The position numbers and the translations under genes are program-made. A DNA stretch of 64,000 nucleotides from Alphaproteobacteria bacterium (GTDB lineage Bacteria; Pseudomonadota; Alphaproteobacteria; UBA2966). Shown piece after piece: positions 1 to 64,000 of the stretch (position 1 is the first letter of the stretch; each line of letters opens with the position of its first letter). The stretch spans positions 1,088,001-1,152,000 of the forward strand of contig OZ219856.1 of NCBI GenBank assembly GCA_964291395.2, read 5' to 3'. The notes under the pieces are model-generated. The model was not told the origin of the DNA. It ran no database searches and was given only the letters and a program-made list of their open reading frames with translations.

Positions 1-257
1 GAGCGAGAGCCCGACAACGGTTGCGATATCGATTTCGTCTTGTCCAAGCCGGTCGTGCGCTTACGGTATTTCTGGATTTCCCAGTCGATGAAGTTGGGTT
101 TGCCGTCGATGACGATCATGCCCCGCTTGAACTTGCCGTCGGCGCCCACCGGCAGGGTCACCCGATCCCGGAACCCGGGATCGAGATAGCGATGGAATAG
201 ATCCTCGGGTTCGGTGACGTGCATGTCGCAATCAACGAAACGAAGCCCTTCCTTCAT
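1..257 (-). CDS. Amidohydrolase_2 family metal-dependent hydrolase, N-terminal part (runs off the window edge)
   Basis: Manual translation from ATG at 257: MKEGLRFVDCDMHVTEPEDLFHRYLDPGFRDRV...; the D-x-D-x-H-x-x-EP motif is typical of this family. Not in the ORF track. Confidence 0.8.
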   Translation of the reverse strand, partial: MKEGLRFVDCDMHVTEPEDLFHRYLDPGFRDRVTLPVGADGKFKRGMIVIDGKPNFIDWEIQKYRKRTTGLDKTKSISQPLSGSR

Positions 258-503
258 GACGGTTTCCTCGCAATTCGGCTTTGAGATGCGTCCAAGTCGC
301 TCTGTCTGCGGACCGCTGCCGGGGCGGTACGATCCGGCAAAGGGTACCAGACGGCGTCCGTTCATCCAAAGATTCATGGAATTCGCTTGTGAGCGGACAC
401 CGGGGGCATTTCGGGTTCCGTTGACACCCACGAACCATCGGCGATGATTTCGTTCGAATCGGATCCCGGGCAACTCCGACGAACCATGATGAGGTGAATC
501 GTC

Positions 504-1085
504 ATGCCGAGAATCAGACTGGTGGAACCTGAGGAAGCGACCGGAAAGGTCAAGGAGATCTTCGACGAGATCGCGGAAGCCGAAGGCTACGTTCCGGCAC
601 TCTTCCGCGCCTATGCGCTGTTCCCTCCGCTTCTCGAAGCCAACTGGCAGCAGCACAAGGCGTTGATGTTCGAAGGACAGCTGTCGTTCCGTCTCAAGGA
701 AGCGATCATGCTGACCGTGGCTGACGCGAACCGGTGCCCCACGTGAATTAGCTACCATTCCGGTGCCCTCCGTGAAGAGGGTGTTGACGAAGACGAAATC
801 GAAGCGGTGATCGCGGTGGACGGGGAGAAACTCGCCGAAAAGGAAGCGGTCATACTGGAGTTCGCCCGCCGGTCGACTCTCGAACCGGCGGACATCACCG
901 ATGAGGACTTCCAGAAGGTCAAAGACGCCGGCTACAGCGACGCGGAGATCATGGAGGCGCAATACGTTATGGGTCTCTCGACTCTGGAGACCAAATTCTG
1001 CGATTCCCTTGCGTTCGTTCCCAGCCGTCCCGAAGTCCTTGCGGCGCAGGCGGCACCGACTCCTTACCGCACAGTCGGCACCTGA
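504..1085 (+). CDS. AhpD/carboxymuconolactone decarboxylase-family peroxidase, predicted selenoprotein (Sec81, CxxU), 193 aa
   Basis: ORFs 504-746 and 807-1085 share a frame. Reading through TGA 744-746 gives KEAIMLTVADANRCPT-U-ISYH, an exact E-x11-C-x2-[C/U]-x3-H AhpD motif, with no other stop before 1085. Confidence 0.88.
744..785 (+). promoter_or_regulatory. Candidate bacterial SECIS element
   Basis: Stem GCCCTC (765-770) / GAGGGT (777-782), extendable by G-U pairs. The loop CGTGAA has G in position 2 and starts 24 nt after the UGA, which fits the bacterial SECIS consensus. Confidence 0.7.
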
Positions 1086-1181
1086 TCGTTCCCGACATGC
1101 GGCATTGCCGCCGAGCGGGCGAGTCGTCCCGCAGCGACGGCCGGCCGCCCCGCAGAGATCGTTCCTCTTTGACGGTCGCCG

Positions 1182-2177
1182 TCAGGCGACGCTCTCGTAG
1201 CGGCGAAGGACTGTGGACTCGAGCCATTCGAGGAGTTCGTGGTCGAAACCCGTTGGCCAGAGCACGAAGTAGCGCACGCCGATGTCGACGAGTTCGTCGA
1301 GGCGCGCCAGGGTTTCGGCCTTCGTGCCGATCATGTAGTCGGCCTCGACGTCCTCGAACGGCATGTTCGAGATCTTGGACAGGCGCTCGCGAGCTTCCTT
1401 CCTTTCGGTGTCGTCTTCGGAGCTCAGGAAGACGATGTTGAGGTGCGCGAAGGTGATGTCTTTCGGGTCGCGGCCGTACTCTTTCGCATACTGCGTCAGG
1501 TGCTCCCAGTCCTGCTTCATCAGTTCCCGGTTGGTCACCGCTCGCGAGATCCAGCCGTCGCCGATTCGTGCGATACGACGGAGAACCCGCTCGACCTGCG
1601 GCGAATACACCGTGTCGGCGTGGCCCGCCGCGCTGCCGCCGGCGAACCAGACGGGGATCTTCGGCTGCACCGGTAGCGGCTCGATCGTGATGTCCTTGAA
1701 CTGCCAGAATGCGCCTTCGTAACTGATGTTGGGTCCGGACAGGAGTTTGTTGACGATTTCGACGGTCTCTTCGGTTCGCGCGCCGCGCTCGCTCTTGGGA
1801 ACTCCGCTGACCTCGAACTCCTGGTCCCACCATCCGACACCCGCCCCGAAGATCACGCGGCCGTTCGATAGGTAGTCCATGGTTCCCAACGTCTTCGCCA
1901 GGATGGATGGCGTTCGGATGGGTGTGACGAGTATGGAAGTGCCGATCTTCACACGCTCGGTCACGGCCGCCACCGCGGACAGAACCGTCAGCGGCTCCAG
2001 CCACGCCGTCCGATAGATCGGGGGCGCCACGACCAGGTGATCGATGACCCAAAGGCCATCGAAGCCCATCGCCTCGACCCGTTGCGCGAATTCGGTGAGT
2101 CGCGGAAGCGTAGGGTCGTTGTCTTCATAAGCGCCTCCGTAAAACGTCGGCAGCACGATCCCCAGCTTGACAGGCAT
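1182..2177 (-). CDS. LLM-class (luciferase-like) flavin-dependent oxidoreductase
   Basis: GFDGLWVIDH, LEPLTVLSAVAAVTERVKIGT, DYLSNGRVIFGAGVGW motifs; AGGAGG RBS before ATG 2177. Confidence 0.9.
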   Translation of the reverse strand: MPVKLGIVLPTFYGGAYEDNDPTLPRLTEFAQRVEAMGFDGLWVIDHLVVAPPIYRTAWLEPLTVLSAVAAVTERVKIGTSILVTPIRTPSILAKTLGTMDYLSNGRVIFGAGVGWWDQEFEVSGVPKSERGARTEETVEIVNKLLSGPNISYEGAFWQFKDITIEPLPVQPKIPVWFAGGSAAGHADTVYSPQVERVLRRIARIGDGWISRAVTNRELMKQDWEHLTQYAKEYGRDPKDITFAHLNIVFLSSEDDTERKEARERLSKISNMPFEDVEADYMIGTKAETLARLDELVDIGVRYFVLWPTGFDHELLEWLESTVLRRYESVA

Positions 2178-2260
2178 GAACTCTCCTCCTGACTTCGGCC
2201 TGAAGCGCCGATCTTCGCTCCGAGACGCTTCCGGACGGGATTTCGGCGTGGGCACCCTGC

Positions 2261-3121
2261 TCAATAAGGGGTGTCGCCCTCGATGGTGGTGCGGTGCATG
2301 TGGCGCCGGTGGCGGCGGTCATAGGGCGCGACGCGGTGCATGGTGCAGCGGTTGTCCCACATGAGGATGTCGTAGGGGCGCCACTTGTGTGTGTAGATGT
2401 TCTCGGGGCGTGTCGCATGGGCGACGAGTTTGCGAATAAGGGCGCGGCCTTCCTCCGGATCCATGCCGACGATGCGGTCCGTGTGCGACTGGCTGACATA
2501 GAGGGATTTGCGCCCCGTTTCGGGATGCGTACGGATCACGGGGTGCACGACGTCAGGCGTCTTGGTGAGCTGTGCCTTCGACATCCGAATGCGTCCGTCG
2601 ACGCTCGTGCGCCGGCCTTCGGCAACCCGATTGACCGCCGTCATGCCTTCTAGTCGCCCTTTCGCAGCTTGAGGCAACGTGTCGTAGGCACGGGTCATGT
2701 TCGTGAACAACGTGTCGCCGCCCGTGGGCGGTACCTGCAGCGCGTACAGAATGGACCCCAAGCTCGGCCGTTTCATGTAGGCCAGATCGGAATGCCAATA
2801 CTTGCCGGCATCGGCGAGGCCGATAAGCTCGCCCTTTTCCCGCTTGTTCGACACCCGCAGGATCTCGGGGTGTCCCGGCAGCAGGAATTGGTCAAAGACG
2901 TGAGTGGCGAGGCCGCCGAACCGGCGGCTGAAGGCGATATGCTGCTCCGGCGTGATGTGCTGATCCCGGAATAGAATCAGGGAATGTTCCAGGAAAGCGC
3001 CGTGGATCGCGCGGAAAGTGATCTCGTCCATCGGCCGGGCGAGGTCGACGTCGAAAAGCTCGGCGCCCAAGGCATCCGAGAGGGGCCGCGTTTCGATCTT
3101 CATGACTTCACGCAGTGCCAC
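2261..3121 (-). CDS. TauD/TfdA family Fe(II)/2-oxoglutarate dioxygenase
   Basis: WHSD, GGDTLF, HPVIRTHPETGRKSLY, WDNRCTMH motifs; alternative start at 3103. Confidence 0.92.
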   Translation of the reverse strand: MALREVMKIETRPLSDALGAELFDVDLARPMDEITFRAIHGAFLEHSLILFRDQHITPEQHIAFSRRFGGLATHVFDQFLLPGHPEILRVSNKREKGELIGLADAGKYWHSDLAYMKRPSLGSILYALQVPPTGGDTLFTNMTRAYDTLPQAAKGRLEGMTAVNRVAEGRRTSVDGRIRMSKAQLTKTPDVVHPVIRTHPETGRKSLYVSQSHTDRIVGMDPEEGRALIRKLVAHATRPENIYTHKWRPYDILMWDNRCTMHRVAPYDRRHRRHMHRTTIEGDTPY

Positions 3122-3190
3122 TGTTTCGCTTTATGCCGACAATCGGTCAGAGAGCGTGATGCCGGAGGATAGCATACGCGGGGCGTGCCT

Positions 3191-4132
3191 TCACGAGTCG
3201 GGTTGGGACGCGCCGGGCCGCGGCAACACGGTCGAGATGCCGGCGACGAGCAGGAGGAGGGCGGTGACTTCCATCCAACCCAGGGGTTCTCCCAATGCCA
3301 GGGCTCCGATGACGAGACTCACGACCGGGACCGCGAGGACCGAGAGGGACGCCACCCAGGCCGGCACCATGTCGACGATCTTGAACCAGAGCCAGTAGGC
3401 GGCGGATACCCCCAGAAACGTCGCGTAAGCTGTACCCGTCCAGGCAAGCACCGAGGCACGTTCCATGGTGACGAAGTCCGGAATGGCGAGCACGATCAGC
3501 GGGATGCCGCCGAGCAGGAACTGCCAGCCCACGAGGACCAGCGTGGGCGCCTGCCAGGGAATCCTCTTCATCAAAACCGTCCCGACGGCCCACGAGAACG
3601 CCGCCACCATCATCGCCGCGATGCCCCGCCAGTCCCCTTCGATCATGTTCAGGTTTCTGAACAGCAGGATTCCGACGGCGCACATTCCGAGGGCCAGGCC
3701 GATCCACTTGCCGAGACTCGGGGTTTCGCGCAGCGCGACGGTGCTGATGAGAAACAGCCAGAGCGGGAAGGTATATGCGGCGATCGCGGTGTGTCCCGCC
3801 GTGATGTAAGACAGCGCTAGGCCCGTGAAATACAGCCATAGCGTCGCGTTGAAGAGGGCGGCCGGCAGAATCCAGCGGCGCTCGGTAGCGTCGAGGCGCA
3901 GCGATTGACCGGCGAGTACGGCGAGAACGAGCACCAGAGCGCCGCCGCCGATGCCGCACAAGCCGCGTACGACGAAAATGGGAATCTCGTCGATCGCGAC
4001 CTTCGTCAAGGGCCAGCTGTTGCCCCAGATCAATGTCAGCAGCACCAGCAGCAGAAGACCGCGGGCCGGAAGACGCGTCGGCTCGGGTGCCGAGTCGGGG
4101 GTGCCCTGGTGTCGACCCGTCGCGTCCGCCAT
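3191..4132 (-). CDS. DMT/EamA family transporter
   Basis: About 10 hydrophobic segments in two EamA repeats (LIWGNSW...; ALGEPLGW). Confidence 0.9.
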   Translation of the reverse strand: MADATGRHQGTPDSAPEPTRLPARGLLLLVLLTLIWGNSWPLTKVAIDEIPIFVVRGLCGIGGGALVLVLAVLAGQSLRLDATERRWILPAALFNATLWLYFTGLALSYITAGHTAIAAYTFPLWLFLISTVALRETPSLGKWIGLALGMCAVGILLFRNLNMIEGDWRGIAAMMVAAFSWAVGTVLMKRIPWQAPTLVLVGWQFLLGGIPLIVLAIPDFVTMERASVLAWTGTAYATFLGVSAAYWLWFKIVDMVPAWVASLSVLAVPVVSLVIGALALGEPLGWMEVTALLLLVAGISTVLPRPGASQPDS

Positions 4133-4135
4133 GTC

Positions 4136-4460
4136 CTACGTCATGACCGAGGGTAAGCGGGGGCTGCGGTGGTGGAACGTCGACACCGTCGTGAGCGCGC
4201 CGGGGACGCGGAGGAGGGCGGTGACCTCAATGAGGCCGGGGGGCTCGTCGAGCGTCGGCAGCACCCGCAGCGGTGGGTGTCGTATCGAATCGGATGATGG
4301 AGAGGCGGACATCCCCGCTGACCTACCGCCGTCGCTCCGAGAAGTCCACAGGCCGTCTCACCATTTGCCAACCGATCGTGGGATTGGCCTTGAAGCTCTT
4401 GTCCTGTCGCGGGTGGCCTTCCCGGGTCCAGGCTGTTCCTCGATGGTCTTCTGGGGTATG
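4136..4460 (-). pseudogene. Degenerate remnant of a second EamA gene
   Basis: 4136-4265 translates ...LDEPPGLIEVTALLRV..., matching LGEPLGWMEVTALLLL of the adjacent EamA. GGAGGAGGGCGGTGAC occurs at both about 3253 and about 4210. Further upstream PTIGWQMV resembles PTLVLVGWQFL. Confidence 0.6.
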
Positions 4461-4495
4461 TGAGTCATCCTGGCGTTGGCGAAGGAGGTTCGGCG

Positions 4496-5746
4496 ATGAA
4501 TCGGAGCATCGTTGAAACCGTACAAGGTGGCCCGCCACTCGCGGGAAAGCGGGTCCTCGATCTGACGCAGGTCGTCGCGGGCCCGTTCTGTACGACCATG
4601 CTGGCCGATCTCGGCGCCGAGGTCGTGAAGCTGGAGCGGCCGGGAATCGGCGACGATACGCGCCGGGTCCAGCGTTACGAGGGCCGCGAGGACCACGAGG
4701 ACTACTTCAATGCCAGCAACCGCTGCAAGAAGAGCATCGAGCTCGATCTCAAGGACCCGGTACATTTGGCGATCGGCCGGGGGCTGGCCACGCGGGCGGA
4801 CGTAGTGGTCGAGAACTTCGCGCCCGGAACCGCCGCGCGCCTCGGCATGGCATGGGAAGACCTGCAGCCCCTGAATTCGCGTCTCGTCTATTGCTCGATA
4901 TCGGGGTTCGGCCAGGACGGCCCCTATCGTGACCGTCTGGCGCTCGACACCATGACGCAGGCCGTGGCCGGTCTGATGAGTGTCACCGGCTTTCCCGACG
5001 GCGATCCCGTGATCATGGGGGCCCCGCTCGCCGACGTCATTAGCGGTATGTTCGCCGCCTATGCGGTGCTCGGTGCACTCTATTCCGTCGCCCAGGGCGG
5101 CAACGGCCAGCATATCGACGTGAGCATGCAAGACAGCCTGATTGCCGCCATCGGTCCCCGCATGGGAGAGGCTCTCCAGGCCGGCAGATCATCGGGCCGG
5201 ATGGGAAACGAGAACCCTATCCGCGTGCCGTCCGACACCTTCCGGACACGTGACGGCCGGTTTATCAACATTACGGTGGTCAACGAACGCCATTGGGCGC
5301 CGTTCTGCCGTGCCATCGATCGTGAAGAGTGGATCGATGACCCGCGGTTCGCCGACATGCCCTCCCGCATCCGGCACCGCGCCGACCTCAAAGGGCCGCT
5401 CGTTGCGCGGTTCGCGGAAGAGACGCTCGAGGAATGGATATCGCGCCTGGATGCGGCACGGGTCCCGTATGCACCCGTCAACGACTACGCCCAGGCCCTG
5501 GCGGATCACCAGGTCGCGCACCGCGGGCTCGTGCGCGAAGTGGAACATCCCGGGTCGGGCGCCATCAACGTGATCGGCCCGCCATGGATTTCGACGCTCG
5601 CCTCCCCGCCCATGACACCGCCCCCGCTCCTCGGACAGCATACGGAGGAGGTCCTGCGGACATGGCTCGGCTGGAGCTCCAACTCGATCGCCGAATTCCT
5701 CCGTTCCGGAGAGGCGCCCGCCAGCAGCGTCGCGGCCGGTTCCTGA
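4496..5746 (+). CDS. Family III CoA transferase (CaiB/BaiF)
   Basis: PLAGKRVLDLTQVVAGPFCTTMLADLGAEVVKLERP, ADVVVENFAPG, SISGFGQDGPY motifs; GGAGG RBS. Confidence 0.92.
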   Translation: MNRSIVETVQGGPPLAGKRVLDLTQVVAGPFCTTMLADLGAEVVKLERPGIGDDTRRVQRYEGREDHEDYFNASNRCKKSIELDLKDPVHLAIGRGLATRADVVVENFAPGTAARLGMAWEDLQPLNSRLVYCSISGFGQDGPYRDRLALDTMTQAVAGLMSVTGFPDGDPVIMGAPLADVISGMFAAYAVLGALYSVAQGGNGQHIDVSMQDSLIAAIGPRMGEALQAGRSSGRMGNENPIRVPSDTFRTRDGRFINITVVNERHWAPFCRAIDREEWIDDPRFADMPSRIRHRADLKGPLVARFAEETLEEWISRLDAARVPYAPVNDYAQALADHQVAHRGLVREVEHPGSGAINVIGPPWISTLASPPMTPPPLLGQHTEEVLRTWLGWSSNSIAEFLRSGEAPASSVAAGS

Positions 5747-5799
5747 TACCCCGAAGCGGAGGAAGGGGGTCTCTCCCCACGTACGTCGAAAGATGATCG

Positions 5800-7026
<1,227 letters not shown>

Positions 7027-7043
7027 GTACGCTCTCGTTTCTT

Positions 7044-7436
7044 TCAATCCGACGGGACCACGGCGGTCGTCTCGATCTCCAGCAGGGCGTCTTCGTACAC
7101 CAGCCGGGATACTTCGACCAACGTCATCGTGGGATAGTGTTTCCCGATGATCTCTCCGTAGGCGGCGCCGACCTCCTTGAGGGCCGCCAGGTATTTGTCC
7201 AGGTCGGTGACATACCACGTCATACGTGTAATGTGTTCGGGCCTGGCGCCCGCCTCGGCCAGGACGGCGACGGTGTTCTCGAGAACTCGCCGGAACTGGC
7301 TGCCGAAATCCGGCGCGAAGTCACCCTCGGGCGTCGAGCCGACCTGTCCGGCGACGAAGACCTGCCGCCCCTCGGCCGCAATTCCGTTGGAATAGCCGCG
7401 GGGACGTGGCCAGCCTTCGGGGTTCAGAACCTGCAT
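7044..7436 (-). CDS. RidA/YjgF family protein
   Basis: [39 protein letters not shown]. Confidence 0.9.
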
Positions 7437-7543
7437 GAAAGTCTCCACCGCTATTTTCGCGGGCGACGCCCGGCAATGTCTGGAACGAAGGATTACCGCG
7501 CTCTTCCTTCGTGTATACCATGTGGAAGGGGTGTTGCGTGGCA

Positions 7544-7557
7544 CTGACATGGATCAA
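7544..7557. promoter_or_regulatory. Candidate FNR/FnrL/FixK box upstream of hemA
   Basis: CTGAC-ATGG-ATCAA matches TTGAT-N4-ATCAA at 8 of 10 positions, about 110 nt before the hemA start. Confidence 0.45.
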
Positions 7558-7665
7558 GGCGATGGCAGGGCTCATGGGCAAGGTATCCGTGTCAATCTGG
7601 GTACTCCGCGCTATATGATGAACGGGGCGCCGAGCCACCCTGAGGGGTGATCGCGAGGACGCGGC

Positions 7666-8877
7666 ATGGACTACACGAAACTGTTTGCTGATCGGGTGGC
7701 GGATCTCAAGAAGGAGGGTCGTTATCGCATCTTCGCCGAACTCGCGCGGAAGAAAGGAAGTTACCCCCACGCATCATGGTACACGGGCGACGGGACCCAG
7801 GACGTCATCGTCTGGTGCAGCAACGACTATCTCGGAATGGGTCAGCACCCCGAGGTCGTCGCGGCGATGCGCGAGGCCCTGGAAAGGTGCGGCGCCGGCG
7901 CCGGCGGCACCCGGAACATCTCGGGCACCAATCACTATCACGTGCTCCTGGAGCGCGAGCTCGCGGATCTTCACGGCAAGGAAGCCGCTCTCATCTTCAC
8001 GTCCGGCTACAACGCCAACGAGGCGGGCCTCAGCACCTTGGGCCGACTCATTCCCGGGACGATCACGTTCTCGGACGAGCTCAACCACGCCTCGATGATC
8101 GAGGGAATCAAGCACGGTCGCACCAGCAAGCGGATCTTCCGGCACAACGATCCAACTCATCTCGAGGAGTTGTTGAAGGAGACGCCGTCCGATGCACCGA
8201 AGCTGATCGCCTTCGAGTCGGTGTACTCCATGGATGGCGACATCGCGCCCATCGCCGATTTCTGCGATCTCGCCGATGAATACGGCGCCATGACCTATCT
8301 GGACGAAGTTCACGCCGTTGGCCTCTACGGGACGCGCGGCGCGGGTGTAGCGGAACGCGACGGGCAGATGGGCCGGGTCACCGTCATCAACGGGACGCTG
8401 GGCAAGGCGTTCGGGGTCGGCGGCGGCTATCTGGCGGGGCCGGATGCCATCATGGATGCCATCCGCAGCTATGCTGCGGCGTTTATCTTTTCGACGGCGC
8501 TCTCGCCCGTCATCGCCGCTGGCGCGCTGGCGAGCGTCCGGCACCTGAAGGACGCCGAGGCCATTCGGGAACGGCACCAGGAGCGGGCGGCAAAGCTGAA
8601 ACGGAGGTTGCGTGAGACCGGGCTGCCCGTGACGGACTCGGTGACGCACATCGTGCCCGTGATGATCGGTGACGCCGAGCGCTGCAAGGAAGTCTCGGAC
8701 ATGCTTCTCGAGGGGTACGGGATCTACGTTCAGCCGATCAACTACCCCACGGTGCCGCGCGGCACGGAGCGCCTGCGCTTTACGCCGACGCCGCTCCATA
8801 CCGACGAGATGATCGAGCACCTCGTCGATTCTCTGAACACGGTGTGGGGACGGTTGAACCTCAGGCGCGCGGCGTAG
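7666..8877 (+). CDS. hemA: 5-aminolevulinate synthase
   Basis: [41 protein letters not shown] (PLP lysine), [18 protein letters not shown]. Confidence 0.97.
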
Positions 8878-9141
8878 GGCGGATCTTGCTCCGGGCGGGT
8901 ATGGTCCCCGTGACTCTCCATGTTCATGACGTCTTCTGGCCCGCCGTTTGCGTGGATTTGACGACCGGTTCTCCGGGCGCCCTGCGAACCGTTTACCGGG
9001 TAGTTCGGGCCGGCCATGTCCAATTCGGTACCGTTGCGGAAGCAAGTCATCCCTTTGGCGCGGGACACGCTCCGTTTTGCGAACGTGCCCTCATTCGGTA
9101 ACTTTAGGGCTCCGAAATTTGACACCGAAGGATCCAGGCTC

Positions 9142-9867
9142 ATGACACAGGCAACCACCCTTGCATCCCAGGCGGAGTCGTTGACATCACTGCTTGGGTT
9201 ATCCGAACCCCCGCTCGCCATCACGTTTTCATCCGAAGCGCCCGATGGTGTGGAACGCTTTGACGCCGCGATGCCGGAGCCCACGCCGGACGGCCGAACG
9301 GGCCGGGTCGCCGCGGGCTGCGTGTTCTGGGTGGAGGCGCGCAGCGGGACGTTCACGACGGTGGCGGAGGATCACGGCAACTGCAGTGTCGGTTCGCTGA
9401 CCCATGGGTTCAAGACCCTGGAGGAGGCGGCGACCGGTGCGGACGTGGCGGCACTGGTCGAATCGGAGTGGGTGACGCCGGACGTATTTCCGCACATCCC
9501 GACGGTAAGCGAGAAGCCCGGGTTCGTGACCTACGGGCCCCTCCGTGAATCGCCGGCCGCACCGGATGTCGTGTTCCTGCGGTTGAACGGCAAGCAGGCC
9601 ATGATGCTGCACGATGCCTGGCCGGAACTTCGTGTCGAAGGCAAGCCTCAGTGTCACATCATCCCCATCGCCAAGGAGAGCGGCGACGTCGCGCTGAGCG
9701 TAGGGTGCATGCTGAGCCGTGTCCGAACGGGCATGAGCAACAACGAGGTCACATGCGCCATCCCGGCGGTAAAGCTGGGCGAGCTCCTTGAGCGGCTTGA
9801 AACCGCGAACGGCGCCGACATGAAGGTGGCGGCCTATGCCGCGGCGGATGCCAAGCGTTTCGCCTAG
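9142..9867 (+). CDS. DUF169-like Cys-containing protein
   Basis: LGLSEPPLAITF, AGCVFW, HGNCSVG, YGPL..PDVV, SVGCMLSRVRTG pattern. Confidence 0.7.
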   Translation: MTQATTLASQAESLTSLLGLSEPPLAITFSSEAPDGVERFDAAMPEPTPDGRTGRVAAGCVFWVEARSGTFTTVAEDHGNCSVGSLTHGFKTLEEAATGADVAALVESEWVTPDVFPHIPTVSEKPGFVTYGPLRESPAAPDVVFLRLNGKQAMMLHDAWPELRVEGKPQCHIIPIAKESGDVALSVGCMLSRVRTGMSNNEVTCAIPAVKLGELLERLETANGADMKVAAYAAADAKRFA

Positions 9868-9955
9868 ACCTCGCCGTCTGTTGGTCGCTCTGAAGGTCCT
9901 CTGATATGCGCATCGGCATCTCGCGCGAAGAGTCCGGCAGGTCCGTGAAGGAACC

Positions 9956-10942
9956 GTGATGTCGGACACGATCCCCGTCATCGACATTTCCGACTTCATG
10001 TCGGGCTCGGCGAAGGGGTTGGAGAACGCCGCGCGCCAGGTGCGCGAGGCCCTGACGACGGTCGGCTTTTTCGTTCTCGAGGGACACGGCGTACCGCGGG
10101 CGCGGATTGACCGCGCGTTCGCCGCCGCCGCACGGCTGCACGAGTTGCCCATGACGACGAAGCTCGCCCTGAGAATGAACGAGCACAACAACGGCTACAT
10201 GACCTTGGGTCGTTACGCGGTCTGGACGTCCGAGGTGAACGACAACGACCGGCCCGACTTGAACGAGGCCTTCTTCATCCGGCGCGAGCGGCCCGCGGAT
10301 GATCCTGTCTATGCGTCGGGGCGGCGTTTTCTGGGACCCAACCAATGGCCCGACGAAAACGATATGCCGGGATTCCGCGCCGAGATTCTCGATTACATGC
10401 GCGCCCTCGAAACATTGTCGCACCGCTTCCTGCCCGTCGCAGCCAGGTCCCTCGATCTTGAGCCGGACTGGTTCGACGGGTTTTTCGCGGACAGCTACTA
10501 CATTCTGCGCGTGTCCCACTATCCGCCGGTGGAGGCAGGGGCCAACCAGTACGGAATCGCGCCGCACACCGACGCCAATTTCCTGACCTTCCTGCCGCTC
10601 ACCGACGTTCCCGGCCTTCAGGTGCGCATGCCCGACGGCGGATGGCAGGACGTGCCCTACGTTCCCGGCGCTTTCGCGGTGAATTCCGGCGACATCGTGA
10701 AACGATGGTCGAACGGACGCTTCAAGTCGACGCCGCACCGCGCGCTTCCGCCGGTGGACCGGGATCGCTACGCCCTGCCGTTCTTTTTCGGTCCGAGTTG
10801 GGATGCGACCATCGAATGTATGCCCGGCTGCAGCGGACCGGACAATCCGCCACGGTGGCCGGTGACTACCTACGGTGAGTGGATGACGGGCTGGTACGAC
10901 GCCAACTACGATCATAGGGTCCAGGTTTCCGCCGTCGGATAG
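9956..10942 (+). CDS. Isopenicillin N synthase-like 2OG-Fe(II) oxygenase
   Basis: IPVIDIS, VGFFVLEGHGV, HYPP, HTD...STPHR facial triad. Confidence 0.9.
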   Translation: MMSDTIPVIDISDFMSGSAKGLENAARQVREALTTVGFFVLEGHGVPRARIDRAFAAAARLHELPMTTKLALRMNEHNNGYMTLGRYAVWTSEVNDNDRPDLNEAFFIRRERPADDPVYASGRRFLGPNQWPDENDMPGFRAEILDYMRALETLSHRFLPVAARSLDLEPDWFDGFFADSYYILRVSHYPPVEAGANQYGIAPHTDANFLTFLPLTDVPGLQVRMPDGGWQDVPYVPGAFAVNSGDIVKRWSNGRFKSTPHRALPPVDRDRYALPFFFGPSWDATIECMPGCSGPDNPPRWPVTTYGEWMTGWYDANYDHRVQVSAVG

Positions 10943-10990
10943 CGGTCTCCGTGCCTTGTCCTTCGACGGGTTCAATCACAGGGGGCACGT

Positions 10991-11917
<927 letters not shown>

Positions 11918-11921
11918 ACCG

Positions 11922-13436
11922 TTGACGGACATCATCGCCCGGCCCTTGGCGGGCACTCGACCGTTCCGTCTGCAGGGCGCGCTGAAGGAAGCCGGTCTCG
12001 CGGCGTTCGTCATGTTCGCCTTGAGCCTCGCCTTGATCGCGGTGCGCGTCGAGGACGTGCCCGGCGGATTGGCAATCCGGTGGCGGCCATTCGACGTGAT
12101 CGCGGCGGTCGTCCTCGTGTTTCTGGGGCGTCTGGGTCTGGCATTCCTGCGCAACAACCGGCCTGCGCCCGTGGCGCTGGCCTCGGGGCTGTTCAGCGCC
12201 GTGATGGCGCTGCTGCTGATCGTCTTGGCGAGCGACGGTGGTGAGGCTAACTGGGCACAATCACTGCTCCCGTTCAGCGGTTTCGTGGTCAATGTCCTTG
12301 TTCTGATCATCTCCCTCGTTCTTACGCTGCGCGCGGGACTGATGTGGCGCCGCGGCGAACGGGCCGACGCGGGCGCGGGCGTCGGAGATACGATGGACCG
12401 GCTCGCGGCCTCCGTGCAGGGCGTTGCCGTCTATGTCATTCCCGTCTTCCTGGTGGCGGTGATAATCTTCCCGTTCCTGCCCTTCGCCGACCGCCGCATT
12501 CTGGATATCGCCATCCTCGTGGTCACGTACATCATGCTCGGCTGGGGACTGAACATCGTGGTCGGGCTGGCCGGTCTCCTTGATCTGGGATACGTCGCGT
12601 TCTATGCGGTCGGTGCCTATGCCTATGCCCTGCTGGCGACGGAAATGGGCATAGGCTTCTGGCTTTGCTTGCCGTTCGCTGGCGCCATGGCGGCACTGGC
12701 GGGCGTGCTTCTGGGATTCCCGGTGCTGCGTCTGCGCGGCGATTACCTCGCCATCGTCACGCTCGGCTTTGGTGAAATGATCCGGATCATCCTCCTGAAC
12801 TGGTACGAAGTCACGAACGGTCCCGACGGCATCTCCGGCATCCCCCGGCCTACGTTCTTCGGCCTGCCGTTCGTGCGATCGCCGCCCGAGGGCGTGGAGT
12901 CGTTCCACAGCTTCTTCGGACTCACCTACGCGCCCGTCGACCGGATCATCTTCCTCTACTACGTGATCCTGGTGATGGCGCTGATCACCAATCAATTCAC
13001 GTTGCGAATCCGCAAGCTACCTGTGGGCCGGGCCTGGGAGGCCTTACGTGAAGACGAGACGGCCAGCCGGTCGCTCGGGATCAATCCTCGCAACACGAAG
13101 CTCACGGCGTTCGGTATCGGAGCGATGTTCGGGGGCTTTGCGGGATCGTTTTTCGCGACACGCCAGGGCTTCATCAGTCCAGAGAGCTTCACGTTCATCG
13201 AGTCAGCGGTGATTCTGGCGATTGTCGTGCTCGGCGGCATGGGGAGTCAGATTGGCGTGGTGCTCGCCGCGGTCCTGTTGATCGGTCTGCCCGAGATGTT
13301 CCGGGAGCTCCAGGAATTTCGGATGCTCGCGTTCGGAGCGGCCATGGTGCTGATCATGATCTGGCGGCCGCGCGGGCTTTTAGCGCATCGGGAACCCACG
13401 ATCCGCCTGTTCGAAAAGGGGGCGGGTAAGCGATGA
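11922..13436 (+). CDS. livM: Branched-chain amino acid ABC permease with extended N-terminus
   Basis: [46 protein letters not shown]. Confidence 0.93.
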
Positions 13437-14278
13437 CGGCGGCGGATATCCTGGAGTCCGCGCGGCCGCTGCTGGACGTCGAGCATCTGACGATGCGTTT
13501 CGGTGGCCTCGTGGCCATCGACGATGTCTCCTTCGCCGCGGCACCGGAGGACATCACGGCGATCATTGGGCCCAATGGGGCGGGCAAGACGACCGTGTTC
13601 AACTGCCTGACCGGTTTCTACCGGCCTTCGGTCGGACGGTTGACCCTGCACCGGGACGGTCAGGAACACCTGCTCGAGCGCATGGAGGGCCACGATATTG
13701 CCCAGGCCGGTGTGGCGAGGACGTTTCAGAACATCCGATTGTTTCCACAGATGTCCGCGCTCGAGAACCTCATCGTTGCCCAGCACAACAAGCTGATGCG
13801 GGCCTCGGGGTACACGGTGTTCGGATTGATGGGCATGCAGGCCTATTCCGAGGCGGAGGCCCAAGCCGTCGAGCTTGCCCGGTACTGGCTGGAGAGGATC
13901 GAGCTGGTAGACCGTGCGGATGACGATGCGGGCAATCTCGCCTACGGACAACAACGCCGGCTCGAGATCGCCAGAGCGATGTGCACGGAACCCGCGCTTC
14001 TCTGCCTGGACGAACCCGCAGCAGGACTGAACCCACGCGAGTCGGTAGAGCTCGAGGAGCTCCTGCTCTTCATTCGGGAACAGCATGGTGTCGGCATCTT
14101 GCTGATCGAGCATGACATGAGCGTGGTCATGGAGATCTCCGATCACATCGTCGTCCTCGATTACGGGCAGAAAATTGCCGAAGGGACGCCGCAAGAGATT
14201 CGCGACGACCCAGCCGTGATCCGAGCCTATCTCGGCGAGGAGGGCAGTGCCGGTGCCGAGCGAGGCGGGGGCGCGTGA
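13433..14278 (+). CDS. livG: Branched-chain amino acid ABC ATP-binding protein
   Basis: [36 protein letters not shown]. Confidence 0.93.
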
Positions 14279-15021
14279 TGCTCGAGGTAACCGGGGTCGA
14301 GACCTTTTACGGCAATATTCAGGCGTTGCGCGGAGTCGACGTCTCGATCCAGCAGGGAGAGATCGTGACGCTCATCGGAGCCAACGGCGCCGGGAAGTCC
14401 ACTTTGTTGATGACGATCTGCGGAAATCCCCGTGCGGCATCGGGGCGGATCGCCTTCGAGGACCGAGATATCACGACCCTGCCCACCTACGAGATCGTGC
14501 GGCTGGGAATCGCGCAGTCGCCCGAGGGGCGCCGCATTTTTCCCCGCATGACGGTGTTGGAAAACCTGCAGATCGGCGCGACGATCGCGGAAGAGACCTA
14601 CTACGAAGAAGACGTTCAGCGAGTCTTCAAGCTCTTTCCCCTTCTTTACGAGCGCCAGCATCAGCGCGGCGGCACGTTGTCCGGTGGCGAACAGCAGATG
14701 CTCGCAATCGGCCGCGCCTTGATGAGCCGGCCCAAGCTTCTGTTGTTGGACGAGCCCTCTCTCGGCCTCGCGCCGCGCTTGGTGGCCCAAATTTTCGAGG
14801 TGATCAAGGAGATCAACGAATCGGAAGGTGTGACCATCTTCCTCGTCGAGCAGAACGCCTATCATGCCTTGCGCTTGGCGCATCGGGCCTATGTCATGGC
14901 GAACGGCAACATCCTGTTGACCGGGACGGGCCAAGAGTTGCTCGAAAACGACGAGATCCGCGCGGCGTATCTGGAGGGCGGGGCCAGGAAGACGGATGTC
15001 GGACAGTCGGGGAACGCGTGA
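14278..15021 (+). CDS. livF: Branched-chain amino acid ABC ATP-binding protein
   Basis: GANGAGKST, SPEGRRIF, LSGGEQQM, LLDEPSLGL. Confidence 0.93.
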   Translation: MLEVTGVETFYGNIQALRGVDVSIQQGEIVTLIGANGAGKSTLLMTICGNPRAASGRIAFEDRDITTLPTYEIVRLGIAQSPEGRRIFPRMTVLENLQIGATIAEETYYEEDVQRVFKLFPLLYERQHQRGGTLSGGEQQMLAIGRALMSRPKLLLLDEPSLGLAPRLVAQIFEVIKEINESEGVTIFLVEQNAYHALRLAHRAYVMANGNILLTGTGQELLENDEIRAAYLEGGARKTDVGQSGNA

Positions 15022-15362
15022 TGGAGGGGCTTCTCGGCACCGGCTACGGCGTCTTCTTCATCGTGACCATCGTGGTCATGGGTTTCGCCGCGTACGTGAC
15101 GGGACAGGCCTGCGCGAACACATGGCGTCCCATCGGTCACGTGGTCTTCTACTGCTTCCTACTGGGCTTGACGGACAGGTTTCTGGTCTTTGCCCTGTTC
15201 GAAGGTGAGTTGTTGTCGGTCAGCGGCTACCTCATCGACACCGTGGTGCTGATCGTCATCGCGCTGTTCGCCTTCCGGCTGAACCGGGCCGCACGCCTGG
15301 TGACGCAATACCCGTGGCTTTACGAACGCACGGGGCTCTTGTCCTATCGCAGGCGCGCCTGA
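15021..15362 (+). CDS. Small membrane protein of alphaproteobacterial liv operons (DUF6867-like)
   Basis: ATG overlaps the livF stop; hydrophobic, with A..WRP, RFL.FALF and QYPWLYERTG motifs. Confidence 0.8.
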   Translation: MEGLLGTGYGVFFIVTIVVMGFAAYVTGQACANTWRPIGHVVFYCFLLGLTDRFLVFALFEGELLSVSGYLIDTVVLIVIALFAFRLNRAARLVTQYPWLYERTGLLSYRRRA

Positions 15363-15726
15363 GCCGTCTGTTCCGCGTGATCGGGGCGACATACGCGACG
15401 GCGGCGGAGATACCGCCCAACTTGCTCCACGACCCGTTCCAAGGCCGGGCCGATCGCCCGGGTTATGCTGGCCGGGTCCTGCAGCATGACCTCGCCATGC
15501 TCGGTCAGCAGGCCATGTAGGTCGTTGAATCTGGGCGGAGCGGCTGTCCACTTGTACACAGGGCGGCTGCGATACAGGGGCACATATGTCCCTTGCCCGC
15601 GCGACTCCCCGTGCTACAGTGACGCGAACTGCGGAGCTATCGCAGGGGATGCGAGCGCGCGTCCAGTCCCGGCCGGCGGAGTGCCGGGTCATCGTCGGTC
15701 ACAATCGAGAGGGGAGGAGGATCCCG

Positions 15727-16845
15727 ATGTTTAGCATTCGTGGCAGTCTCGTGGCGGTGCTGGCCGCTTCGGGTCTCGCGCTTGGAGCCAGCGCGGCACA
15801 GGCACAGATCAAGATCGCGACCGCCGGTCCGATGACCGGGCAGTACGCTTCGTTCGGCGAGCAGATGCAGCGGGGCGCGGAGATGGCCGTCGCCGACCTC
15901 AACGCCGCTGGCGGCGTCCTCGGCAAGAAGCTGGAACTGAGCATCGGTGACGATGCCTGCGATCCCAAACAGGCGGTTGCGGTGGCCAACAAGATGGTGA
16001 GCGACGGCGTCGTGTTCATGGCGGGCCATTTCTGCTCGGGTTCGTCCATCCCCGCCTCGAAAGTCTACGAGGAAGAGGGGATTTTGCAGATCTCTCCGGC
16101 GTCCACGAACCCGAAGCTGACGGATGAAGGCGGCGACAACGTGTTCCGTGTCTGCGGTCGTGACGATCAGCAGGGTATCGTCGGAGGAAACCTGCTCGCC
16201 GATGTCTTCGGCGAGAAGAAGATCGCCATCCTTCACGACAAGACGGCGTACGGAAAAGGCCTCGCGGACGAGACCAAGAAGCAGCTCAACAACCGCGGCG
16301 TGACAGAGACCATGTACGAGGCCTATACGGCCGGCGAGAAGGACTACACCGCGGTCATCTCGAAGATGAAAGCCGCCGGCATCGATGCCTTCTACGTAGG
16401 CGGTTACCATACCGAAGCCGGTCTCATGATCCGGCAGGCGCACGAGCAGGGCTACAAACCGCAGCTCGTGTCGGGCGATGCCCTGGTCACGGACGAGTTC
16501 TGGAAGATCACCGGTGCGGCTGGCGAGGGCACGCTGATGACCTTCAGCCCTGACCCCCGGAAGAATCCGGAAGCTGCCGATGTGGTGAAGAAATTCCAGG
16601 CTCAGAACTACGAGCCCGAGGGTTACACGCTCTATACCTACGGTGCCATCCAGGCGTGGGCGCAGGCCGTCGAGAAGGCCGGCTCCACGGACACCAACGT
16701 CGTGATCGAGTCGCTGCGGTCGAACAAGTTCGACACCGTGCTCGGCAACATCGGCTTCGATCAAACGGGCGACGTCACGGCCCCGGGTTACGTTTGGTAC
16801 GAATGGAGCGACGGAACGTACGACTACACCAAGAAGATGATGTAG
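15727..16845 (+). CDS. livK: Branched-chain amino acid ABC substrate-binding protein
   Basis: Signal peptide, AGPMTGQYA, DDACDPKQAVAVAN, GHFCSGSSIPAS; GGAGG RBS. Confidence 0.93.
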   Translation: MFSIRGSLVAVLAASGLALGASAAQAQIKIATAGPMTGQYASFGEQMQRGAEMAVADLNAAGGVLGKKLELSIGDDACDPKQAVAVANKMVSDGVVFMAGHFCSGSSIPASKVYEEEGILQISPASTNPKLTDEGGDNVFRVCGRDDQQGIVGGNLLADVFGEKKIAILHDKTAYGKGLADETKKQLNNRGVTETMYEAYTAGEKDYTAVISKMKAAGIDAFYVGGYHTEAGLMIRQAHEQGYKPQLVSGDALVTDEFWKITGAAGEGTLMTFSPDPRKNPEAADVVKKFQAQNYEPEGYTLYTYGAIQAWAQAVEKAGSTDTNVVIESLRSNKFDTVLGNIGFDQTGDVTAPGYVWYEWSDGTYDYTKKMM

Positions 16846-16871
16846 TCGCGACCGGCACTTGAAATCGGTTT

Positions 16872-16900
16872 GGGCCGGCGGTGGCACCGCCGGCCCTTTC
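16872..16900 (+). terminator. Intrinsic terminator after livK
   Basis: GGGCCGGCGGT-GGC-ACCGCCGGCCC hairpin followed by TTTC. Confidence 0.6.
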
Positions 16901-16939
16901 GGTTGGCGGGGCTGCGGGCGGCCACCCCGGAACGTGCGG

Positions 16940-17740
16940 TCAACGCTCTCCGGTGAAGTTGGGCTCGCGCTTCTCGAACATGGCGTCCACGGCCTCCCGG
17001 TGGTTGGCCGTGTGATGGGCGATCGCCTGCATTCCGCAGGAGAGTTCCAATAGCGTTTCGAGGTCGACGCGCTGTCCTTCCCGGATGAGCCGCTTTGTCA
17101 TTCTCAAGGCTTCAGGAGGATTCACGGCAACACGACCGGCGAGAGCTCGTGCCTCGTCCATCAGGCTTTCTGGTGGAACTACCCGCGACACGAGGCCCCA
17201 TTCGAGCGCCGTTTCCGCATCGAGCCGGTCACCCGTGAAGGACATCTCGGCTGCCCGCGCCATGCCGATGGCACGCGGCAGAAACCACGCGCCGCCATCG
17301 CCTGGGATGATGCCGAGCTTGACGAACACTTCCGCGAAGGAGGCCCGTGTCGACGCGATCCGCATGTCGCACATCATGGCGATGTCGAAACCCGCACCGA
17401 TGGCGGCGCCATTGACGGCCGCGATGATGGGAACTTCCAGACGATACATCGCAAGCGGCATGCGCTGTATGCCTTCACGATAGGCCGATCGGATCTGGGC
17501 GGCCGAGCCACCGAACAGGCTGGTCCGGTCCCGCATGTCCTTGATGTTGCCGCCGGACGAAAAGCCCTTGCCGGCACCTGTCAGAATGATGCACCGGACA
17601 GATAGGTCGTGGTTGATTCGGTCACAGTGAGCAACAAGCGATTCGCAGATGTCCTCGGTGATGGCGTTTCGGGTATCGGGTCGGTTGAGCGTCAACGTGA
17701 CGACGGACCCGTCCTGCTCGCAAACGACTGCATCGGTCAT
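16940..17740 (-). CDS. Enoyl-CoA hydratase/crotonase family protein
   Basis: LTLNRPDTRNA, FSSGGNI, PIIAAVNGAAIGAG, KLGIIPGDGG. Confidence 0.92.
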   Translation of the reverse strand: MTDAVVCEQDGSVVTLTLNRPDTRNAITEDICESLVAHCDRINHDLSVRCIILTGAGKGFSSGGNIKDMRDRTSLFGGSAAQIRSAYREGIQRMPLAMYRLEVPIIAAVNGAAIGAGFDIAMMCDMRIASTRASFAEVFVKLGIIPGDGGAWFLPRAIGMARAAEMSFTGDRLDAETALEWGLVSRVVPPESLMDEARALAGRVAVNPPEALRMTKRLIREGQRVDLETLLELSCGMQAIAHHTANHREAVDAMFEKREPNFTGER

Positions 17741-17824
17741 GGCGGCTTCTTGCCTTTTCTCTTGGTTCATTGGGGATTGAGGAGCATCCAGCGCAGGGTT
17801 CGCCGGATGACCTCCCGAAAGCAT

Positions 17825-17854
17825 CCGGCCGGCGTCGGCCGGCCGGTTTTTTTT
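17825..17854 (+). terminator. Intrinsic terminator, possibly bidirectional, downstream of mucR
   Basis: CCGGCCGGC-GTCG-GCCGGCCGG hairpin with a T8 tail on the + strand. Confidence 0.65.
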
Positions 17855-17875
17855 GTACGTAGGGTAGATGCGACG

Positions 17876-18316
17876 TCAAGCGTCCCTGGCGCGACCGCCG
17901 CCCTTTCCCTTGCGTCCCAGCCCAATCTTTTTGGCGAATTGCGACCGCTGCTTCGCGTAGTTCGGCGCCACCATTGGATAGTCCGATGGAAGCCCCCATT
18001 TGGCGCGGTATTCGTCGGGTGTCATGTTGTACGCAGAACGCAAATGGCGTTTCAGCATCTTGAGGCGCTTTCCGTCCTCGAGACACACGATGTAATCGGG
18101 CGTGATGGATCGTCGAACCGGCACCGCGGGCTTGGAATTGTCGCGATCTTCTACCGGGACGCGGCCGACGGACGACAACGTAGCGTGGACCGTCTTGATG
18201 ACATCCGGCAGCTGCTCCGCAGAGAGGGTATTGTGGCTTACGTACGCCGCGGCAATGTCTGACGCCATGTGAAGGAGTTCGGCGTCAGAAACGCCCGAAT
18301 GTTTGTCTTCCACCAT
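17876..18316 (-). CDS. mucR: MucR/Ros family transcriptional regulator
   Basis: PAVPVRRSITPDYIVCLEDGKRLKMLKRHL, YRAKWGLPSDYPMVAPNY; AT-rich upstream region. Confidence 0.95.
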   Translation of the reverse strand: MVEDKHSGVSDAELLHMASDIAAAYVSHNTLSAEQLPDVIKTVHATLSSVGRVPVEDRDNSKPAVPVRRSITPDYIVCLEDGKRLKMLKRHLRSAYNMTPDEYRAKWGLPSDYPMVAPNYAKQRSQFAKKIGLGRKGKGGGRARDA

Positions 18317-18614
18317 TATTTAGTCCCCCGACGGTCATTAATTCTTCGGTTTTCTTAACCAATTCTCAAGGATGTCCTGCAACGTCACGGCAATGTTAGT
18401 GAGGCGTCGCTATCATTACAAGGTCTCTTCCGCCACCCCATATCCGTATGCTTCCCGTTCGAGACATTGAGGGTTGGTTTACCGGAGGTGGCGTTCTCCG
18501 GTATGCTCAACGTCAGATCGAGACGATTTGGTAGCAGTTGGCACACCCGGACGCGGCAAGCCACGAGACTGTCCGGCATCCTCGTGGAGCCCCAATCAAA
18601 GGGAGTACAATCCA

Positions 18615-19916
18615 ATGTCCAAAATCCTTTCGACGCGCTTGAGCCGGCGCCGGCTGCTCAGTGCCGCCACAACGGCGGCGGGCACTCTGGCGGCGGTGAA
18701 CTTGTTCCCGCGTCGCGTATTCGGCGCGGATCCCGTGATCAAGATCGGTTTTCTCGCCCCCCTGACCGGCGATGTGGCCGCCTGGGGCAAGCCCGGGCTC
18801 GACGGCTGCCGAATCTGGGGTGAATGGATCAACGCGGCAGGCGGGATCAATATCGGCGGCCAGGCTCACAAGGTCGAATTCGTCGCCTACGACAACGAGT
18901 ACGATCCTGCCAAGGCACGCGCTGGCGCGACCAAGCTGATCCGTGAGGACGGCGTCAAATTCATTATGATGCTCGGCGGAGACACGTGGCCAGGTGTCCA
19001 GCCGGTGGCGGACAATACGGGCATGCTGTTCTCGACGCTGCTGCCCTCGGATCTCTCTCCTGACACGGCGACGCTGGTCGCTCCGGCGGAGGTGCATCCG
19101 ATTTACAACGTCACGGGCGTGGACTGGCTGGGGCGGAACCGCCCGGAGTTGAAGTCCTACGTGATCTGCGCGCAGGACGACGCCCTGGGCATCCCCTCCG
19201 TGGCGACCTACCTCGCCGCCTTCGAAGCGGCGGGAATCGAACGCCTCGGCGATCCGCTGCTGTTCGATCCGGCGACTACCGACTTCGCGCCGGTGGTGAC
19301 GAGGATGTTGGCCTCGAAGCCGGACATCGTGTGTCTGGACACGGCTTACACCGACTATGTGCACCCAATATGCGAGCAGCTCTACCTGCAACGCTTCGAG
19401 GGCCAGATCATCTCCTGCACCGCGGATTTCTACGACAAGATCATCGAGCGTACGTCGCGAGAGTTCGTCGAGGGTTTGGTGTTTCAATTCCCCGACTTCG
19501 ACGATCCGGCGCTTGAGACCCAGGGCGTCAACTTCCGCAATCCGAACCAGTTTTTCGAGGAGTACGCCAAGCGCTATCCGGGGGAATGGGGCGCCGTTTC
19601 CTGGGAGTACGCCTCGATCATGGATCTGTGGATGGCCGCCGCCGAAAAGGCCGGCTCCGCCGAGCCCGACGCCGTGCTCGCCGCGATGAAGGAAGGCGGA
19701 AAGGGCCTGCACGCGTTCGGAGAGGCCGACTGGTGGGGCACCGAGCTCTTCGGCATTGACAACGCTCTGGTCGGCAACTGGCCCGTGGTAGTCATCGAGA
19801 ACGGCAAGGCCGTGATCAAGGAGTTCGGCAATATCCCCGAGTGGTGGGCCAAGCATGGTGACCTGCTCGTCAAGCACATGGAAGCTTACGGGCAGATGCA
19901 CTATCAGCGCGGCTGA
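18615..19916 (+). CDS. HAAT-family ABC substrate-binding protein with Tat signal
   Basis: SRRRLL twin-arginine leader; IKIGFLAPLTG, INAAGGI, YDNEYDP. Confidence 0.85.
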   Translation: MSKILSTRLSRRRLLSAATTAAGTLAAVNLFPRRVFGADPVIKIGFLAPLTGDVAAWGKPGLDGCRIWGEWINAAGGINIGGQAHKVEFVAYDNEYDPAKARAGATKLIREDGVKFIMMLGGDTWPGVQPVADNTGMLFSTLLPSDLSPDTATLVAPAEVHPIYNVTGVDWLGRNRPELKSYVICAQDDALGIPSVATYLAAFEAAGIERLGDPLLFDPATTDFAPVVTRMLASKPDIVCLDTAYTDYVHPICEQLYLQRFEGQIISCTADFYDKIIERTSREFVEGLVFQFPDFDDPALETQGVNFRNPNQFFEEYAKRYPGEWGAVSWEYASIMDLWMAAAEKAGSAEPDAVLAAMKEGGKGLHAFGEADWWGTELFGIDNALVGNWPVVVIENGKAVIKEFGNIPEWWAKHGDLLVKHMEAYGQMHYQRG

Positions 19917-20032
19917 TCTTGCGTATCCCGTGTCCTCCGGGACAAGACCGCCCCGGCGCCTAACGGCGTCGGGTATACCGTTGAGTTCCACCCAACCGTC
20001 GGGAGCCTCAATCACGGCATGACGGGTCGGCC

Positions 20033-20902
20033 ATGACCGAGTTGCTGCTCCAGACCGTGGTGAACGCGACCTACGCTGCCAGCTATCTGGCGCTCGTTGC
20101 CGTCGGGCTCGTGCTGATCTTCGGCGTCATGGGCATTATCAACTTCGCTCACGGCGAGTTCTACATGCTCGGCGCCTATTGCGTGGTCGCCGTCTACGCG
20201 GATCTGGCGTTACCGTTCCTGCTCTCGGTGGCAGTGGGGCTGGTGTTCGTAAGCCTCGTCGGGATGGCTGCGGAACGGGCGCTATTCCGCCCGATGCGCG
20301 AGAATCCCCTGGGCGGGCTGGTTGTATCGATAGGGCTGCTGCTCATCCTGCAATCGCTCGCGACCCTCGGGTTCGGCGTGCGCATGGAACACATCCCGCC
20401 TCCGTCGCAGACCGTGGTCCAGCTCGTCGAGGGAGTCGGCATTCCCCTGCAGCGGCTGGTCGTGATTCTGGCCGCCGTGGCGCTCCTCGGCGCGCTCTGG
20501 CTGTTCCTGCGCCGCACCCGATGGGGCTGGGCGCTTCGGGCGAGCGCTCAGGACCCCGAGGCGGCGGCGCTTCAGGGCATTTCGATGGCTGTCGCCTCCC
20601 GCATCGCGTTCGCGATCGGCGCCGCCCTCGCGGGAGTTGCGGGCGCCCTCACGGCGCCGCTGGTGCGCACCTACCCGTACATGGGCCACTCGGTCATCGT
20701 CGCCGCTTTCATCGTCATCATCGTGGGCGGCATCGGAAGCCTTGAGGGGGCAGTGCTCGCGGCGATCGCCTACGCGTTTGCTCACACCTTCGTGACCACC
20801 TTCGTGGACGGCGTGATCGCCGACGTCGTCGGGCTGCTCCTGATGCTCGCGGTATTGATCGTCAAGCCAACGGGCTTGTTCGGAAGCCGTGATCGTGCCT
20901 GA
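20033..20902 (+). CDS. HAAT-family ABC permease (LivH-like)
   Basis: GLVLIFGVMGIINFAHGE, IIVGGIGS. Confidence 0.9.
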   Translation: MTELLLQTVVNATYAASYLALVAVGLVLIFGVMGIINFAHGEFYMLGAYCVVAVYADLALPFLLSVAVGLVFVSLVGMAAERALFRPMRENPLGGLVVSIGLLLILQSLATLGFGVRMEHIPPPSQTVVQLVEGVGIPLQRLVVILAAVALLGALWLFLRRTRWGWALRASAQDPEAAALQGISMAVASRIAFAIGAALAGVAGALTAPLVRTYPYMGHSVIVAAFIVIIVGGIGSLEGAVLAAIAYAFAHTFVTTFVDGVIADVVGLLLMLAVLIVKPTGLFGSRDRA

Positions 20903-21890
20903 AACACGCGCGCTGCGCATTTTCGGCGCGCTCGCGCTCGCCGCCGCCCTGGTGGCGCTGCCGCACGTGCTGAGCTTCTCCCAGCAGGAGATCCTGGTCT
21001 TTCTCGTCATCAACGTCCTGCTGGTTATGAGCTATCGGTTCCTGGCGCTGACCGGAGAGTGGTCGCTGGGGCACGTGGTCATGATGGGCGTGGGGGCCTA
21101 TGCCAGCGCCATCGTGAGCAAACGACTCGGCTTCCCGGTTCCGCTGGCGATGTTTACGGGTGCCGCGGTGGCGGCGGTCGTTGCTTGGTTGCTGAGCTTC
21201 CCCCTGTTCCGCATGAAGGGGTTCTATTTCCTGATCGGCTCCTTCGCCGCCGGAGAAGTCATTCGCCTGCTGTGGAAACGGTTCCGCGATCCCTTCGGAG
21301 GTCCCAAGGGCCTGAAACGGATCGACGAGTTGCCGGACATCGAGCTCGGCGCGCTGCAAATCGATTTCTTCGATCCCGTCGCCTACTACTACTTTTGCCT
21401 GATCGTCGTAGTGGTCTCCCTCTGGTTCCTCTTTCGCGTCGAACGCTCGCGCGTCGGCCTGACCTTCCATGCCATCCACTGGCGCGACAACCTGGCGGCG
21501 TCGGTCGGTGTCGACACGCGCGGCTACCGTACGCTCGCCCTCGTCATCGCCTCGTTTTTCGCCGGGCTGTCGGGAACGCTATTTGCGCACTACGTGGGCG
21601 CTATCAATCCGAACCGCTTCAGCGTCGAAGAAATGGTGTACGTCCTAACCTGGGCGATCGTCGGCGGCACCGCTACGTTCTACGGGCCGATTCTGGGAGT
21701 GGTTCTCCTTACGGCGCTGAACGAGGTGGTGTTTCGCGAGCTCGGATTGGAGCAGGCGCGTCCCCTGATGTATGGCGTCGTCCTCATCGCCTTCGTGATG
21801 TTCCTGCCACGCGGAATCGAAAGCGTCGTGCCGCGACTTCTGCGGGTGGGAGGCGGACTTTCGCTGTCCGGCGGGCGGCGTGGAACCTGA
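20889..21890 (+). CDS. HAAT-family ABC permease (LivM-like)
   Basis: TGEWSLGH, FRMKGFYF, WAIVGG..FYGP. Confidence 0.88.
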   Translation: MIVPETRALRIFGALALAAALVALPHVLSFSQQEILVFLVINVLLVMSYRFLALTGEWSLGHVVMMGVGAYASAIVSKRLGFPVPLAMFTGAAVAAVVAWLLSFPLFRMKGFYFLIGSFAAGEVIRLLWKRFRDPFGGPKGLKRIDELPDIELGALQIDFFDPVAYYYFCLIVVVVSLWFLFRVERSRVGLTFHAIHWRDNLAASVGVDTRGYRTLALVIASFFAGLSGTLFAHYVGAINPNRFSVEEMVYVLTWAIVGGTATFYGPILGVVLLTALNEVVFRELGLEQARPLMYGVVLIAFVMFLPRGIESVVPRLLRVGGGLSLSGGRRGT

Positions 21891-22656
21891 CATGGAGGTG
21901 CTTCGCGTAGAGGGACTGGTCAAGCGCTTTGCCGGTATCGTCGCGGTCGACGGCCTCGACCTCGCGGTACGCGAGGGAGAGATCCGCGGTCTTATCGGAC
22001 CGAACGGCGCGGGCAAGACGACGACCTTCAACGTAATCAGCGGCCTGTTCGCGCCGAGTGCCGGCCGCATCGTCTATCGCGGCGAGGATGTTTCCGGACT
22101 GCCGATGCACCGGATCGCGGGCAAGGGCTTGGTGCGTACCTTCCAGCATTCGACATTGTGTCTGGAGATGCGGGTTTTCGAAAACGTGCTGATCGGGCGT
22201 CATCTCCACAACCGTTCCGATCCCGTATCCTTGCTGTTCCGTCGGGGGCGCTGGCGGGAGGCGGAGGACCGCGAGCATGTCGACGAAGTCCTGCGTTTCT
22301 TCGAGTTGGAGCCCCATCGCGACGCGCTCGCGTCAGAGCTCCCCTACGGCGCTCAGCGGGCGCTCGGCATGGCGATCGCGCTTGCGGCCGGGCCGGACAC
22401 CATCCTGCTCGATGAACCGTTCACCGGCATGAACCCAGAGGAAACACGCCGCATGATGGGGCTGGTCGAAGCGCTGCGAGAGCGCGGCATCACCATTCTT
22501 CTCGTCGAGCACGACATGCAGGCGGTCATGGGGCTTTGCGATCGTATTACGGTGATGAACTTCGGCCGCTTTCTCGCAGAGGGAACCCCGGCGGAGATCC
22601 GTGCTGACGCCAGGGTCGTCGAAGCCTATCTCGGAAGCTCCCGCCGTGCTTCTTGA
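21880..22656 (+). CDS. ABC ATP-binding protein (LivG-like)
   Basis: [27 protein letters not shown]. Confidence 0.9.
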   Translation: MEPDMEVLRVEGLVKRFAGIVAVDGLDLAVREGEIRGLIGPNGAGKTTTFNVISGLFAPSAGRIVYRGEDVSGLPMHRIAGKGLVRTFQHSTLCLEMRVFENVLIGRHLHNRSDPVSLLFRRGRWREAEDREHVDEVLRFFELEPHRDALASELPYGAQRALGMAIALAAGPDTILLDEPFTGMNPEETRRMMGLVEALRERGITILLVEHDMQAVMGLCDRITVMNFGRFLAEGTPAEIRADARVVEAYLGSSRRAS

Positions 22657-23353
22657 GCTCCGGGAGGCAAGCGTCGCCTACAATATGGTGCGGGCGTTGC
22701 ATCGGGTCAGCATGACCGTGCCGCTTGGCGGGATCGTCACCATCATCGGTGCCAACGGGGCCGGAAAGACCACCGCGTTGCGTGCCATATCGGGCTTGGT
22801 TAGGCTCGCGGAGGGGGAAATCGTGTTCGCCGGTGATCGCATCGACGGAATGGCTCCCGACCGGATCGCGGCGCGCGGCGTCGGGCACGTGCCGGAGGGA
22901 CGCCGTGTGTTTCCCGACCTCACGGTCGAGGAGAACCTACGTACTGGCGCGTTCCTCCGCCGCGATGTTGATCAGGTTCGCCGCGACCTTGAGGATGTCT
23001 ATGGCCGCTTTCCTCGCCTGGCCGAACGCCGGAGGCAATACGCCCGCACTCTGTCCGGCGGAGAGCAGCAGATGCTCGCCATCGGCCGCGCCCTCATGCT
23101 GCGGCCGCGACTGCTGCTTCTCGACGAACCCTCCATGGGACTGGCTCCGGTCGTGGTGGAAGAAATCGCCCGCATCGTCCTCGAGATCAGCGGGACGGGT
23201 GTTCCCATCGTGCTCGTAGAGCAGAACGCGGAAATGGCGCTCGAGCTGGCGGACTATGCCTACGTCCTGGAAACGGGCTCGGTAACCTTGCAGGGAGACG
23301 CGGAAGAACTGCATGGGAACGAGCATGTCCGTCGCGCCTATCTTGGCGGCTGA
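22646..23353 (+). CDS. ABC ATP-binding protein (LivF-like)
   Basis: [25 protein letters not shown]. Confidence 0.9.
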   Translation: MLLELREASVAYNMVRALHRVSMTVPLGGIVTIIGANGAGKTTALRAISGLVRLAEGEIVFAGDRIDGMAPDRIAARGVGHVPEGRRVFPDLTVEENLRTGAFLRRDVDQVRRDLEDVYGRFPRLAERRRQYARTLSGGEQQMLAIGRALMLRPRLLLLDEPSMGLAPVVVEEIARIVLEISGTGVPIVLVEQNAEMALELADYAYVLETGSVTLQGDAEELHGNEHVRRAYLGG

Positions 23354-23921
23354 TCGTCCCGGAGGTCCGCGGCCAGCCGGCTGGCGCCGCTCCGACCTAT
23401 GGTGGGAGCGCGTGCAAGTACGCGCCAAGAAGTTCCAACTCGAGGGGAACGTTCGGGCGGCGGCACGCTGCTGGACGTTCGGTCACCTGCTCGGAGTGCT
23501 CTTTTTTCCGGCGAACGATCCGCGCTCCGCCTGCGGCCTTGCCAACGCCGCTGCCGCCGCACGCCTCCACGGCCGGGTTCGGGCCGCGGAACTTCGGCTG
23601 CGCAGGGCGAGGGTGCTCTGGTCCGGGGTGCCGGATTGGCTCGAAACGATGCGCCTTGCGCCTCGAGCACGCAGTTCGCTTTACCATCTGCGGATGACCG
23701 TTCGCCACGGCGACACATTCGATCGTGCGCTCAAGGCGCGCCTGATGGAGCAGGTCCGGGAAGCCGAAGAGCGGCTGATCGAGGGCACGCTCGAACCGCC
23801 GGGAGACACGAGCCGATGGGTCGTCGAGCGCCCGCCGGTCTATGATGATACGCGCCGGCTTGCGGCGGCCTGCTTTCTGCTCGCCTTCGCGGGTCCCAGG
23901 CGGGAGCGCGACGATCGATGA
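23325..23921 (+). CDS. Hypothetical helical protein at the end of the ABC operon
   Basis: Overlaps the preceding stop; TPR-like FPANDPRSACGLAN segment, ARSSLYHLRM; start uncertain. Confidence 0.6.
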   Translation: MSVAPILAADRPGGPRPAGWRRSDLWWERVQVRAKKFQLEGNVRAAARCWTFGHLLGVLFFPANDPRSACGLANAAAAARLHGRVRAAELRLRRARVLWSGVPDWLETMRLAPRARSSLYHLRMTVRHGDTFDRALKARLMEQVREAEERLIEGTLEPPGDTSRWVVERPPVYDDTRRLAAACFLLAFAGPRRERDDR

Positions 23922-24030
23922 AGCATACCGTCGCGAGGCCGTGCCCTTGCTGCCGGGGCAGCCCGGGTCCGGCGATCGTGGAGCCCGGCCCTCGCGCTGA
24001 AGGGGGACGAGGACGCGGCCGGATCGGTGT

Positions 24031-26388
24031 TCAGCCTCGAACGCGCCGTTTTTCCGGGTCGTAGTGCGGGAAGGGCGCGACCGTCGCGGGAAGCCGCTTC
24101 TGTTCCCCGTCGAGCTTGCCGATCTCGACGTGCTTTCCTGGCCCGGCATGGAGAACGTCCAGCCGAGCGAGGGCGATGACCCGGCCGAGCGTCGGGGAGC
24201 GGGTCGCCGACGTCACGGCCCCGACCCGACTCCGCCCGACGTAGAGGCCGTCTCCACCGGCCGGTACCTCGCCACCCTCGATGTCGAGACCCACCAACCT
24301 GCGGTTCGGGTTGGCCGAGCGGCGTTCGAGCGCCTCGCGACCGATGAAATCTTCGTTCTTGGTGCGCAGCGGCACCGTGAAGCCGATTCCCGCCTCGAAG
24401 GGATCGGTCTCGTCATCGAACTCGCAACCGGCGAAGACGAGTCCGGCCTCGACGCGTAACATGTCCAGTGCCTCCAGTCCGAACGGGGAGAGGCGAAATT
24501 CCTCCCCCGCCGTCCAGATTGCGTCGAACACCGCGTTCGCGTCTTTCGGGTGACAGAATATCTCGTAGCCCAGCTCGCCGGTGTACCCGGTTCGCGAAAT
24601 GAGCATGGCTGGGCCGTCGAAGCCACCGATGCGGCCCACGGTAAAGCGAAACCACGGGAGTTCCTCGACGGTGGGACGGGCAGGGGGGGTCCAAACGAAC
24701 TTGGCCAGAATCTCCCGGCTTCGCGGGCCCTGGAGCGCTAGGTTGTGCAGATGATCCGTGGAAGGCTTGACCCAGGCGTTCAAACCGCGCCGCTCGGCTT
24801 GGTCGCGGAGCCACAGTCCTGACCGGTCGCTTCCGCCCACCCATCGGAAATTGTCGTTGCCCAGCCGGTAAATGGTGCCGTCATCGATCATGCCGCCGTG
24901 TTCGTGACACATGGCGGTATAGACGACCTGACCGACGGCGAGCCTCCGCACGTCGCGCGTCACGCAGTGCTGTAAGAGTGTCTCGGCGTCGGGTCCGAGG
25001 ACTTCGTACTTCCGCAAGGGAGAGAGGTCCGTGAGAGCGGCCCTTTCGCGGCAGGCCCAGTACTCGTCGATGGCGCCGTGACCGGTATAGTCCAGGGCCA
25101 GCCAGTAGCCGTTGTACTCCGCGAAGTTCCGGGTGCGCTCAGCCAGGCGTTCATGGAATGCCGTCTCCTTGGTCATGGCGGGCTCCGCGTCGGGGGTTGC
25201 TCGATAGGCGATCGCCTGCCGGAACGTCCGCCCGACGTCGTAGACACGGACCTGGATGTCGGTCGGCTCCCAGCCGTTCGCCGGGTCGATGTCGCAGGGG
25301 CAGGCCGTCGAGAAGCAGACGAGGTCGGTGAGCGCCCGAAGCAGCACGTAGTCGCCCGGCCGCGACCACGGATCATCCATGCCGATGCCGTTCGCCGAAT
25401 CGAGTATGGTGTTGTAGAAGAAATTGATGGCCGGCCAGCCGGCTCGGGCCGCGATCCCATAGCGTTCCGCTTCCGCGTTCAGGTTGTCCGAGCAATTCAC
25501 GTGACCGGGATAGCCGAGGTCTTCGTAATAGCGTGCCGTGCAGGCGAGATTGAAGGCATCGTGGCGCCCCACCGTATCCTGAACGATCTCCACCATCGGC
25601 GTTTGGGCCATCGAGAAATACTTCGCGTAGAGGCCGGGTTCCGGGTAGGCGATGCCGGTCATGGACCTGGTGGTCGTGGGATCGATGTCACGGACCTCGC
25701 CGCGTTCCAGCGCGCGCATCTCCCAGGCCTGGAAATCGGAACATTGGCGCCCCTGTACGTCGACGACCTGGATAAACTGCCCGGCTTCGACCTCGTAGGC
25801 GCGCGCGGTACCCGGATCGAGGTTGAAATCCTGGACCGGATCGGCGAGCGGTGGCGGCGGGTGGCGGCGGTCCGTGTTTCGAGCCGTGGCGCGGCGCACG
25901 TAAAGCACGATTTCGCTGGGTGGGTTCCACCCACCGGGGTCCATGGGCGAGGCCGGAACGCCGACGACCAGGGTTCCCGCTTCTCCGGCCGGGAGATGAA
26001 CGGTGTCTCCCGCACGCGACTCCGCGCCGAACAGGCGACCGCATTCCGCGTGCGCGATGTCGCACGCCGTGGCTTCGAGCGCTCTGCGGACATGCAACGC
26101 AGAGGCCTCGTCGCCGCTCAGGATGCCGGCTATCCCGCTCACCACGCTGCCTCCAGGGTCGAGGCCGAGGGCGCCGAGGGCGGAACGCCCCTCGCGATCG
26201 AAGTACGCCACCTCGCAGAGCTGCAGCCCGTAGCGGTCTTCGACGACGATTTCGTCGCCGGCCTCGATGACCAGCGTGCGGGTGCCGCCGCCGGGGATCG
26301 GGTAGCGCTCGGTATCCGGTGCCAGCACAGGCAGACCGGGAAGAAGCGCCCGGCCACGTCGTCCCGGCAAGATTTGCGGGGCCGGCAT
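24031..26388 (-). CDS. tdm: Trimethylamine N-oxide demethylase (DUF1989 plus GcvT-like aminomethyltransferase)
   Basis: GRQCSDF, HDAFNLAC, GHVNCSDN, ACPCDIDPANGW in the DUF1989 part; DLSPLRK and SRTGYTGELGYE in the GcvT part; directly downstream of tmm. Confidence 0.88.
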   Translation of the reverse strand: MPAPQILPGRRGRALLPGLPVLAPDTERYPIPGGGTRTLVIEAGDEIVVEDRYGLQLCEVAYFDREGRSALGALGLDPGGSVVSGIAGILSGDEASALHVRRALEATACDIAHAECGRLFGAESRAGDTVHLPAGEAGTLVVGVPASPMDPGGWNPPSEIVLYVRRATARNTDRRHPPPPLADPVQDFNLDPGTARAYEVEAGQFIQVVDVQGRQCSDFQAWEMRALERGEVRDIDPTTTRSMTGIAYPEPGLYAKYFSMAQTPMVEIVQDTVGRHDAFNLACTARYYEDLGYPGHVNCSDNLNAEAERYGIAARAGWPAINFFYNTILDSANGIGMDDPWSRPGDYVLLRALTDLVCFSTACPCDIDPANGWEPTDIQVRVYDVGRTFRQAIAYRATPDAEPAMTKETAFHERLAERTRNFAEYNGYWLALDYTGHGAIDEYWACRERAALTDLSPLRKYEVLGPDAETLLQHCVTRDVRRLAVGQVVYTAMCHEHGGMIDDGTIYRLGNDNFRWVGGSDRSGLWLRDQAERRGLNAWVKPSTDHLHNLALQGPRSREILAKFVWTPPARPTVEELPWFRFTVGRIGGFDGPAMLISRTGYTGELGYEIFCHPKDANAVFDAIWTAGEEFRLSPFGLEALDMLRVEAGLVFAGCEFDDETDPFEAGIGFTVPLRTKNEDFIGREALERRSANPNRRLVGLDIEGGEVPAGGDGLYVGRSRVGAVTSATRSPTLGRVIALARLDVLHAGPGKHVEIGKLDGEQKRLPATVAPFPHYDPEKRRVRG

Positions 26389-26419
26389 CGGCGGGTGCTC
26401 TGCTTGCCGCGTCCGGTCT

Positions 26420-27766
26420 CTACCCGCCCGCGTTGTTCACGAAGGACTCGAGGGAATCGTCCATGGCCGACAGCCAGGGAACGCTGGGTAGTGGCGCCAT
26501 GGTGCCCGTGCAGGGGGAACGGAACGCCTTGTTCCGGTAGGCCGTGATGTCGTCGATCTTATGGTGCTCCCACTCCTTGAACGCCGCCACCGTGAGATCG
26601 ACGTCGAACTTCGGGTAGTCGACGACGTCGAGGAGGTCCCGCATGTAATCGGCCTGGAAATCGATTTCTTGATAGGGATCCTCCAGCGCCTCCTCCCGCG
26701 CGACCCAGCTGGCGATGTCCTCGGCCATGGCGGCGGCGGAGGGCAGTGCCGTCCGCCCCATGACCACGTCCCGGGCGTACCACGCCTGCGCGTCGAACAT
26801 GGTGAACGTGTAGTACTGGTCCTGCATTCCCAGATAGATGAGCCGCGGATTTTTCTCGAACACCACCCCCTTGTAGAGAGCCGGTGGATAGAGCCGATTG
26901 CCGGTGTGCAGCCTGAGCGCGTCCTCGAGGAAGGGGAAGTGGTGCAAGTAGCCCGTGCAGAGGATGAGCGCGTCGAACTCCTTGCTGGTGCCGTCCTTGA
27001 AGTGAGCCACGCGTCCGTCGAAGCGCTGTACGAGCGGCCGTTCGTCCATGGTCTCGGGCCATTTGAACCCCATGGCTCCGGTCCGGTATGTCATGGTCAC
27101 CGACTTGGCGCCGTACTTGTGGCATTGCAGGGCGATGTCCTCTGCCGAGTAGCTGGCGCCGACGACCAGCACGTCTTGGCCCGCGAACTGCGCCGCGTCC
27201 CGGAAGTCGTGCGCGTGGAGCGCGCGTCCGGTGAAGGTCTCGATACCGTCGAAATGGGGCACGTTGGGGACCGAGAAATGCCCGGTGGCGACGATAACGT
27301 TGTCAAACAGTTCGGAACGGGTGCCGCCGGATTCGAGCTCGTCGGCGGTGAGAACGAATTTTTCCCTTTCAGCGTCCCAGTACACGTATCGCGCTTCTGT
27401 ACCGAAGCGAACGCAATCCCGCATGCCGCTCTTATCGGCACGTCCCCGGATATAGTCGGCCATAACCCCGCGCGGCGGAAACGAGGGGATCGGCTTGCCG
27501 AAATGCTCTTCGAAGGGGTAATCGGCGAACTCCAGGCATTCCTTGGGGCCGTTGGACCAAAGGTAGCGGTACATGCTGGTGTGCACGGATTCGCCATGGG
27601 TGCCGGTACCCGTGCGCCAAGTGTAGTTCCAAAGTCCGCCCCAATCCGACTGCTTCTCGTAGCACACGACTTCCGGGATGTCCGAGCCCGCGGCCTTGGC
27701 CGCGGCAAAGGCGCAGAGCTGACCGAGGCCGCAGGGACCCGCGCCGATGATGGCCACTCGCTTCAT
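26420..27766 (-). CDS. tmm: Trimethylamine monooxygenase (bacterial flavin-containing monooxygenase)
   Basis: GAGPCG, WGGLWNYTWRTG, SMYRYLWSNGPKECLEF, F-x-G-x3-H-x-H-D-F-R FMO motif, GASYSAED. Confidence 0.92.
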   Translation of the reverse strand: MKRVAIIGAGPCGLGQLCAFAAAKAAGSDIPEVVCYEKQSDWGGLWNYTWRTGTGTHGESVHTSMYRYLWSNGPKECLEFADYPFEEHFGKPIPSFPPRGVMADYIRGRADKSGMRDCVRFGTEARYVYWDAEREKFVLTADELESGGTRSELFDNVIVATGHFSVPNVPHFDGIETFTGRALHAHDFRDAAQFAGQDVLVVGASYSAEDIALQCHKYGAKSVTMTYRTGAMGFKWPETMDERPLVQRFDGRVAHFKDGTSKEFDALILCTGYLHHFPFLEDALRLHTGNRLYPPALYKGVVFEKNPRLIYLGMQDQYYTFTMFDAQAWYARDVVMGRTALPSAAAMAEDIASWVAREEALEDPYQEIDFQADYMRDLLDVVDYPKFDVDLTVAAFKEWEHHKIDDITAYRNKAFRSPCTGTMAPLPSVPWLSAMDDSLESFVNNAGG

Positions 27767-27998
27767 GTTTTCCTCCCATCTCGATGGCCGGTCCGCGCGG
27801 TGCGGCGGGACCGATCCTGCATCCGGTACGTGGTACTGCCTAGACGATATTGTTCCGTTCGATACAAGGCAAGCCGCGCGACAGCCCGCACGATAGCCCG
27901 AGACTAGTCATCGCCGATGCCTCACCGAAACTTTGTGCGGTGTTGGCGCCGGCACGCGACATGTGGTACTAGACCGGGTAGCTCACGAACCGACTGTC

Positions 27999-28433
27999 AT
28001 GCCCTCCGAAGCCATCGTCATTGCCTCCGATCATGCCGGGTATGAGCTCAAGGAAGTCCTCAAGCAGGAGCTGACGACCATGGGCTACCGGGTGTTGGAT
28101 TTGGGGACCGGCAGCACGGAATCCGTGGATTATCCTGATTTTGGACGCGCCGCCGCGAAAGCCATCGCCGACGGCCGGAGCTCACGTGGGATCATCGTCT
28201 GCGGAACCGGAATCGGTATTTCCATCGCGGCTAATCGACATCCCGGGATCAGAGCAGCCTTGTGCCACGACGTGGAGACCGCGCGGCTGGGGCGGGAGCA
28301 CAATGATGCCAATCTGTTGGCGCTGGGAGGACGGACGACGGACCTTGAAACGGCAAAGGCTTGCCTGAAGACGTTCCTCGAGACGCCGTACGATGGCGGC
28401 CGGCATGAACCGCGGGTCGCGAAGCTCGCGTGA
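27999..28433 (+). CDS. rpiB: Ribose-5-phosphate isomerase B
   Basis: ASDHAG, SVDYPD, CGTGIG, REHNDAN, GGRH. Confidence 0.95.
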   Translation: MPSEAIVIASDHAGYELKEVLKQELTTMGYRVLDLGTGSTESVDYPDFGRAAAKAIADGRSSRGIIVCGTGIGISIAANRHPGIRAALCHDVETARLGREHNDANLLALGGRTTDLETAKACLKTFLETPYDGGRHEPRVAKLA

Positions 28434-28630
28434 TCGAGGGGACGGCGGGAGATCACCGAATTATGAACCGATCTTCGTGGGGGCATCCGAAACCTGGAAT
28501 GACCGTCGCGGGGCCAACGCGGTTGAAACACGGTTGGGCCTGGACGTCGGCGTCCTTGAATGACGCCGGGTCGGAGATATCCGGATCCGTCATGATCGCG
28601 CAAAGCTCAGTGTTGGGAGTGGGGTGAACC

Positions 28631-29092
28631 ATGCGCTGTCCGTTTTGTGGAGCAGAAGATACTCAGGTGAAGGACTCCCGTCCCACCGAGGACAAGAATG
28701 CGATTCGCCGGCGCCGCTTCTGCCCCGATTGTGGATCCCGTTTTACGACCTTCGAACGGGTGCAGCTTCGGGAACTCACGGTGGTCAAGAAGAATAATCA
28801 GAGGGTGCCGTTCGATCGCGACAAGCTCGTGCGTTCCGTGCTCGTGGCTACGCGCAAGCGCCCTGTGGAGCCCGAGCGGATCGATCGAATGATCAGTGGC
28901 ATCGTCCGGCAGCTGGAGAGCCTCGGGGAAACGGAAGTTTCATCCGACGTCATTGGCAAGATCGTCATGGACGCGCTGTCCAACCTGGACCAGGTCGCAT
29001 ATGTACGCTTCGCGTCCGTCTATCGGAACTTTCGCGAGGCTCGCGACTTCGAAGAATTCATCGGCGAACTGAGTGGCGCAAAAGACGACTGA
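28631..29092 (+). CDS. nrdR: Transcriptional repressor NrdR
   Basis: [30 protein letters not shown]. Confidence 0.97.
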
Positions 29093-30227
29093 TCCCGCCG
29101 ACGCCTCCTTCATGACAGCCGCGCTCGGCGTGGCCCGGCGAGGGCTCGGCCGGGTTTGGCCCAACCCCGCGGTAGGGTGCGTCATCGTTCGGGACAACCG
29201 TGCGGTTGGACGCGGTTGGACGTGTGAGGGCGGGAGGCCGCATGCGGAAACCGAGGCGTTGCGCAGGGCTGGCGATCTTGCGGCGGGGTCTACCGCATAT
29301 GTCACGCTCGAACCCTGCGCACACCACGGCGAGACACCGCCTTGCTGCGAAGCGCTGGTGGAGGCAGGCGTGGAACGCGTGGTGGTTGCATGTATCGACC
29401 CTGATCCGCGCGTCGACGGTGCCGGCGTCAAAGCGCTGCGCACCGCCGGTGTGGATGTCGACGTCGGGGTATGCGCCGACGCGGCGCGGGAATTAAACGC
29501 CGGCTTTCTTCTGCGGGTGACGGAGGGACGGCCGCTGATAACGTTGAAGCTGGCCAGCAGTCTCGACGGCAGGATCGCGACGCGGACCGGTCACAGCCGT
29601 TGGATCACGGGCGAAGCCGCGCGGGCCCAGGCCCACGCCCTTCGGGCCCGGCATGACGCGATCCTCGTTGGGGGAGGGACGGTGATTACCGACAATCCGC
29701 GGCTGACTTGTAGATTGCCGGGACTCGAAGAGCGTTCGCCGGTACGGATCGTCGTCGACGGTCATTTGTCCTTTCCGCTCACGGCGGATGTCGTGGCCTC
29801 CGCCTTGACCACTCCGACATGGGTCATCACACTGCCCAGCGCCGACGCCGGTCGGCGCAAGGCCTTGGCGGACAGCGGGGTTGAAATCATCGAAGTGGCG
29901 GCGGATTCGGCGGGAAGACCGGATCTGCAACAAGCCATGAAGAGCCTGGGTTCGTTGGGTTTGACTCGAATTCTCGTGGAAGGCGGCAGCCGGATTGCCG
30001 GCGCCTTGATTCGCGATGGCTTGGTTGATCGCGTGGTTTGGTTTCGGGCGCCCACTGTGCTGGGCGGCGATGGAACGCCCGCTGTAGCGGGATTTGGTGT
30101 GGAAAACGTGGCCGAGGCCCCCATGCTTCGGCAGATGGAGTCGGCCAGAATAGGTAGCGACGTCATGGAGTCCTACATCGTGGAACGTTCGTTCGACACC
30201 GGCAGCCGAGATCCCGACGAGGGCTGA
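29073..30227 (+). CDS. ribD: Riboflavin biosynthesis deaminase/reductase
   Basis: PNPAVGC, HAE, TLEPCAH..TPPC, SLDGRIA, VEGG. Confidence 0.95.
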
Positions 30228-30231
30228 GCCC

Positions 30232-30834
30232 GTGTTTACCGGTATCATCACGGATATGGGGCGGGTACGTGCCGTGGAATCGAACGGGGACACCCGGTTC
30301 ACGATCGATACGGCGTACGGCCTTTCGGAGATCGACATCGGTGCCTCCATCGCATGCGCGGGTGTGTGTCTGACGGTCGTTGACAAATCCCCAAGCGTCG
30401 ACTCGGCAAGTAGCTTTTCGGTTACGGCCTCAGCCGAAACATTGTCGAAAACAACGCTTGGAGACTGGACGGAGGGAACGTACGTCAATCTCGAGAAAAG
30501 CCTCAGGGTGGGAGATGAACTGGGTGGCCACATCGTTACGGGCCACGTCGACGGCACTGTCACAATCGTTTCAACGGTTCAGGAAGGAGATTCCATCCGG
30601 TTCGTGTTCCGGATCGAAGACGCGTTGAGGCGTTTCGTCGCTCCGAAAGGCTCGATCGCCCTCGATGGTGTGTCTCTGACCGTGAATGAAGTGGAAGGCG
30701 ATACGTTTGGCGTGAACATTATTCCCCATACGCGCGCCGCGACAACGTTTGGCGAGGCTGCACGAGGCGGCAGAGCCAACCTGGAAATCGACGTGCTGGC
30801 CAGGTATGTCGCGCGCCTGGCGGAGGATGGATGA
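30232..30834 (+). CDS. ribE: Riboflavin synthase
   Basis: MFTGII, GVCLTV, GGHIVTGHVD, KGSIALDGVSLTV. Confidence 0.96.
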   Translation: MFTGIITDMGRVRAVESNGDTRFTIDTAYGLSEIDIGASIACAGVCLTVVDKSPSVDSASSFSVTASAETLSKTTLGDWTEGTYVNLEKSLRVGDELGGHIVTGHVDGTVTIVSTVQEGDSIRFVFRIEDALRRFVAPKGSIALDGVSLTVNEVEGDTFGVNIIPHTRAATTFGEAARGGRANLEIDVLARYVARLAEDG

Positions 30835-31955
30835 CCGTATCGGATCTCGACTATCTGACGGACGCCGAAGGGATCGTCGAGGAATTCCGGCGTGGCCGCA
30901 TGGTTATCCTCATCGACGACGAGGGGCGGGAGAACGAGGGTGATCTCGTGATACCTGCCGAGCTTGCCGATGCCGACGCCGTCAATTTCATGGCAAAGTA
31001 CGGGCGAGGATTGGTCTGCCTCGCGTTGACGGCGGAACGGGTCCGCGAACTCGACCTACCGTTGATGGCGCGGACGAACGAGTCACGCCACCAGACGGCC
31101 TTTACCGTCTCGATCGAGGCTCGAGAGGGCGTCACCACGGGAATCTCGGCGGCGGACCGCGCACGCACGATTGCGGTTGCCATCGATCCCGCGTCCGGCA
31201 AATCCGACATCGGCAGTCCCGGACATGTATTCCCTCTCATCGCGCGGGACGGTGGCGTTCTTGTGAGGGCGGGCCATACCGAGGCTGCAGTCGATCTCGC
31301 GAGAATGGCGGGATACGCGCCGGCCGGCGTGATCTGCGAGATCATGAACGATGACGGCACCATGGCCCGGCTGACCGATCTCGTGAAGTTCGCCCAATTT
31401 CACAATCTCAAGATCGCCACTATCGCGGACTTGATCGCCTATCGGCGTCGCAACGAAACGATCGTCAAGCGCACCCACGAAATCGATTTCGAGAGTCGGT
31501 ATGGGGGGAGGTTCCGTCTCGTCGTGTACGTCAATCAGGTCGAATACGCGGAGCACATCGCGCTGGTTAAGGGCGATGTCGGTGACGGCGACCCGGTGCT
31601 CGTGCGCATGCATTCGCTCAACGTCCTCGAAGATCTTCTCGGGGACGAACCTGACCGCGGATCACAGCTTCACGCGGCGATGGCTGAGGTCGGCCGCCGG
31701 GGGCGGGGAGTGGTGGTCCTGATTCGCGAACCGCGGCCAACCGCCCTGTCCGATCTCGTGGAACGGCGATTGGGCGTCCGGGAGGCTCAGTCGGTCAGAC
31801 TGCGCGACTACGGAACGGGCGCCCAGATCCTCCTCGACTTGGGCGTGAAGGACATGATCCTCCTCTCCAATACGGCCCGGCGGACGATCGTGGGATTGGA
31901 CGGTTATGGCCTGTCGGTGATCGACGTTCGGCCGATACCGCCGATGGAAGGCTGA
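30831..31955 (+). CDS. ribB: DHBP synthase with a degenerate GTP cyclohydrolase II domain (RibBX type)
   Basis: DDEGRENEGD, TGISAADR, RAGHTEA; the C-terminal VRMHSLNVLEDL lacks the Zn-binding cysteines of RibA. Confidence 0.92.
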   Translation: MTVSDLDYLTDAEGIVEEFRRGRMVILIDDEGRENEGDLVIPAELADADAVNFMAKYGRGLVCLALTAERVRELDLPLMARTNESRHQTAFTVSIEAREGVTTGISAADRARTIAVAIDPASGKSDIGSPGHVFPLIARDGGVLVRAGHTEAAVDLARMAGYAPAGVICEIMNDDGTMARLTDLVKFAQFHNLKIATIADLIAYRRRNETIVKRTHEIDFESRYGGRFRLVVYVNQVEYAEHIALVKGDVGDGDPVLVRMHSLNVLEDLLGDEPDRGSQLHAAMAEVGRRGRGVVVLIREPRPTALSDLVERRLGVREAQSVRLRDYGTGAQILLDLGVKDMILLSNTARRTIVGLDGYGLSVIDVRPIPPMEG

Positions 31956-31958
31956 CCG

Positions 31959-32420
31959 ATGGCTGACGCACCGTATCTGCTCGTCGTCGAAGCCCGATTT
32001 TACGAGGACATCGCGGATGAGTTGGCCAAAGGTGCTGAAGCGGCGATCGAAGCCGCCGGGGCCACCCACACACGTATCTGGGTGCCCGGCGCCCTGGAGA
32101 TACCGATGGCGCTCCAGATGGCCATTCGCTCGATGGACGTGCCCGGCGTCCGACGCCGGTACGACGGTTTCGTCGCGTTGGGATGCGTCATACGAGGCGA
32201 GACTTCGCATTACGACCATGTGTGTCGGGAGTGCATGCACGGCATTGCCCAACTGGGTACGGCCTGTTCCGTTGCGATCGGCAACGGCGTACTGACGTGT
32301 GAAACCAGAGACCAGGCCTGGCGGCGTGCAGCCGTCGACGAAGGTGACAAGGGTGGCGCCGCCGTGCGCGCCGCGTTGCGCATGATAGACGTCGAGCGCG
32401 AGTTGCTGCCGGAGCGATGA
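31959..32420 (+). CDS. ribH: 6,7-dimethyl-8-ribityllumazine synthase
   Basis: VPGALEIP, LGCVIRGETSHYD, GNGVLT, DKG. Confidence 0.96.
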   Translation: MADAPYLLVVEARFYEDIADELAKGAEAAIEAAGATHTRIWVPGALEIPMALQMAIRSMDVPGVRRRYDGFVALGCVIRGETSHYDHVCRECMHGIAQLGTACSVAIGNGVLTCETRDQAWRRAAVDEGDKGGAAVRAALRMIDVERELLPER

Positions 32421-32932
32421 CCGCGTCACGCGCCGGCGACAACGCGCCGCCCGGCCCGCGGGGAATGGCCCGATTGTGCGCCGTGCAAGCGCTCTATCAA
32501 ATCGAGATCAGTGGAACGAGTCACGGACTGGTCATCGACGAATTCATCGGATTTCGCATGAGCGGGGAAATCGGCGAGGGCTTGAGTGGGCAGGCCGACC
32601 CGGACTTTTTTCGCGACGTCGTGTCCGGCGTGAATGCCCGGGACGCGGAAATCGTAAGCGCCGTAGGGGAGGCCCTGTCGGAAGGCTGGTCTTACGGGCG
32701 TCTCGATGCGACGCTCCGTCAGATATTGCGAGCGGGAGCGTACGAGTTGATCGCCCGTGTCGACGTCCCGGCACGTGTCGTCATCGACGAGTATGTGGAA
32801 TTGGCGAATGCGTTTTTCGAGGGTCCGGAACCGGGCTTCGTGAATGCGGTTCTCGATGGGCTGGGGCGCAAGTATCGGAGTGGGGAGATGGCTGCCGCCA
32901 AGGATACACAGACAAGAGTCGGGCGAACGTGA
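32417..32932 (+). CDS. nusB: Transcription antitermination factor NusB
   Basis: AVQALYQ, VVIDEYVELA, FVNAVLD. Confidence 0.95.
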   Translation: MTASRAGDNAPPGPRGMARLCAVQALYQIEISGTSHGLVIDEFIGFRMSGEIGEGLSGQADPDFFRDVVSGVNARDAEIVSAVGEALSEGWSYGRLDATLRQILRAGAYELIARVDVPARVVIDEYVELANAFFEGPEPGFVNAVLDGLGRKYRSGEMAAAKDTQTRVGRT

Positions 32933-33900
32933 CGCGCCGCGGCGAATTCGGCGTCATCGATGAGCTGTTCGCTCCGCTCGCCAGGGGCAACCCGGCGGGG
33001 CTGGCCCTGACCGACGACGCGGCGCTCCTCGATGTCATACCGGGGCATGAGATCGTGGCGACAACGGACGCGCTGGTCGAGGGTGTTCATTTTCACGCTG
33101 ATGACGCCCCGGATCTGATCGGGCGCAAGCTTCTCAGAGTGAACCTGTCGGACCTCGCCGCCATGGGCGCGGAACCGTATGTCTATCTGCTCACCCTTGC
33201 CGTGCCTTCCGGATGCGGGGACACGTGGCTCGAGCGGTTTACCGGAGGCTTGGCACAAGATCAGCAGGAGTTCGATATTCACTTGGCGGGTGGCGATACC
33301 GTCTCGACCGAAGGGACTCTAGTCCTCTCTTTGACCGCGTTCGGTATCGTCCCTAGCGGCCAGGTGTTACGGAGATCCGCCGCGACGGAAGGCGAGGACC
33401 TTTGGACTTCGGGAACCATCGGTGACAGCGCACTGGCCCTCGAGGCGAAGCACGCCGGCCTCGAAGCGGCGGAAGTCGCCTTTCTGAGAGATCGTTACCT
33501 GCTGCCCCGGCCTCGTATTGCATTGGGTATTGCGTTACGTGGGGTCGCGAGCGCGTGCATCGATGTCTCGGATGGCTTGGTGGCCGATCTGGGTCACGTT
33601 TGTCGGAGTTCGGGCATCGGCGGCGAGGTGTGGACTACGAGCATTCCTCTCTCTCGGCCCGCGCGCGCCGTACTCGATGCTGATACCGAATTGATCCGGA
33701 CGGTCCTGGGTGGAGGTGACGATTACGAGTTGTTGTTTTGCGCGCCGCCCGAACGGCGAGAAGACATCGAGACGCTGGCCCAAGGTTGCGGCGTAGCGGT
33801 GACCCGGATTGGCCGGATGCATGATGGCGACGGGGTGGTCGTTCTTGATGCGAAAGGTGCCGAAATTTCTTTGACTTTCCATGGTTACACGCATTTTTGA
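32929..33900 (+). CDS. thiL: Thiamine-monophosphate kinase
   Basis: GEFGVI, DDAA, VNLSDLAAMGA, GGDT, IDVSDGL, GGDDYEL. Confidence 0.95.
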   Translation: MTRRGEFGVIDELFAPLARGNPAGLALTDDAALLDVIPGHEIVATTDALVEGVHFHADDAPDLIGRKLLRVNLSDLAAMGAEPYVYLLTLAVPSGCGDTWLERFTGGLAQDQQEFDIHLAGGDTVSTEGTLVLSLTAFGIVPSGQVLRRSAATEGEDLWTSGTIGDSALALEAKHAGLEAAEVAFLRDRYLLPRPRIALGIALRGVASACIDVSDGLVADLGHVCRSSGIGGEVWTTSIPLSRPARAVLDADTELIRTVLGGGDDYELLFCAPPERREDIETLAQGCGVAVTRIGRMHDGDGVVVLDAKGAEISLTFHGYTHF

Positions 33901-34004
33901 TGATCTATGGATGCGGCCGGGACATATGATCGTGGACCTTACACATCCGGAACGCGACCGGCCCGGGCGCCGAGGTGGCGCCGCTGGTGCCACCGTAGGT
34001 TGCG

Positions 34005-35198
34005 ATGACGTCGATTAAATGGAACGTCGCCATTCTGGCGGCGTGTCAGGCGGTCTTGCTGACGGTCAATCTGTCGGTCATCGCGTTGGCAGGCTTGGTC
34101 GGTCATTCACTCGCCGAAAACAAGGCCTTGGCAACGTTGCCCGTGAGCACGTTCATCATCGGTGTCGCTCTTTCAACCATCCCGGCTTCCTACTGGATGC
34201 GCTTGGTCGGACGCCGGTTGGGGTTCATGAGTGGCGCGGCGGTCGGCATGCTGGGGGCCGCCGTGTGCTGTTACGCCGTCTACTCGATCGACTTCTGGCT
34301 CTACTGTGTGGGAACGCTCATGCTCGGAACCCAGAATGCCTTCGGCCAGCAGTATCGGTTCGCGGCCGCCGAGATTTCCACGCCCGAATTCAGAGCAAAG
34401 GCAATCTCGTGGGTTCTCGCCGCCGGAATCGTGGGCGGGGTTCTGGGACCGGAGAGTTCCAAATATACGAAGGATCTCTTCGCCCCCTACAGCTTTCTCG
34501 GAACCTATCTCGTGGTCATGGTTCTGTCGGGGATCGCGATTCTCCTGCTGACCCAGTTGCGAATTCCGAATCTGACGGCAGAGGAGCGAAAGGACAAAGG
34601 CCGACCCCTGTCGCAGATCGTTCGCCAGCCGGTCTTCTACGTGGCGGCCTTAGGCGCCATGGTGGGATACGCAGTCATGAACCTCGTCATGACCGCCGGA
34701 CCCTTGGCGATGGTCGCCTGCGGCATCTCCTACGGCAACACGATCTTCGTCGTCGAATGGCATGTCATTGGAATGTTTGCGCCTTCGTTCTTCACCGGTC
34801 ACCTGATTAACCGCTTTGGCGTGCTCAACATCATGACTGCCGGCGCGGCCTGCTTCTTCGCAGCCGTCGTCGCCGCGGTCACCGGCATCACGCTGCCCAA
34901 TTTTTGGGCTGCGTTGTTCCTCCTCGGCGTGGGGTGGAATTTCATGTTCGTCGGCGGAACGACGCTGTTGACGGAGAGTTACAGCCCGGCAGAGAAGGCG
35001 AAGACCCAGGGTCTCAACGATTTCATGGTATTCGGCTCGGTCGCCTGCGCGTCTCTTTCGTCGGGCGGCTTGATGCATCTGTCCGGATGGAACGCCGTGA
35101 ACGTGGGTGCGCTCCCGTTCCTCGCGATCGCGACGGCTGCGATCGTCTGGCTCCTGCTGAGGCGCCGCCGTCCAGCTGAGGCGAGCCAGTCAGCCTGA
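34005..35198 (+). CDS. MFS transporter
   Basis: About 12 TM segments; GRRLGF, YRFAAAE, WHVIGMFAPSFFTG. Confidence 0.9.
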   Translation: MTSIKWNVAILAACQAVLLTVNLSVIALAGLVGHSLAENKALATLPVSTFIIGVALSTIPASYWMRLVGRRLGFMSGAAVGMLGAAVCCYAVYSIDFWLYCVGTLMLGTQNAFGQQYRFAAAEISTPEFRAKAISWVLAAGIVGGVLGPESSKYTKDLFAPYSFLGTYLVVMVLSGIAILLLTQLRIPNLTAEERKDKGRPLSQIVRQPVFYVAALGAMVGYAVMNLVMTAGPLAMVACGISYGNTIFVVEWHVIGMFAPSFFTGHLINRFGVLNIMTAGAACFFAAVVAAVTGITLPNFWAALFLLGVGWNFMFVGGTTLLTESYSPAEKAKTQGLNDFMVFGSVACASLSSGGLMHLSGWNAVNVGALPFLAIATAAIVWLLLRRRRPAEASQSA

Positions 35199-35234
35199 AG
35201 CGCAGGCTGACAACTCGTTCACCGGTCGTTTTCC

Positions 35235-36443
35235 ATGCTCTTTGAACGGCTTCGATACGGTAGAATGGGCAGGAACGTGCTGATTCTGGCCACGTGTCAG
35301 GGTCTCCTGTTCAGTATCAACACAGCTTTTGCCATGGTGAGCGGACTGGTTGGTGCCACTCTGGCATCCGATCCATCTCTTGCCACCGTGCCGCTCGGGC
35401 TGTTCATCACGGGCGCGGCGCTTTCCACGTATCCTGCATCCCTGCTGATGGGCCGCATCGGTCGGCGATTGGGCTTCCTGATCGGTGCCGCCGTCGGTTT
35501 TTATGGTGGCGTTCTAGGTGCTTGGTCCGTCGCCGTGGGCAGCTTCGAGCTCCTCTGTTTCACCGGGCTGTTCATGGGCATCTACTTCGCCTTTGGCCAG
35601 TACTACCGGTTTGCAATCGCCGACGTGGCATCGGGGCCGCTCAAGCACCACGCCGTCTCCATCGTTCTCGCTGGCGGGGTGTTCAGCGGCGTTCTCGGAC
35701 CCTACAGCGCCGACTGGAGCCGCGACCTACTGGCGCCGCAGATCTTCATGGGCACTTACGCGGCGGTGTCGGCGTTGGCTTACCTGAAATTCCTTCTTCT
35801 TACCTTCATCGACATACCGGCGCCGCCAAAGGCGGCCCGGCGCCAGACCGGACGCCCCTTGGGTGAGATCGTCCGTCAACCGCGTTTCGTCATTGCGGCG
35901 ATCGCGGGCATGGTCAGTTGGGCCGCGATGAATCAGTTGATGATGGGAGCGCCGATCGCCATGCATATCTGCTCCTTGCCGTTTTCGGATGCGGCATTTG
36001 TCATGCAATGGCACAACTTCGCGATGTTCCTTCCGGGGTTCGCCGCCGGCGCGCTGATCAATAGGTACGGCGTCTACAACATGATGCTGTGGGGCGCACT
36101 GATGATGTTCGGATCGGTGGCGGCCGTAGTGACGGGGATCGACCTTTGGAATTTCTGGTGGGGCGGTTTCCTGGTCGGCACGGGTTGGTGCTTCCTGTTC
36201 GTGAGCGCGACGATACTTGTCACCGAGTGTTGCACCGTCGAAGAACAGTCCAAGACGCAGGGATTCAACGATTTCCTGGTTTTCTTCGCCCAGGCCGCCG
36301 GCACTTTTTCGTCCGGCATTCTTATCTACCAGGTTGGGTGGGCATCCGTGGGCTATACGTTGCTGCCCGTCATCTTGTTGACGGCGGTCGCCACGACTTG
36401 GCTGGCGTTCCGGGAGGGTACGCTCGCACCGGAGGTCCGTTAG
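35235..36443 (+). CDS. MFS transporter, tandem paralog of the preceding gene
   Basis: GRRLGF, YRFAIAD, GRPLGEIVRQP, KTQGFNDF are shared with the neighbour. Confidence 0.9.
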   Translation: MLFERLRYGRMGRNVLILATCQGLLFSINTAFAMVSGLVGATLASDPSLATVPLGLFITGAALSTYPASLLMGRIGRRLGFLIGAAVGFYGGVLGAWSVAVGSFELLCFTGLFMGIYFAFGQYYRFAIADVASGPLKHHAVSIVLAGGVFSGVLGPYSADWSRDLLAPQIFMGTYAAVSALAYLKFLLLTFIDIPAPPKAARRQTGRPLGEIVRQPRFVIAAIAGMVSWAAMNQLMMGAPIAMHICSLPFSDAAFVMQWHNFAMFLPGFAAGALINRYGVYNMMLWGALMMFGSVAAVVTGIDLWNFWWGGFLVGTGWCFLFVSATILVTECCTVEEQSKTQGFNDFLVFFAQAAGTFSSGILIYQVGWASVGYTLLPVILLTAVATTWLAFREGTLAPEVR

Positions 36444-36607
36444 GGGACCTGAGTCTGAGGTTCGCCGTCGGCGTTCGTGTTGCGTTCGAATCCGCGCTCC
36501 CTTATGGTCCGCGCGGCCTGAACGAATGCCGCTGGTCGCGGCTTTGACGCTGCGGGGCGGACGGAGTCGCGGCGACCAAGTCACGGAAGAATTGGGAGAA
36601 ATTTGTG

Positions 36608-38692
36608 ATGTCTGCGGAGCTTTGGTTCGTCTTGCTTTGTGGCGCGCTGGCAATTCTCTATGGCGTGTTCGCCAGCCGGTCGGTGCTGGCCGCAAGCCCG
36701 GGGAATGAACGTATGCAGGAGATCGCGGGTGCCGTCCAGGAAGGTGCCGGAGCCTATCTCAATCGGCAATACCGCACGATCGCCATCGTCGGTCTCGTGG
36801 TCTGTATCCTCGTTTTCATTTTCCTCGGCGTGTTTTCAGGCATCGGTTACCTGATCGGCGCCGTTTTCTCCGCCGCAACTGGGTACATCGGTATGAACGT
36901 TTCGGTGCGGGCCAACGTCAGAACGACCGAGGCTTCGCGACAGGGAATGCAGCAGGGACTGAACATCGCCTTCAAGGCGGGTGCCGTGACCGGCATGCTC
37001 GTTGCCGGGCTCGCGCTGCTCGCCGTGGCCGTTTACTACGCCGTGCTTCTCGCAGCGGGGATCGAGGGGCGCGAGATCATCAACGCGCTCATTTCCCTGG
37101 GTTTTGGAGCTTCGTTGATCTCGATCTTTGCGCGGCTGGGCGGCGGCATCTTCACCAAGGGCGCGGACGTCGGTGCCGACCTCGTTGGTAAGGTTGAGGC
37201 CGGGATCCCCGAGGACGACCCGCGCAACCCCGCAGTCATTGCGGACAATGTGGGCGATAATGTCGGCGACTGCGCGGGGATGGCCGCGGACCTGTTCGAG
37301 ACTTACGCGGTCACCGTTGTCGCCACCATGGTACTGGCCTGGATTTTCTTCGCGGGGGATGCCGTCACACAGGCGTCGATGATGCTCTATCCACTCGTCA
37401 TCGGGGGCGTATGCATCATCGCCTCCGTGATCGGGACATTCTTCGTCCGCCTCGGGTCGGGCCAGAACATCATGGCTGCGCTGTACAAGGGATTCCTGGT
37501 GGCGGCCGTCTTGTCGGCGATCGGATTCTACCCGGTGACGGATCATCTGATCGGGATGGACAACGCCTTCTCGGTCGGCGGCAGATCCGTCAGCGGCAAC
37601 GCTCTGTTCATTTGCAGCCTGGTGGGGTTGGTGGTCACGGGCCTCATCATCTGGGTCACTGAGTATTATACGGGCACCGATTTTCGTCCTGTTCGCAGCA
37701 TTGCCAACGCCTCGGAAACGGGCCATGGAACGAACGTCATTCAGGGCCTCGCCGTTTCGATGGAGGCGACGGGTCTGCCGGCCCTGATCATCTGCGCCGG
37801 TATCGTCGTCGCTTTCTCGCTGGCTGGATTGTTCGGCATCGCGATCGCCGTCACCGCCATGCTGGCGCTCGCCGGGATGGTGGTGGCGCTTGACGCATAC
37901 GGTCCGGTGACGGACAACGCCGGCGGGATCGCCGAAATGGCGGATCTCGATGCCGAGGTTCGAAAAACCACCGATGCGCTCGATGCCGTCGGCAATACCA
38001 CGAAGGCCGTGACCAAAGGCTACGCCATCGGTTCCGCGGGCTTGGCTGCGCTCGTCCTCTTTGCGGCGTACACCGAGGACCTCAAGGCGTTCTTCTCCGA
38101 CGTGGCCGTCGAATTCACCCTCTCGAACCCCTATGTCGTGGTGGGCCTCTTCGTCGGCGGGATGCTGCCCTACATGTTCGGCGCGCTGGCCATGACCGCC
38201 GTGGGGCGTGCGGCGGGTTCGGTGGTTCTCGAAGTCCGTCGCCAGTTCCAGGAAATCCCGGGAATCATGGAGGGCACCAGTAAACCCGAATACGCACGCG
38301 CCGTCGACATGCTGACGAGCGCGGCCATCAAGGAAATGGTGATTCCGTCGCTGCTCCCCGTGCTTGCGCCGATCGTGCTCTATGTCGTCATTCTCGTGAT
38401 CGCGGGCCAGGCGGAGGCCTTCGCAGCTGTAGGCGCGATGCTCATGGGTGTGATCGTGACCGGGTTGTTCGTCGCCATTTCGATGACCGCCGGGGGGGGC
38501 GCCTGGGACAACGCAAAGAAGTTCATCGAGGATGGTCATCATGGTGGAAAGGGGTCCGAGGCACACAAGGCGGCCGTGACGGGCGATACGGTCGGCGATC
38601 CCTACAAGGACACGGCTGGACCCGCTGTGAACCCGATGATCAAGATCACCAACATCGTCGCGTTGTTGTTGCTGGCGGCACTGGCGCACTAA
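36608..38692 (+). CDS. hppA: Membrane pyrophosphatase, predicted K+-independent H+ pump
   Basis: [26 protein letters not shown] (Lys at the K+-dependence position), [10 protein letters not shown]. Confidence 0.95.
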
Positions 38693-38742
38693 AGCGGTTC
38701 AAACGTAACTTGAACCGTCATGGCCCCGATGTCGGGGAGCGC

Positions 38743-39192
38743 CTATTCGTTCCCTTCTTCCCCGGTGAACCGTCCGAGGTTGCCGAATAGCTGCTGTACC
38801 AGACTCAACTGCTTGCCGCGCGTGGGCGTGACCCGCTCGTTCATCACGATCGTGCGGGCATCTTCGGTCTCGTAGCGCTTGACCTCGGCAACGGCACCCG
38901 AGTCGTCGAACTTGATGGCCACCACGCGTTGATCGACGATTTTCTTTTCGAAAAAGGCTAGGCGCTCGGTTTTCCGAGTGACGTAATACCAGGTATCGGT
39001 ACCAAACGTGGATACGTTCGAGGGTGAGCCGAGCACGTTCAGAACACTTCCCTTGTCGTCTACGCCGCTCTTGATCTCGGCGATCAGCACGTCGTCGATG
39101 AAATAGCCGCGGACGTTTTGCGTCGGCGTGCAGCCGGTGCCCAGCAGTCCCAACATTAGGCCGAACGTGAGGTATACGCGGACGGGTGACAT
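38743..39192 (-). CDS. bamE: Outer membrane assembly lipoprotein BamE
   Basis: Lipobox GTGC, LGSPS, WYY, QLFGNLGR. Confidence 0.9.
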   Translation of the reverse strand: MSPVRVYLTFGLMLGLLGTGCTPTQNVRGYFIDDVLIAEIKSGVDDKGSVLNVLGSPSNVSTFGTDTWYYVTRKTERLAFFEKKIVDQRVVAIKFDDSGAVAEVKRYETEDARTIVMNERVTPTRGKQLSLVQQLFGNLGRFTGEEGNE

Positions 39193-39316
39193 CTGAACGC
39201 TTCCTGCGACTCCGCCGACATTCCGGGGCGGTGTTCACCCTGCCGGCTACGGGTCGAGAACTTGCATCCGGTCGTCAAGTGTGTCAATCGGCTGCAAGTT
39301 CTGCGCAGGAGGTGGC

Positions 39317-39892
39317 GTGTTCGTCTTCAGTCGTCGAAAGAGGCGCGAGCGCGAGATCGCGCGGCGGTTATACGACCAGGTTGTCGGGCAGGCTAGGTCG
39401 CCGTCGTTCTACGTCGACGGGGGTGTCCCCGATACGGTCGATGGCAGGTTCGAGATGGTGGTGCTGCACACCTATCTCGTGGTCGGCAGGTTGATGGCGG
39501 GAGAGGATGAAGCCCAGCGAATCGCTCAATATCTGTTCGATACGATGATTACCGACATGGACCGGAGCCTGCGGGAGATGGGTGTTGGCGATCTGAGTGT
39601 TGGCAGGAAAGTCAAGGCGATGGCCGAGGCCTACTACGGGCGGTCTCGAGCCTACGATTCCGCGTTGGCGACCAGTGATGCCGATCTGTCCAGCACGTTG
39701 CGCCGGAATGTTTTCGGCACCATCCCTTCGGAAAGCGAGACGGAAAACGCCCTCGTCGATGGCATGACCCGCTACGTCACGGCGGTGTTGCGGAGGTTGC
39801 GGGAGCAGCCGGTCGAGGTGATAGCGGACGGCCGCGTTCGCTTTGTGGATTATTCCTTGATCAGCTCGGACCCAGAGAGATTTCATCGTTGA
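39317..39892 (+). CDS. Ubiquinol-cytochrome c chaperone (Cbp3-like)
   Basis: GVPDTVDGRFE, DMDRSLREMGVGD, YGRSRAYD; AGGAGG RBS before GTG 39317. Confidence 0.9.
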   Translation: MFVFSRRKRREREIARRLYDQVVGQARSPSFYVDGGVPDTVDGRFEMVVLHTYLVVGRLMAGEDEAQRIAQYLFDTMITDMDRSLREMGVGDLSVGRKVKAMAEAYYGRSRAYDSALATSDADLSSTLRRNVFGTIPSESETENALVDGMTRYVTAVLRRLREQPVEVIADGRVRFVDYSLISSDPERFHR

Positions 39893-39987
39893 CCGGGGTC
39901 GGTGCTGGCCCTATTTTCGCGCCGCCACGGGCGCTCTCGCGTGAAAGCAGCACAACAATTGGCAATGTCCGCGCCCGAAACGCAAAC

Positions 39988-40527
39988 ATGAGCGTCGAGT
40001 CATCACCTGAATTCAGCCGGATTATCCGAGCCGATCAGCTTGCCGACCGGGACACGGAAATCGCGTTTCGATGTGAGCCGGCCGAACGCCGCCGGTTGGC
40101 AGATCGCTTTTCGCTCCTGGATCTCGAGCGGCTCGAAGCTCGAGTTTGGGCGCGCCGGGTCAATGGCACGTCGGTCGTGCGGGTGCGTGTCAATTTCGTC
40201 GCCGACGTGTTACAGTCCTGCGTCATTACGCTAGATTCCGTGGCGGCGCATATCGACGAGTGGTTCGAGCTTGAATACGTCCCCGGCGCTGATGTCGACG
40301 GGGGCAGGGAAGTGGTATTCGATCCTGAAGAAAACGATCCGCCCGAGCTGATGCAGGGTGGATCGTTCGATATCGGGGAGGCGATTTCAGAGCACTTGGC
40401 GTTGTCGCTGGATGACTATCCGAGGAAGCCGGGAACGGAGTTTACGGTTCACACCAAGCGCGCCGATGAAGGCGAACCGACGGACAGTCCGTTCGCAATC
40501 CTCAGAGACGGTCCCGCGAAGAATTAG
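39988..40527 (+). CDS. DUF177/YceD family protein
   Basis: PEFSR, QSCVITL, EHLALSLDDYPRKPG, SPFA; located before rpmF. Confidence 0.88.
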   Translation: MSVESSPEFSRIIRADQLADRDTEIAFRCEPAERRRLADRFSLLDLERLEARVWARRVNGTSVVRVRVNFVADVLQSCVITLDSVAAHIDEWFELEYVPGADVDGGREVVFDPEENDPPELMQGGSFDIGEAISEHLALSLDDYPRKPGTEFTVHTKRADEGEPTDSPFAILRDGPAKN

Positions 40528-40576
40528 GCGTGCGATAGCCGCGCTTCCGGCGAACCGCTGACGAAAGACAGGAATC

Positions 40577-40762
40577 ATGGCAGTACCCAAGAAGAAGGTG
40601 TCGAAATCCAAGCGCAACATGAGGCGCTCCCACGACGCGTTGAAACCGTCCGCGTATGTGGAGTGTTCGAATTGCGGCGAGTACAAGCGTCCGCATCATG
40701 TGTGTCAGGCGTGCGGCTGCTACAACGATCGCGAGGTAACCGAGGCAGGCGGCACCATTTAG
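40577..40762 (+). CDS. rpmF: 50S ribosomal protein L32 (Zn-ribbon form)
   Basis: [23 protein letters not shown]...CQAC. Confidence 0.97.
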
Positions 40763-40794
40763 CGCTCAGAGCAGGCGTATCCCCGGGTTCCGCC

Positions 40795-41856
40795 GTGACG
40801 TCTTCCGTGTATATCGCTCTGGATGCTATGGGGGGTGACCATGCTCCCGAGATGGTCATTGAGGGGACCGAGATAGCGCGGTCCCAGCATTCTGACGCGC
40901 GATTCCTCCTCTTCGGCGACGAGAACCGAATCGCGCCCTACCTCGCGCGTTTTCGCCGCCTCGCCGAGGTCTGCGAAATTCGCCACACCGAGCAATCCAT
41001 CGCAGCCGATGAGAAGCCTGCACAGGCCTTGCGTCGAGGCCAGGAGTCGAGCATGCGTCTGGCCGTCGACGCCGTAAAGGAGGGCTTCGCCGGCGGCGTC
41101 GTATCCGCTGGCAATACCGGTGCTCTGATGGCCATCTCCAAGTTCGTTCTCAAAACGCAGCCGAGCATTGATCGCCCAGCCATGGTCTCGTTCTTCCCGA
41201 CGCGAAAGGGACGAACCGCCGTTCTCGACTTGGGCGCCAATGTCGAATGCAGTGCCGGCAATTTGGTTCAGTTTGCCGTCATGGGTGCCGCGTTCGCCCG
41301 AATCGAATTGGGTATCGACCGACCGACGGTGGGTTTGCTCAATGTCGGCGTGGAAGAGCTTAAGGGCAACGACACGGTCCGGTCCGCAGGGGAAGCCCTC
41401 CGCGACGTCGATTTCGGGTTCGAGTTCGCGGGGTTCATCGAAGGAAACGATATTTGTGAAGGCACTGTAGATGTCGTTGCTACGGACGGTTTCACGGGCA
41501 ACGCCGTATTGAAGACCCTCGAAGGCGGTTCGAGTATGTTCGTGGACTTCATGCGCCAAGCCTTTCAAAGCGGCATCCCCTCGAAGCTGGGTTACCTGCT
41601 GGCAAGACCCGCATTGCGGCTGATGAGGGCGAGGATCGATCCCCGCGCCTACAACGGCGCCGTGTTTGTCGGTCTCAACGGCATTTCCGTGAAGAGTCAC
41701 GGCGGCACTGACGGTGCCGGGTATGCCAACGCGATCGGTGTCGCGATCGATCTGGTTCGAGGCCGCTTTACCGAACGCATTCAGGCCGATCTCGAAAAGA
41801 GCTACGTTATTCCGCAGGAACTTGCGGACGAAGCGCCACAGGCGGCCGTTTCGTGA
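40795..41856 (+). CDS. plsX: Phosphate acyltransferase PlsX
   Basis: [35 protein letters not shown]. Confidence 0.96.
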
Positions 41857-42830
41857 CCTTCAGGCGTTCCCAAATCGCAGGCTGCGGGTCTTATCTTCCT
41901 GCCCGGGTGATGACCAACGACGAGATGGCGAAGATCGTCGACACCAGCGACGAATGGATTACGGCGCGCACGGGAATCAAGCGGCGGCACATCGCAGCCG
42001 ATGGCGAGAAGACGTCCGATCTTGCCATGCACGCGTCGACGGCCGCGCTCGTGGATGCCGGTGTTGCCGTCGGCGAACTCGACATGATCGTTTTGGCGAC
42101 CGCAACGCCCGATGAAACGTTTCCCGCGACGGCGACGCTCGTTCAGGCCCAACTCGGCATGACCCGGGGGTTCGCATTCGACGTCCAGGCGGTTTGTAGC
42201 GGTTTTGTCTATGCCATGGCGGTGGCCGACAATTTCTTGCGTGTGGGCCAGGCGGACACGGCGCTCGTGATCGGCGCCGAGACCTTTTCACGGATTCTCG
42301 ATTGGTCCGACCGCAGCACATGCGTCCTGTTTGGAGACGGCGCCGGGGCAGTCGTTCTCAAGTCTGCGGAGGGTAACGGTACCGCCGAAGATCGGGGGAT
42401 TCTCTCCACCCGACTTCACGCGGACGGCCGTAAACATGACATGCTTTATGTCGATGGCGGACCGTCTTCGACGCAAACCACGGGTCACCTCCGGATGCTT
42501 GGTAAGGAAGTATTCCGCCATGCGGTCACCAATCTCTCGAGCGTTGTCGATGAAACTCTGGAGGACGCGGGCCTGACGGCGAGCGAGCTCGACTGGATGG
42601 TGCCGCATCAGGCGAACAGGCGAATTCTCGAGGCCACGGCGAAGAAGCTCAAGCTTTCACCCGAGCGCGTGATCGTTACGATCCAGGATCATGCGAATAC
42701 ATCGGCGGCTTCCGTCCCGCTCGCCCTTGGCCAAGCGACCTCGGATGGCCGGATCAAGCGGGGTGACTTGGTCCTCATGGAGGCCATGGGTGGTGGCTTT
42801 ACCTGGGGTGCCTGCCTTGCGCGGTGGTAG
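41853..42830 (+). CDS. fabH: 3-oxoacyl-ACP synthase III
   Basis: [19 protein letters not shown] catalytic triad. Confidence 0.96.
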
Positions 42831-42945
42831 TGGACCGGAAGTCCGCTGCCGTGGACGGCAAAGAATGCCGGTTCCTAACCCACGGCGGTCTCTCTGTCTA
42901 GGCGACTCGATTGAGACTTAAAGGTCGGCCTACATCCCTTTGATA

Positions 42946-42974
42946 TTGACGGATTTCTTCGGCAACGCTACGGT
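42946..42974 (+). promoter_or_regulatory. Candidate sigma70 promoter of ihfA
   Basis: TTGACG-N17-TACGGT. Confidence 0.5.
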
Positions 42975-42998
42975 GATCCTTATCCAGCGGGGAAAGAC

Positions 42999-43307
42999 AT
43001 GGCGGGAAGAACGGTCACCCGAGCGCACCTGAGTGAAGCCGTCTACCAAGAGGTTGGACTGTCGCGCAACGAGTCCGCCGATTTGGTTGAAGTCGTCCTG
43101 AATCAGATCGCCGATCATTTGGTTACCGGTGAGACCGTGAAGATTTCTTCATTCGGCAGCTTTTATGTCCGACAGAAGGGCCGCCGGATCGGCCGCAACC
43201 CAAAAACGGGAGAGGAAGTGCCGATCCTGCCCCGCCGGGTTCTCGTTTTTCGACCGTCTCACGTCCTCAAGGATCGCATCAACCGCACCTTGTCACGCAG
43301 CGATTAG
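42999..43307 (+). CDS. ihfA: Integration host factor subunit alpha
   Basis: [23 protein letters not shown]; fabH-ihfA-merR gene order. Confidence 0.96.
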
Positions 43308-43317
43308 TCGACCGACG

Positions 43318-43728
43318 ATGGCGGACGCAGCGGAACGCAGCACCTCCCGGGCACGGCGCGCGACGAAATCGCCAAGCGCCTTTCGAACGATTTCCGAGGT
43401 CGCCGGCGAGTTGGAGGTCCCACAGCACGTCCTGCGATTCTGGGAAGGCAAGTTCAGTCAGGTGCGGCCGCTGAAGCGGGGCGGCGGCCGGCGCTACTAC
43501 CGGCCGGAAGACGTTGAATTGCTGAGGCGAATTCGGCGTTTGCTCTACAGCGAGGGCTACACCATTCGAGGCGTTCAAAAAGTGCTTCGCGAAGGGGCCA
43601 AACGCGGCGACAGCGCGGAAACCAACGGAGGCGATGGCGCTCTCAATGCCGAACAACGGCGGCTGCTTGAAGGTGTCGTCGACGAACTCGCCTCGCTTCG
43701 GGACATCCTCGCGCGTCGCAGGGTCTGA
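43318..43728 (+). CDS. MerR family transcriptional regulator
   Basis: [38 protein letters not shown]. Confidence 0.93.
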
Positions 43729-43807
43729 CCCGTCGCCCGATGCCTTGACCGGACCTGCGTGGACGGGTATCCGTGGTACCGCATGTTGAGCAGAACGCAT
43801 AACTCGT

Positions 43808-43884
43808 CGGAGCGTAGCGCAGCCTGGTAGCGCACCACACTGGGGGTGTGGGGGTCGGAGGTTCAAATCCTCTCGCTCCGACCA
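43808..43884 (+). tRNA. tRNA-Pro(GGG)
   Basis: 77-nt cloverleaf: CGGAGCG/CGCTCCG acceptor stem, CCACA-CTGGGGG-TGTGG anticodon arm, GTTCAAATC T-loop, encoded CCA. Confidence 0.97.
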
Positions 43885-43960
43885 TTTTCCTCTGCGATAT
43901 GAACCCTTCCGTTTTGCGTCCCCGAGACAGTCGGAACGCGTCCATGAGAGCGCGCGTCGT

Positions 43961-45319
43961 CTACGCCCACCTGGAGAGCAGCTCTTCCTTCATGGCCCTG
44001 ATGCGTTCCCCGATGGCTTGGTCGCGGGGCGGCCCCGGAGGCTCTTCCGCGGCCAAGACGATATCCGTCGCGCGGCGGCCCGCCTCGGCAACCAAAGCAC
44101 TGTCACCTTCGTTTCTGAGCGGAATCCGCAGGACCGAGTCGAACGTGTACGTCGCGCGGGCGTCCCAGCCGTTTTGCGGCGGGTGGAGGTCGGGCTCGGA
44201 CTCACCGCGCAACGCCCGCCGAAATTGACGGCGCATCATCATCACGCCCGTATCAGTCCAACCCGGATGCTCGCGCCCATGGTCGGGCAACGGTCCCTGG
44301 CTGACGAGCACTTCCCAGTCGCCCGGATTCCGCTGCATCTCTTCGTAGTCACGGTGCATGGTCTGTCCAGGCGCGAAGTCAACGATCTCCTTGCCGCATT
44401 CCTCGGGCTTGCCGAAGCCGTGCGGATCCAGCGCTTCGGAGAAGTGGCGATAACCAAAGATCATGCAGTGGTTGTCGTCGATCGGTACGGTCCAGCGGGT
44501 CAACGCCGATCCCGTGTAGAATTTCTCCGCGTCGCCCTGTTCGAAGAGGGCGCCGGCCTGGAAAAAGCCGGGCAACAACGCATGAATGCAGCGCACCCAT
44601 ACCAGGTCGTCGAGTCGGCGGCTGGTGACGTAGAGGCAACCGTGTCCGTTGTCGGTCTCCCGGAATTCGACCTCCGGCATCACGTCCATCCGGGGCGATA
44701 GCTGATACTGATTGTTCCGGCTGTGCAGGAAAACGATGTGGGCCGGATCCATGATGTTTTCCTGAACGTGCAACCAGTTGCACGAATGCCAGATCGAGTA
44801 CGGCACCAAATCGTCGTCCGGCTGGAGATAGGCGTCGTATATGGGAAACCTCGGTTTTCGATCGGGGGGACCCAAGTAGGCGAACACCAACCCGCGATAT
44901 TCCCGCACGGGATAGGCACCGTGGCGGAACGAGTCCTTCAACCGAGACTCCGGAGGCTCGCCCGGTGTGTCGAGAACTGCGCCGTCGACATCGAACAGCC
45001 AGCCGTGGTAGCAGCAGCGTAGGCCACGCTCCGACACGATGCCGTATTCGAGTGACGTGCCCCGATGCGGGCAGTGGCGATGGAGGACGCCCAACCGCCC
45101 GGACTTGTCACGGAACAGGACGAGGTCTTCGCCGAGATGCCGAACGGCCAACGGCAAATCGGTCAGTTCCGATGACAGACACACCGGATGCCAGAACTTT
45201 CGGAGATATTCTCCCGCTGCGGTGCCTGGACCCGTCTCGAGCAGTTCGTCGTCGTGCTTCTTGGGAAGTCCTGCCGAGAAATATCCGCCGTATGCCTGGC
45301 TTGGCGCCACTTCGCCCAT
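43961..45319 (-). CDS. Rieske non-heme iron oxygenase (phthalate dioxygenase/VanA-like subunit)
   Basis: CPHRG...CCYHGW Rieske ligands; ENIMDPAHIVFLH mononuclear Fe motif. Confidence 0.92.
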   Translation of the reverse strand: MGEVAPSQAYGGYFSAGLPKKHDDELLETGPGTAAGEYLRKFWHPVCLSSELTDLPLAVRHLGEDLVLFRDKSGRLGVLHRHCPHRGTSLEYGIVSERGLRCCYHGWLFDVDGAVLDTPGEPPESRLKDSFRHGAYPVREYRGLVFAYLGPPDRKPRFPIYDAYLQPDDDLVPYSIWHSCNWLHVQENIMDPAHIVFLHSRNNQYQLSPRMDVMPEVEFRETDNGHGCLYVTSRRLDDLVWVRCIHALLPGFFQAGALFEQGDAEKFYTGSALTRWTVPIDDNHCMIFGYRHFSEALDPHGFGKPEECGKEIVDFAPGQTMHRDYEEMQRNPGDWEVLVSQGPLPDHGREHPGWTDTGVMMMRRQFRRALRGESEPDLHPPQNGWDARATYTFDSVLRIPLRNEGDSALVAEAGRRATDIVLAAEEPPGPPRDQAIGERIRAMKEELLSRWA

Positions 45320-45560
45320 ATGGGTTCCGACTCGCCGTCTGATCCTGTCGCCAGCGTAACCCACGATGGCATTCCGGGCAAAGCACCCGCCAGCCTTCCA
45401 AGGCGGTCCGATATTCAGACCGATCGAGCGTTGTCGCGAGGACCGCTAGCTGCCGTTGCATGAAGACACATTGAGGAAGTTTTGTTAACCGATTGTATAA
45501 AATGCGAAAAATGGCATTTCCACTGTTGCCATGCATCCTCGATCCGCAGATCATTTTCAC

Positions 45561-46304
45561 ATGTGGGCACCTGAGAGCCTCGTGATCGTCGCCGCGACCT
45601 TCTTGATCGCCGGCACCGTGAAAGGTGTGGTTGGCTTGGGTCTGCCGACTATTTCACTCGCCCTGTTGACGGCGGCATTCGGCCTCACGGAGGCGATGGC
45701 GTTGATGCTGATCCCGTCTTTTGTCACCAATGCTTGGCAGGGAATGGTTGGCGGCGCCTTATCCGAGATCCTGCGGCGGCTGTGGCCATTGCTGGTCGTC
45801 GCTTGTCTGGGCATTTGGATGGGGGCTGGGATCCTTGCGAAGTCGGATGCGCTTCTGCTCTCCGGGCTGCTCGGTGCTGTGCTGTGCCTCTACTCGTCGA
45901 TCAGTCTCACGTCGGTGCGGGTTCCGGCTCCGGGCGCACGTGAGAAATGGCTGTCGCCGGTCATCGGGTTGATCAATGGAACTCTGACAGGCCTTACGGG
46001 CTCGTTCGTCGTACCCGCTACGCTCTATTTGCAGGCCTTGGGGCTCGACCGCAATGTTTTGATCCAGGCCATGGGGGTGCTCTACACCGTTTCCACGGTC
46101 GCTTTGGGCATTGCGCTTGCGGGTAATCGATTGTTGCCCCAGGATTTGGGTGTCATTTCGGTGGTCGCGGTGCTTCCGGCGCTCGCCGGCATGGTGGTCG
46201 GCCAGCGCGTGCGCCAATCGTTGTCGGAGACCGCCTTCTGCAAGGTGTTCTTCAGCTCACTGCTGGTCCTCGGACTCTACATCATGGGCCGAGCGTTCAT
46301 TTGA
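45561..46304 (+). CDS. TauE/SafE family sulfite exporter
   Basis: AGTVKGVVGLGLP, TNAWQ, GTLTGLTGS; about 8 TM segments. Confidence 0.88.
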   Translation: MWAPESLVIVAATFLIAGTVKGVVGLGLPTISLALLTAAFGLTEAMALMLIPSFVTNAWQGMVGGALSEILRRLWPLLVVACLGIWMGAGILAKSDALLLSGLLGAVLCLYSSISLTSVRVPAPGAREKWLSPVIGLINGTLTGLTGSFVVPATLYLQALGLDRNVLIQAMGVLYTVSTVALGIALAGNRLLPQDLGVISVVAVLPALAGMVVGQRVRQSLSETAFCKVFFSSLLVLGLYIMGRAFI

Positions 46305-46568
46305 GGTAGACGGACTCTCGCGGCAACATGGGATCGGGTGCGCGCCCATGTATGTCGTGCAGATCGAGGACAATCGTCTTCACGAAGCCGTAATCGGCGA
46401 CGCCTATCTCGACGCGCCGCGCCGCGTTCCGTGAAAGTGCCGAGGCCTTTGGTTTACCGATGAATCCTTCGTGATGGCGCGCCGCCGCACCTGATCCCTC
46501 GGCATCGAGGATTGGCTCGGATGCAGACTGGAAATATCTGCGGACGGTCGTTATGACTGTTCCCCGTC

Positions 46569-47273
46569 ATGATGAACAAGATCGTCAACAGCCTCAGGGA
46601 GGCCATCGCCGACATTCACGATGGCGCCGTCATCCACGTCGGCGGCTTCGGGATGGCGGGCAGTCCGATCGACCTGCTCCACGCGTTGGCGGAGCAAGGC
46701 GCCAAGAACCTTACGATCGTCAGCAATAACGCGGGCGTCGGGCGGGTCGGCATCGCCAAGCTGTTGTCCACCGGGCAGGTCGGCAAGGTCGTGTGTTCGT
46801 TTCCGCGTCAGGAAAACTCGACGATCATCGACGATCTGCACCGCGAGGGAAGAATCGAGCTGGAATTGGTGCCACAAGGGACGTTGGCCGAGCGCATTCG
46901 GGCGGCCGGTGCCGGAATCGGCGGTTTTTACACGCCCACGTCCGTCGGCACTCCTCTGGCGGCGGGCAAGGAACGTCGCACATTCGACGGCAAGGAGTAC
47001 GTCTTGGAGCTCCCGATCCACGCCGATTTCGCGCTGGTCAAGGCAGAGCAGGCGGACCGCTGGGGGAATCTCGTTTACCACAAGGCGCAGCGGAATTTCG
47101 GGCCGCCGATGTGCATGGCAGCCAAAACCACCATCGTGCAGGTGCGGACCATCGTCGATCTGGGGGAGCTCGACCCCGAGATCATCGTGACGCCGAGCAT
47201 CTTCGTCGATCGGGTCGTCGCCGTGCCCAACCCGCTCAGCGAGCGCGAGCTGGTCGCCCAAGAAGGAGCATGA
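46569..47273 (+). CDS. pcaI: 3-oxoacid (3-oxoadipate-type) CoA-transferase subunit A
   Basis: GGFGMAG, SNNAG, CSFPRQ, PQGTLAERIRAAGAG, RNFGP. Confidence 0.8.
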   Translation: MMNKIVNSLREAIADIHDGAVIHVGGFGMAGSPIDLLHALAEQGAKNLTIVSNNAGVGRVGIAKLLSTGQVGKVVCSFPRQENSTIIDDLHREGRIELELVPQGTLAERIRAAGAGIGGFYTPTSVGTPLAAGKERRTFDGKEYVLELPIHADFALVKAEQADRWGNLVYHKAQRNFGPPMCMAAKTTIVQVRTIVDLGELDPEIIVTPSIFVDRVVAVPNPLSERELVAQEGA

Positions 47274-47277
47274 AGAC

Positions 47278-47952
47278 ATGACGGAGCGTCTAGACCGAAC
47301 TCAGATCGCCTGGCGCGTGGGCCGGGACATTCCCGACGGTTCGTTCGTCAATCTTGGGATCGGTATGCCGGAATTGGTGGCGAATTATTTGCCGGAGGAT
47401 CGCGAGATCGTCTTCCAGAGCGAGAACGGCATTCTCGGCATGGGGCCGCGGCCCGAGGCGGGGGAGGAGGACGAGGAGCTCGTCAACGCCGGCAAGAAGC
47501 TGGTGACGCTGTTGCCCGGCGGGTCCTTTTTTCACCACGCCGACTCGTTCGCCATGATTCGCGGCGGCCATATCGATATTTGCGTCCTGGGTGCCTTCCA
47601 GGTGTCGAAGACGGGGGACCTCGCGAATTGGACGACGAGCATGGACGCGCTGCCGGGTGTCGGCGGCGCCATGGATCTCGTGGCTGGTTCGAAGCGTGTG
47701 TTCATCATGACGACGCACACGACAAAGAAGGGCGATCCCAAGATCGTCGAGGAGTGCACGCTGCCGCTCACGGGCAAGGAGTGCGTGTCCACCGTCTATT
47801 CGGATCTGGCGGTGATCGATTTCGGGCCTGACGGTCCGATCGTCCGAGAGAAGCTCGAGGACCTCGAATTCGACGAGCTTCAGGACAAGACCGGAGTGCC
47901 CTTGCGTTTGGCCAACGACTGGAAGCCCTTGCAGGCTCCGGCCCTCGATTAG
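47278..47952 (+). CDS. pcaJ: 3-oxoacid CoA-transferase subunit B
   Basis: VNLGIGMP, SENG (catalytic Glu), SFAMIRGGH, GGAMDL. Confidence 0.8.
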   Translation: MTERLDRTQIAWRVGRDIPDGSFVNLGIGMPELVANYLPEDREIVFQSENGILGMGPRPEAGEEDEELVNAGKKLVTLLPGGSFFHHADSFAMIRGGHIDICVLGAFQVSKTGDLANWTTSMDALPGVGGAMDLVAGSKRVFIMTTHTTKKGDPKIVEECTLPLTGKECVSTVYSDLAVIDFGPDGPIVREKLEDLEFDELQDKTGVPLRLANDWKPLQAPALD

Positions 47953-48123
47953 GATTGCCTTTTTCCGATTCAGACGGCGTCGGCCCGCGATTTCCCGCGC
48001 CGCCGCCGCGTTGACCGCGTCCCGCCGGAAGGGCCTCAGCGGGGCGGCTTTACCGGACCCGCTTTAGCGGCAAGAATAGGCGCTCCGACGAGATGCACAG
48101 GCCGGTAAAGGCAAGAGGTCGCC

Positions 48124-50559
48124 ATGGCCAGTGACAGGGCGAAGCCAAGTAGTTTGGGTGCTGAACCGGCGGAGAGCGGAGGGGCGGTCGAGCCGTCGTT
48201 CCGGAGTGCCCTCCCGCACTTCCTGCCGCTGGCGGTCTTCCCGCTGATCGTCAACGCCGCGATTCACGGCGGCTGGTGGATCGCGGCTCCCTTCGCCTTC
48301 TTCGCCCTTCCGGGGCCGCTGGATATCGCGTTCGGTGCTGACGAGCGAAACATGGATCCGGTCAAGACGCCGGAAAGCCGGCTGCTCTGGTATGAGCTGC
48401 CGGTTTGGGGATGGGCGTTCCTCTGGCCGGTGACGTTCGTATTCGTGCTCTGGCAAATCCTTGTCGCCGGCCATCTCGCGATCTGGGAAGCCGCTTTGAT
48501 GACCGTCGTGCTGGCCACCGAGGCCCAGGCGGTCTTCATCGTCGGTCACGAACTGGTCCACCGGCGCGCGACGTGGGAGCGGCGTCTGGGCGAGTTTCTG
48601 CTCGCGTCCGTCTCATACCCTCAGTACGCCACGGAGCATGTCTATATTCACCATGCTCTCGTCGGCACGCCGCTGGACGTGGGGTCCGCGCCCAAGGGCC
48701 AGAGCATCTGGCGGTATTTCCCCCGCGAAGTGGCGAGCAACCTACTCGGCGCCTGGAAGGTTGCGCGCGACCGGCTCGCGCGCCGCCGCTTGCCGGTCTG
48801 GCACCACACCAACCCGTTCTGGCGCTACGGCATCGAAACCGCCTTCTGGTACGCGTTGATCTATTGGCTGGGCGGTCCGTGGGCGATCCCGGTCTATGTC
48901 GTCATGTGCCTCGGCGTCGTCTTCTCGATGAAGATCAGCAACTATATCCAGCACTACGGTTTGCGCCGCGTCCGTCTGCCCAACGGCCGGTTCGAAAAGG
49001 TCCGGCCCCGTCATTCCTGGAGCACTGACTGCAGGTTCAGCAACTGGATGTTCTACAACATGCAGCGGCACCCGGACCATCATGCCGTGGCGAGCCGGCG
49101 CTACCCGCTGTTGCAGCACCACGCCGGGAACGAGTCGCCGCAACTGCCGGGAGGCTACGCCAAGATGTTCAATCTGGCCGTCCGTCCGAAACGCTGGTTC
49201 GAGACGATGGATCCCTTGGTCGACGGCTGGCGCGCGCGCTTCTATCCCGAGGTCGACGACTGGAGCGCCTACGACAGTCCGGTCTCCGCGGCGCGTCCGG
49301 AGGCCTTCGACGCGATCGTCGAGATCTTTGGCGCCGCGCCGCGCCTCGCCGCATGGATCGAACGCAACCCGGAACTGCTCGAGAGTCTCCAGGACAGGGA
49401 ATTCACCGACCTCGATCTCCCGGAGGGTTTCGGACCGGACCCGGAAACCGAGGCGGTCGCCCGACGGGGCCTGACGCGCCTCTACTGGACGCACGAGTTT
49501 GGCTCTTCCGAAATGAAGGAGCGGATCGCCGAGATCCCGGTTCAGGACGTGGACGACGCGGTAGACACCGTGCGGAACTGGTCGAACGACAAGGCGTTCC
49601 AGATCGGCATGCATACCTTGCGTGGCAACCTGTCGCCGGTCGAGGCGGGAACGGCGTTGTCCAACGTCGCCGAGGCCTCGATCTCCGCCGTGTTGTCGGC
49701 CGTCACGGAGGACTCCGCCCACAGGCGCGGACCGAGCGGTGAAGGCGGTGTCGCGGCAGTCGTTCTGGGCGAACTGGCCAGCGGGGAAGCGGCACCCGGC
49801 GCCGAGCTCGATGTCTTTTTCGTCTATGTAGGCGCCGCCGTCGATCGCAAAGCCCTGTGCCGGCGCTTCCGCGAAGCCCTGGCCGGTCTGTCCCGCGACA
49901 GCCTGCTGTTCGCCCCGATGCCGCGCGGCGCCGGTAAGGAGCGGGCCGCGTGGTCTCTCGACGATTTGGCGGACCATTGCCGGACTGGCGCGCTTCCGGA
50001 TCTGACTCGGACACGTCGTGTCTTCGAATTCGGCGAGTCGGGAATCGGAAGGCGGTTCGACGACGCACGGCGCGAAAGTCTTGCTCATGGGGCTGCTCGC
50101 GACGCGCTCATCGCGGAGTTGCGGGACGGGGCCGGGCGCGCGGTCGAACCGGGCCTCTCGTCTCTCGACGACATGCGGGGCGGCCTCCGGGATGTCGAGC
50201 GCGCCGCCCGGTTGCTGCGATTGACCCATACCGGAAACGACCCGGATGACCCGGCACCCACCGCCGCCTCGGTCTTCCGTGGCGCCGGTGCCGGGCGGCT
50301 CGCGGACGCCGCGACCCTGTGGCGCGGCCTGCGGGGCATTCTGCGGCTGGTCGGAGGGGACGGTTTCGCGGTTGAGGCAGCGGGTCCGAAGGTCAAGGCC
50401 GCCGTCGCGAGGGCCTGCGGGGCGGAAGATTTCGACGCGCTGACCGCCGCAGTCCGCGATACGGCCGCCTCCGCCTCCGCCGAAATCGATACCCTTGTCG
50501 GAAGGAATGTCTCCCCGGCTGGGAGCGACGCCGGTTCCGAAGCGTCCGGTCCGTCTTGA
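48124..50559 (+). CDS. Fusion of an AlkB-like membrane di-iron oxygenase/desaturase and a GlnE-like nucleotidyltransferase module
   Basis: N-terminal half: TM helices with HELVH, EHVYIHH, NYIQHYG, QRHPDHH. C-terminal half: AVVLGELASGE-x5-ELDVFFVY and RGGLRDVE, resembling GlnE GKLGGxE-x4-SDLD and GGLxDIEF. Confidence 0.82.
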   Translation: MASDRAKPSSLGAEPAESGGAVEPSFRSALPHFLPLAVFPLIVNAAIHGGWWIAAPFAFFALPGPLDIAFGADERNMDPVKTPESRLLWYELPVWGWAFLWPVTFVFVLWQILVAGHLAIWEAALMTVVLATEAQAVFIVGHELVHRRATWERRLGEFLLASVSYPQYATEHVYIHHALVGTPLDVGSAPKGQSIWRYFPREVASNLLGAWKVARDRLARRRLPVWHHTNPFWRYGIETAFWYALIYWLGGPWAIPVYVVMCLGVVFSMKISNYIQHYGLRRVRLPNGRFEKVRPRHSWSTDCRFSNWMFYNMQRHPDHHAVASRRYPLLQHHAGNESPQLPGGYAKMFNLAVRPKRWFETMDPLVDGWRARFYPEVDDWSAYDSPVSAARPEAFDAIVEIFGAAPRLAAWIERNPELLESLQDREFTDLDLPEGFGPDPETEAVARRGLTRLYWTHEFGSSEMKERIAEIPVQDVDDAVDTVRNWSNDKAFQIGMHTLRGNLSPVEAGTALSNVAEASISAVLSAVTEDSAHRRGPSGEGGVAAVVLGELASGEAAPGAELDVFFVYVGAAVDRKALCRRFREALAGLSRDSLLFAPMPRGAGKERAAWSLDDLADHCRTGALPDLTRTRRVFEFGESGIGRRFDDARRESLAHGAARDALIAELRDGAGRAVEPGLSSLDDMRGGLRDVERAARLLRLTHTGNDPDDPAPTAASVFRGAGAGRLADAATLWRGLRGILRLVGGDGFAVEAAGPKVKAAVARACGAEDFDALTAAVRDTAASASAEIDTLVGRNVSPAGSDAGSEASGPS

Positions 50560-52874
50560 GTCCGCCGGCGCACCTGCCGCGTGGAACCCTGAAGAAGGCC
50601 GCCGTCGCGGACCTCGGTACGATCGAGGTGCCGGTGCTGACGCCGCATTTCGAATTTCGATCGATCGAAGACGGGCAGGTGCTCCTGCTGTCCGAAACGT
50701 TCAACACGTTGCTCCATGGGCGGATCCTTTGCGATCTGCTGCCGCTGCTCGACGGCAGGCGCTCGCGGAACGACATCGTCTCCGCGCTTGCCGGTTCGCA
50801 TTCGGAGTCTGACGTTCTGACCGCGCTCGCCTCTCTCGCGGCCAAGGGCTACGTCGTCTCGGGCGAATACGCCATGGAACGGGGAGCGGCAGCGTTCTGG
50901 TCCTCCCTGGGCGCGTCGCCGCGCTGGGCCGAGGAACGCTTGGCGGCGGCGAGGGTGGCTGTCGTCGGCGACGACGGCCGTCTCGCCCGGCCGCTAGACG
51001 TCATGGGCGTGGACGTGGGTGCGGACAGCCCGACGCTCTCGGTCATCGTCTGCGTCGACTATCTCGACGAACGGCATGACGCCGTCAACCGGCGCCATAT
51101 CTCCTCCGGCGCACCGTGGATGGCGGTCAGGCCGAAGGGCGTGCAACCCCTCTTCGGCCCCGTCTTCCGGCCCGCGGAGCAGGGCCCGTGCTGGGCTTGT
51201 CTGGCCCACCGCCTGCGTGGCCACCAGGAGGTCCACACGTTCCTGCGCAACGTCGCCGGCGAAGACACCGCTTTTCTGCCCCGTGCCGCCGAGCCCGCCG
51301 TTGTGGACGCGGTATACGGCCTCGTCGCCACCGAAATCGCCAAGTGGCTGGTTCTCGAGGAGGCGGCGCCCCTTCACGAGCACGCGATCACGCTGGATGT
51401 GAGTCATCTGAAGGCCGAGCACCATGCCGTCATGCGCCGTCCGCAGTGTTCCGTCTGCGGCGACGAGGCATCGTATCGCACCGACCGGCCGGCACAGCCA
51501 GTGCGACTCCAACCGAGCCCGAAAGGCGTCTGCAACAGCGGCGGCGTGCGCTCGGTATCGCCGGAAGAGACTCTCACGCGGTATCGCCATTTGATCAGTC
51601 CCGTCAGTGGTATCGTGACCTGGGTTGCCCGCGCCACGGAGGAGACCGATCCCTGGCTGCACGTCCACTGGGCCGGTAGCAATCTGGCGCTCCGGATCAA
51701 GAATCTGAGCTCGCTCAGGCGCAGCCTGCGGAGCAAGAGCGCCGGCAAGGGGAGCACGGCGAGCCAATCGGAGGCGAGTGCGCTCTGCGAGGCGATCGAA
51801 CGCTATTCCAGTGCCTTCCACGGCGACGAAATTCGCCGCCGCCGGCGATTGTCAGACTTCGCGGCGGCGGGTGAGGCGGAGGCGGTCCACCCCAACGATG
51901 TCCAGCTCTTCAGCGGTCGGCAGCTGGATCATGCGGAGGAGATCAACGCCCGCGGCCATCCCTACAACGTTGTCCCGCCACGCTTCGACTCCGAGAGGAA
52001 TGTCGACTGGTCGCCCGTGTGGTCGCTCACGCAAGGCCGGCATCGTTATCTGCCTACGTCCATGCTCTACGGCATGACGCCGGAACAGCGCGGCGATTCT
52101 GGCCTCTGGGCGGACTCCAACGGCTGCGCTGCCGGCAACACGCTGGAGGAAGCCATCCTGCAGGGGTTTTTCGAGCTGGTAGAACGCGACGCCTTCGCCA
52201 TCTGGTGGTACAACCGGCTTCGCTTGCCCGAGGTGAATCTGGAAAGTTTCGGAGATTCCTACTTGGCGTCGGCCGCCGACTACTACCGCCGCCATCATCG
52301 CGACATGTGGGTGCTGGACGCGACCAGCGATCTCGGCATCCCCGCCTTCGTTGCGCTCTCGCGCCGCACCGACGTCGAGACGGAGGACATCATCTACGGT
52401 GCGGGCGCGCATTTGGACCCGCACGTCGCGGCGCTCCGCGCGGTGTGCGAGATGAACCAGTGTTTGACCTGGGTCCCCCGCCCCGGGGATGCTGCCGCGC
52501 GCTACGGCGTCGACGATCCGATGTGTCTTTGGTGGTGGAAGAACGCAACTCTCGCGGACCATCCTTGGCTGGCGCCGGCTCCAGGCTCCGCACCGCGCGG
52601 CAGGTCGGACTATCCGGTTCCCGTTACGGCGGACCTGCGGGAAGACGTGGAGCGCTGCCGTGCATTGGTGGAAGCCAGGGGCATGGAATTCCTGGTCCTC
52701 GACCAGACGAGGCCCGACGTCGGCATGCCGGTGGCGCGCGTGATCGTGCCCGGTCTGCGCCACTTCTGGGAACGCTTCGCGCCGGGACGCCTCTACGACG
52801 TGCCGGTTGAGATGGGGTGGCGGGACGGTCCGCTCGACGAAGCAGATCTCAATCCCGTTCCCGTCGTCGCGTGA
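50556..52874 (+). CDS. Fused RRE/E1-like/YcaO cyclodehydratase (TOMM type)
   Basis: N-terminal winged-helix-like segment (LLPLLDGRRS...LAAKGYV); GPVFRP..GPCWAC and CSVC; SAGKG, SALCEAIERYS, SNGCAAG, ELVERD; C-terminal NPVP. Confidence 0.92.
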   Translation: MSPPAHLPRGTLKKAAVADLGTIEVPVLTPHFEFRSIEDGQVLLLSETFNTLLHGRILCDLLPLLDGRRSRNDIVSALAGSHSESDVLTALASLAAKGYVVSGEYAMERGAAAFWSSLGASPRWAEERLAAARVAVVGDDGRLARPLDVMGVDVGADSPTLSVIVCVDYLDERHDAVNRRHISSGAPWMAVRPKGVQPLFGPVFRPAEQGPCWACLAHRLRGHQEVHTFLRNVAGEDTAFLPRAAEPAVVDAVYGLVATEIAKWLVLEEAAPLHEHAITLDVSHLKAEHHAVMRRPQCSVCGDEASYRTDRPAQPVRLQPSPKGVCNSGGVRSVSPEETLTRYRHLISPVSGIVTWVARATEETDPWLHVHWAGSNLALRIKNLSSLRRSLRSKSAGKGSTASQSEASALCEAIERYSSAFHGDEIRRRRRLSDFAAAGEAEAVHPNDVQLFSGRQLDHAEEINARGHPYNVVPPRFDSERNVDWSPVWSLTQGRHRYLPTSMLYGMTPEQRGDSGLWADSNGCAAGNTLEEAILQGFFELVERDAFAIWWYNRLRLPEVNLESFGDSYLASAADYYRRHHRDMWVLDATSDLGIPAFVALSRRTDVETEDIIYGAGAHLDPHVAALRAVCEMNQCLTWVPRPGDAAARYGVDDPMCLWWWKNATLADHPWLAPAPGSAPRGRSDYPVPVTADLREDVERCRALVEARGMEFLVLDQTRPDVGMPVARVIVPGLRHFWERFAPGRLYDVPVEMGWRDGPLDEADLNPVPVVA

Positions 52875-52899
52875 GATGCTGTTGACCAGCCTCCACTGA

Positions 52900-53135
52900 C
52901 TGGTCCGGTTCGAGTCGGCCTGCGTCGTGGTCGGCTGAGGCGGCCTCGTCCTTGTCGTCGGCATTGGCACTGGGCACGTGGGTGAACTCGGCCTTGAACT
53001 CGTCCCGGGGCATGTCCATCACCCGGTCGTGGACCGAGCTGCCCTCGTCCAGCGCGGCGTTGGTGAGCGCCTGGTCGTCCATGTTGGTCTGGAACGCCGC
53101 GCTGTCCGGCGGCGTCGTAGAGTTGAAACGTGGTC
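52900..53135 (-). pseudogene. Unassigned coding-like fragment
   Basis: Minus frame ...AAFQTNMDDQALTNAALDEGSSVHDRVMDMPRDEFKAEFTHVP... has almost all G/C-ending codons but no convincing start, and it runs into the YcaO 3' end. Confidence 0.35.
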
Positions 53136-53218
53136 CCCGGCGCCTGTTTCGCTCCGGTGCCAGTTCCTCGGACGGCGGGTGGCAAGGCGCGTAGCCCAGA
53201 GCCGGGTGAGGGATATCC

Positions 53219-53974
53219 TTAGTGCGCAAAGCGCTTCATGCCACCGTCCACGTACATGACGGAGCCCGAGATCATGCGGGCCTTCGGCGAGGCCACGAAG
53301 GCCACGAGATTGCCGACATCGTCCGGATCTCCGAATTCCCCGGCCGGGATGTGCTGCGCGGCAAAGGCGAGCTCGTCGTCCACCGTCGGGTAGCCCCGCT
53401 TGTTCTGCTCCGAATGGATACGTCCGGGAATGATGCAGTTCGACGTCACCCCGTCCTTGGAGTGCTCGCGCGATAGGCCTTTGGACCAAGCCTGCACGGC
53501 CGCGTTGGCGCACGTCGCGGCGTTGATGCCGAACGGCTCCATGGTCCCCGTGACGTTGATGATTCGTCCGTACTTGCGCTCGATCATGCCGGGAAGAAAC
53601 ACGTCCGAAACGCGCCGGGCCGCCCACCATTTCAGGTTCATGATATCGATCCAAACCTGCTCGTCGGTGCCGATCGGGGCCAGAACCATGGCGCCGGCGT
53701 TGTTCACCAGGATGTCGAGTTGGCCGTACCCATCGTCGACCGCCTTCTTGAGAGTCGCGGCCGCGTCGTCGGCCATGATGTCCTGTTTGACCACCAGCGG
53801 GCGCTCGTGGCCGGTCGACTCGATCTCATCCGCGACACCTTCGAGCAGATCGTCGCGGCGGGCAGTGATGATCAACCTGCACCCCTCTTCCGCAAGCACC
53901 CGCGCGATTCCCGTCCCGATGCCGATGCTGGCCCCCGTGACAAGGGCAACCTTACCTTCGATCTGTAGATCCAT
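53219..53974 (-). CDS. SDR family oxidoreductase
   Basis: ALVTGASIGIG, LDILVNNAG, IIPGRI, VDGG. Confidence 0.9.
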   Translation of the reverse strand: MDLQIEGKVALVTGASIGIGTGIARVLAEEGCRLIITARRDDLLEGVADEIESTGHERPLVVKQDIMADDAAATLKKAVDDGYGQLDILVNNAGAMVLAPIGTDEQVWIDIMNLKWWAARRVSDVFLPGMIERKYGRIINVTGTMEPFGINAATCANAAVQAWSKGLSREHSKDGVTSNCIIPGRIHSEQNKRGYPTVDDELAFAAQHIPAGEFGDPDDVGNLVAFVASPKARMISGSVMYVDGGMKRFAH

Positions 53975-54089
53975 ACGTGATCTCCCTGAGCGTTACGCAG
54001 TCTCGAAACCCACCTGGGCAAGGTCGCGAAACGAAACGTCGAGAGGCATGACTCCGGCCGGCGGACCGCCAATCCGCATGAGTCGAGCT

Positions 54090-54983
54090 CTATTTGTCCA
54101 CGGCTTCGAGGAACCCATTGACGACGTCCTGGCTGACGTCGACGGTGTGCTCGGCCCCCGGGAACGCGCCGCTCCGAACTTCGGAAACGAATTCCTTGAA
54201 CGCCGCAACGCGCACCTTCTGCATTTCCTGGCGCATGGCGTAGAGGTCGCAGTACTGTTTGGCGTGGCGCGGGAACGGCGGTTTGCCGTCCCCCAGCAGA
54301 TCCTGGGCGAAAAGGAACTGGATGTCGCCGCCGGATCCCGATCCGATCGATGACGTCACCAGCGTCGTGCGTTTCGAGAGTTCCCGCATGATCGGCGCCG
54401 GAATCACTTCGCACTCAACGCCCCAGGCACCGGCGTTCTCGAGATCCTTAATGTCCCGATGGATTTGCAGTGCCTCTTCTACCGTCTTGCCCACTGCGCG
54501 CAGGCCGCCCGTCCAGGTGCTCTTCCGAGGAACCAACCCGACATGACTCTGAACGGGAATGCCGGCCGCAGCCACCGTCTCGATGAATTCGAGACTCCAT
54601 TGGCACATGATCGAGTCGGCATCCCCCTCCATGGCATCGAAGGCGGCACGTAACGCTTCGGTCTTGCTGGCGTAAGACGTCAACTTTAGGGCGTAGGTCA
54701 TGAACGTATGGGGTGCCGCCCGGCGGCGTTCAAGCGTGGACTGAGGAGCCTTGGGATCGAACCGCAGCTTCATGGTATCGATCCCCGCCTCTTCTGCTGC
54801 CGCGGCCTCCTCCGGCAAATCCGGGTTGGTCTCGACGAGCTGCCGCACGCCCTTGAGGTCTCGGAGGTCCTTGATCGTGTAGTTGCGCAGGCCATAGGCC
54901 CCGGTCATGGACACGATCCTTTTGAGGGGCCGATCGCCAGTAACTGGCGGAGGCACGACAGGATCGCGATCAAATGGCGCCAT
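54090..54983 (-). CDS. Divergent PanB-like (ketopantoate hydroxymethyltransferase fold) protein
   Basis: AAEEAGID, GIPVQSHVGLVP, LRAVGKT, LENAGA...ECEV, SIGSG, EVRSGAFP; no LVGDS motif. Confidence 0.78.
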   Translation of the reverse strand: MAPFDRDPVVPPPVTGDRPLKRIVSMTGAYGLRNYTIKDLRDLKGVRQLVETNPDLPEEAAAAEEAGIDTMKLRFDPKAPQSTLERRRAAPHTFMTYALKLTSYASKTEALRAAFDAMEGDADSIMCQWSLEFIETVAAAGIPVQSHVGLVPRKSTWTGGLRAVGKTVEEALQIHRDIKDLENAGAWGVECEVIPAPIMRELSKRTTLVTSSIGSGSGGDIQFLFAQDLLGDGKPPFPRHAKQYCDLYAMRQEMQKVRVAAFKEFVSEVRSGAFPGAEHTVDVSQDVVNGFLEAVDK

Positions 54984-55367
54984 GGACTTCTCCCTCGTTC
55001 CGGGCCGATGTATTTCCGTAGACAGAGTAACAGGTCAACCGGCAGTCCTCAGACGGCTCCTCCCAATCCCCGACAAAGCTAACAGGATGGAAATTTTACC
55101 GCGAATCCGGCTTCAGCCGTCATGACAGGCCGTGGTCCTCTCTTGATCTCGAAGGTTCCCGTGGGGTCTTCCTGCAGGGTGACCCCCACGCCACGCATCA
55201 GGCGGCTCAATGCAGTGCGCCGACCTCTTGACCGGTTTCGCGACAGTACACGCTTGCGACCTAATTATCCGCGCGCCAGCTCATCGAACCATTTTGAGAC
55301 ATCCCGCGGATCGCCGTCGGCGGCCCGCACCAGCCCATCGAAGTGCCGTGCGAGGCTGCGCACGAGT

Positions 55368-55582
55368 TTGGATACGAAACGGCGCACCCTAGTCAAGACA
55401 GCCGTCTGGCAACTCATGGGCCTCGCCGTCATGTCGCTGATCGGTTGGGTGTTCACTGGCTCGGGGACACAGAGCGGCGCGATCGCCGTCACGGAACGAT
55501 CTGCGGGTTTGTCATCTATTTCCTCAATGAGCGTGCGTGGTCTCGAGTGCGTTGGGGACAGCCCCACCGAATAGACGACTGA
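55368..55582 (+). pseudogene. DUF2061-like membrane protein with a -1 frameshift
   Basis: LDTKRRTLVKTAVWQLMG...FTGS...AIAVT continues in another frame as TICGFVIYFLNERAWSRVRWG; one base appears to be missing near 55494. Confidence 0.75.
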
Positions 55583-55673
55583 TGCCGCTGGAACCGGCGG
55601 GCCGCCTCGACCCCCATGACGCGCTCGGACCCTGAGCTTCGATATTGGTGAGGTCGTCGGAACGCCGCAGGGC

Positions 55674-55940
55674 ATGGACGGACTGTATGTTCACGACCCG
55701 AGCGGCAGCCAGGTTTTCTATTCGCAGCGCGATGCTCTGATCGGCGTCGGCGTCGCGCCCGCTTGCATATGCGAGGACCTGGCCTCGGGACGACCGGTCG
55801 GGCCCAGGGCCGGGCTGGCGCTTGCTGGAGGGGGAGAAAACAACCTGAACGACGAATGGGATGATTGGTACAAACCGTTCCCGGAAGATCGCCACGGTGG
55901 TAGGCTGGAGCCGGCCCTTGGCGAGGCGCGTCTGGGGTAG
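55674..55940 (+). pseudogene. Possible LysR substrate-binding domain remnant
   Basis: ALIGVGVAPACICEDLASGRPV resembles the LysR C-terminal G.GVA.P....DLA.GRLV motif; no HTH seen. Confidence 0.35.
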
Positions 55941-55985
55941 AGGTCCTCTCCTTCATGAGGAGGCCCGGCGATACGATGGACCGCG

Positions 55986-56300
55986 ATGAGCCTCTCCCTC
56001 CACTACAACCCGAACTGTCCGGTTTGCACGCGCCGCGCTTCGCTCACGGCGAAACTGGATTGGTTGCGGGCTATCGATCTGCGCACGGACGACTCCCCGC
56101 TTGGCGAAGTTCCGGCGGGCGAGATCGTCGTCGTCGATAGGCAGGAAAATCGCGTGTTCACGGGGGTCTATGCAACTCGCAAGGTGTGCTTGCGGCTCCC
56201 GTTGCTCTTCTTCTACGGACTGCTGCTGTTCGTACCGCTCGCCCGAAAACTGGTCGGAAAGTCGAGTCCGGGGCGCAATGGAGATGCCTGCGAGGTCTGA
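55986..56300 (+). CDS. DCC1/DUF393-like thiol-disulfide oxidoreductase
   Basis: LHYNPNCPVC, LD, VFTG..A, hydrophobic LPL segment. Confidence 0.7.
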   Translation: MSLSLHYNPNCPVCTRRASLTAKLDWLRAIDLRTDDSPLGEVPAGEIVVVDRQENRVFTGVYATRKVCLRLPLLFFYGLLLFVPLARKLVGKSSPGRNGDACEV

Positions 56301-56688
56301 GGCAATCGTCCTGCTGGTCGTCGCTGCGCTGCATCTGATCGTGGGGATGGTCCACCACTACGCGCATGTTATCGCGGGTGTTCAGAACACCACGCTTGAG
56401 CTGCTGTTCATCCTGCTCGTGGTCGCAATCGCGCCCTGGGCGGCTGTGTATGTCGTGTGGAAGCGGAACCTTCGAACCGGTGCGGCCTTGTTCTCCCTGT
56501 CGATGGCCGCCTCGTTTCTCTTCGGCTACTTGCTTCACTTCGTCATCGACAGCCCCGACCATCATGCGAAGGTCATGAAGATACACATGGGCGTCTTCTT
56601 CCACTCGGCCGTCGGTCTCGCGCTGGTGGAATTCGCCGGGCTCGTCTTTGGGTCGTACTTCTTTCTTCGCGATTTCAACGAATCCTGA
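56284..56688 (+). CDS. His-rich four-TM hypothetical membrane protein
   Basis: Overlaps the DCC1-like gene; LHLIVGMVHHYAH and HFVIDSPDHH motifs. Confidence 0.7.
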   Translation: MPARSEAIVLLVVAALHLIVGMVHHYAHVIAGVQNTTLELLFILLVVAIAPWAAVYVVWKRNLRTGAALFSLSMAASFLFGYLLHFVIDSPDHHAKVMKIHMGVFFHSAVGLALVEFAGLVFGSYFFLRDFNES

Positions 56689-56910
56689 GGAGCATCATCA
56701 CTCCAACGTAAAGGAAAATATGTAACCTTCCTGGGAGGGGAGGATGTCTCGATCTTTCCTCTTTGCTGCTCCACGATCGTCAAGCTCGCTCGACGGCGGA
56801 TTGAGGGCAATGGGTGCAGTGTACAGAAACGCGGCGGACGTGGAGAGGCTCAGGGAGGTCCTCTTGAAGCCGCTCTGAGGACTGGGGCCTTGATGACCAG
56901 CGCGAATCCG

Positions 56911-56940
56911 TTGACATCGCGTCCCAGCGGACCATATCTT
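56911..56940 (+). promoter_or_regulatory. Candidate sigma70 promoter for the MMPL/NHLP export genes
   Basis: TTGACA-N18-TATCTT. Confidence 0.4.
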
Positions 56941-57158
56941 GCCCCTGCATTGGCCTTCAGTCTGTGTTGCCGCGGAAGGTGGGTGCCTTGATCAACCTTG
57001 ATTCGGACTCAATGGGTTCGGAGCACGTGGTCTGAATTGGACTGCTCCCGGCGTAGTGGGGTTCCGCGCGGTGAGTTGGCGTGTTCGCTACTTTGCCATA
57101 AGGCTTCGAATGCAATGAAGCTTGGCGCGCCGCTTGCCCCCAAGGGCGTTCGTAACTA

Positions 57159-59513
57159 GTGGCTCCAAGTCCTGTGGACAAGCGCGGCATGGCAAGAGAG
57201 CAATTCGCAACGCGATTTGTCGAACGGGTGCTCGCGGCCCGTCGGCTGGTCATCTTGACCACGCTGTTCTTGGTTGCGATCGCGTCGAGCGGTATTGCTC
57301 TGCTCGAATTCTCTGCCAACTACCGCATCTTCTTCGACGAAGACAATCCGCAGCTTCTAGCGCTGGAAGCGCTGGAGAATACCTATGGGAAGAACGAAAA
57401 CATCGTATTCCTGGTTGTTCCGGACGATGGTGACGCCACGTCGCAAAGCGCACTCTCGGCCGCCGTCTGGCTTACGGAAGCCGCCTGGCAGACACCATAT
57501 TCGAGGCGCGTCGACTCGCTCGCCAATTTTCAATACACGACCGCCGACGGCGATGATTTGTATGTGCGGGATCTTGTTGATCCACAAGAACTGACCCGAG
57601 CCGAGGCGCGGTCGCGAATCCGTGCCGCCGCTTTGTCCGACCCGCGTATCGCAAGCAGTATTCTAGCCCTAAATGGTGATGTCAGCGTTGTAAACGTTAC
57701 GGTTGAACTGCCGGAAGAGGGCCTGTTGGACGCCGTGGCCGAAGTTGCCGAATTCGCCAGATCGGTCGCTGCGGAGGCAGAAGAACGATTTCCCGACATA
57801 GACCTCCGCATCGTCGGCACGGTCATGATCAACCAAACCTTTTTAGAAGCCTCGATCAGCAGCCAGATGATCTTCCTGCCTGCAAGCCTTCTCCTCATGG
57901 CCTTGGTTCTTGGCGTCCTCACCCGGGGCTGGGCGGGGGTGGTGGCGACTGGGTTTGTCATCGTCTTTTCCATTCTCACGTCGGTGGGCCTGGGCGTATG
58001 GGTCGGTTTACCCTTTTCTCCGCCCATCTCGCCGGCACCGACCATCGTGTTGATGATTGTCGTGGCGAACTGCGTCCACCTATTGGTGGCTTTGCAGCAG
58101 CGTCTGCGTGCTGGGGATTCCAAGCACGATGCCATCGTCGAATCCGTCAGGCTCAACCTGCATCCGGTGTTTCTGGCGAGCCTCACGACGGCGCTTGGAT
58201 TCTTGAGTATGAACTTTTCCGAAGTACCGCCCTATCGTCATCTCGGTAACTTCGTCGCTTTCGGTATCGCCGCCTCCTTCATTCTCTCCGTCACCTTTCT
58301 GCCGGCCCTGCTTTCGCTTCTCCCGATTCGTGCCGCAAAGGACCGACGGCTCCGCGGACCCACAATGAATCTCTTGGCGGATTCTGTGCTGCGCTACAGA
58401 AAGGCGCTAATTTGGGGATGGTTGGCGATTGTGCCCGTGATGATTCTGGCCATTCCGCGCAACGAGCTTAATGATGTCCTGGTTCATTTCTTCGATGAGG
58501 GCGTTGAGTTTCGGCAGGATACGGATTTCATGGACGAGCGCTTGAGCGGCAATACCCTGCTCGAATACTCGTTGGAAGCATCTACCGAGGGCGGTGTCAC
58601 CGACCCCCTTTTCCTCGCTCAGGTTTCGAACTTCGCCGACTGGTACCGTGAGCAGCCCCCTGTACGCCACGTGGCGGTCATCACCGATACCTTTCGGCAA
58701 CTCAACAAGAGCATGCATGGCGACGACCCGACCGCCTACCGGATTCCGGAAAGCAAAGAGTTGGCGGCACAATACCTGTTGCTTTACGAGCTCTCGCTTC
58801 CGCAGGGTCTGGACCTGAACAATCAGATCGACAGATCTAGATCGGCCACGCGAGTGACGATATCGGCGGAGACACTTGATTCACAAGAGGTGCTCGAACT
58901 GAACGCGCGTGCCGAGGCCTGGCTAAAGGAAAACGCGCCGCATGTAGCCGGCGTCAACAGCACCGGTCCCGCGGCGCTGTTCGCCTACATCGGGCAGCGC
59001 AACATCCGCGCCATGCTGGTCGGGACAATGGTCGTGCTCCTGGCCATTTCCGCGATTCTTCTCTTCGCCTTGCGATCACTGCGGCTGGGCTTGATAAGCA
59101 TCGTTCCCAATTTGGTTCCCGCCGTGCTGGGCTTCGGCGTCTGGGGATTGACGGTCGGACAGGTAGGACTCTCGCTATCTGTCGTGGTGGCCATGACCGT
59201 AGGCATCGTTGTGGACGATACGGTACATTTCCTCAGCAAGTATCGCCGTGCGCGGCGTGAATACGGCCAGGGCCCCGAAGAAGCGGTGCGTCACGCTTTT
59301 GATACGGCTGGCCGGGCCCTGGTCACGACGACGGTCGTGCTGGTGGCTGGATTCTTGATATTCGTGTTTTCGCCGTTCGTTCCCACCGCGCAGGTTGGGG
59401 TCTTGACCGCGATGATTATTGCCTTTGCGCTCGTTGCCGACCTGACGCTCCTGCCGGCGCTGTTGACGACGGTGGACCGGACTTCCGCGGAGCGGGCCGC
59501 GCTTGCGACCTGA
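57159..59513 (+). CDS. MMPL/RND family transporter
   Basis: Two repeats of 1 TM + periplasmic loop + 5 TM; LASLTTALGF, GIVVDDTVHF. Confidence 0.92.
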   Translation: MAPSPVDKRGMAREQFATRFVERVLAARRLVILTTLFLVAIASSGIALLEFSANYRIFFDEDNPQLLALEALENTYGKNENIVFLVVPDDGDATSQSALSAAVWLTEAAWQTPYSRRVDSLANFQYTTADGDDLYVRDLVDPQELTRAEARSRIRAAALSDPRIASSILALNGDVSVVNVTVELPEEGLLDAVAEVAEFARSVAAEAEERFPDIDLRIVGTVMINQTFLEASISSQMIFLPASLLLMALVLGVLTRGWAGVVATGFVIVFSILTSVGLGVWVGLPFSPPISPAPTIVLMIVVANCVHLLVALQQRLRAGDSKHDAIVESVRLNLHPVFLASLTTALGFLSMNFSEVPPYRHLGNFVAFGIAASFILSVTFLPALLSLLPIRAAKDRRLRGPTMNLLADSVLRYRKALIWGWLAIVPVMILAIPRNELNDVLVHFFDEGVEFRQDTDFMDERLSGNTLLEYSLEASTEGGVTDPLFLAQVSNFADWYREQPPVRHVAVITDTFRQLNKSMHGDDPTAYRIPESKELAAQYLLLYELSLPQGLDLNNQIDRSRSATRVTISAETLDSQEVLELNARAEAWLKENAPHVAGVNSTGPAALFAYIGQRNIRAMLVGTMVVLLAISAILLFALRSLRLGLISIVPNLVPAVLGFGVWGLTVGQVGLSLSVVVAMTVGIVVDDTVHFLSKYRRARREYGQGPEEAVRHAFDTAGRALVTTTVVLVAGFLIFVFSPFVPTAQVGVLTAMIIAFALVADLTLLPALLTTVDRTSAERAALAT

Positions 59514-59665
59514 TCTGCCGCCTTTTCGAGCGTGATCGTGAGAAATGCAAACTATCCGAGCCTTTCCTGGTCGACAGTGCATATGACCTCCCAAACCTTC
59601 ACTCGAGCCGAATGAGATTTTCCTTGTCCTTGCTTGATCATCTCTAGGGGCGGATACGCACGGTC

Positions 59666-60217
59666 ATGTTCAATAGTCCGTTTGACTCATTTCACAATAC
59701 CGTTGCCGAAGCAAAGGAAGAGCGTGAACAACTCGACCGGCTGCTGACGATTTCCACACCGCGGGAGCGTCTGCTTGTCGCCGTCATCGCTCTCTTGTTG
59801 TTCGTCCTCGCGGCATGGCTCTTCTTTGGCAACGTAGCCCGTAGCGTTGCGGTTGACGGCGTACTGGTCGAGCTTGGCGCAAACTTGTCCGAGGGCAATC
59901 GGACCGTGCAAGCCCTCGTCTGGGTGGAGAGCGATGTCGCGCCGCACATCGAGGCTGGCATGCCGGCGGTAATAGAGCTAGCCATGACGGATGGGGAGGC
60001 GGACACGCTTGACGGAGAGGTCGACACGATTGCCGCCGTACCCTTGTCCGAGGGGCTAGCAGAATTCGGGTCCGCGGCCCCAGTGTCCGTTTACCGCGTC
60101 GATATCGCGCTCGATGAAGGCCTAGATATTGCTTCCCTTGCGGGTAGGAAATGCCGGATCGTCATCGAACTCGGCAGGCAATCTCCGGTCGCACTTTTCA
60201 GAATGAGGCGATCGTAA
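59666..60217 (+). CDS. Short NHLP-type bacteriocin secretion (HlyD-like adaptor) protein
   Basis: EQLDRLLTISTPRE + TM + WLFFG..V.VDGVL N-terminus and C-terminal C...I....QSPVALF, as in NHLP secretion proteins; only 183 aa. Confidence 0.75.
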   Translation: MFNSPFDSFHNTVAEAKEEREQLDRLLTISTPRERLLVAVIALLLFVLAAWLFFGNVARSVAVDGVLVELGANLSEGNRTVQALVWVESDVAPHIEAGMPAVIELAMTDGEADTLDGEVDTIAAVPLSEGLAEFGSAAPVSVYRVDIALDEGLDIASLAGRKCRIVIELGRQSPVALFRMRRS

Positions 60218-60218
60218 A

Positions 60219-62429
60219 ATGCGGCCGGGCGCTTCCAACAAGGCAAGCGACAAGGCCGTATCGGAACTCTCGAAACGAAGGGTAATCACGCCAATTCTGT
60301 TGCAGATGCACGCGACAGAATGTGGTGCCGCCTGCCTCGGCAGCATACTGGCCTACTTCGGGCGCTGGGTGCCGCTTACCGAATTGCGCGAAAAGTGCGA
60401 GGTGAGCCGAGACGGTAGCAGCGCCGCGAGCATCTTACGCGCCTCCAGACACTATGGTCTCGAATGCAGCGGACTCAGCGTACGCGCCGATCAACTGGAA
60501 AAGCTGCAGTTACCTCTGATTGTGTTCTGGCAATTCAGCCATTTCGTCGTCCTCGAAGGGCTCGATGGCCGTAATTATTATCTCAATGACCCGGCCACGG
60601 GGCGACGCAAGCTTTCCGCCGAAGAATTCAACAGGGGCTACAGCGGAATTGCGCTGCGATTCAAGCGCGGCGCCGAATTCAAGCCCGGCGGCGAGTGGCC
60701 CGGCTTGTTCGAGCAATTGAGCACCTTGCTCACCGGATCATGGAGTGTGCTTGCCGGGGCGATTGCATGCGCATTCATGTTGACGTTACTGGCACTTGTG
60801 GTTCCCGCATCCCTCAGTGTCTTCGTGGACAACGTCCTGGAAGAGCATGGGCCCTGGGGCGGATTGGTGGCGGCCCTGCTTGGCGGCGGTATCCTGGTAT
60901 ACGTCCTGTCCTTGCTCAAGCACCGATTTCTGCAGCGGCTCGCAATCCGGATTTCGGTGATTGGCTACAACCGAGGCTTGTCGCGGCTGCTGCGGTTGCC
61001 GGTGGAGTTTTTTGAATACAGGTTGGTCGGCGATTTGACTGATCGAGTCTCGTCCGTCGACAGAATCGCGAAGAATCTGACGGACCAGTTTCTTGTCCTC
61101 GTTGTCGACATGGCAATGAGCGCGGTGTTGCTCGTCGCGATGTTGACCTACGATGTCCTGCTCACGCTGATTGTGCTGTTGCTGGCCCTTCTGCACGGAG
61201 TACTGGCCTACTTCCTCAACGCGCTCCGGGCCGTTCGAAGCCAGGCGATGAGGCGCGAACAGGGATTGTTGATCGGCGTCGGCATGCAGATGTTGAGTCA
61301 TGCGGACAACCTGCGCATGACGGGATCGGATGACCGGTTTTTTTCGCGCTGGAGTGGTCAGCAGGCTCGCGAACTGCATGCGCGCCAGCTCTATGCCGAA
61401 CTGGCCTCCGTCAATACCGCCCTTCCGGGCCTGGTCGCCGCGCTGCGAAGCGCGGCGATCTTGGGCATCGGGGCAAGTATGGTCATGACTGGAGAAATGA
61501 CCCTGGGGGCGCTGGTTGGGATCTATATCTTGGCAGAGATGTTTCTGGCGCCTATCGGGCGCTTTTTGGAGTTCGCCGACAAACGCCACGCGCTCGAAAC
61601 CGATTTGCAACGACTGGAAGACATCTCCAAAGCCGCTGAAGACCCCGCTTTCGGCCGCCGAAGTCGGGAATCGGAGTCGATCCCCACGTTCAACGGCCGG
61701 CTCCAACTTGCAGGTCAACTCGAACTGAGAAACGTCACCTTCGGTTTCAACAAGAGCCGACCGCCTCTGATAAAGGACTTCAACCTCGTGATAAAGCCGG
61801 GGCAGCGGGTTGCCGTGGTCGGTCCCAGCGGTTCCGGCAAGTCGACCTTGGCGCGTCTGGTTTCAGGAATCTATCAGCCTTGGTCAGGCGAAATCCTGCT
61901 TGATGGCTATCCTCGGGATGAGATTCCCGAGGAAGTGCTGCGGCGGTCCATTTCCATGGTGGATCAGGAAGTCGTGCTCTTTTCTGCGTCTCTGCGCGAC
62001 AACATCACGTTGTGGAACCCGGCTGTTCCGGATGAAGTCATCATCGCCGCGACGCGAGATGCCCGCATCCATGACGAAATCCTGCATAGGCCCCTCGGAT
62101 ATTCGACCCTCGTCGAGGAAGGCGGGGCGAATTTCAGCGGCGGCCAGCGGCAACGGCTGGAAATCGCCCGTGCGCTGGTGGGCAATCCGACAGTGCTCGT
62201 TCTGGACGAGGCGACCAGCGCCCTTGATGCCGCGACAGAGGAATATGTCGACGATGCCTTGCGGCGTCGCGGTGTCACCTGCCTGATCCTGGCGCACCGG
62301 CTGAGCACCGTGCGGGATTGCGACGAAATTATCGTGCTCGACAAAGGTGACGAGGTGCAGCGCGGCACGCACGACGAGTTGATCGCGGATCGGGATGGCA
62401 CGTATTACAAGCTGGTCAAGTCAGGCTGA
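60219..62429 (+). CDS. NHLP-family peptidase-containing ABC transporter (C39 peptidase, permease, ATPase)
   Basis: QMHATECGAAC (Cys), WQFSHFVV (His), LNDPA (Asp); GPSGSGKST, FSGGQRQRLEIARAL, LDEATS. Confidence 0.95.
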   Translation: MRPGASNKASDKAVSELSKRRVITPILLQMHATECGAACLGSILAYFGRWVPLTELREKCEVSRDGSSAASILRASRHYGLECSGLSVRADQLEKLQLPLIVFWQFSHFVVLEGLDGRNYYLNDPATGRRKLSAEEFNRGYSGIALRFKRGAEFKPGGEWPGLFEQLSTLLTGSWSVLAGAIACAFMLTLLALVVPASLSVFVDNVLEEHGPWGGLVAALLGGGILVYVLSLLKHRFLQRLAIRISVIGYNRGLSRLLRLPVEFFEYRLVGDLTDRVSSVDRIAKNLTDQFLVLVVDMAMSAVLLVAMLTYDVLLTLIVLLLALLHGVLAYFLNALRAVRSQAMRREQGLLIGVGMQMLSHADNLRMTGSDDRFFSRWSGQQARELHARQLYAELASVNTALPGLVAALRSAAILGIGASMVMTGEMTLGALVGIYILAEMFLAPIGRFLEFADKRHALETDLQRLEDISKAAEDPAFGRRSRESESIPTFNGRLQLAGQLELRNVTFGFNKSRPPLIKDFNLVIKPGQRVAVVGPSGSGKSTLARLVSGIYQPWSGEILLDGYPRDEIPEEVLRRSISMVDQEVVLFSASLRDNITLWNPAVPDEVIIAATRDARIHDEILHRPLGYSTLVEEGGANFSGGQRQRLEIARALVGNPTVLVLDEATSALDAATEEYVDDALRRRGVTCLILAHRLSTVRDCDEIIVLDKGDEVQRGTHDELIADRDGTYYKLVKSG

Positions 62430-64000
62430 TGCAGGACACAAGGCCGGAATACGCATCGATAGCCGAACTCGCCGCTCGCTCCGGTACATCCGTGCCCTGC
62501 GCCGGCAACTTGCCGGTGAAACTCGACGACCCGGATGGTGTCTGGTTCATTGACCGGGGCGCCGTCGATCTGTTCTTGGTCGAATTCAAGGACGGGGTGG
62601 AGCAGGCGCCGCCGCAGCACCTGCTGCGCCGCGAATCAGGCAGGTTGCTGCCGGGTGTCGCACCAGACGAACAGGGCGATGACAAAGACACTACGCTCAG
62701 CCTGATAGCCAAAGGATTGCCGGGTACCCTTCTGAAGCGCCTGCCGGCATCCTTGCTGTCCGAGATCCATCCAACGGAACTGGCGGAACAGACCGATACT
62801 TGGCTGACCGCCATTACCGACACGCTTTCGCGTTTCGTAGGCCGCATTCCGCGTCCGACTGCGCTGGCCGAACCCGGTCTGACCCGGACTCTGGCCCCTT
62901 GTACGCTATCCGTACGGCGCGGCGTGGTGTGGGTATCCGAACCGTCGCGCGGCGCAAGCCTGTTCATGGATATGGTCGATCAGGCGGAACTGGCCGAGGC
63001 GAGCGGTCCGCACGAAGCCGTGATACCGCTGACGCGGACAAGCTGGCTCACCTTGCTCGACGAGGCAACAGTTTCAGGCAAGTCAACCGAAACACTGGCG
63101 GAGCAAGGCATGCTACTGCCGGCGCTTGCTTCCTTTCACGCGGTTGCTTTCGCCTTGGAACGCCTTAACCGTCGACTGGCCGTGGTCGATGATGCGAATC
63201 TCGAACGCGCTCGGATATCCAGCCGCCGCAAGGCCGAAAAAGCTGCCCGACAGCGGCTTTTCAATATCTATGACCACCCGATTGACCGGGATGCCGACGT
63301 CGAGGACACAGCTCTGGCGGATGCCCTGCACATCATCGGCCGCCATCAAGGAATCGATTTCAGGATTCCAGTACGCTCGGGACCTTCCGATTCTCCGGTC
63401 GGCCTCGTCGACGTTCTTGACGCGTCAGGTGTGCGCGCTCGGCGCGTGCGATTCAAGGCCGAGGGCAACTGGTGGCGCGGCGACAGCAACGCGATGCTGG
63501 CATTCCGCGCCAAGGACGGCCGGCCCGTTGCGCTGCTGCCGGGAATGTTCGGGCGCTACCGGGAAATCGACCCGGTCAGTAGGCGCAGTGTCCGGATTAC
63601 GGCGGATCGCGCCGACGCGCTGGAGGAAGAAGCTTGGATGTTCTATCGGCCATTACCGTCGGGGAACGTGAAGCCGTTAGACCTGCTGGGTATCGCCCTG
63701 CATGGATCGGCCCCGGATCTGGCGCGGCTGGTGATTGCCGGGCTTCCGGGCGGCCTGATCAAACTGCTGCCGGCACTCGCGCTTGGATTCGTTGCGAATC
63801 ATATAATGGCGGGCGGAAGCGTCGGAGCGCTCTATGCCGTGGCCGTGACGCTGGCGGGGTTTGGCCTGCTCGGCGCACTGCTTCACCTGCTTCAAAGCAC
63901 GGCGATGATGCGGCTCGAGGGGCGCTCGGCGTCGCGGGTCGAAGCCGCCTTCTGGGACCGCCTCATGCGCCTTCCGCCAAGCATTCTGCACCGTCAACCA
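62429..64000 (+). CDS. Second NHLP-type ABC transporter subunit, N-terminal part (runs off the window edge)
   Basis: ATG overlaps the upstream TGA. Manual translation: ...LDDPDGVWFIDRGAVDLFLVE..., SGVRARRV, WWRGD, PVALLP, AWMFYRPLP, AAFWDRLMRLP. Not in the ORF track. Confidence 0.9.
   Translation, partial: MQDTRPEYASIAELAARSGTSVPCAGNLPVKLDDPDGVWFIDRGAVDLFLVEFKDGVEQAPPQHLLRRESGRLLPGVAPDEQGDDKDTTLSLIAKGLPGTLLKRLPASLLSEIHPTELAEQTDTWLTAITDTLSRFVGRIPRPTALAEPGLTRTLAPCTLSVRRGVVWVSEPSRGASLFMDMVDQAELAEASGPHEAVIPLTRTSWLTLLDEATVSGKSTETLAEQGMLLPALASFHAVAFALERLNRRLAVVDDANLERARISSRRKAEKAARQRLFNIYDHPIDRDADVEDTALADALHIIGRHQGIDFRIPVRSGPSDSPVGLVDVLDASGVRARRVRFKAEGNWWRGDSNAMLAFRAKDGRPVALLPGMFGRYREIDPVSRRSVRITADRADALEEEAWMFYRPLPSGNVKPLDLLGIALHGSAPDLARLVIAGLPGGLIKLLPALALGFVANHIMAGGSVGALYAVAVTLAGFGLLGALLHLLQSTAMMRLEGRSASRVEAAFWDRLMRLPPSILHRQP

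Follow-up and report, generated by a model that had tools for sequence, protein, structure and literature searches.

A putative AlkB-type oxygenase fused to a degenerate GlnE half is coupled to the YcaO gene of srp proteusin clusters

The fusion and YcaO genes belong to the srp cluster

Two neighboring genes in the window (the whole 64,000-nucleotide stretch of DNA that was analyzed) supply the oxygenase fusion and the cyclodehydratase of a cluster already known as srp (sponge-derived RiPP proteusin). The first, at 48124..50559, joins an AlkB-like di-iron oxygenase to a GlnE adenylyltransferase-like half; a YcaO cyclodehydratase is encoded by the second, at 50556..52874. We put at about 0.45 the probability that the fusion protein is a membrane AlkB-type oxygenase that oxidizes a hydrophobic, possibly prenylated core peptide, with the dead GlnE half as a docking or lid module. 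The sequence-only reading had singled out the pair as an undescribed system, a claim that we withdraw, as the pair is part of a proteusin cluster, srp, that has been published with its SrpE core LCCCW, SrpC, and SrpI. These clusters were reportedly described by Nguyen et al. in JACS in 2021 (doi 10.1021/jacs.1c03474).

All genes and motifs given by window coordinates lie on the plus strand. The ORF listing contained both reading frames as first proposed, with 811 aa from an ATG start for the fusion and 772 aa from a TTG start for the YcaO protein, and GC3 was 0.81 in both. The overlap proposed for the two genes (TTGA) stood only in part. The fusion ORF ends at 50559, so that its stop shares four bases with the annotated YcaO start at 50556, but this TTG is only the first possible start, and as YcaO homologs align from approximately residue 9, neither the precise start nor, with it, the overlap is proven.

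The RRE-E1-YcaO architecture suggested for the second gene was borne out by Pfam and NCBIfam matches. These comprised a wHTH RRE (PF21084, residues 29–100, 50640-50855; E 8.4e-11, 42.5 bits against a cut-off of 24.1), an E1-like leader-binding domain (TIGR03882, residues 186–354, 51111-51617; 145.3 bits against 36.9), and the YcaO domain itself (PF02624, residues 396–735, 51741-52760; E 8.5e-97), which the SagD-type profile TIGR03604 also matched (residues 397–769; 269.7 bits against 219.25). The protein ends in ...DLNPVPVVA. Judged by these domain profiles, it is the SrpC ortholog. By analogy with published work, it would bind the NHLP leader of an 83-aa precursor and turn three cysteines into thiazolines; the available sections of the srp literature describe SrpC as installing three thiazolines on the LCCCW core and SrpI as brominating the tryptophan (PMC10858898, PMC10286304, bioRxiv 10.1101/2023.06.09.544420).

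Unlike the published srp BGCs, the cluster in this genome is rearranged. It covers about 28 kb, starting at window position 48124 and reaching about 11.9 kb beyond the end of the window, with the fusion–YcaO pair about 18 kb upstream of SrpE and of a gene of family F372, in front of which a 3′ remnant of a YcaO gene is left. The 83-aa NHLP precursor (...EEQLEAISAG/LCCCW) is encoded past the window end at L101:9850-10101; the precursor profile TIGR03793 matched at G000:C1:1159865-1160083 with 65.8 bits (cut-off 50.9), in a sequence ending in ...EEQLEAISAGLCCCW. A 424-aa ORF at L101:12592-13866 was assigned as Trp-halogenase-like through a member of its family at L029:12561-13835, the copy on which Pfam reported PF04820 (E 1.8e-45). 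Downstream of the pair, the window holds an MMPL/HAE3 RND transporter gene (57159..59513), a recurrent srp neighbor found in 29/80 loci, and a gene for a short HlyD-like NHLP secretion protein (59666..60217; 32/80 loci). These are followed by genes for a C39-peptidase ABC exporter (60219..62429; NHLM_micro_ABC1-like at 844 bits, just below the cut-off of 853.3) and a second NHLP-type ABC exporter (62429..64000), which runs off the window and is 980 aa long in L101. With the published BGCs, the cluster shares an NHLP precursor with an LCCCW core and an (I/L)TEEQL leader motif, an E1-YcaO cyclodehydratase, a flavin Trp halogenase, NHLP-type exporters, and a spread across many bacterial phyla of sponge microbiomes.

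Besides F372, family F436 is also present in this genome. The predicted fold of F372 (pLDDT 90) resembles ABBA indole/aromatic prenyltransferases, to which all the Foldseek matches listed belong, at moderate TM-scores of 0.4 to 0.55. F436 gave squalene-cyclase-like leads. From gene order, we would guess that srpA is F436, srpB the fusion, and srpD F372. The srp neighborhood also encodes HpnN-like RND, LolA-like, and DUF1302-like proteins, and these, together with F372 and F436, make up a hydrocarbon/isoprenoid theme that was counted for the proposal set out below.

Cyanobactin pathways combine a PatD/TruD heterocyclase with an ABBA prenyltransferase. Here, too, a fused E1-YcaO protein of about 770 aa with an N-terminal RRE is followed by an ABBA-prenyltransferase-like protein. 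Unlike the cyanobactin type, srp has an NHLP leader and PCAT export, none of the PatA/PatG proteases were seen in srp, and an AlkB-type oxygenase stands where the cyanobactin type has an FMN oxidase domain.

A literature search returned no paper on the fusion gene or its role; its scope ended short of the founding JACS 2021 paper and the supplementary files, which may annotate the gene. The "desaturase" mentions in the available sections of PMC9426513, considered as a candidate for the fusion gene, concern an ether-lipid cluster.

Spread and coupling of the gene pair

The suspicion of an assembly chimera was dispelled: all 80 fetched loci, from several phyla, carried the fusion, and sponge metagenome contigs from independent studies span both junctions. 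Most fusion holders are sponge metagenomes, from 16 studies. The metatranscriptome run X19 contained near-identical contigs in both genes, although contigs from this RNA library cannot prove transcription.

A YcaO gene lies immediately 3′ of the fusion in 69/80 loci, at a projected gap (n = 69) of 0 bp or less in 13 loci, 1 to 50 bp in 37, and 51 to 150 bp in 12. The seven gaps above 150 bp, considered as sites for a precursor gene, contained no NHLP-like or Cys-rich ORF; in those of L014 and L015, the opposite strand instead encodes a methyltransferase-like ORF. NHLP precursors were found in 40 of the 80 loci, 37 of them with an LCCCW end, and F372 could be placed after the YcaO gene in 43. 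The conserved srp core includes the gene run fusion–YcaO–F372. With NHLP precursors and NHLP transporters co-occurring, the pair is indeed a conserved, coupled unit in a RiPP context, as had been claimed. The trees of the fusion and of YcaO agree broadly, with taxon labels taken from record titles and with Poriferihabitaceae and Azotimanducaceae, which we take to belong to Gammaproteobacteria, placed there. Coupling of the pair was seen in at least 6 phylum-level groups.

This distribution bears on the possibility that the fusion leaves the peptide alone and instead oxidizes a lipid, a hydrocarbon, an isoprenoid co-substrate, or a membrane component, for example in lipidation chemistry, export, or self-protection. 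The homology to AlkB would fit such a role. So would the occurrence of full-length fusions down to 31% identity, and several loci where other srp genes within 8 kb were scarce or missing: L035 and L092 had none, and L025–L027 only a halogenase. In genome G044 (locus L092), moreover, the fusion was present, but neither an srp-type YcaO nor SrpE turned up in the genome, an observation that equally counts against a peptide-directed oxygenase. However, translational coupling to the YcaO gene recurs across the phylum-level groups above, and in 4 of the 5 genomes without an adjacent YcaO gene, both YcaO and SrpE occur nearby or elsewhere in the genome, and we consider this explanation distinctly unlikely. 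A metagenome scan with an alignment of the distant fusions (31–47% identity) yielded only srp-like fusions (L103–L106) and stand-alone AlkBs, and looking up their clusters brought hardly any names.

The AlkB-like domain retains the histidines of a di-iron oxygenase

The Pfam scan reproduced the proposed fusion architecture, with FA_desaturase in the N-terminal part (residues 121–349, E 5.1e-26) and GlnE (PF03710) in the C-terminal part. The AlkB-like membrane domain spans residues 54–367 (48283..49224), as delimited by alignment to solved AlkB chains (8f6t_A, E 2.5e-50; 8sbb_A, E 5.6e-40); Foldseek also matched 8f6t and 8sbb. In an AF2 model of the fusion, of medium confidence (pLDDT 71), the helices of this part are compatible with a six-TM core.

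All four His boxes that had been read from the AlkB-like part were confirmed: HELVHR at residue 142 (48547..48564), EHVYIHH at 171 (48634..48654), NYIQHYGL at 273 (48940..48963), and QRHPDHH at 314 (49063..49083). Their histidines (H142 and H146; H172, H176, and H177; H277; H316, H319, and H320) are invariant in 81/81 fusions, which argues for retained catalysis. From the match to solved AlkB and these motifs, we infer a membrane-embedded di-iron oxygenase of the AlkB type with an intact catalytic site.

A close described counterpart is AlkB-AlkG of Fontimonas thermophila (PDB 8f6t, 8sbb), which has the same four His boxes, aligns over about 314 residues, and likewise carries a fused C-terminal partner on the cytoplasmic side. 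There, the partner is a rubredoxin and the genomic context of AlkB is alkane catabolism; here, it is the GlnE-like half, in a RiPP cluster. Rubredoxin is the usual electron donor of AlkB. The rubredoxin domain PF00301 was not found in the genome under study (98.1% complete) and, among 5 other srp genomes, was detected in just 1; the lack of a match in 5 of all 6 speaks against an oxygenase acting on the peptide.

The main rival to oxidation of a C–H bond in the core is azoline oxidation. The di-iron domain would then be the missing azoline oxidase, converting SrpC thiazolines to thiazoles, directly or by hydroxylation followed by dehydration, and replacing the FMN-dependent SagB-type dehydrogenase. 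The SagB-type profile TIGR03605 was indeed not found in this genome or in 3 of the 5 other srp genomes, and in the remaining 2 it is about 0.4 to 1.2 Mb away from the srp genes. Enzymes of the superfamily that includes the AlkB type are known to catalyze desaturation. Among the srp genes, the fusion also shows the tightest coupling to the YcaO gene, an echo of cyclodehydratase–dehydrogenase pairs; however, F372 follows YcaO just as regularly, and the adjacency is therefore not specific to this idea. The domain, furthermore, belongs specifically to the AlkB clade, a hydroxylase family, and the available sections of two reports describe thiazolines as the physiological substrate of SrpI, with azoles not required (PMC10858898, PMC10286304). 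Altogether, we regard azoline oxidation as rather unlikely.

The GlnE-like half has degenerate catalytic residues

The C-terminal domain, residues 383–795 (49270..50508), resembles the C-terminal, adenylyltransferase half of GlnE, as judged from Foldseek matches to 1v4a, 3k7d, and 6yx5 and from PF03710 (residues 462–571, E 5.4e-9). Whereas GlnE consists of two tandem NTase halves in about 950 aa, the fusion contains a single half; the GlnE family profile NF010706 scored 75.2 bits, where its cut-off is 724. The helical flanks are conserved relative to the AT domain (PDB 3k7d) and the AR domain (1v4a) of GlnE.

The sequence-only reading had offered nucleotidylation of the precursor as one function of this part, and AMPylation of the precursor by a still active nucleotidyltransferase would be in keeping with the GlnE and DrrA-like fold and with the glycine-serine motif G-x-L-A-S-x-E, which the fusions keep. 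The NTase motifs are degenerate, however, with LGELASGE followed by GAELDV in place of GSDLDL (49765..49815). The catalytic carboxylates of GlnE (D-x-D and a third Asp) are degenerate or deleted: the first is acidic in only 14/81 fusions and the second in 66/81, and the motif with the third, DVDMRLRP in this genome's own GlnE, has been deleted along with 4 residues. Compared with the same GlnE, a further 13 residues are missing after the second strand. Nucleotidylation is thus unlikely, and AMPylation of the precursor in particular seems very improbable to us.

Despite its dead active site, the GlnE-like half is well conserved. This could be explained if the fusion were mainly a membrane scaffold or activator, with the GlnE-like half holding SrpC or SrpE beside the exporters and any oxygenase chemistry being secondary. 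The overlapping or nearly abutting fusion and YcaO genes are compatible with such a role, as is the behavior of SrpC on its own, which the available sections of one study report to be poorly active and not purifiable, with partly modified products (PMC10286304). The invariance of the His-box histidines stands against it, and we hold the scaffold explanation to be quite improbable.

Proposed role in srp biosynthesis

In the reading that we prefer, a peptide-directed oxygenase with a GlnE-derived module, the C-terminal half would derive from a GlnE adenylyltransferase half that lost the residues for nucleotidyl transfer. It may now serve on the cytoplasmic side as a non-catalytic module, for docking or as a lid, with the structured NHLP precursor, SrpC, or an electron donor as its partner. 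The oxygenase would hydroxylate or otherwise oxidize an aliphatic C–H bond of the modified core at the membrane face, candidate targets being the Leu side chain or a prenyl group from the neighboring ABBA-prenyltransferase-like protein, and this oxidation would precede export via the C39 ABC and RND/LolA-like systems. The fusion could then be the first AlkB-family membrane oxygenase to tailor a ribosomal peptide, with the dead GlnE half docking the precursor or SrpC and feeding a thiazoline-rich, possibly prenylated LCCCW core to the di-iron site; we consider this conceivable, at somewhat less than even odds.

Several further observations weigh against the proposal. Related YcaOs, at 62% identity, serve another NHLP cluster without any fusion, and SrpC forms thiazolines in E. 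coli without the fusion protein, according to the available sections of the report (PMC10286304). The assignment of F372 as a prenyltransferase comes from a predicted fold with the TM-scores given above, and the AF2 model of the fusion reached only medium confidence. The score of 0.00 for a co-fold of the full-length fusion and the NHLP precursor, run without controls, counts neither for nor against binding.

The srp clusters are reported to rank among the secondary-metabolite clusters that sponge microbiomes share most widely and transcribe most highly (bioRxiv 10.1101/2023.06.09.544420). If the GlnE-docked AlkB tailoring proposed here is true, it would account both for the poor performance of SrpC alone in E. 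coli and for the srp product staying cryptic. To reconstitute the real srp product, the roles of the AlkB-like fusion and its prenyltransferase-like neighbor probably have to be understood. Should the fusion act on the peptide, membrane AlkB-type di-iron oxygenases would be a new enzyme class for RiPP tailoring, and the GlnE half would be an example of reuse as a pseudoenzyme.

A conserved fusion–YcaO gene pair

Two ORFs on the forward strand, one encoding a fusion of an AlkB-like oxygenase and a GlnE-like protein (48124-50559; 811 aa, ATG start, GC3 0.81) and the other a YcaO protein (50556-52874; 772 aa, TTG start, GC3 0.81), had been picked out by a sequence-only reading as a RiPP tailoring unit. 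The ORF listing, with its four-base overlap, and Pfam and NCBIfam scans bore out both genes and all their domains; the sole uncertainty is the exact YcaO start, as homologs align from about residue 9 and the overlap depends on the TTG codon. The fusion matched FA_desaturase at residues 121-349 (E = 5.1e-26) and GlnE (PF03710) at residues 462-571 (E = 5.4e-9). The YcaO protein carries an RRE-type winged-helix domain (residues 29-100), an E1-like “TOMM precursor leader peptide-binding” domain (TIGR03882; 145.3 bits, cut-off 36.9), and a SagD-type YcaO domain (PF02624, E = 8.5e-97; TIGR03604, 269.7 bits, cut-off 219.25). The fusion gene is immediately preceded by genes for a Rieske oxygenase (43961-45364, reverse strand), a TauE-like exporter (45531-46304), and a two-subunit CoA transferase (46569-47952), which are not conserved beside the fusion in other loci.

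A word-indexed protein search with the fusion returned 951 proteins at E <= 0.001, the best 120 of which were all 781-829 aa long, most with both Pfam families, while an exhaustive representative search found 3453 proteins, with full-length fusions down to 31% identity. With one genome taken per species, 473 stretches encoded relatives. The best 80 of these loci (60-75% identity) came, by their titles, from Alpha- and Gammaproteobacteria, Acidobacteriota, Nitrospirales, Nitrospinota, “Deltaproteobacteria”/Syntrophobacterales, and Binatia, and many of the titles carried names of sponge-project isolates. The stretch itself was present, whole or in part, in sequencing runs of 16 studies, most of the holders listed being sponge metagenomes. 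Contigs from two independent runs, X16 and X3, bridge both the AlkB/GlnE junction near 49270 (49041-49598 and 49041-49381, respectively) and the fusion/YcaO junction at 50556 (49585-51968 and 50173-51295); together with the widespread homologs, this speaks against the fusion being an assembly chimera. A metatranscriptome run held near-identical contigs inside both genes, although contigs from an RNA library are no proof of transcription.

Co-occurrence of the fusion homologs with RiPP genes, as the sequence-only reading had proposed to score, was extensive. A YcaO gene directly follows the fusion in 69 of the 80 loci (66 under a 40% coverage rule); of the other 11, one (L070) lacks downstream sequence and 10 have no YcaO within 8 kb. 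Of the 69 projected gaps between the two genes, 13 measure 0 bp or less, 37 measure 1-50 bp, and 12 measure 51-150 bp. One of the 69 YcaO genes is decayed: in a Poriferihabitaceae genome (L066:10571-11320), only fragments with 38-56% identity over short pieces are left. In two loci, an opposite-strand ORF resembling SAM methyltransferases sits between fusion and YcaO (L014:10430-11575 and L015:10433-11632).

The pair belongs to the srp proteusin clusters

Within 8 kb of the fusion, the recurrent neighbors across the 80 loci were F372, a family of 372-aa proteins with no Pfam match (55 loci, in 43 directly after the YcaO); F436, a 436-aa family in which an NHLP leader domain is fused to a squalene-cyclase-like region (46 loci, upstream of the fusion); a C39 ABC exporter (41); an 83-aa NHLP precursor (40); a tryptophan halogenase (35); a short HlyD-like protein (32); an MMPL/HpnN-like RND transporter (29); and a LolA-like protein (20). 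In 37 of the 40 precursors the C-terminus reads ...EEQLEAISAG/LCCCW, with LSCCG, LCCCGV, and LCCCGW as variants.

Searching full texts for LCCCW pointed to published work on srp clusters, in which this sequence is described as the core of SrpE, whose three cysteines are converted to thiazolines by the YcaO protein SrpC, and whose C-terminal tryptophan is brominated by the flavin enzyme SrpI; by itself, SrpC showed poor activity and its purification failed (PMC10858898, PMC10286304). According to a preprint, bacteria of different phyla transcribe srp RiPPs in sponges, with an ITEEQL leader motif (bioRxiv 10.1101/2023.06.09.544420), which the precursor of our genome shares. Similar clusters are reported from sponges (PMC9426513, PMC11832590), with “several genes of unknown function” (PMC11832590). 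The sections consulted in these texts, all later than the founding JACS 2021 paper, mention no desaturase, AlkB, or GlnE-like gene. On this comparison, the system is a member of the known srp kind. The RiPP tailoring context proposed earlier thus stands, while the claim of an undescribed system does not. Going by our results and by published work, this YcaO is a cyclodehydratase of the SrpC type whose substrate is the LCCCW precursor.

In this genome the srp cluster is rearranged. The fusion–YcaO pair is followed by unrelated SDR and PanB-like genes, then by genes for an MMPL transporter (57159-59513), an HlyD-like protein (59666-60217), and two ABC exporters, ABC1 (60219-62429) and ABC2 (from 62429 onward). 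Past the window end come F436 (L101:3563-4846, G000:C1:1153563-1154846; 428 aa, an NHLP leader with a squalene-cyclase/prenyltransferase-repeat-like region), two DUF3237 genes, a luciferase-like gene, F372 (L101:8591-9703, G000:C1:1158591-1159703; 371 aa, with no Pfam or NCBIfam match), the LCCCW precursor, LolA-like and DUF1302-like genes, and the halogenase. The NHLP leader might target F436 to the C39 ABC transporter for export or let it dock to the YcaO. Immediately upstream of F372 lies a YcaO 3' remnant (G000:C1:1158354-1158578, L101:8354-8578), 44-55% identical to YcaO residues 698-772 and containing one TAG, which marks the ancestral YcaO–F372 junction, as a scar of the rearrangement that split the pair from the remainder of the cluster.

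Among 41 relatives, the full fusion was found only in this genome and one other of the same genus. GC content is 65-68% over 48-54 kb (66-68% over 48-52 kb), versus 60-62% upstream and 58-62% downstream of 54 kb (0.585 at 56-62 kb), a patchwork consistent with acquired DNA at 48001-54000. The tree of the fusion broadly agrees with that of the YcaO, and both intermix the phyla. The spread over phyla and sponge metagenomes, the sparse presence among relatives, the GC shift, and the congruent, phylum-mixed trees all fit a horizontally shared accessory module.

A probable oxygenase joined to a degenerate GlnE-like module

Over residues 54-367, the fusion aligns with two alkane 1-monooxygenases of solved structure, 8f6t (E = 2.5e-50) and 8sbb (E = 5.6e-40), and the domain is therefore of the AlkB clade rather than a generic desaturase. 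The histidines of all four His boxes are invariant across 81 fusion sequences, from which we conclude that this half is under selection for catalysis. Residues 383-811 share 39% identity with the C-terminal (adenylyltransferase) half of the bona fide GlnE of the same genome (L102:2592-5624; NF010706, 1075 bits, cut-off 724). Besides this NF010706-positive gene on contig 3, the genome has another GlnE-like frame, about 996 aa long, at G000:C1:1286936-1288165. The nucleotidyltransferase motifs read GKLGSRE ... GSDLDLLF ... LYDVDMRLRPSG in the bona fide GlnE and GELASGE ... GAELDVFF ... LLFAP----MPRG in the fusion. Of the 81 fusions, only 14 have an acidic residue at the first carboxylate position and 66 at the second; the third-carboxylate motif is deleted, and the degenerate site recurs in distant representatives. 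Judged by these motifs, the GlnE-like half is, we conclude, a pseudo-enzyme that may still bind nucleotides; that it truly nucleotidylates, as suggested earlier, is hardly credible. An AlphaFold2 model (mean pLDDT 71, the GlnE-like half better) matches 8f6t, 8sbb, the GlnE structures 1v4a and 3k7d, and the GlnE-like AMPylase DrrA. The fusion would thus be a membrane di-iron oxygenase carrying a non-catalytic, GlnE-derived cytoplasmic module.

Possible roles of the fusion

The model of F372 (pLDDT 90) has a fold like ABBA aromatic/indole prenyltransferases: the Foldseek matches listed all belong to the ABBA family (TM-scores 0.4-0.55), and the atlas lead is Trp_DMAT. On the strength of this predicted fold, the srp product may be prenylated. 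Combined with terpene-cyclase/prenyltransferase-repeat leads for F436 and exporters of lipid-handling types, this offers a plausible hydrocarbon-like target for an AlkB-type enzyme. We favor, at a probability of roughly 0.45, that the fusion oxidizes such a target on a hydrophobic, possibly prenylated core.

Several observations speak against the fusion having a peptide role at all. A search of six srp genomes for rubredoxin found it in only one, and SrpC is described, in the published work, as forming thiazolines without the fusion. In addition, a different proteusin cluster from the same genus (L183/L184, G001:C1:1894001-1934000) has two 62%-identical E1-YcaO genes, four tandem NHLP precursors with Ser/Thr/Cys-rich cores, and NHLP ABC exporters but, unlike srp, neither fusion, F372, nor halogenase. 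Finally, the fusion of G044 (locus L092; 66% identity) is possibly an orphan copy, as the queries used detected no srp-type YcaO or SrpE in that genome. These objections are softened by the five genomes without a YcaO beside the fusion, four of which have both an srp-type YcaO and an SrpE at another place in the genome; in two of these four, the YcaO is only 11-15 kb away. A role in lipids only is quite unlikely in our estimate, and one as scaffold or activator for SrpC very unlikely.

The main rival is that the fusion oxidizes thiazolines to thiazoles. Searches for a SagB-type dehydrogenase found none in this genome or in three of five other srp genomes, and a gene far from the locus in the remaining two; of the srp genes, none is coupled to the YcaO as tightly as the fusion. 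We consider this rival unlikely. The interest that remains lies in an uncharacterized AlkB::pseudo-GlnE enzyme, part of the conserved core of a RiPP pathway that is both cryptic and widespread among sponge symbionts.
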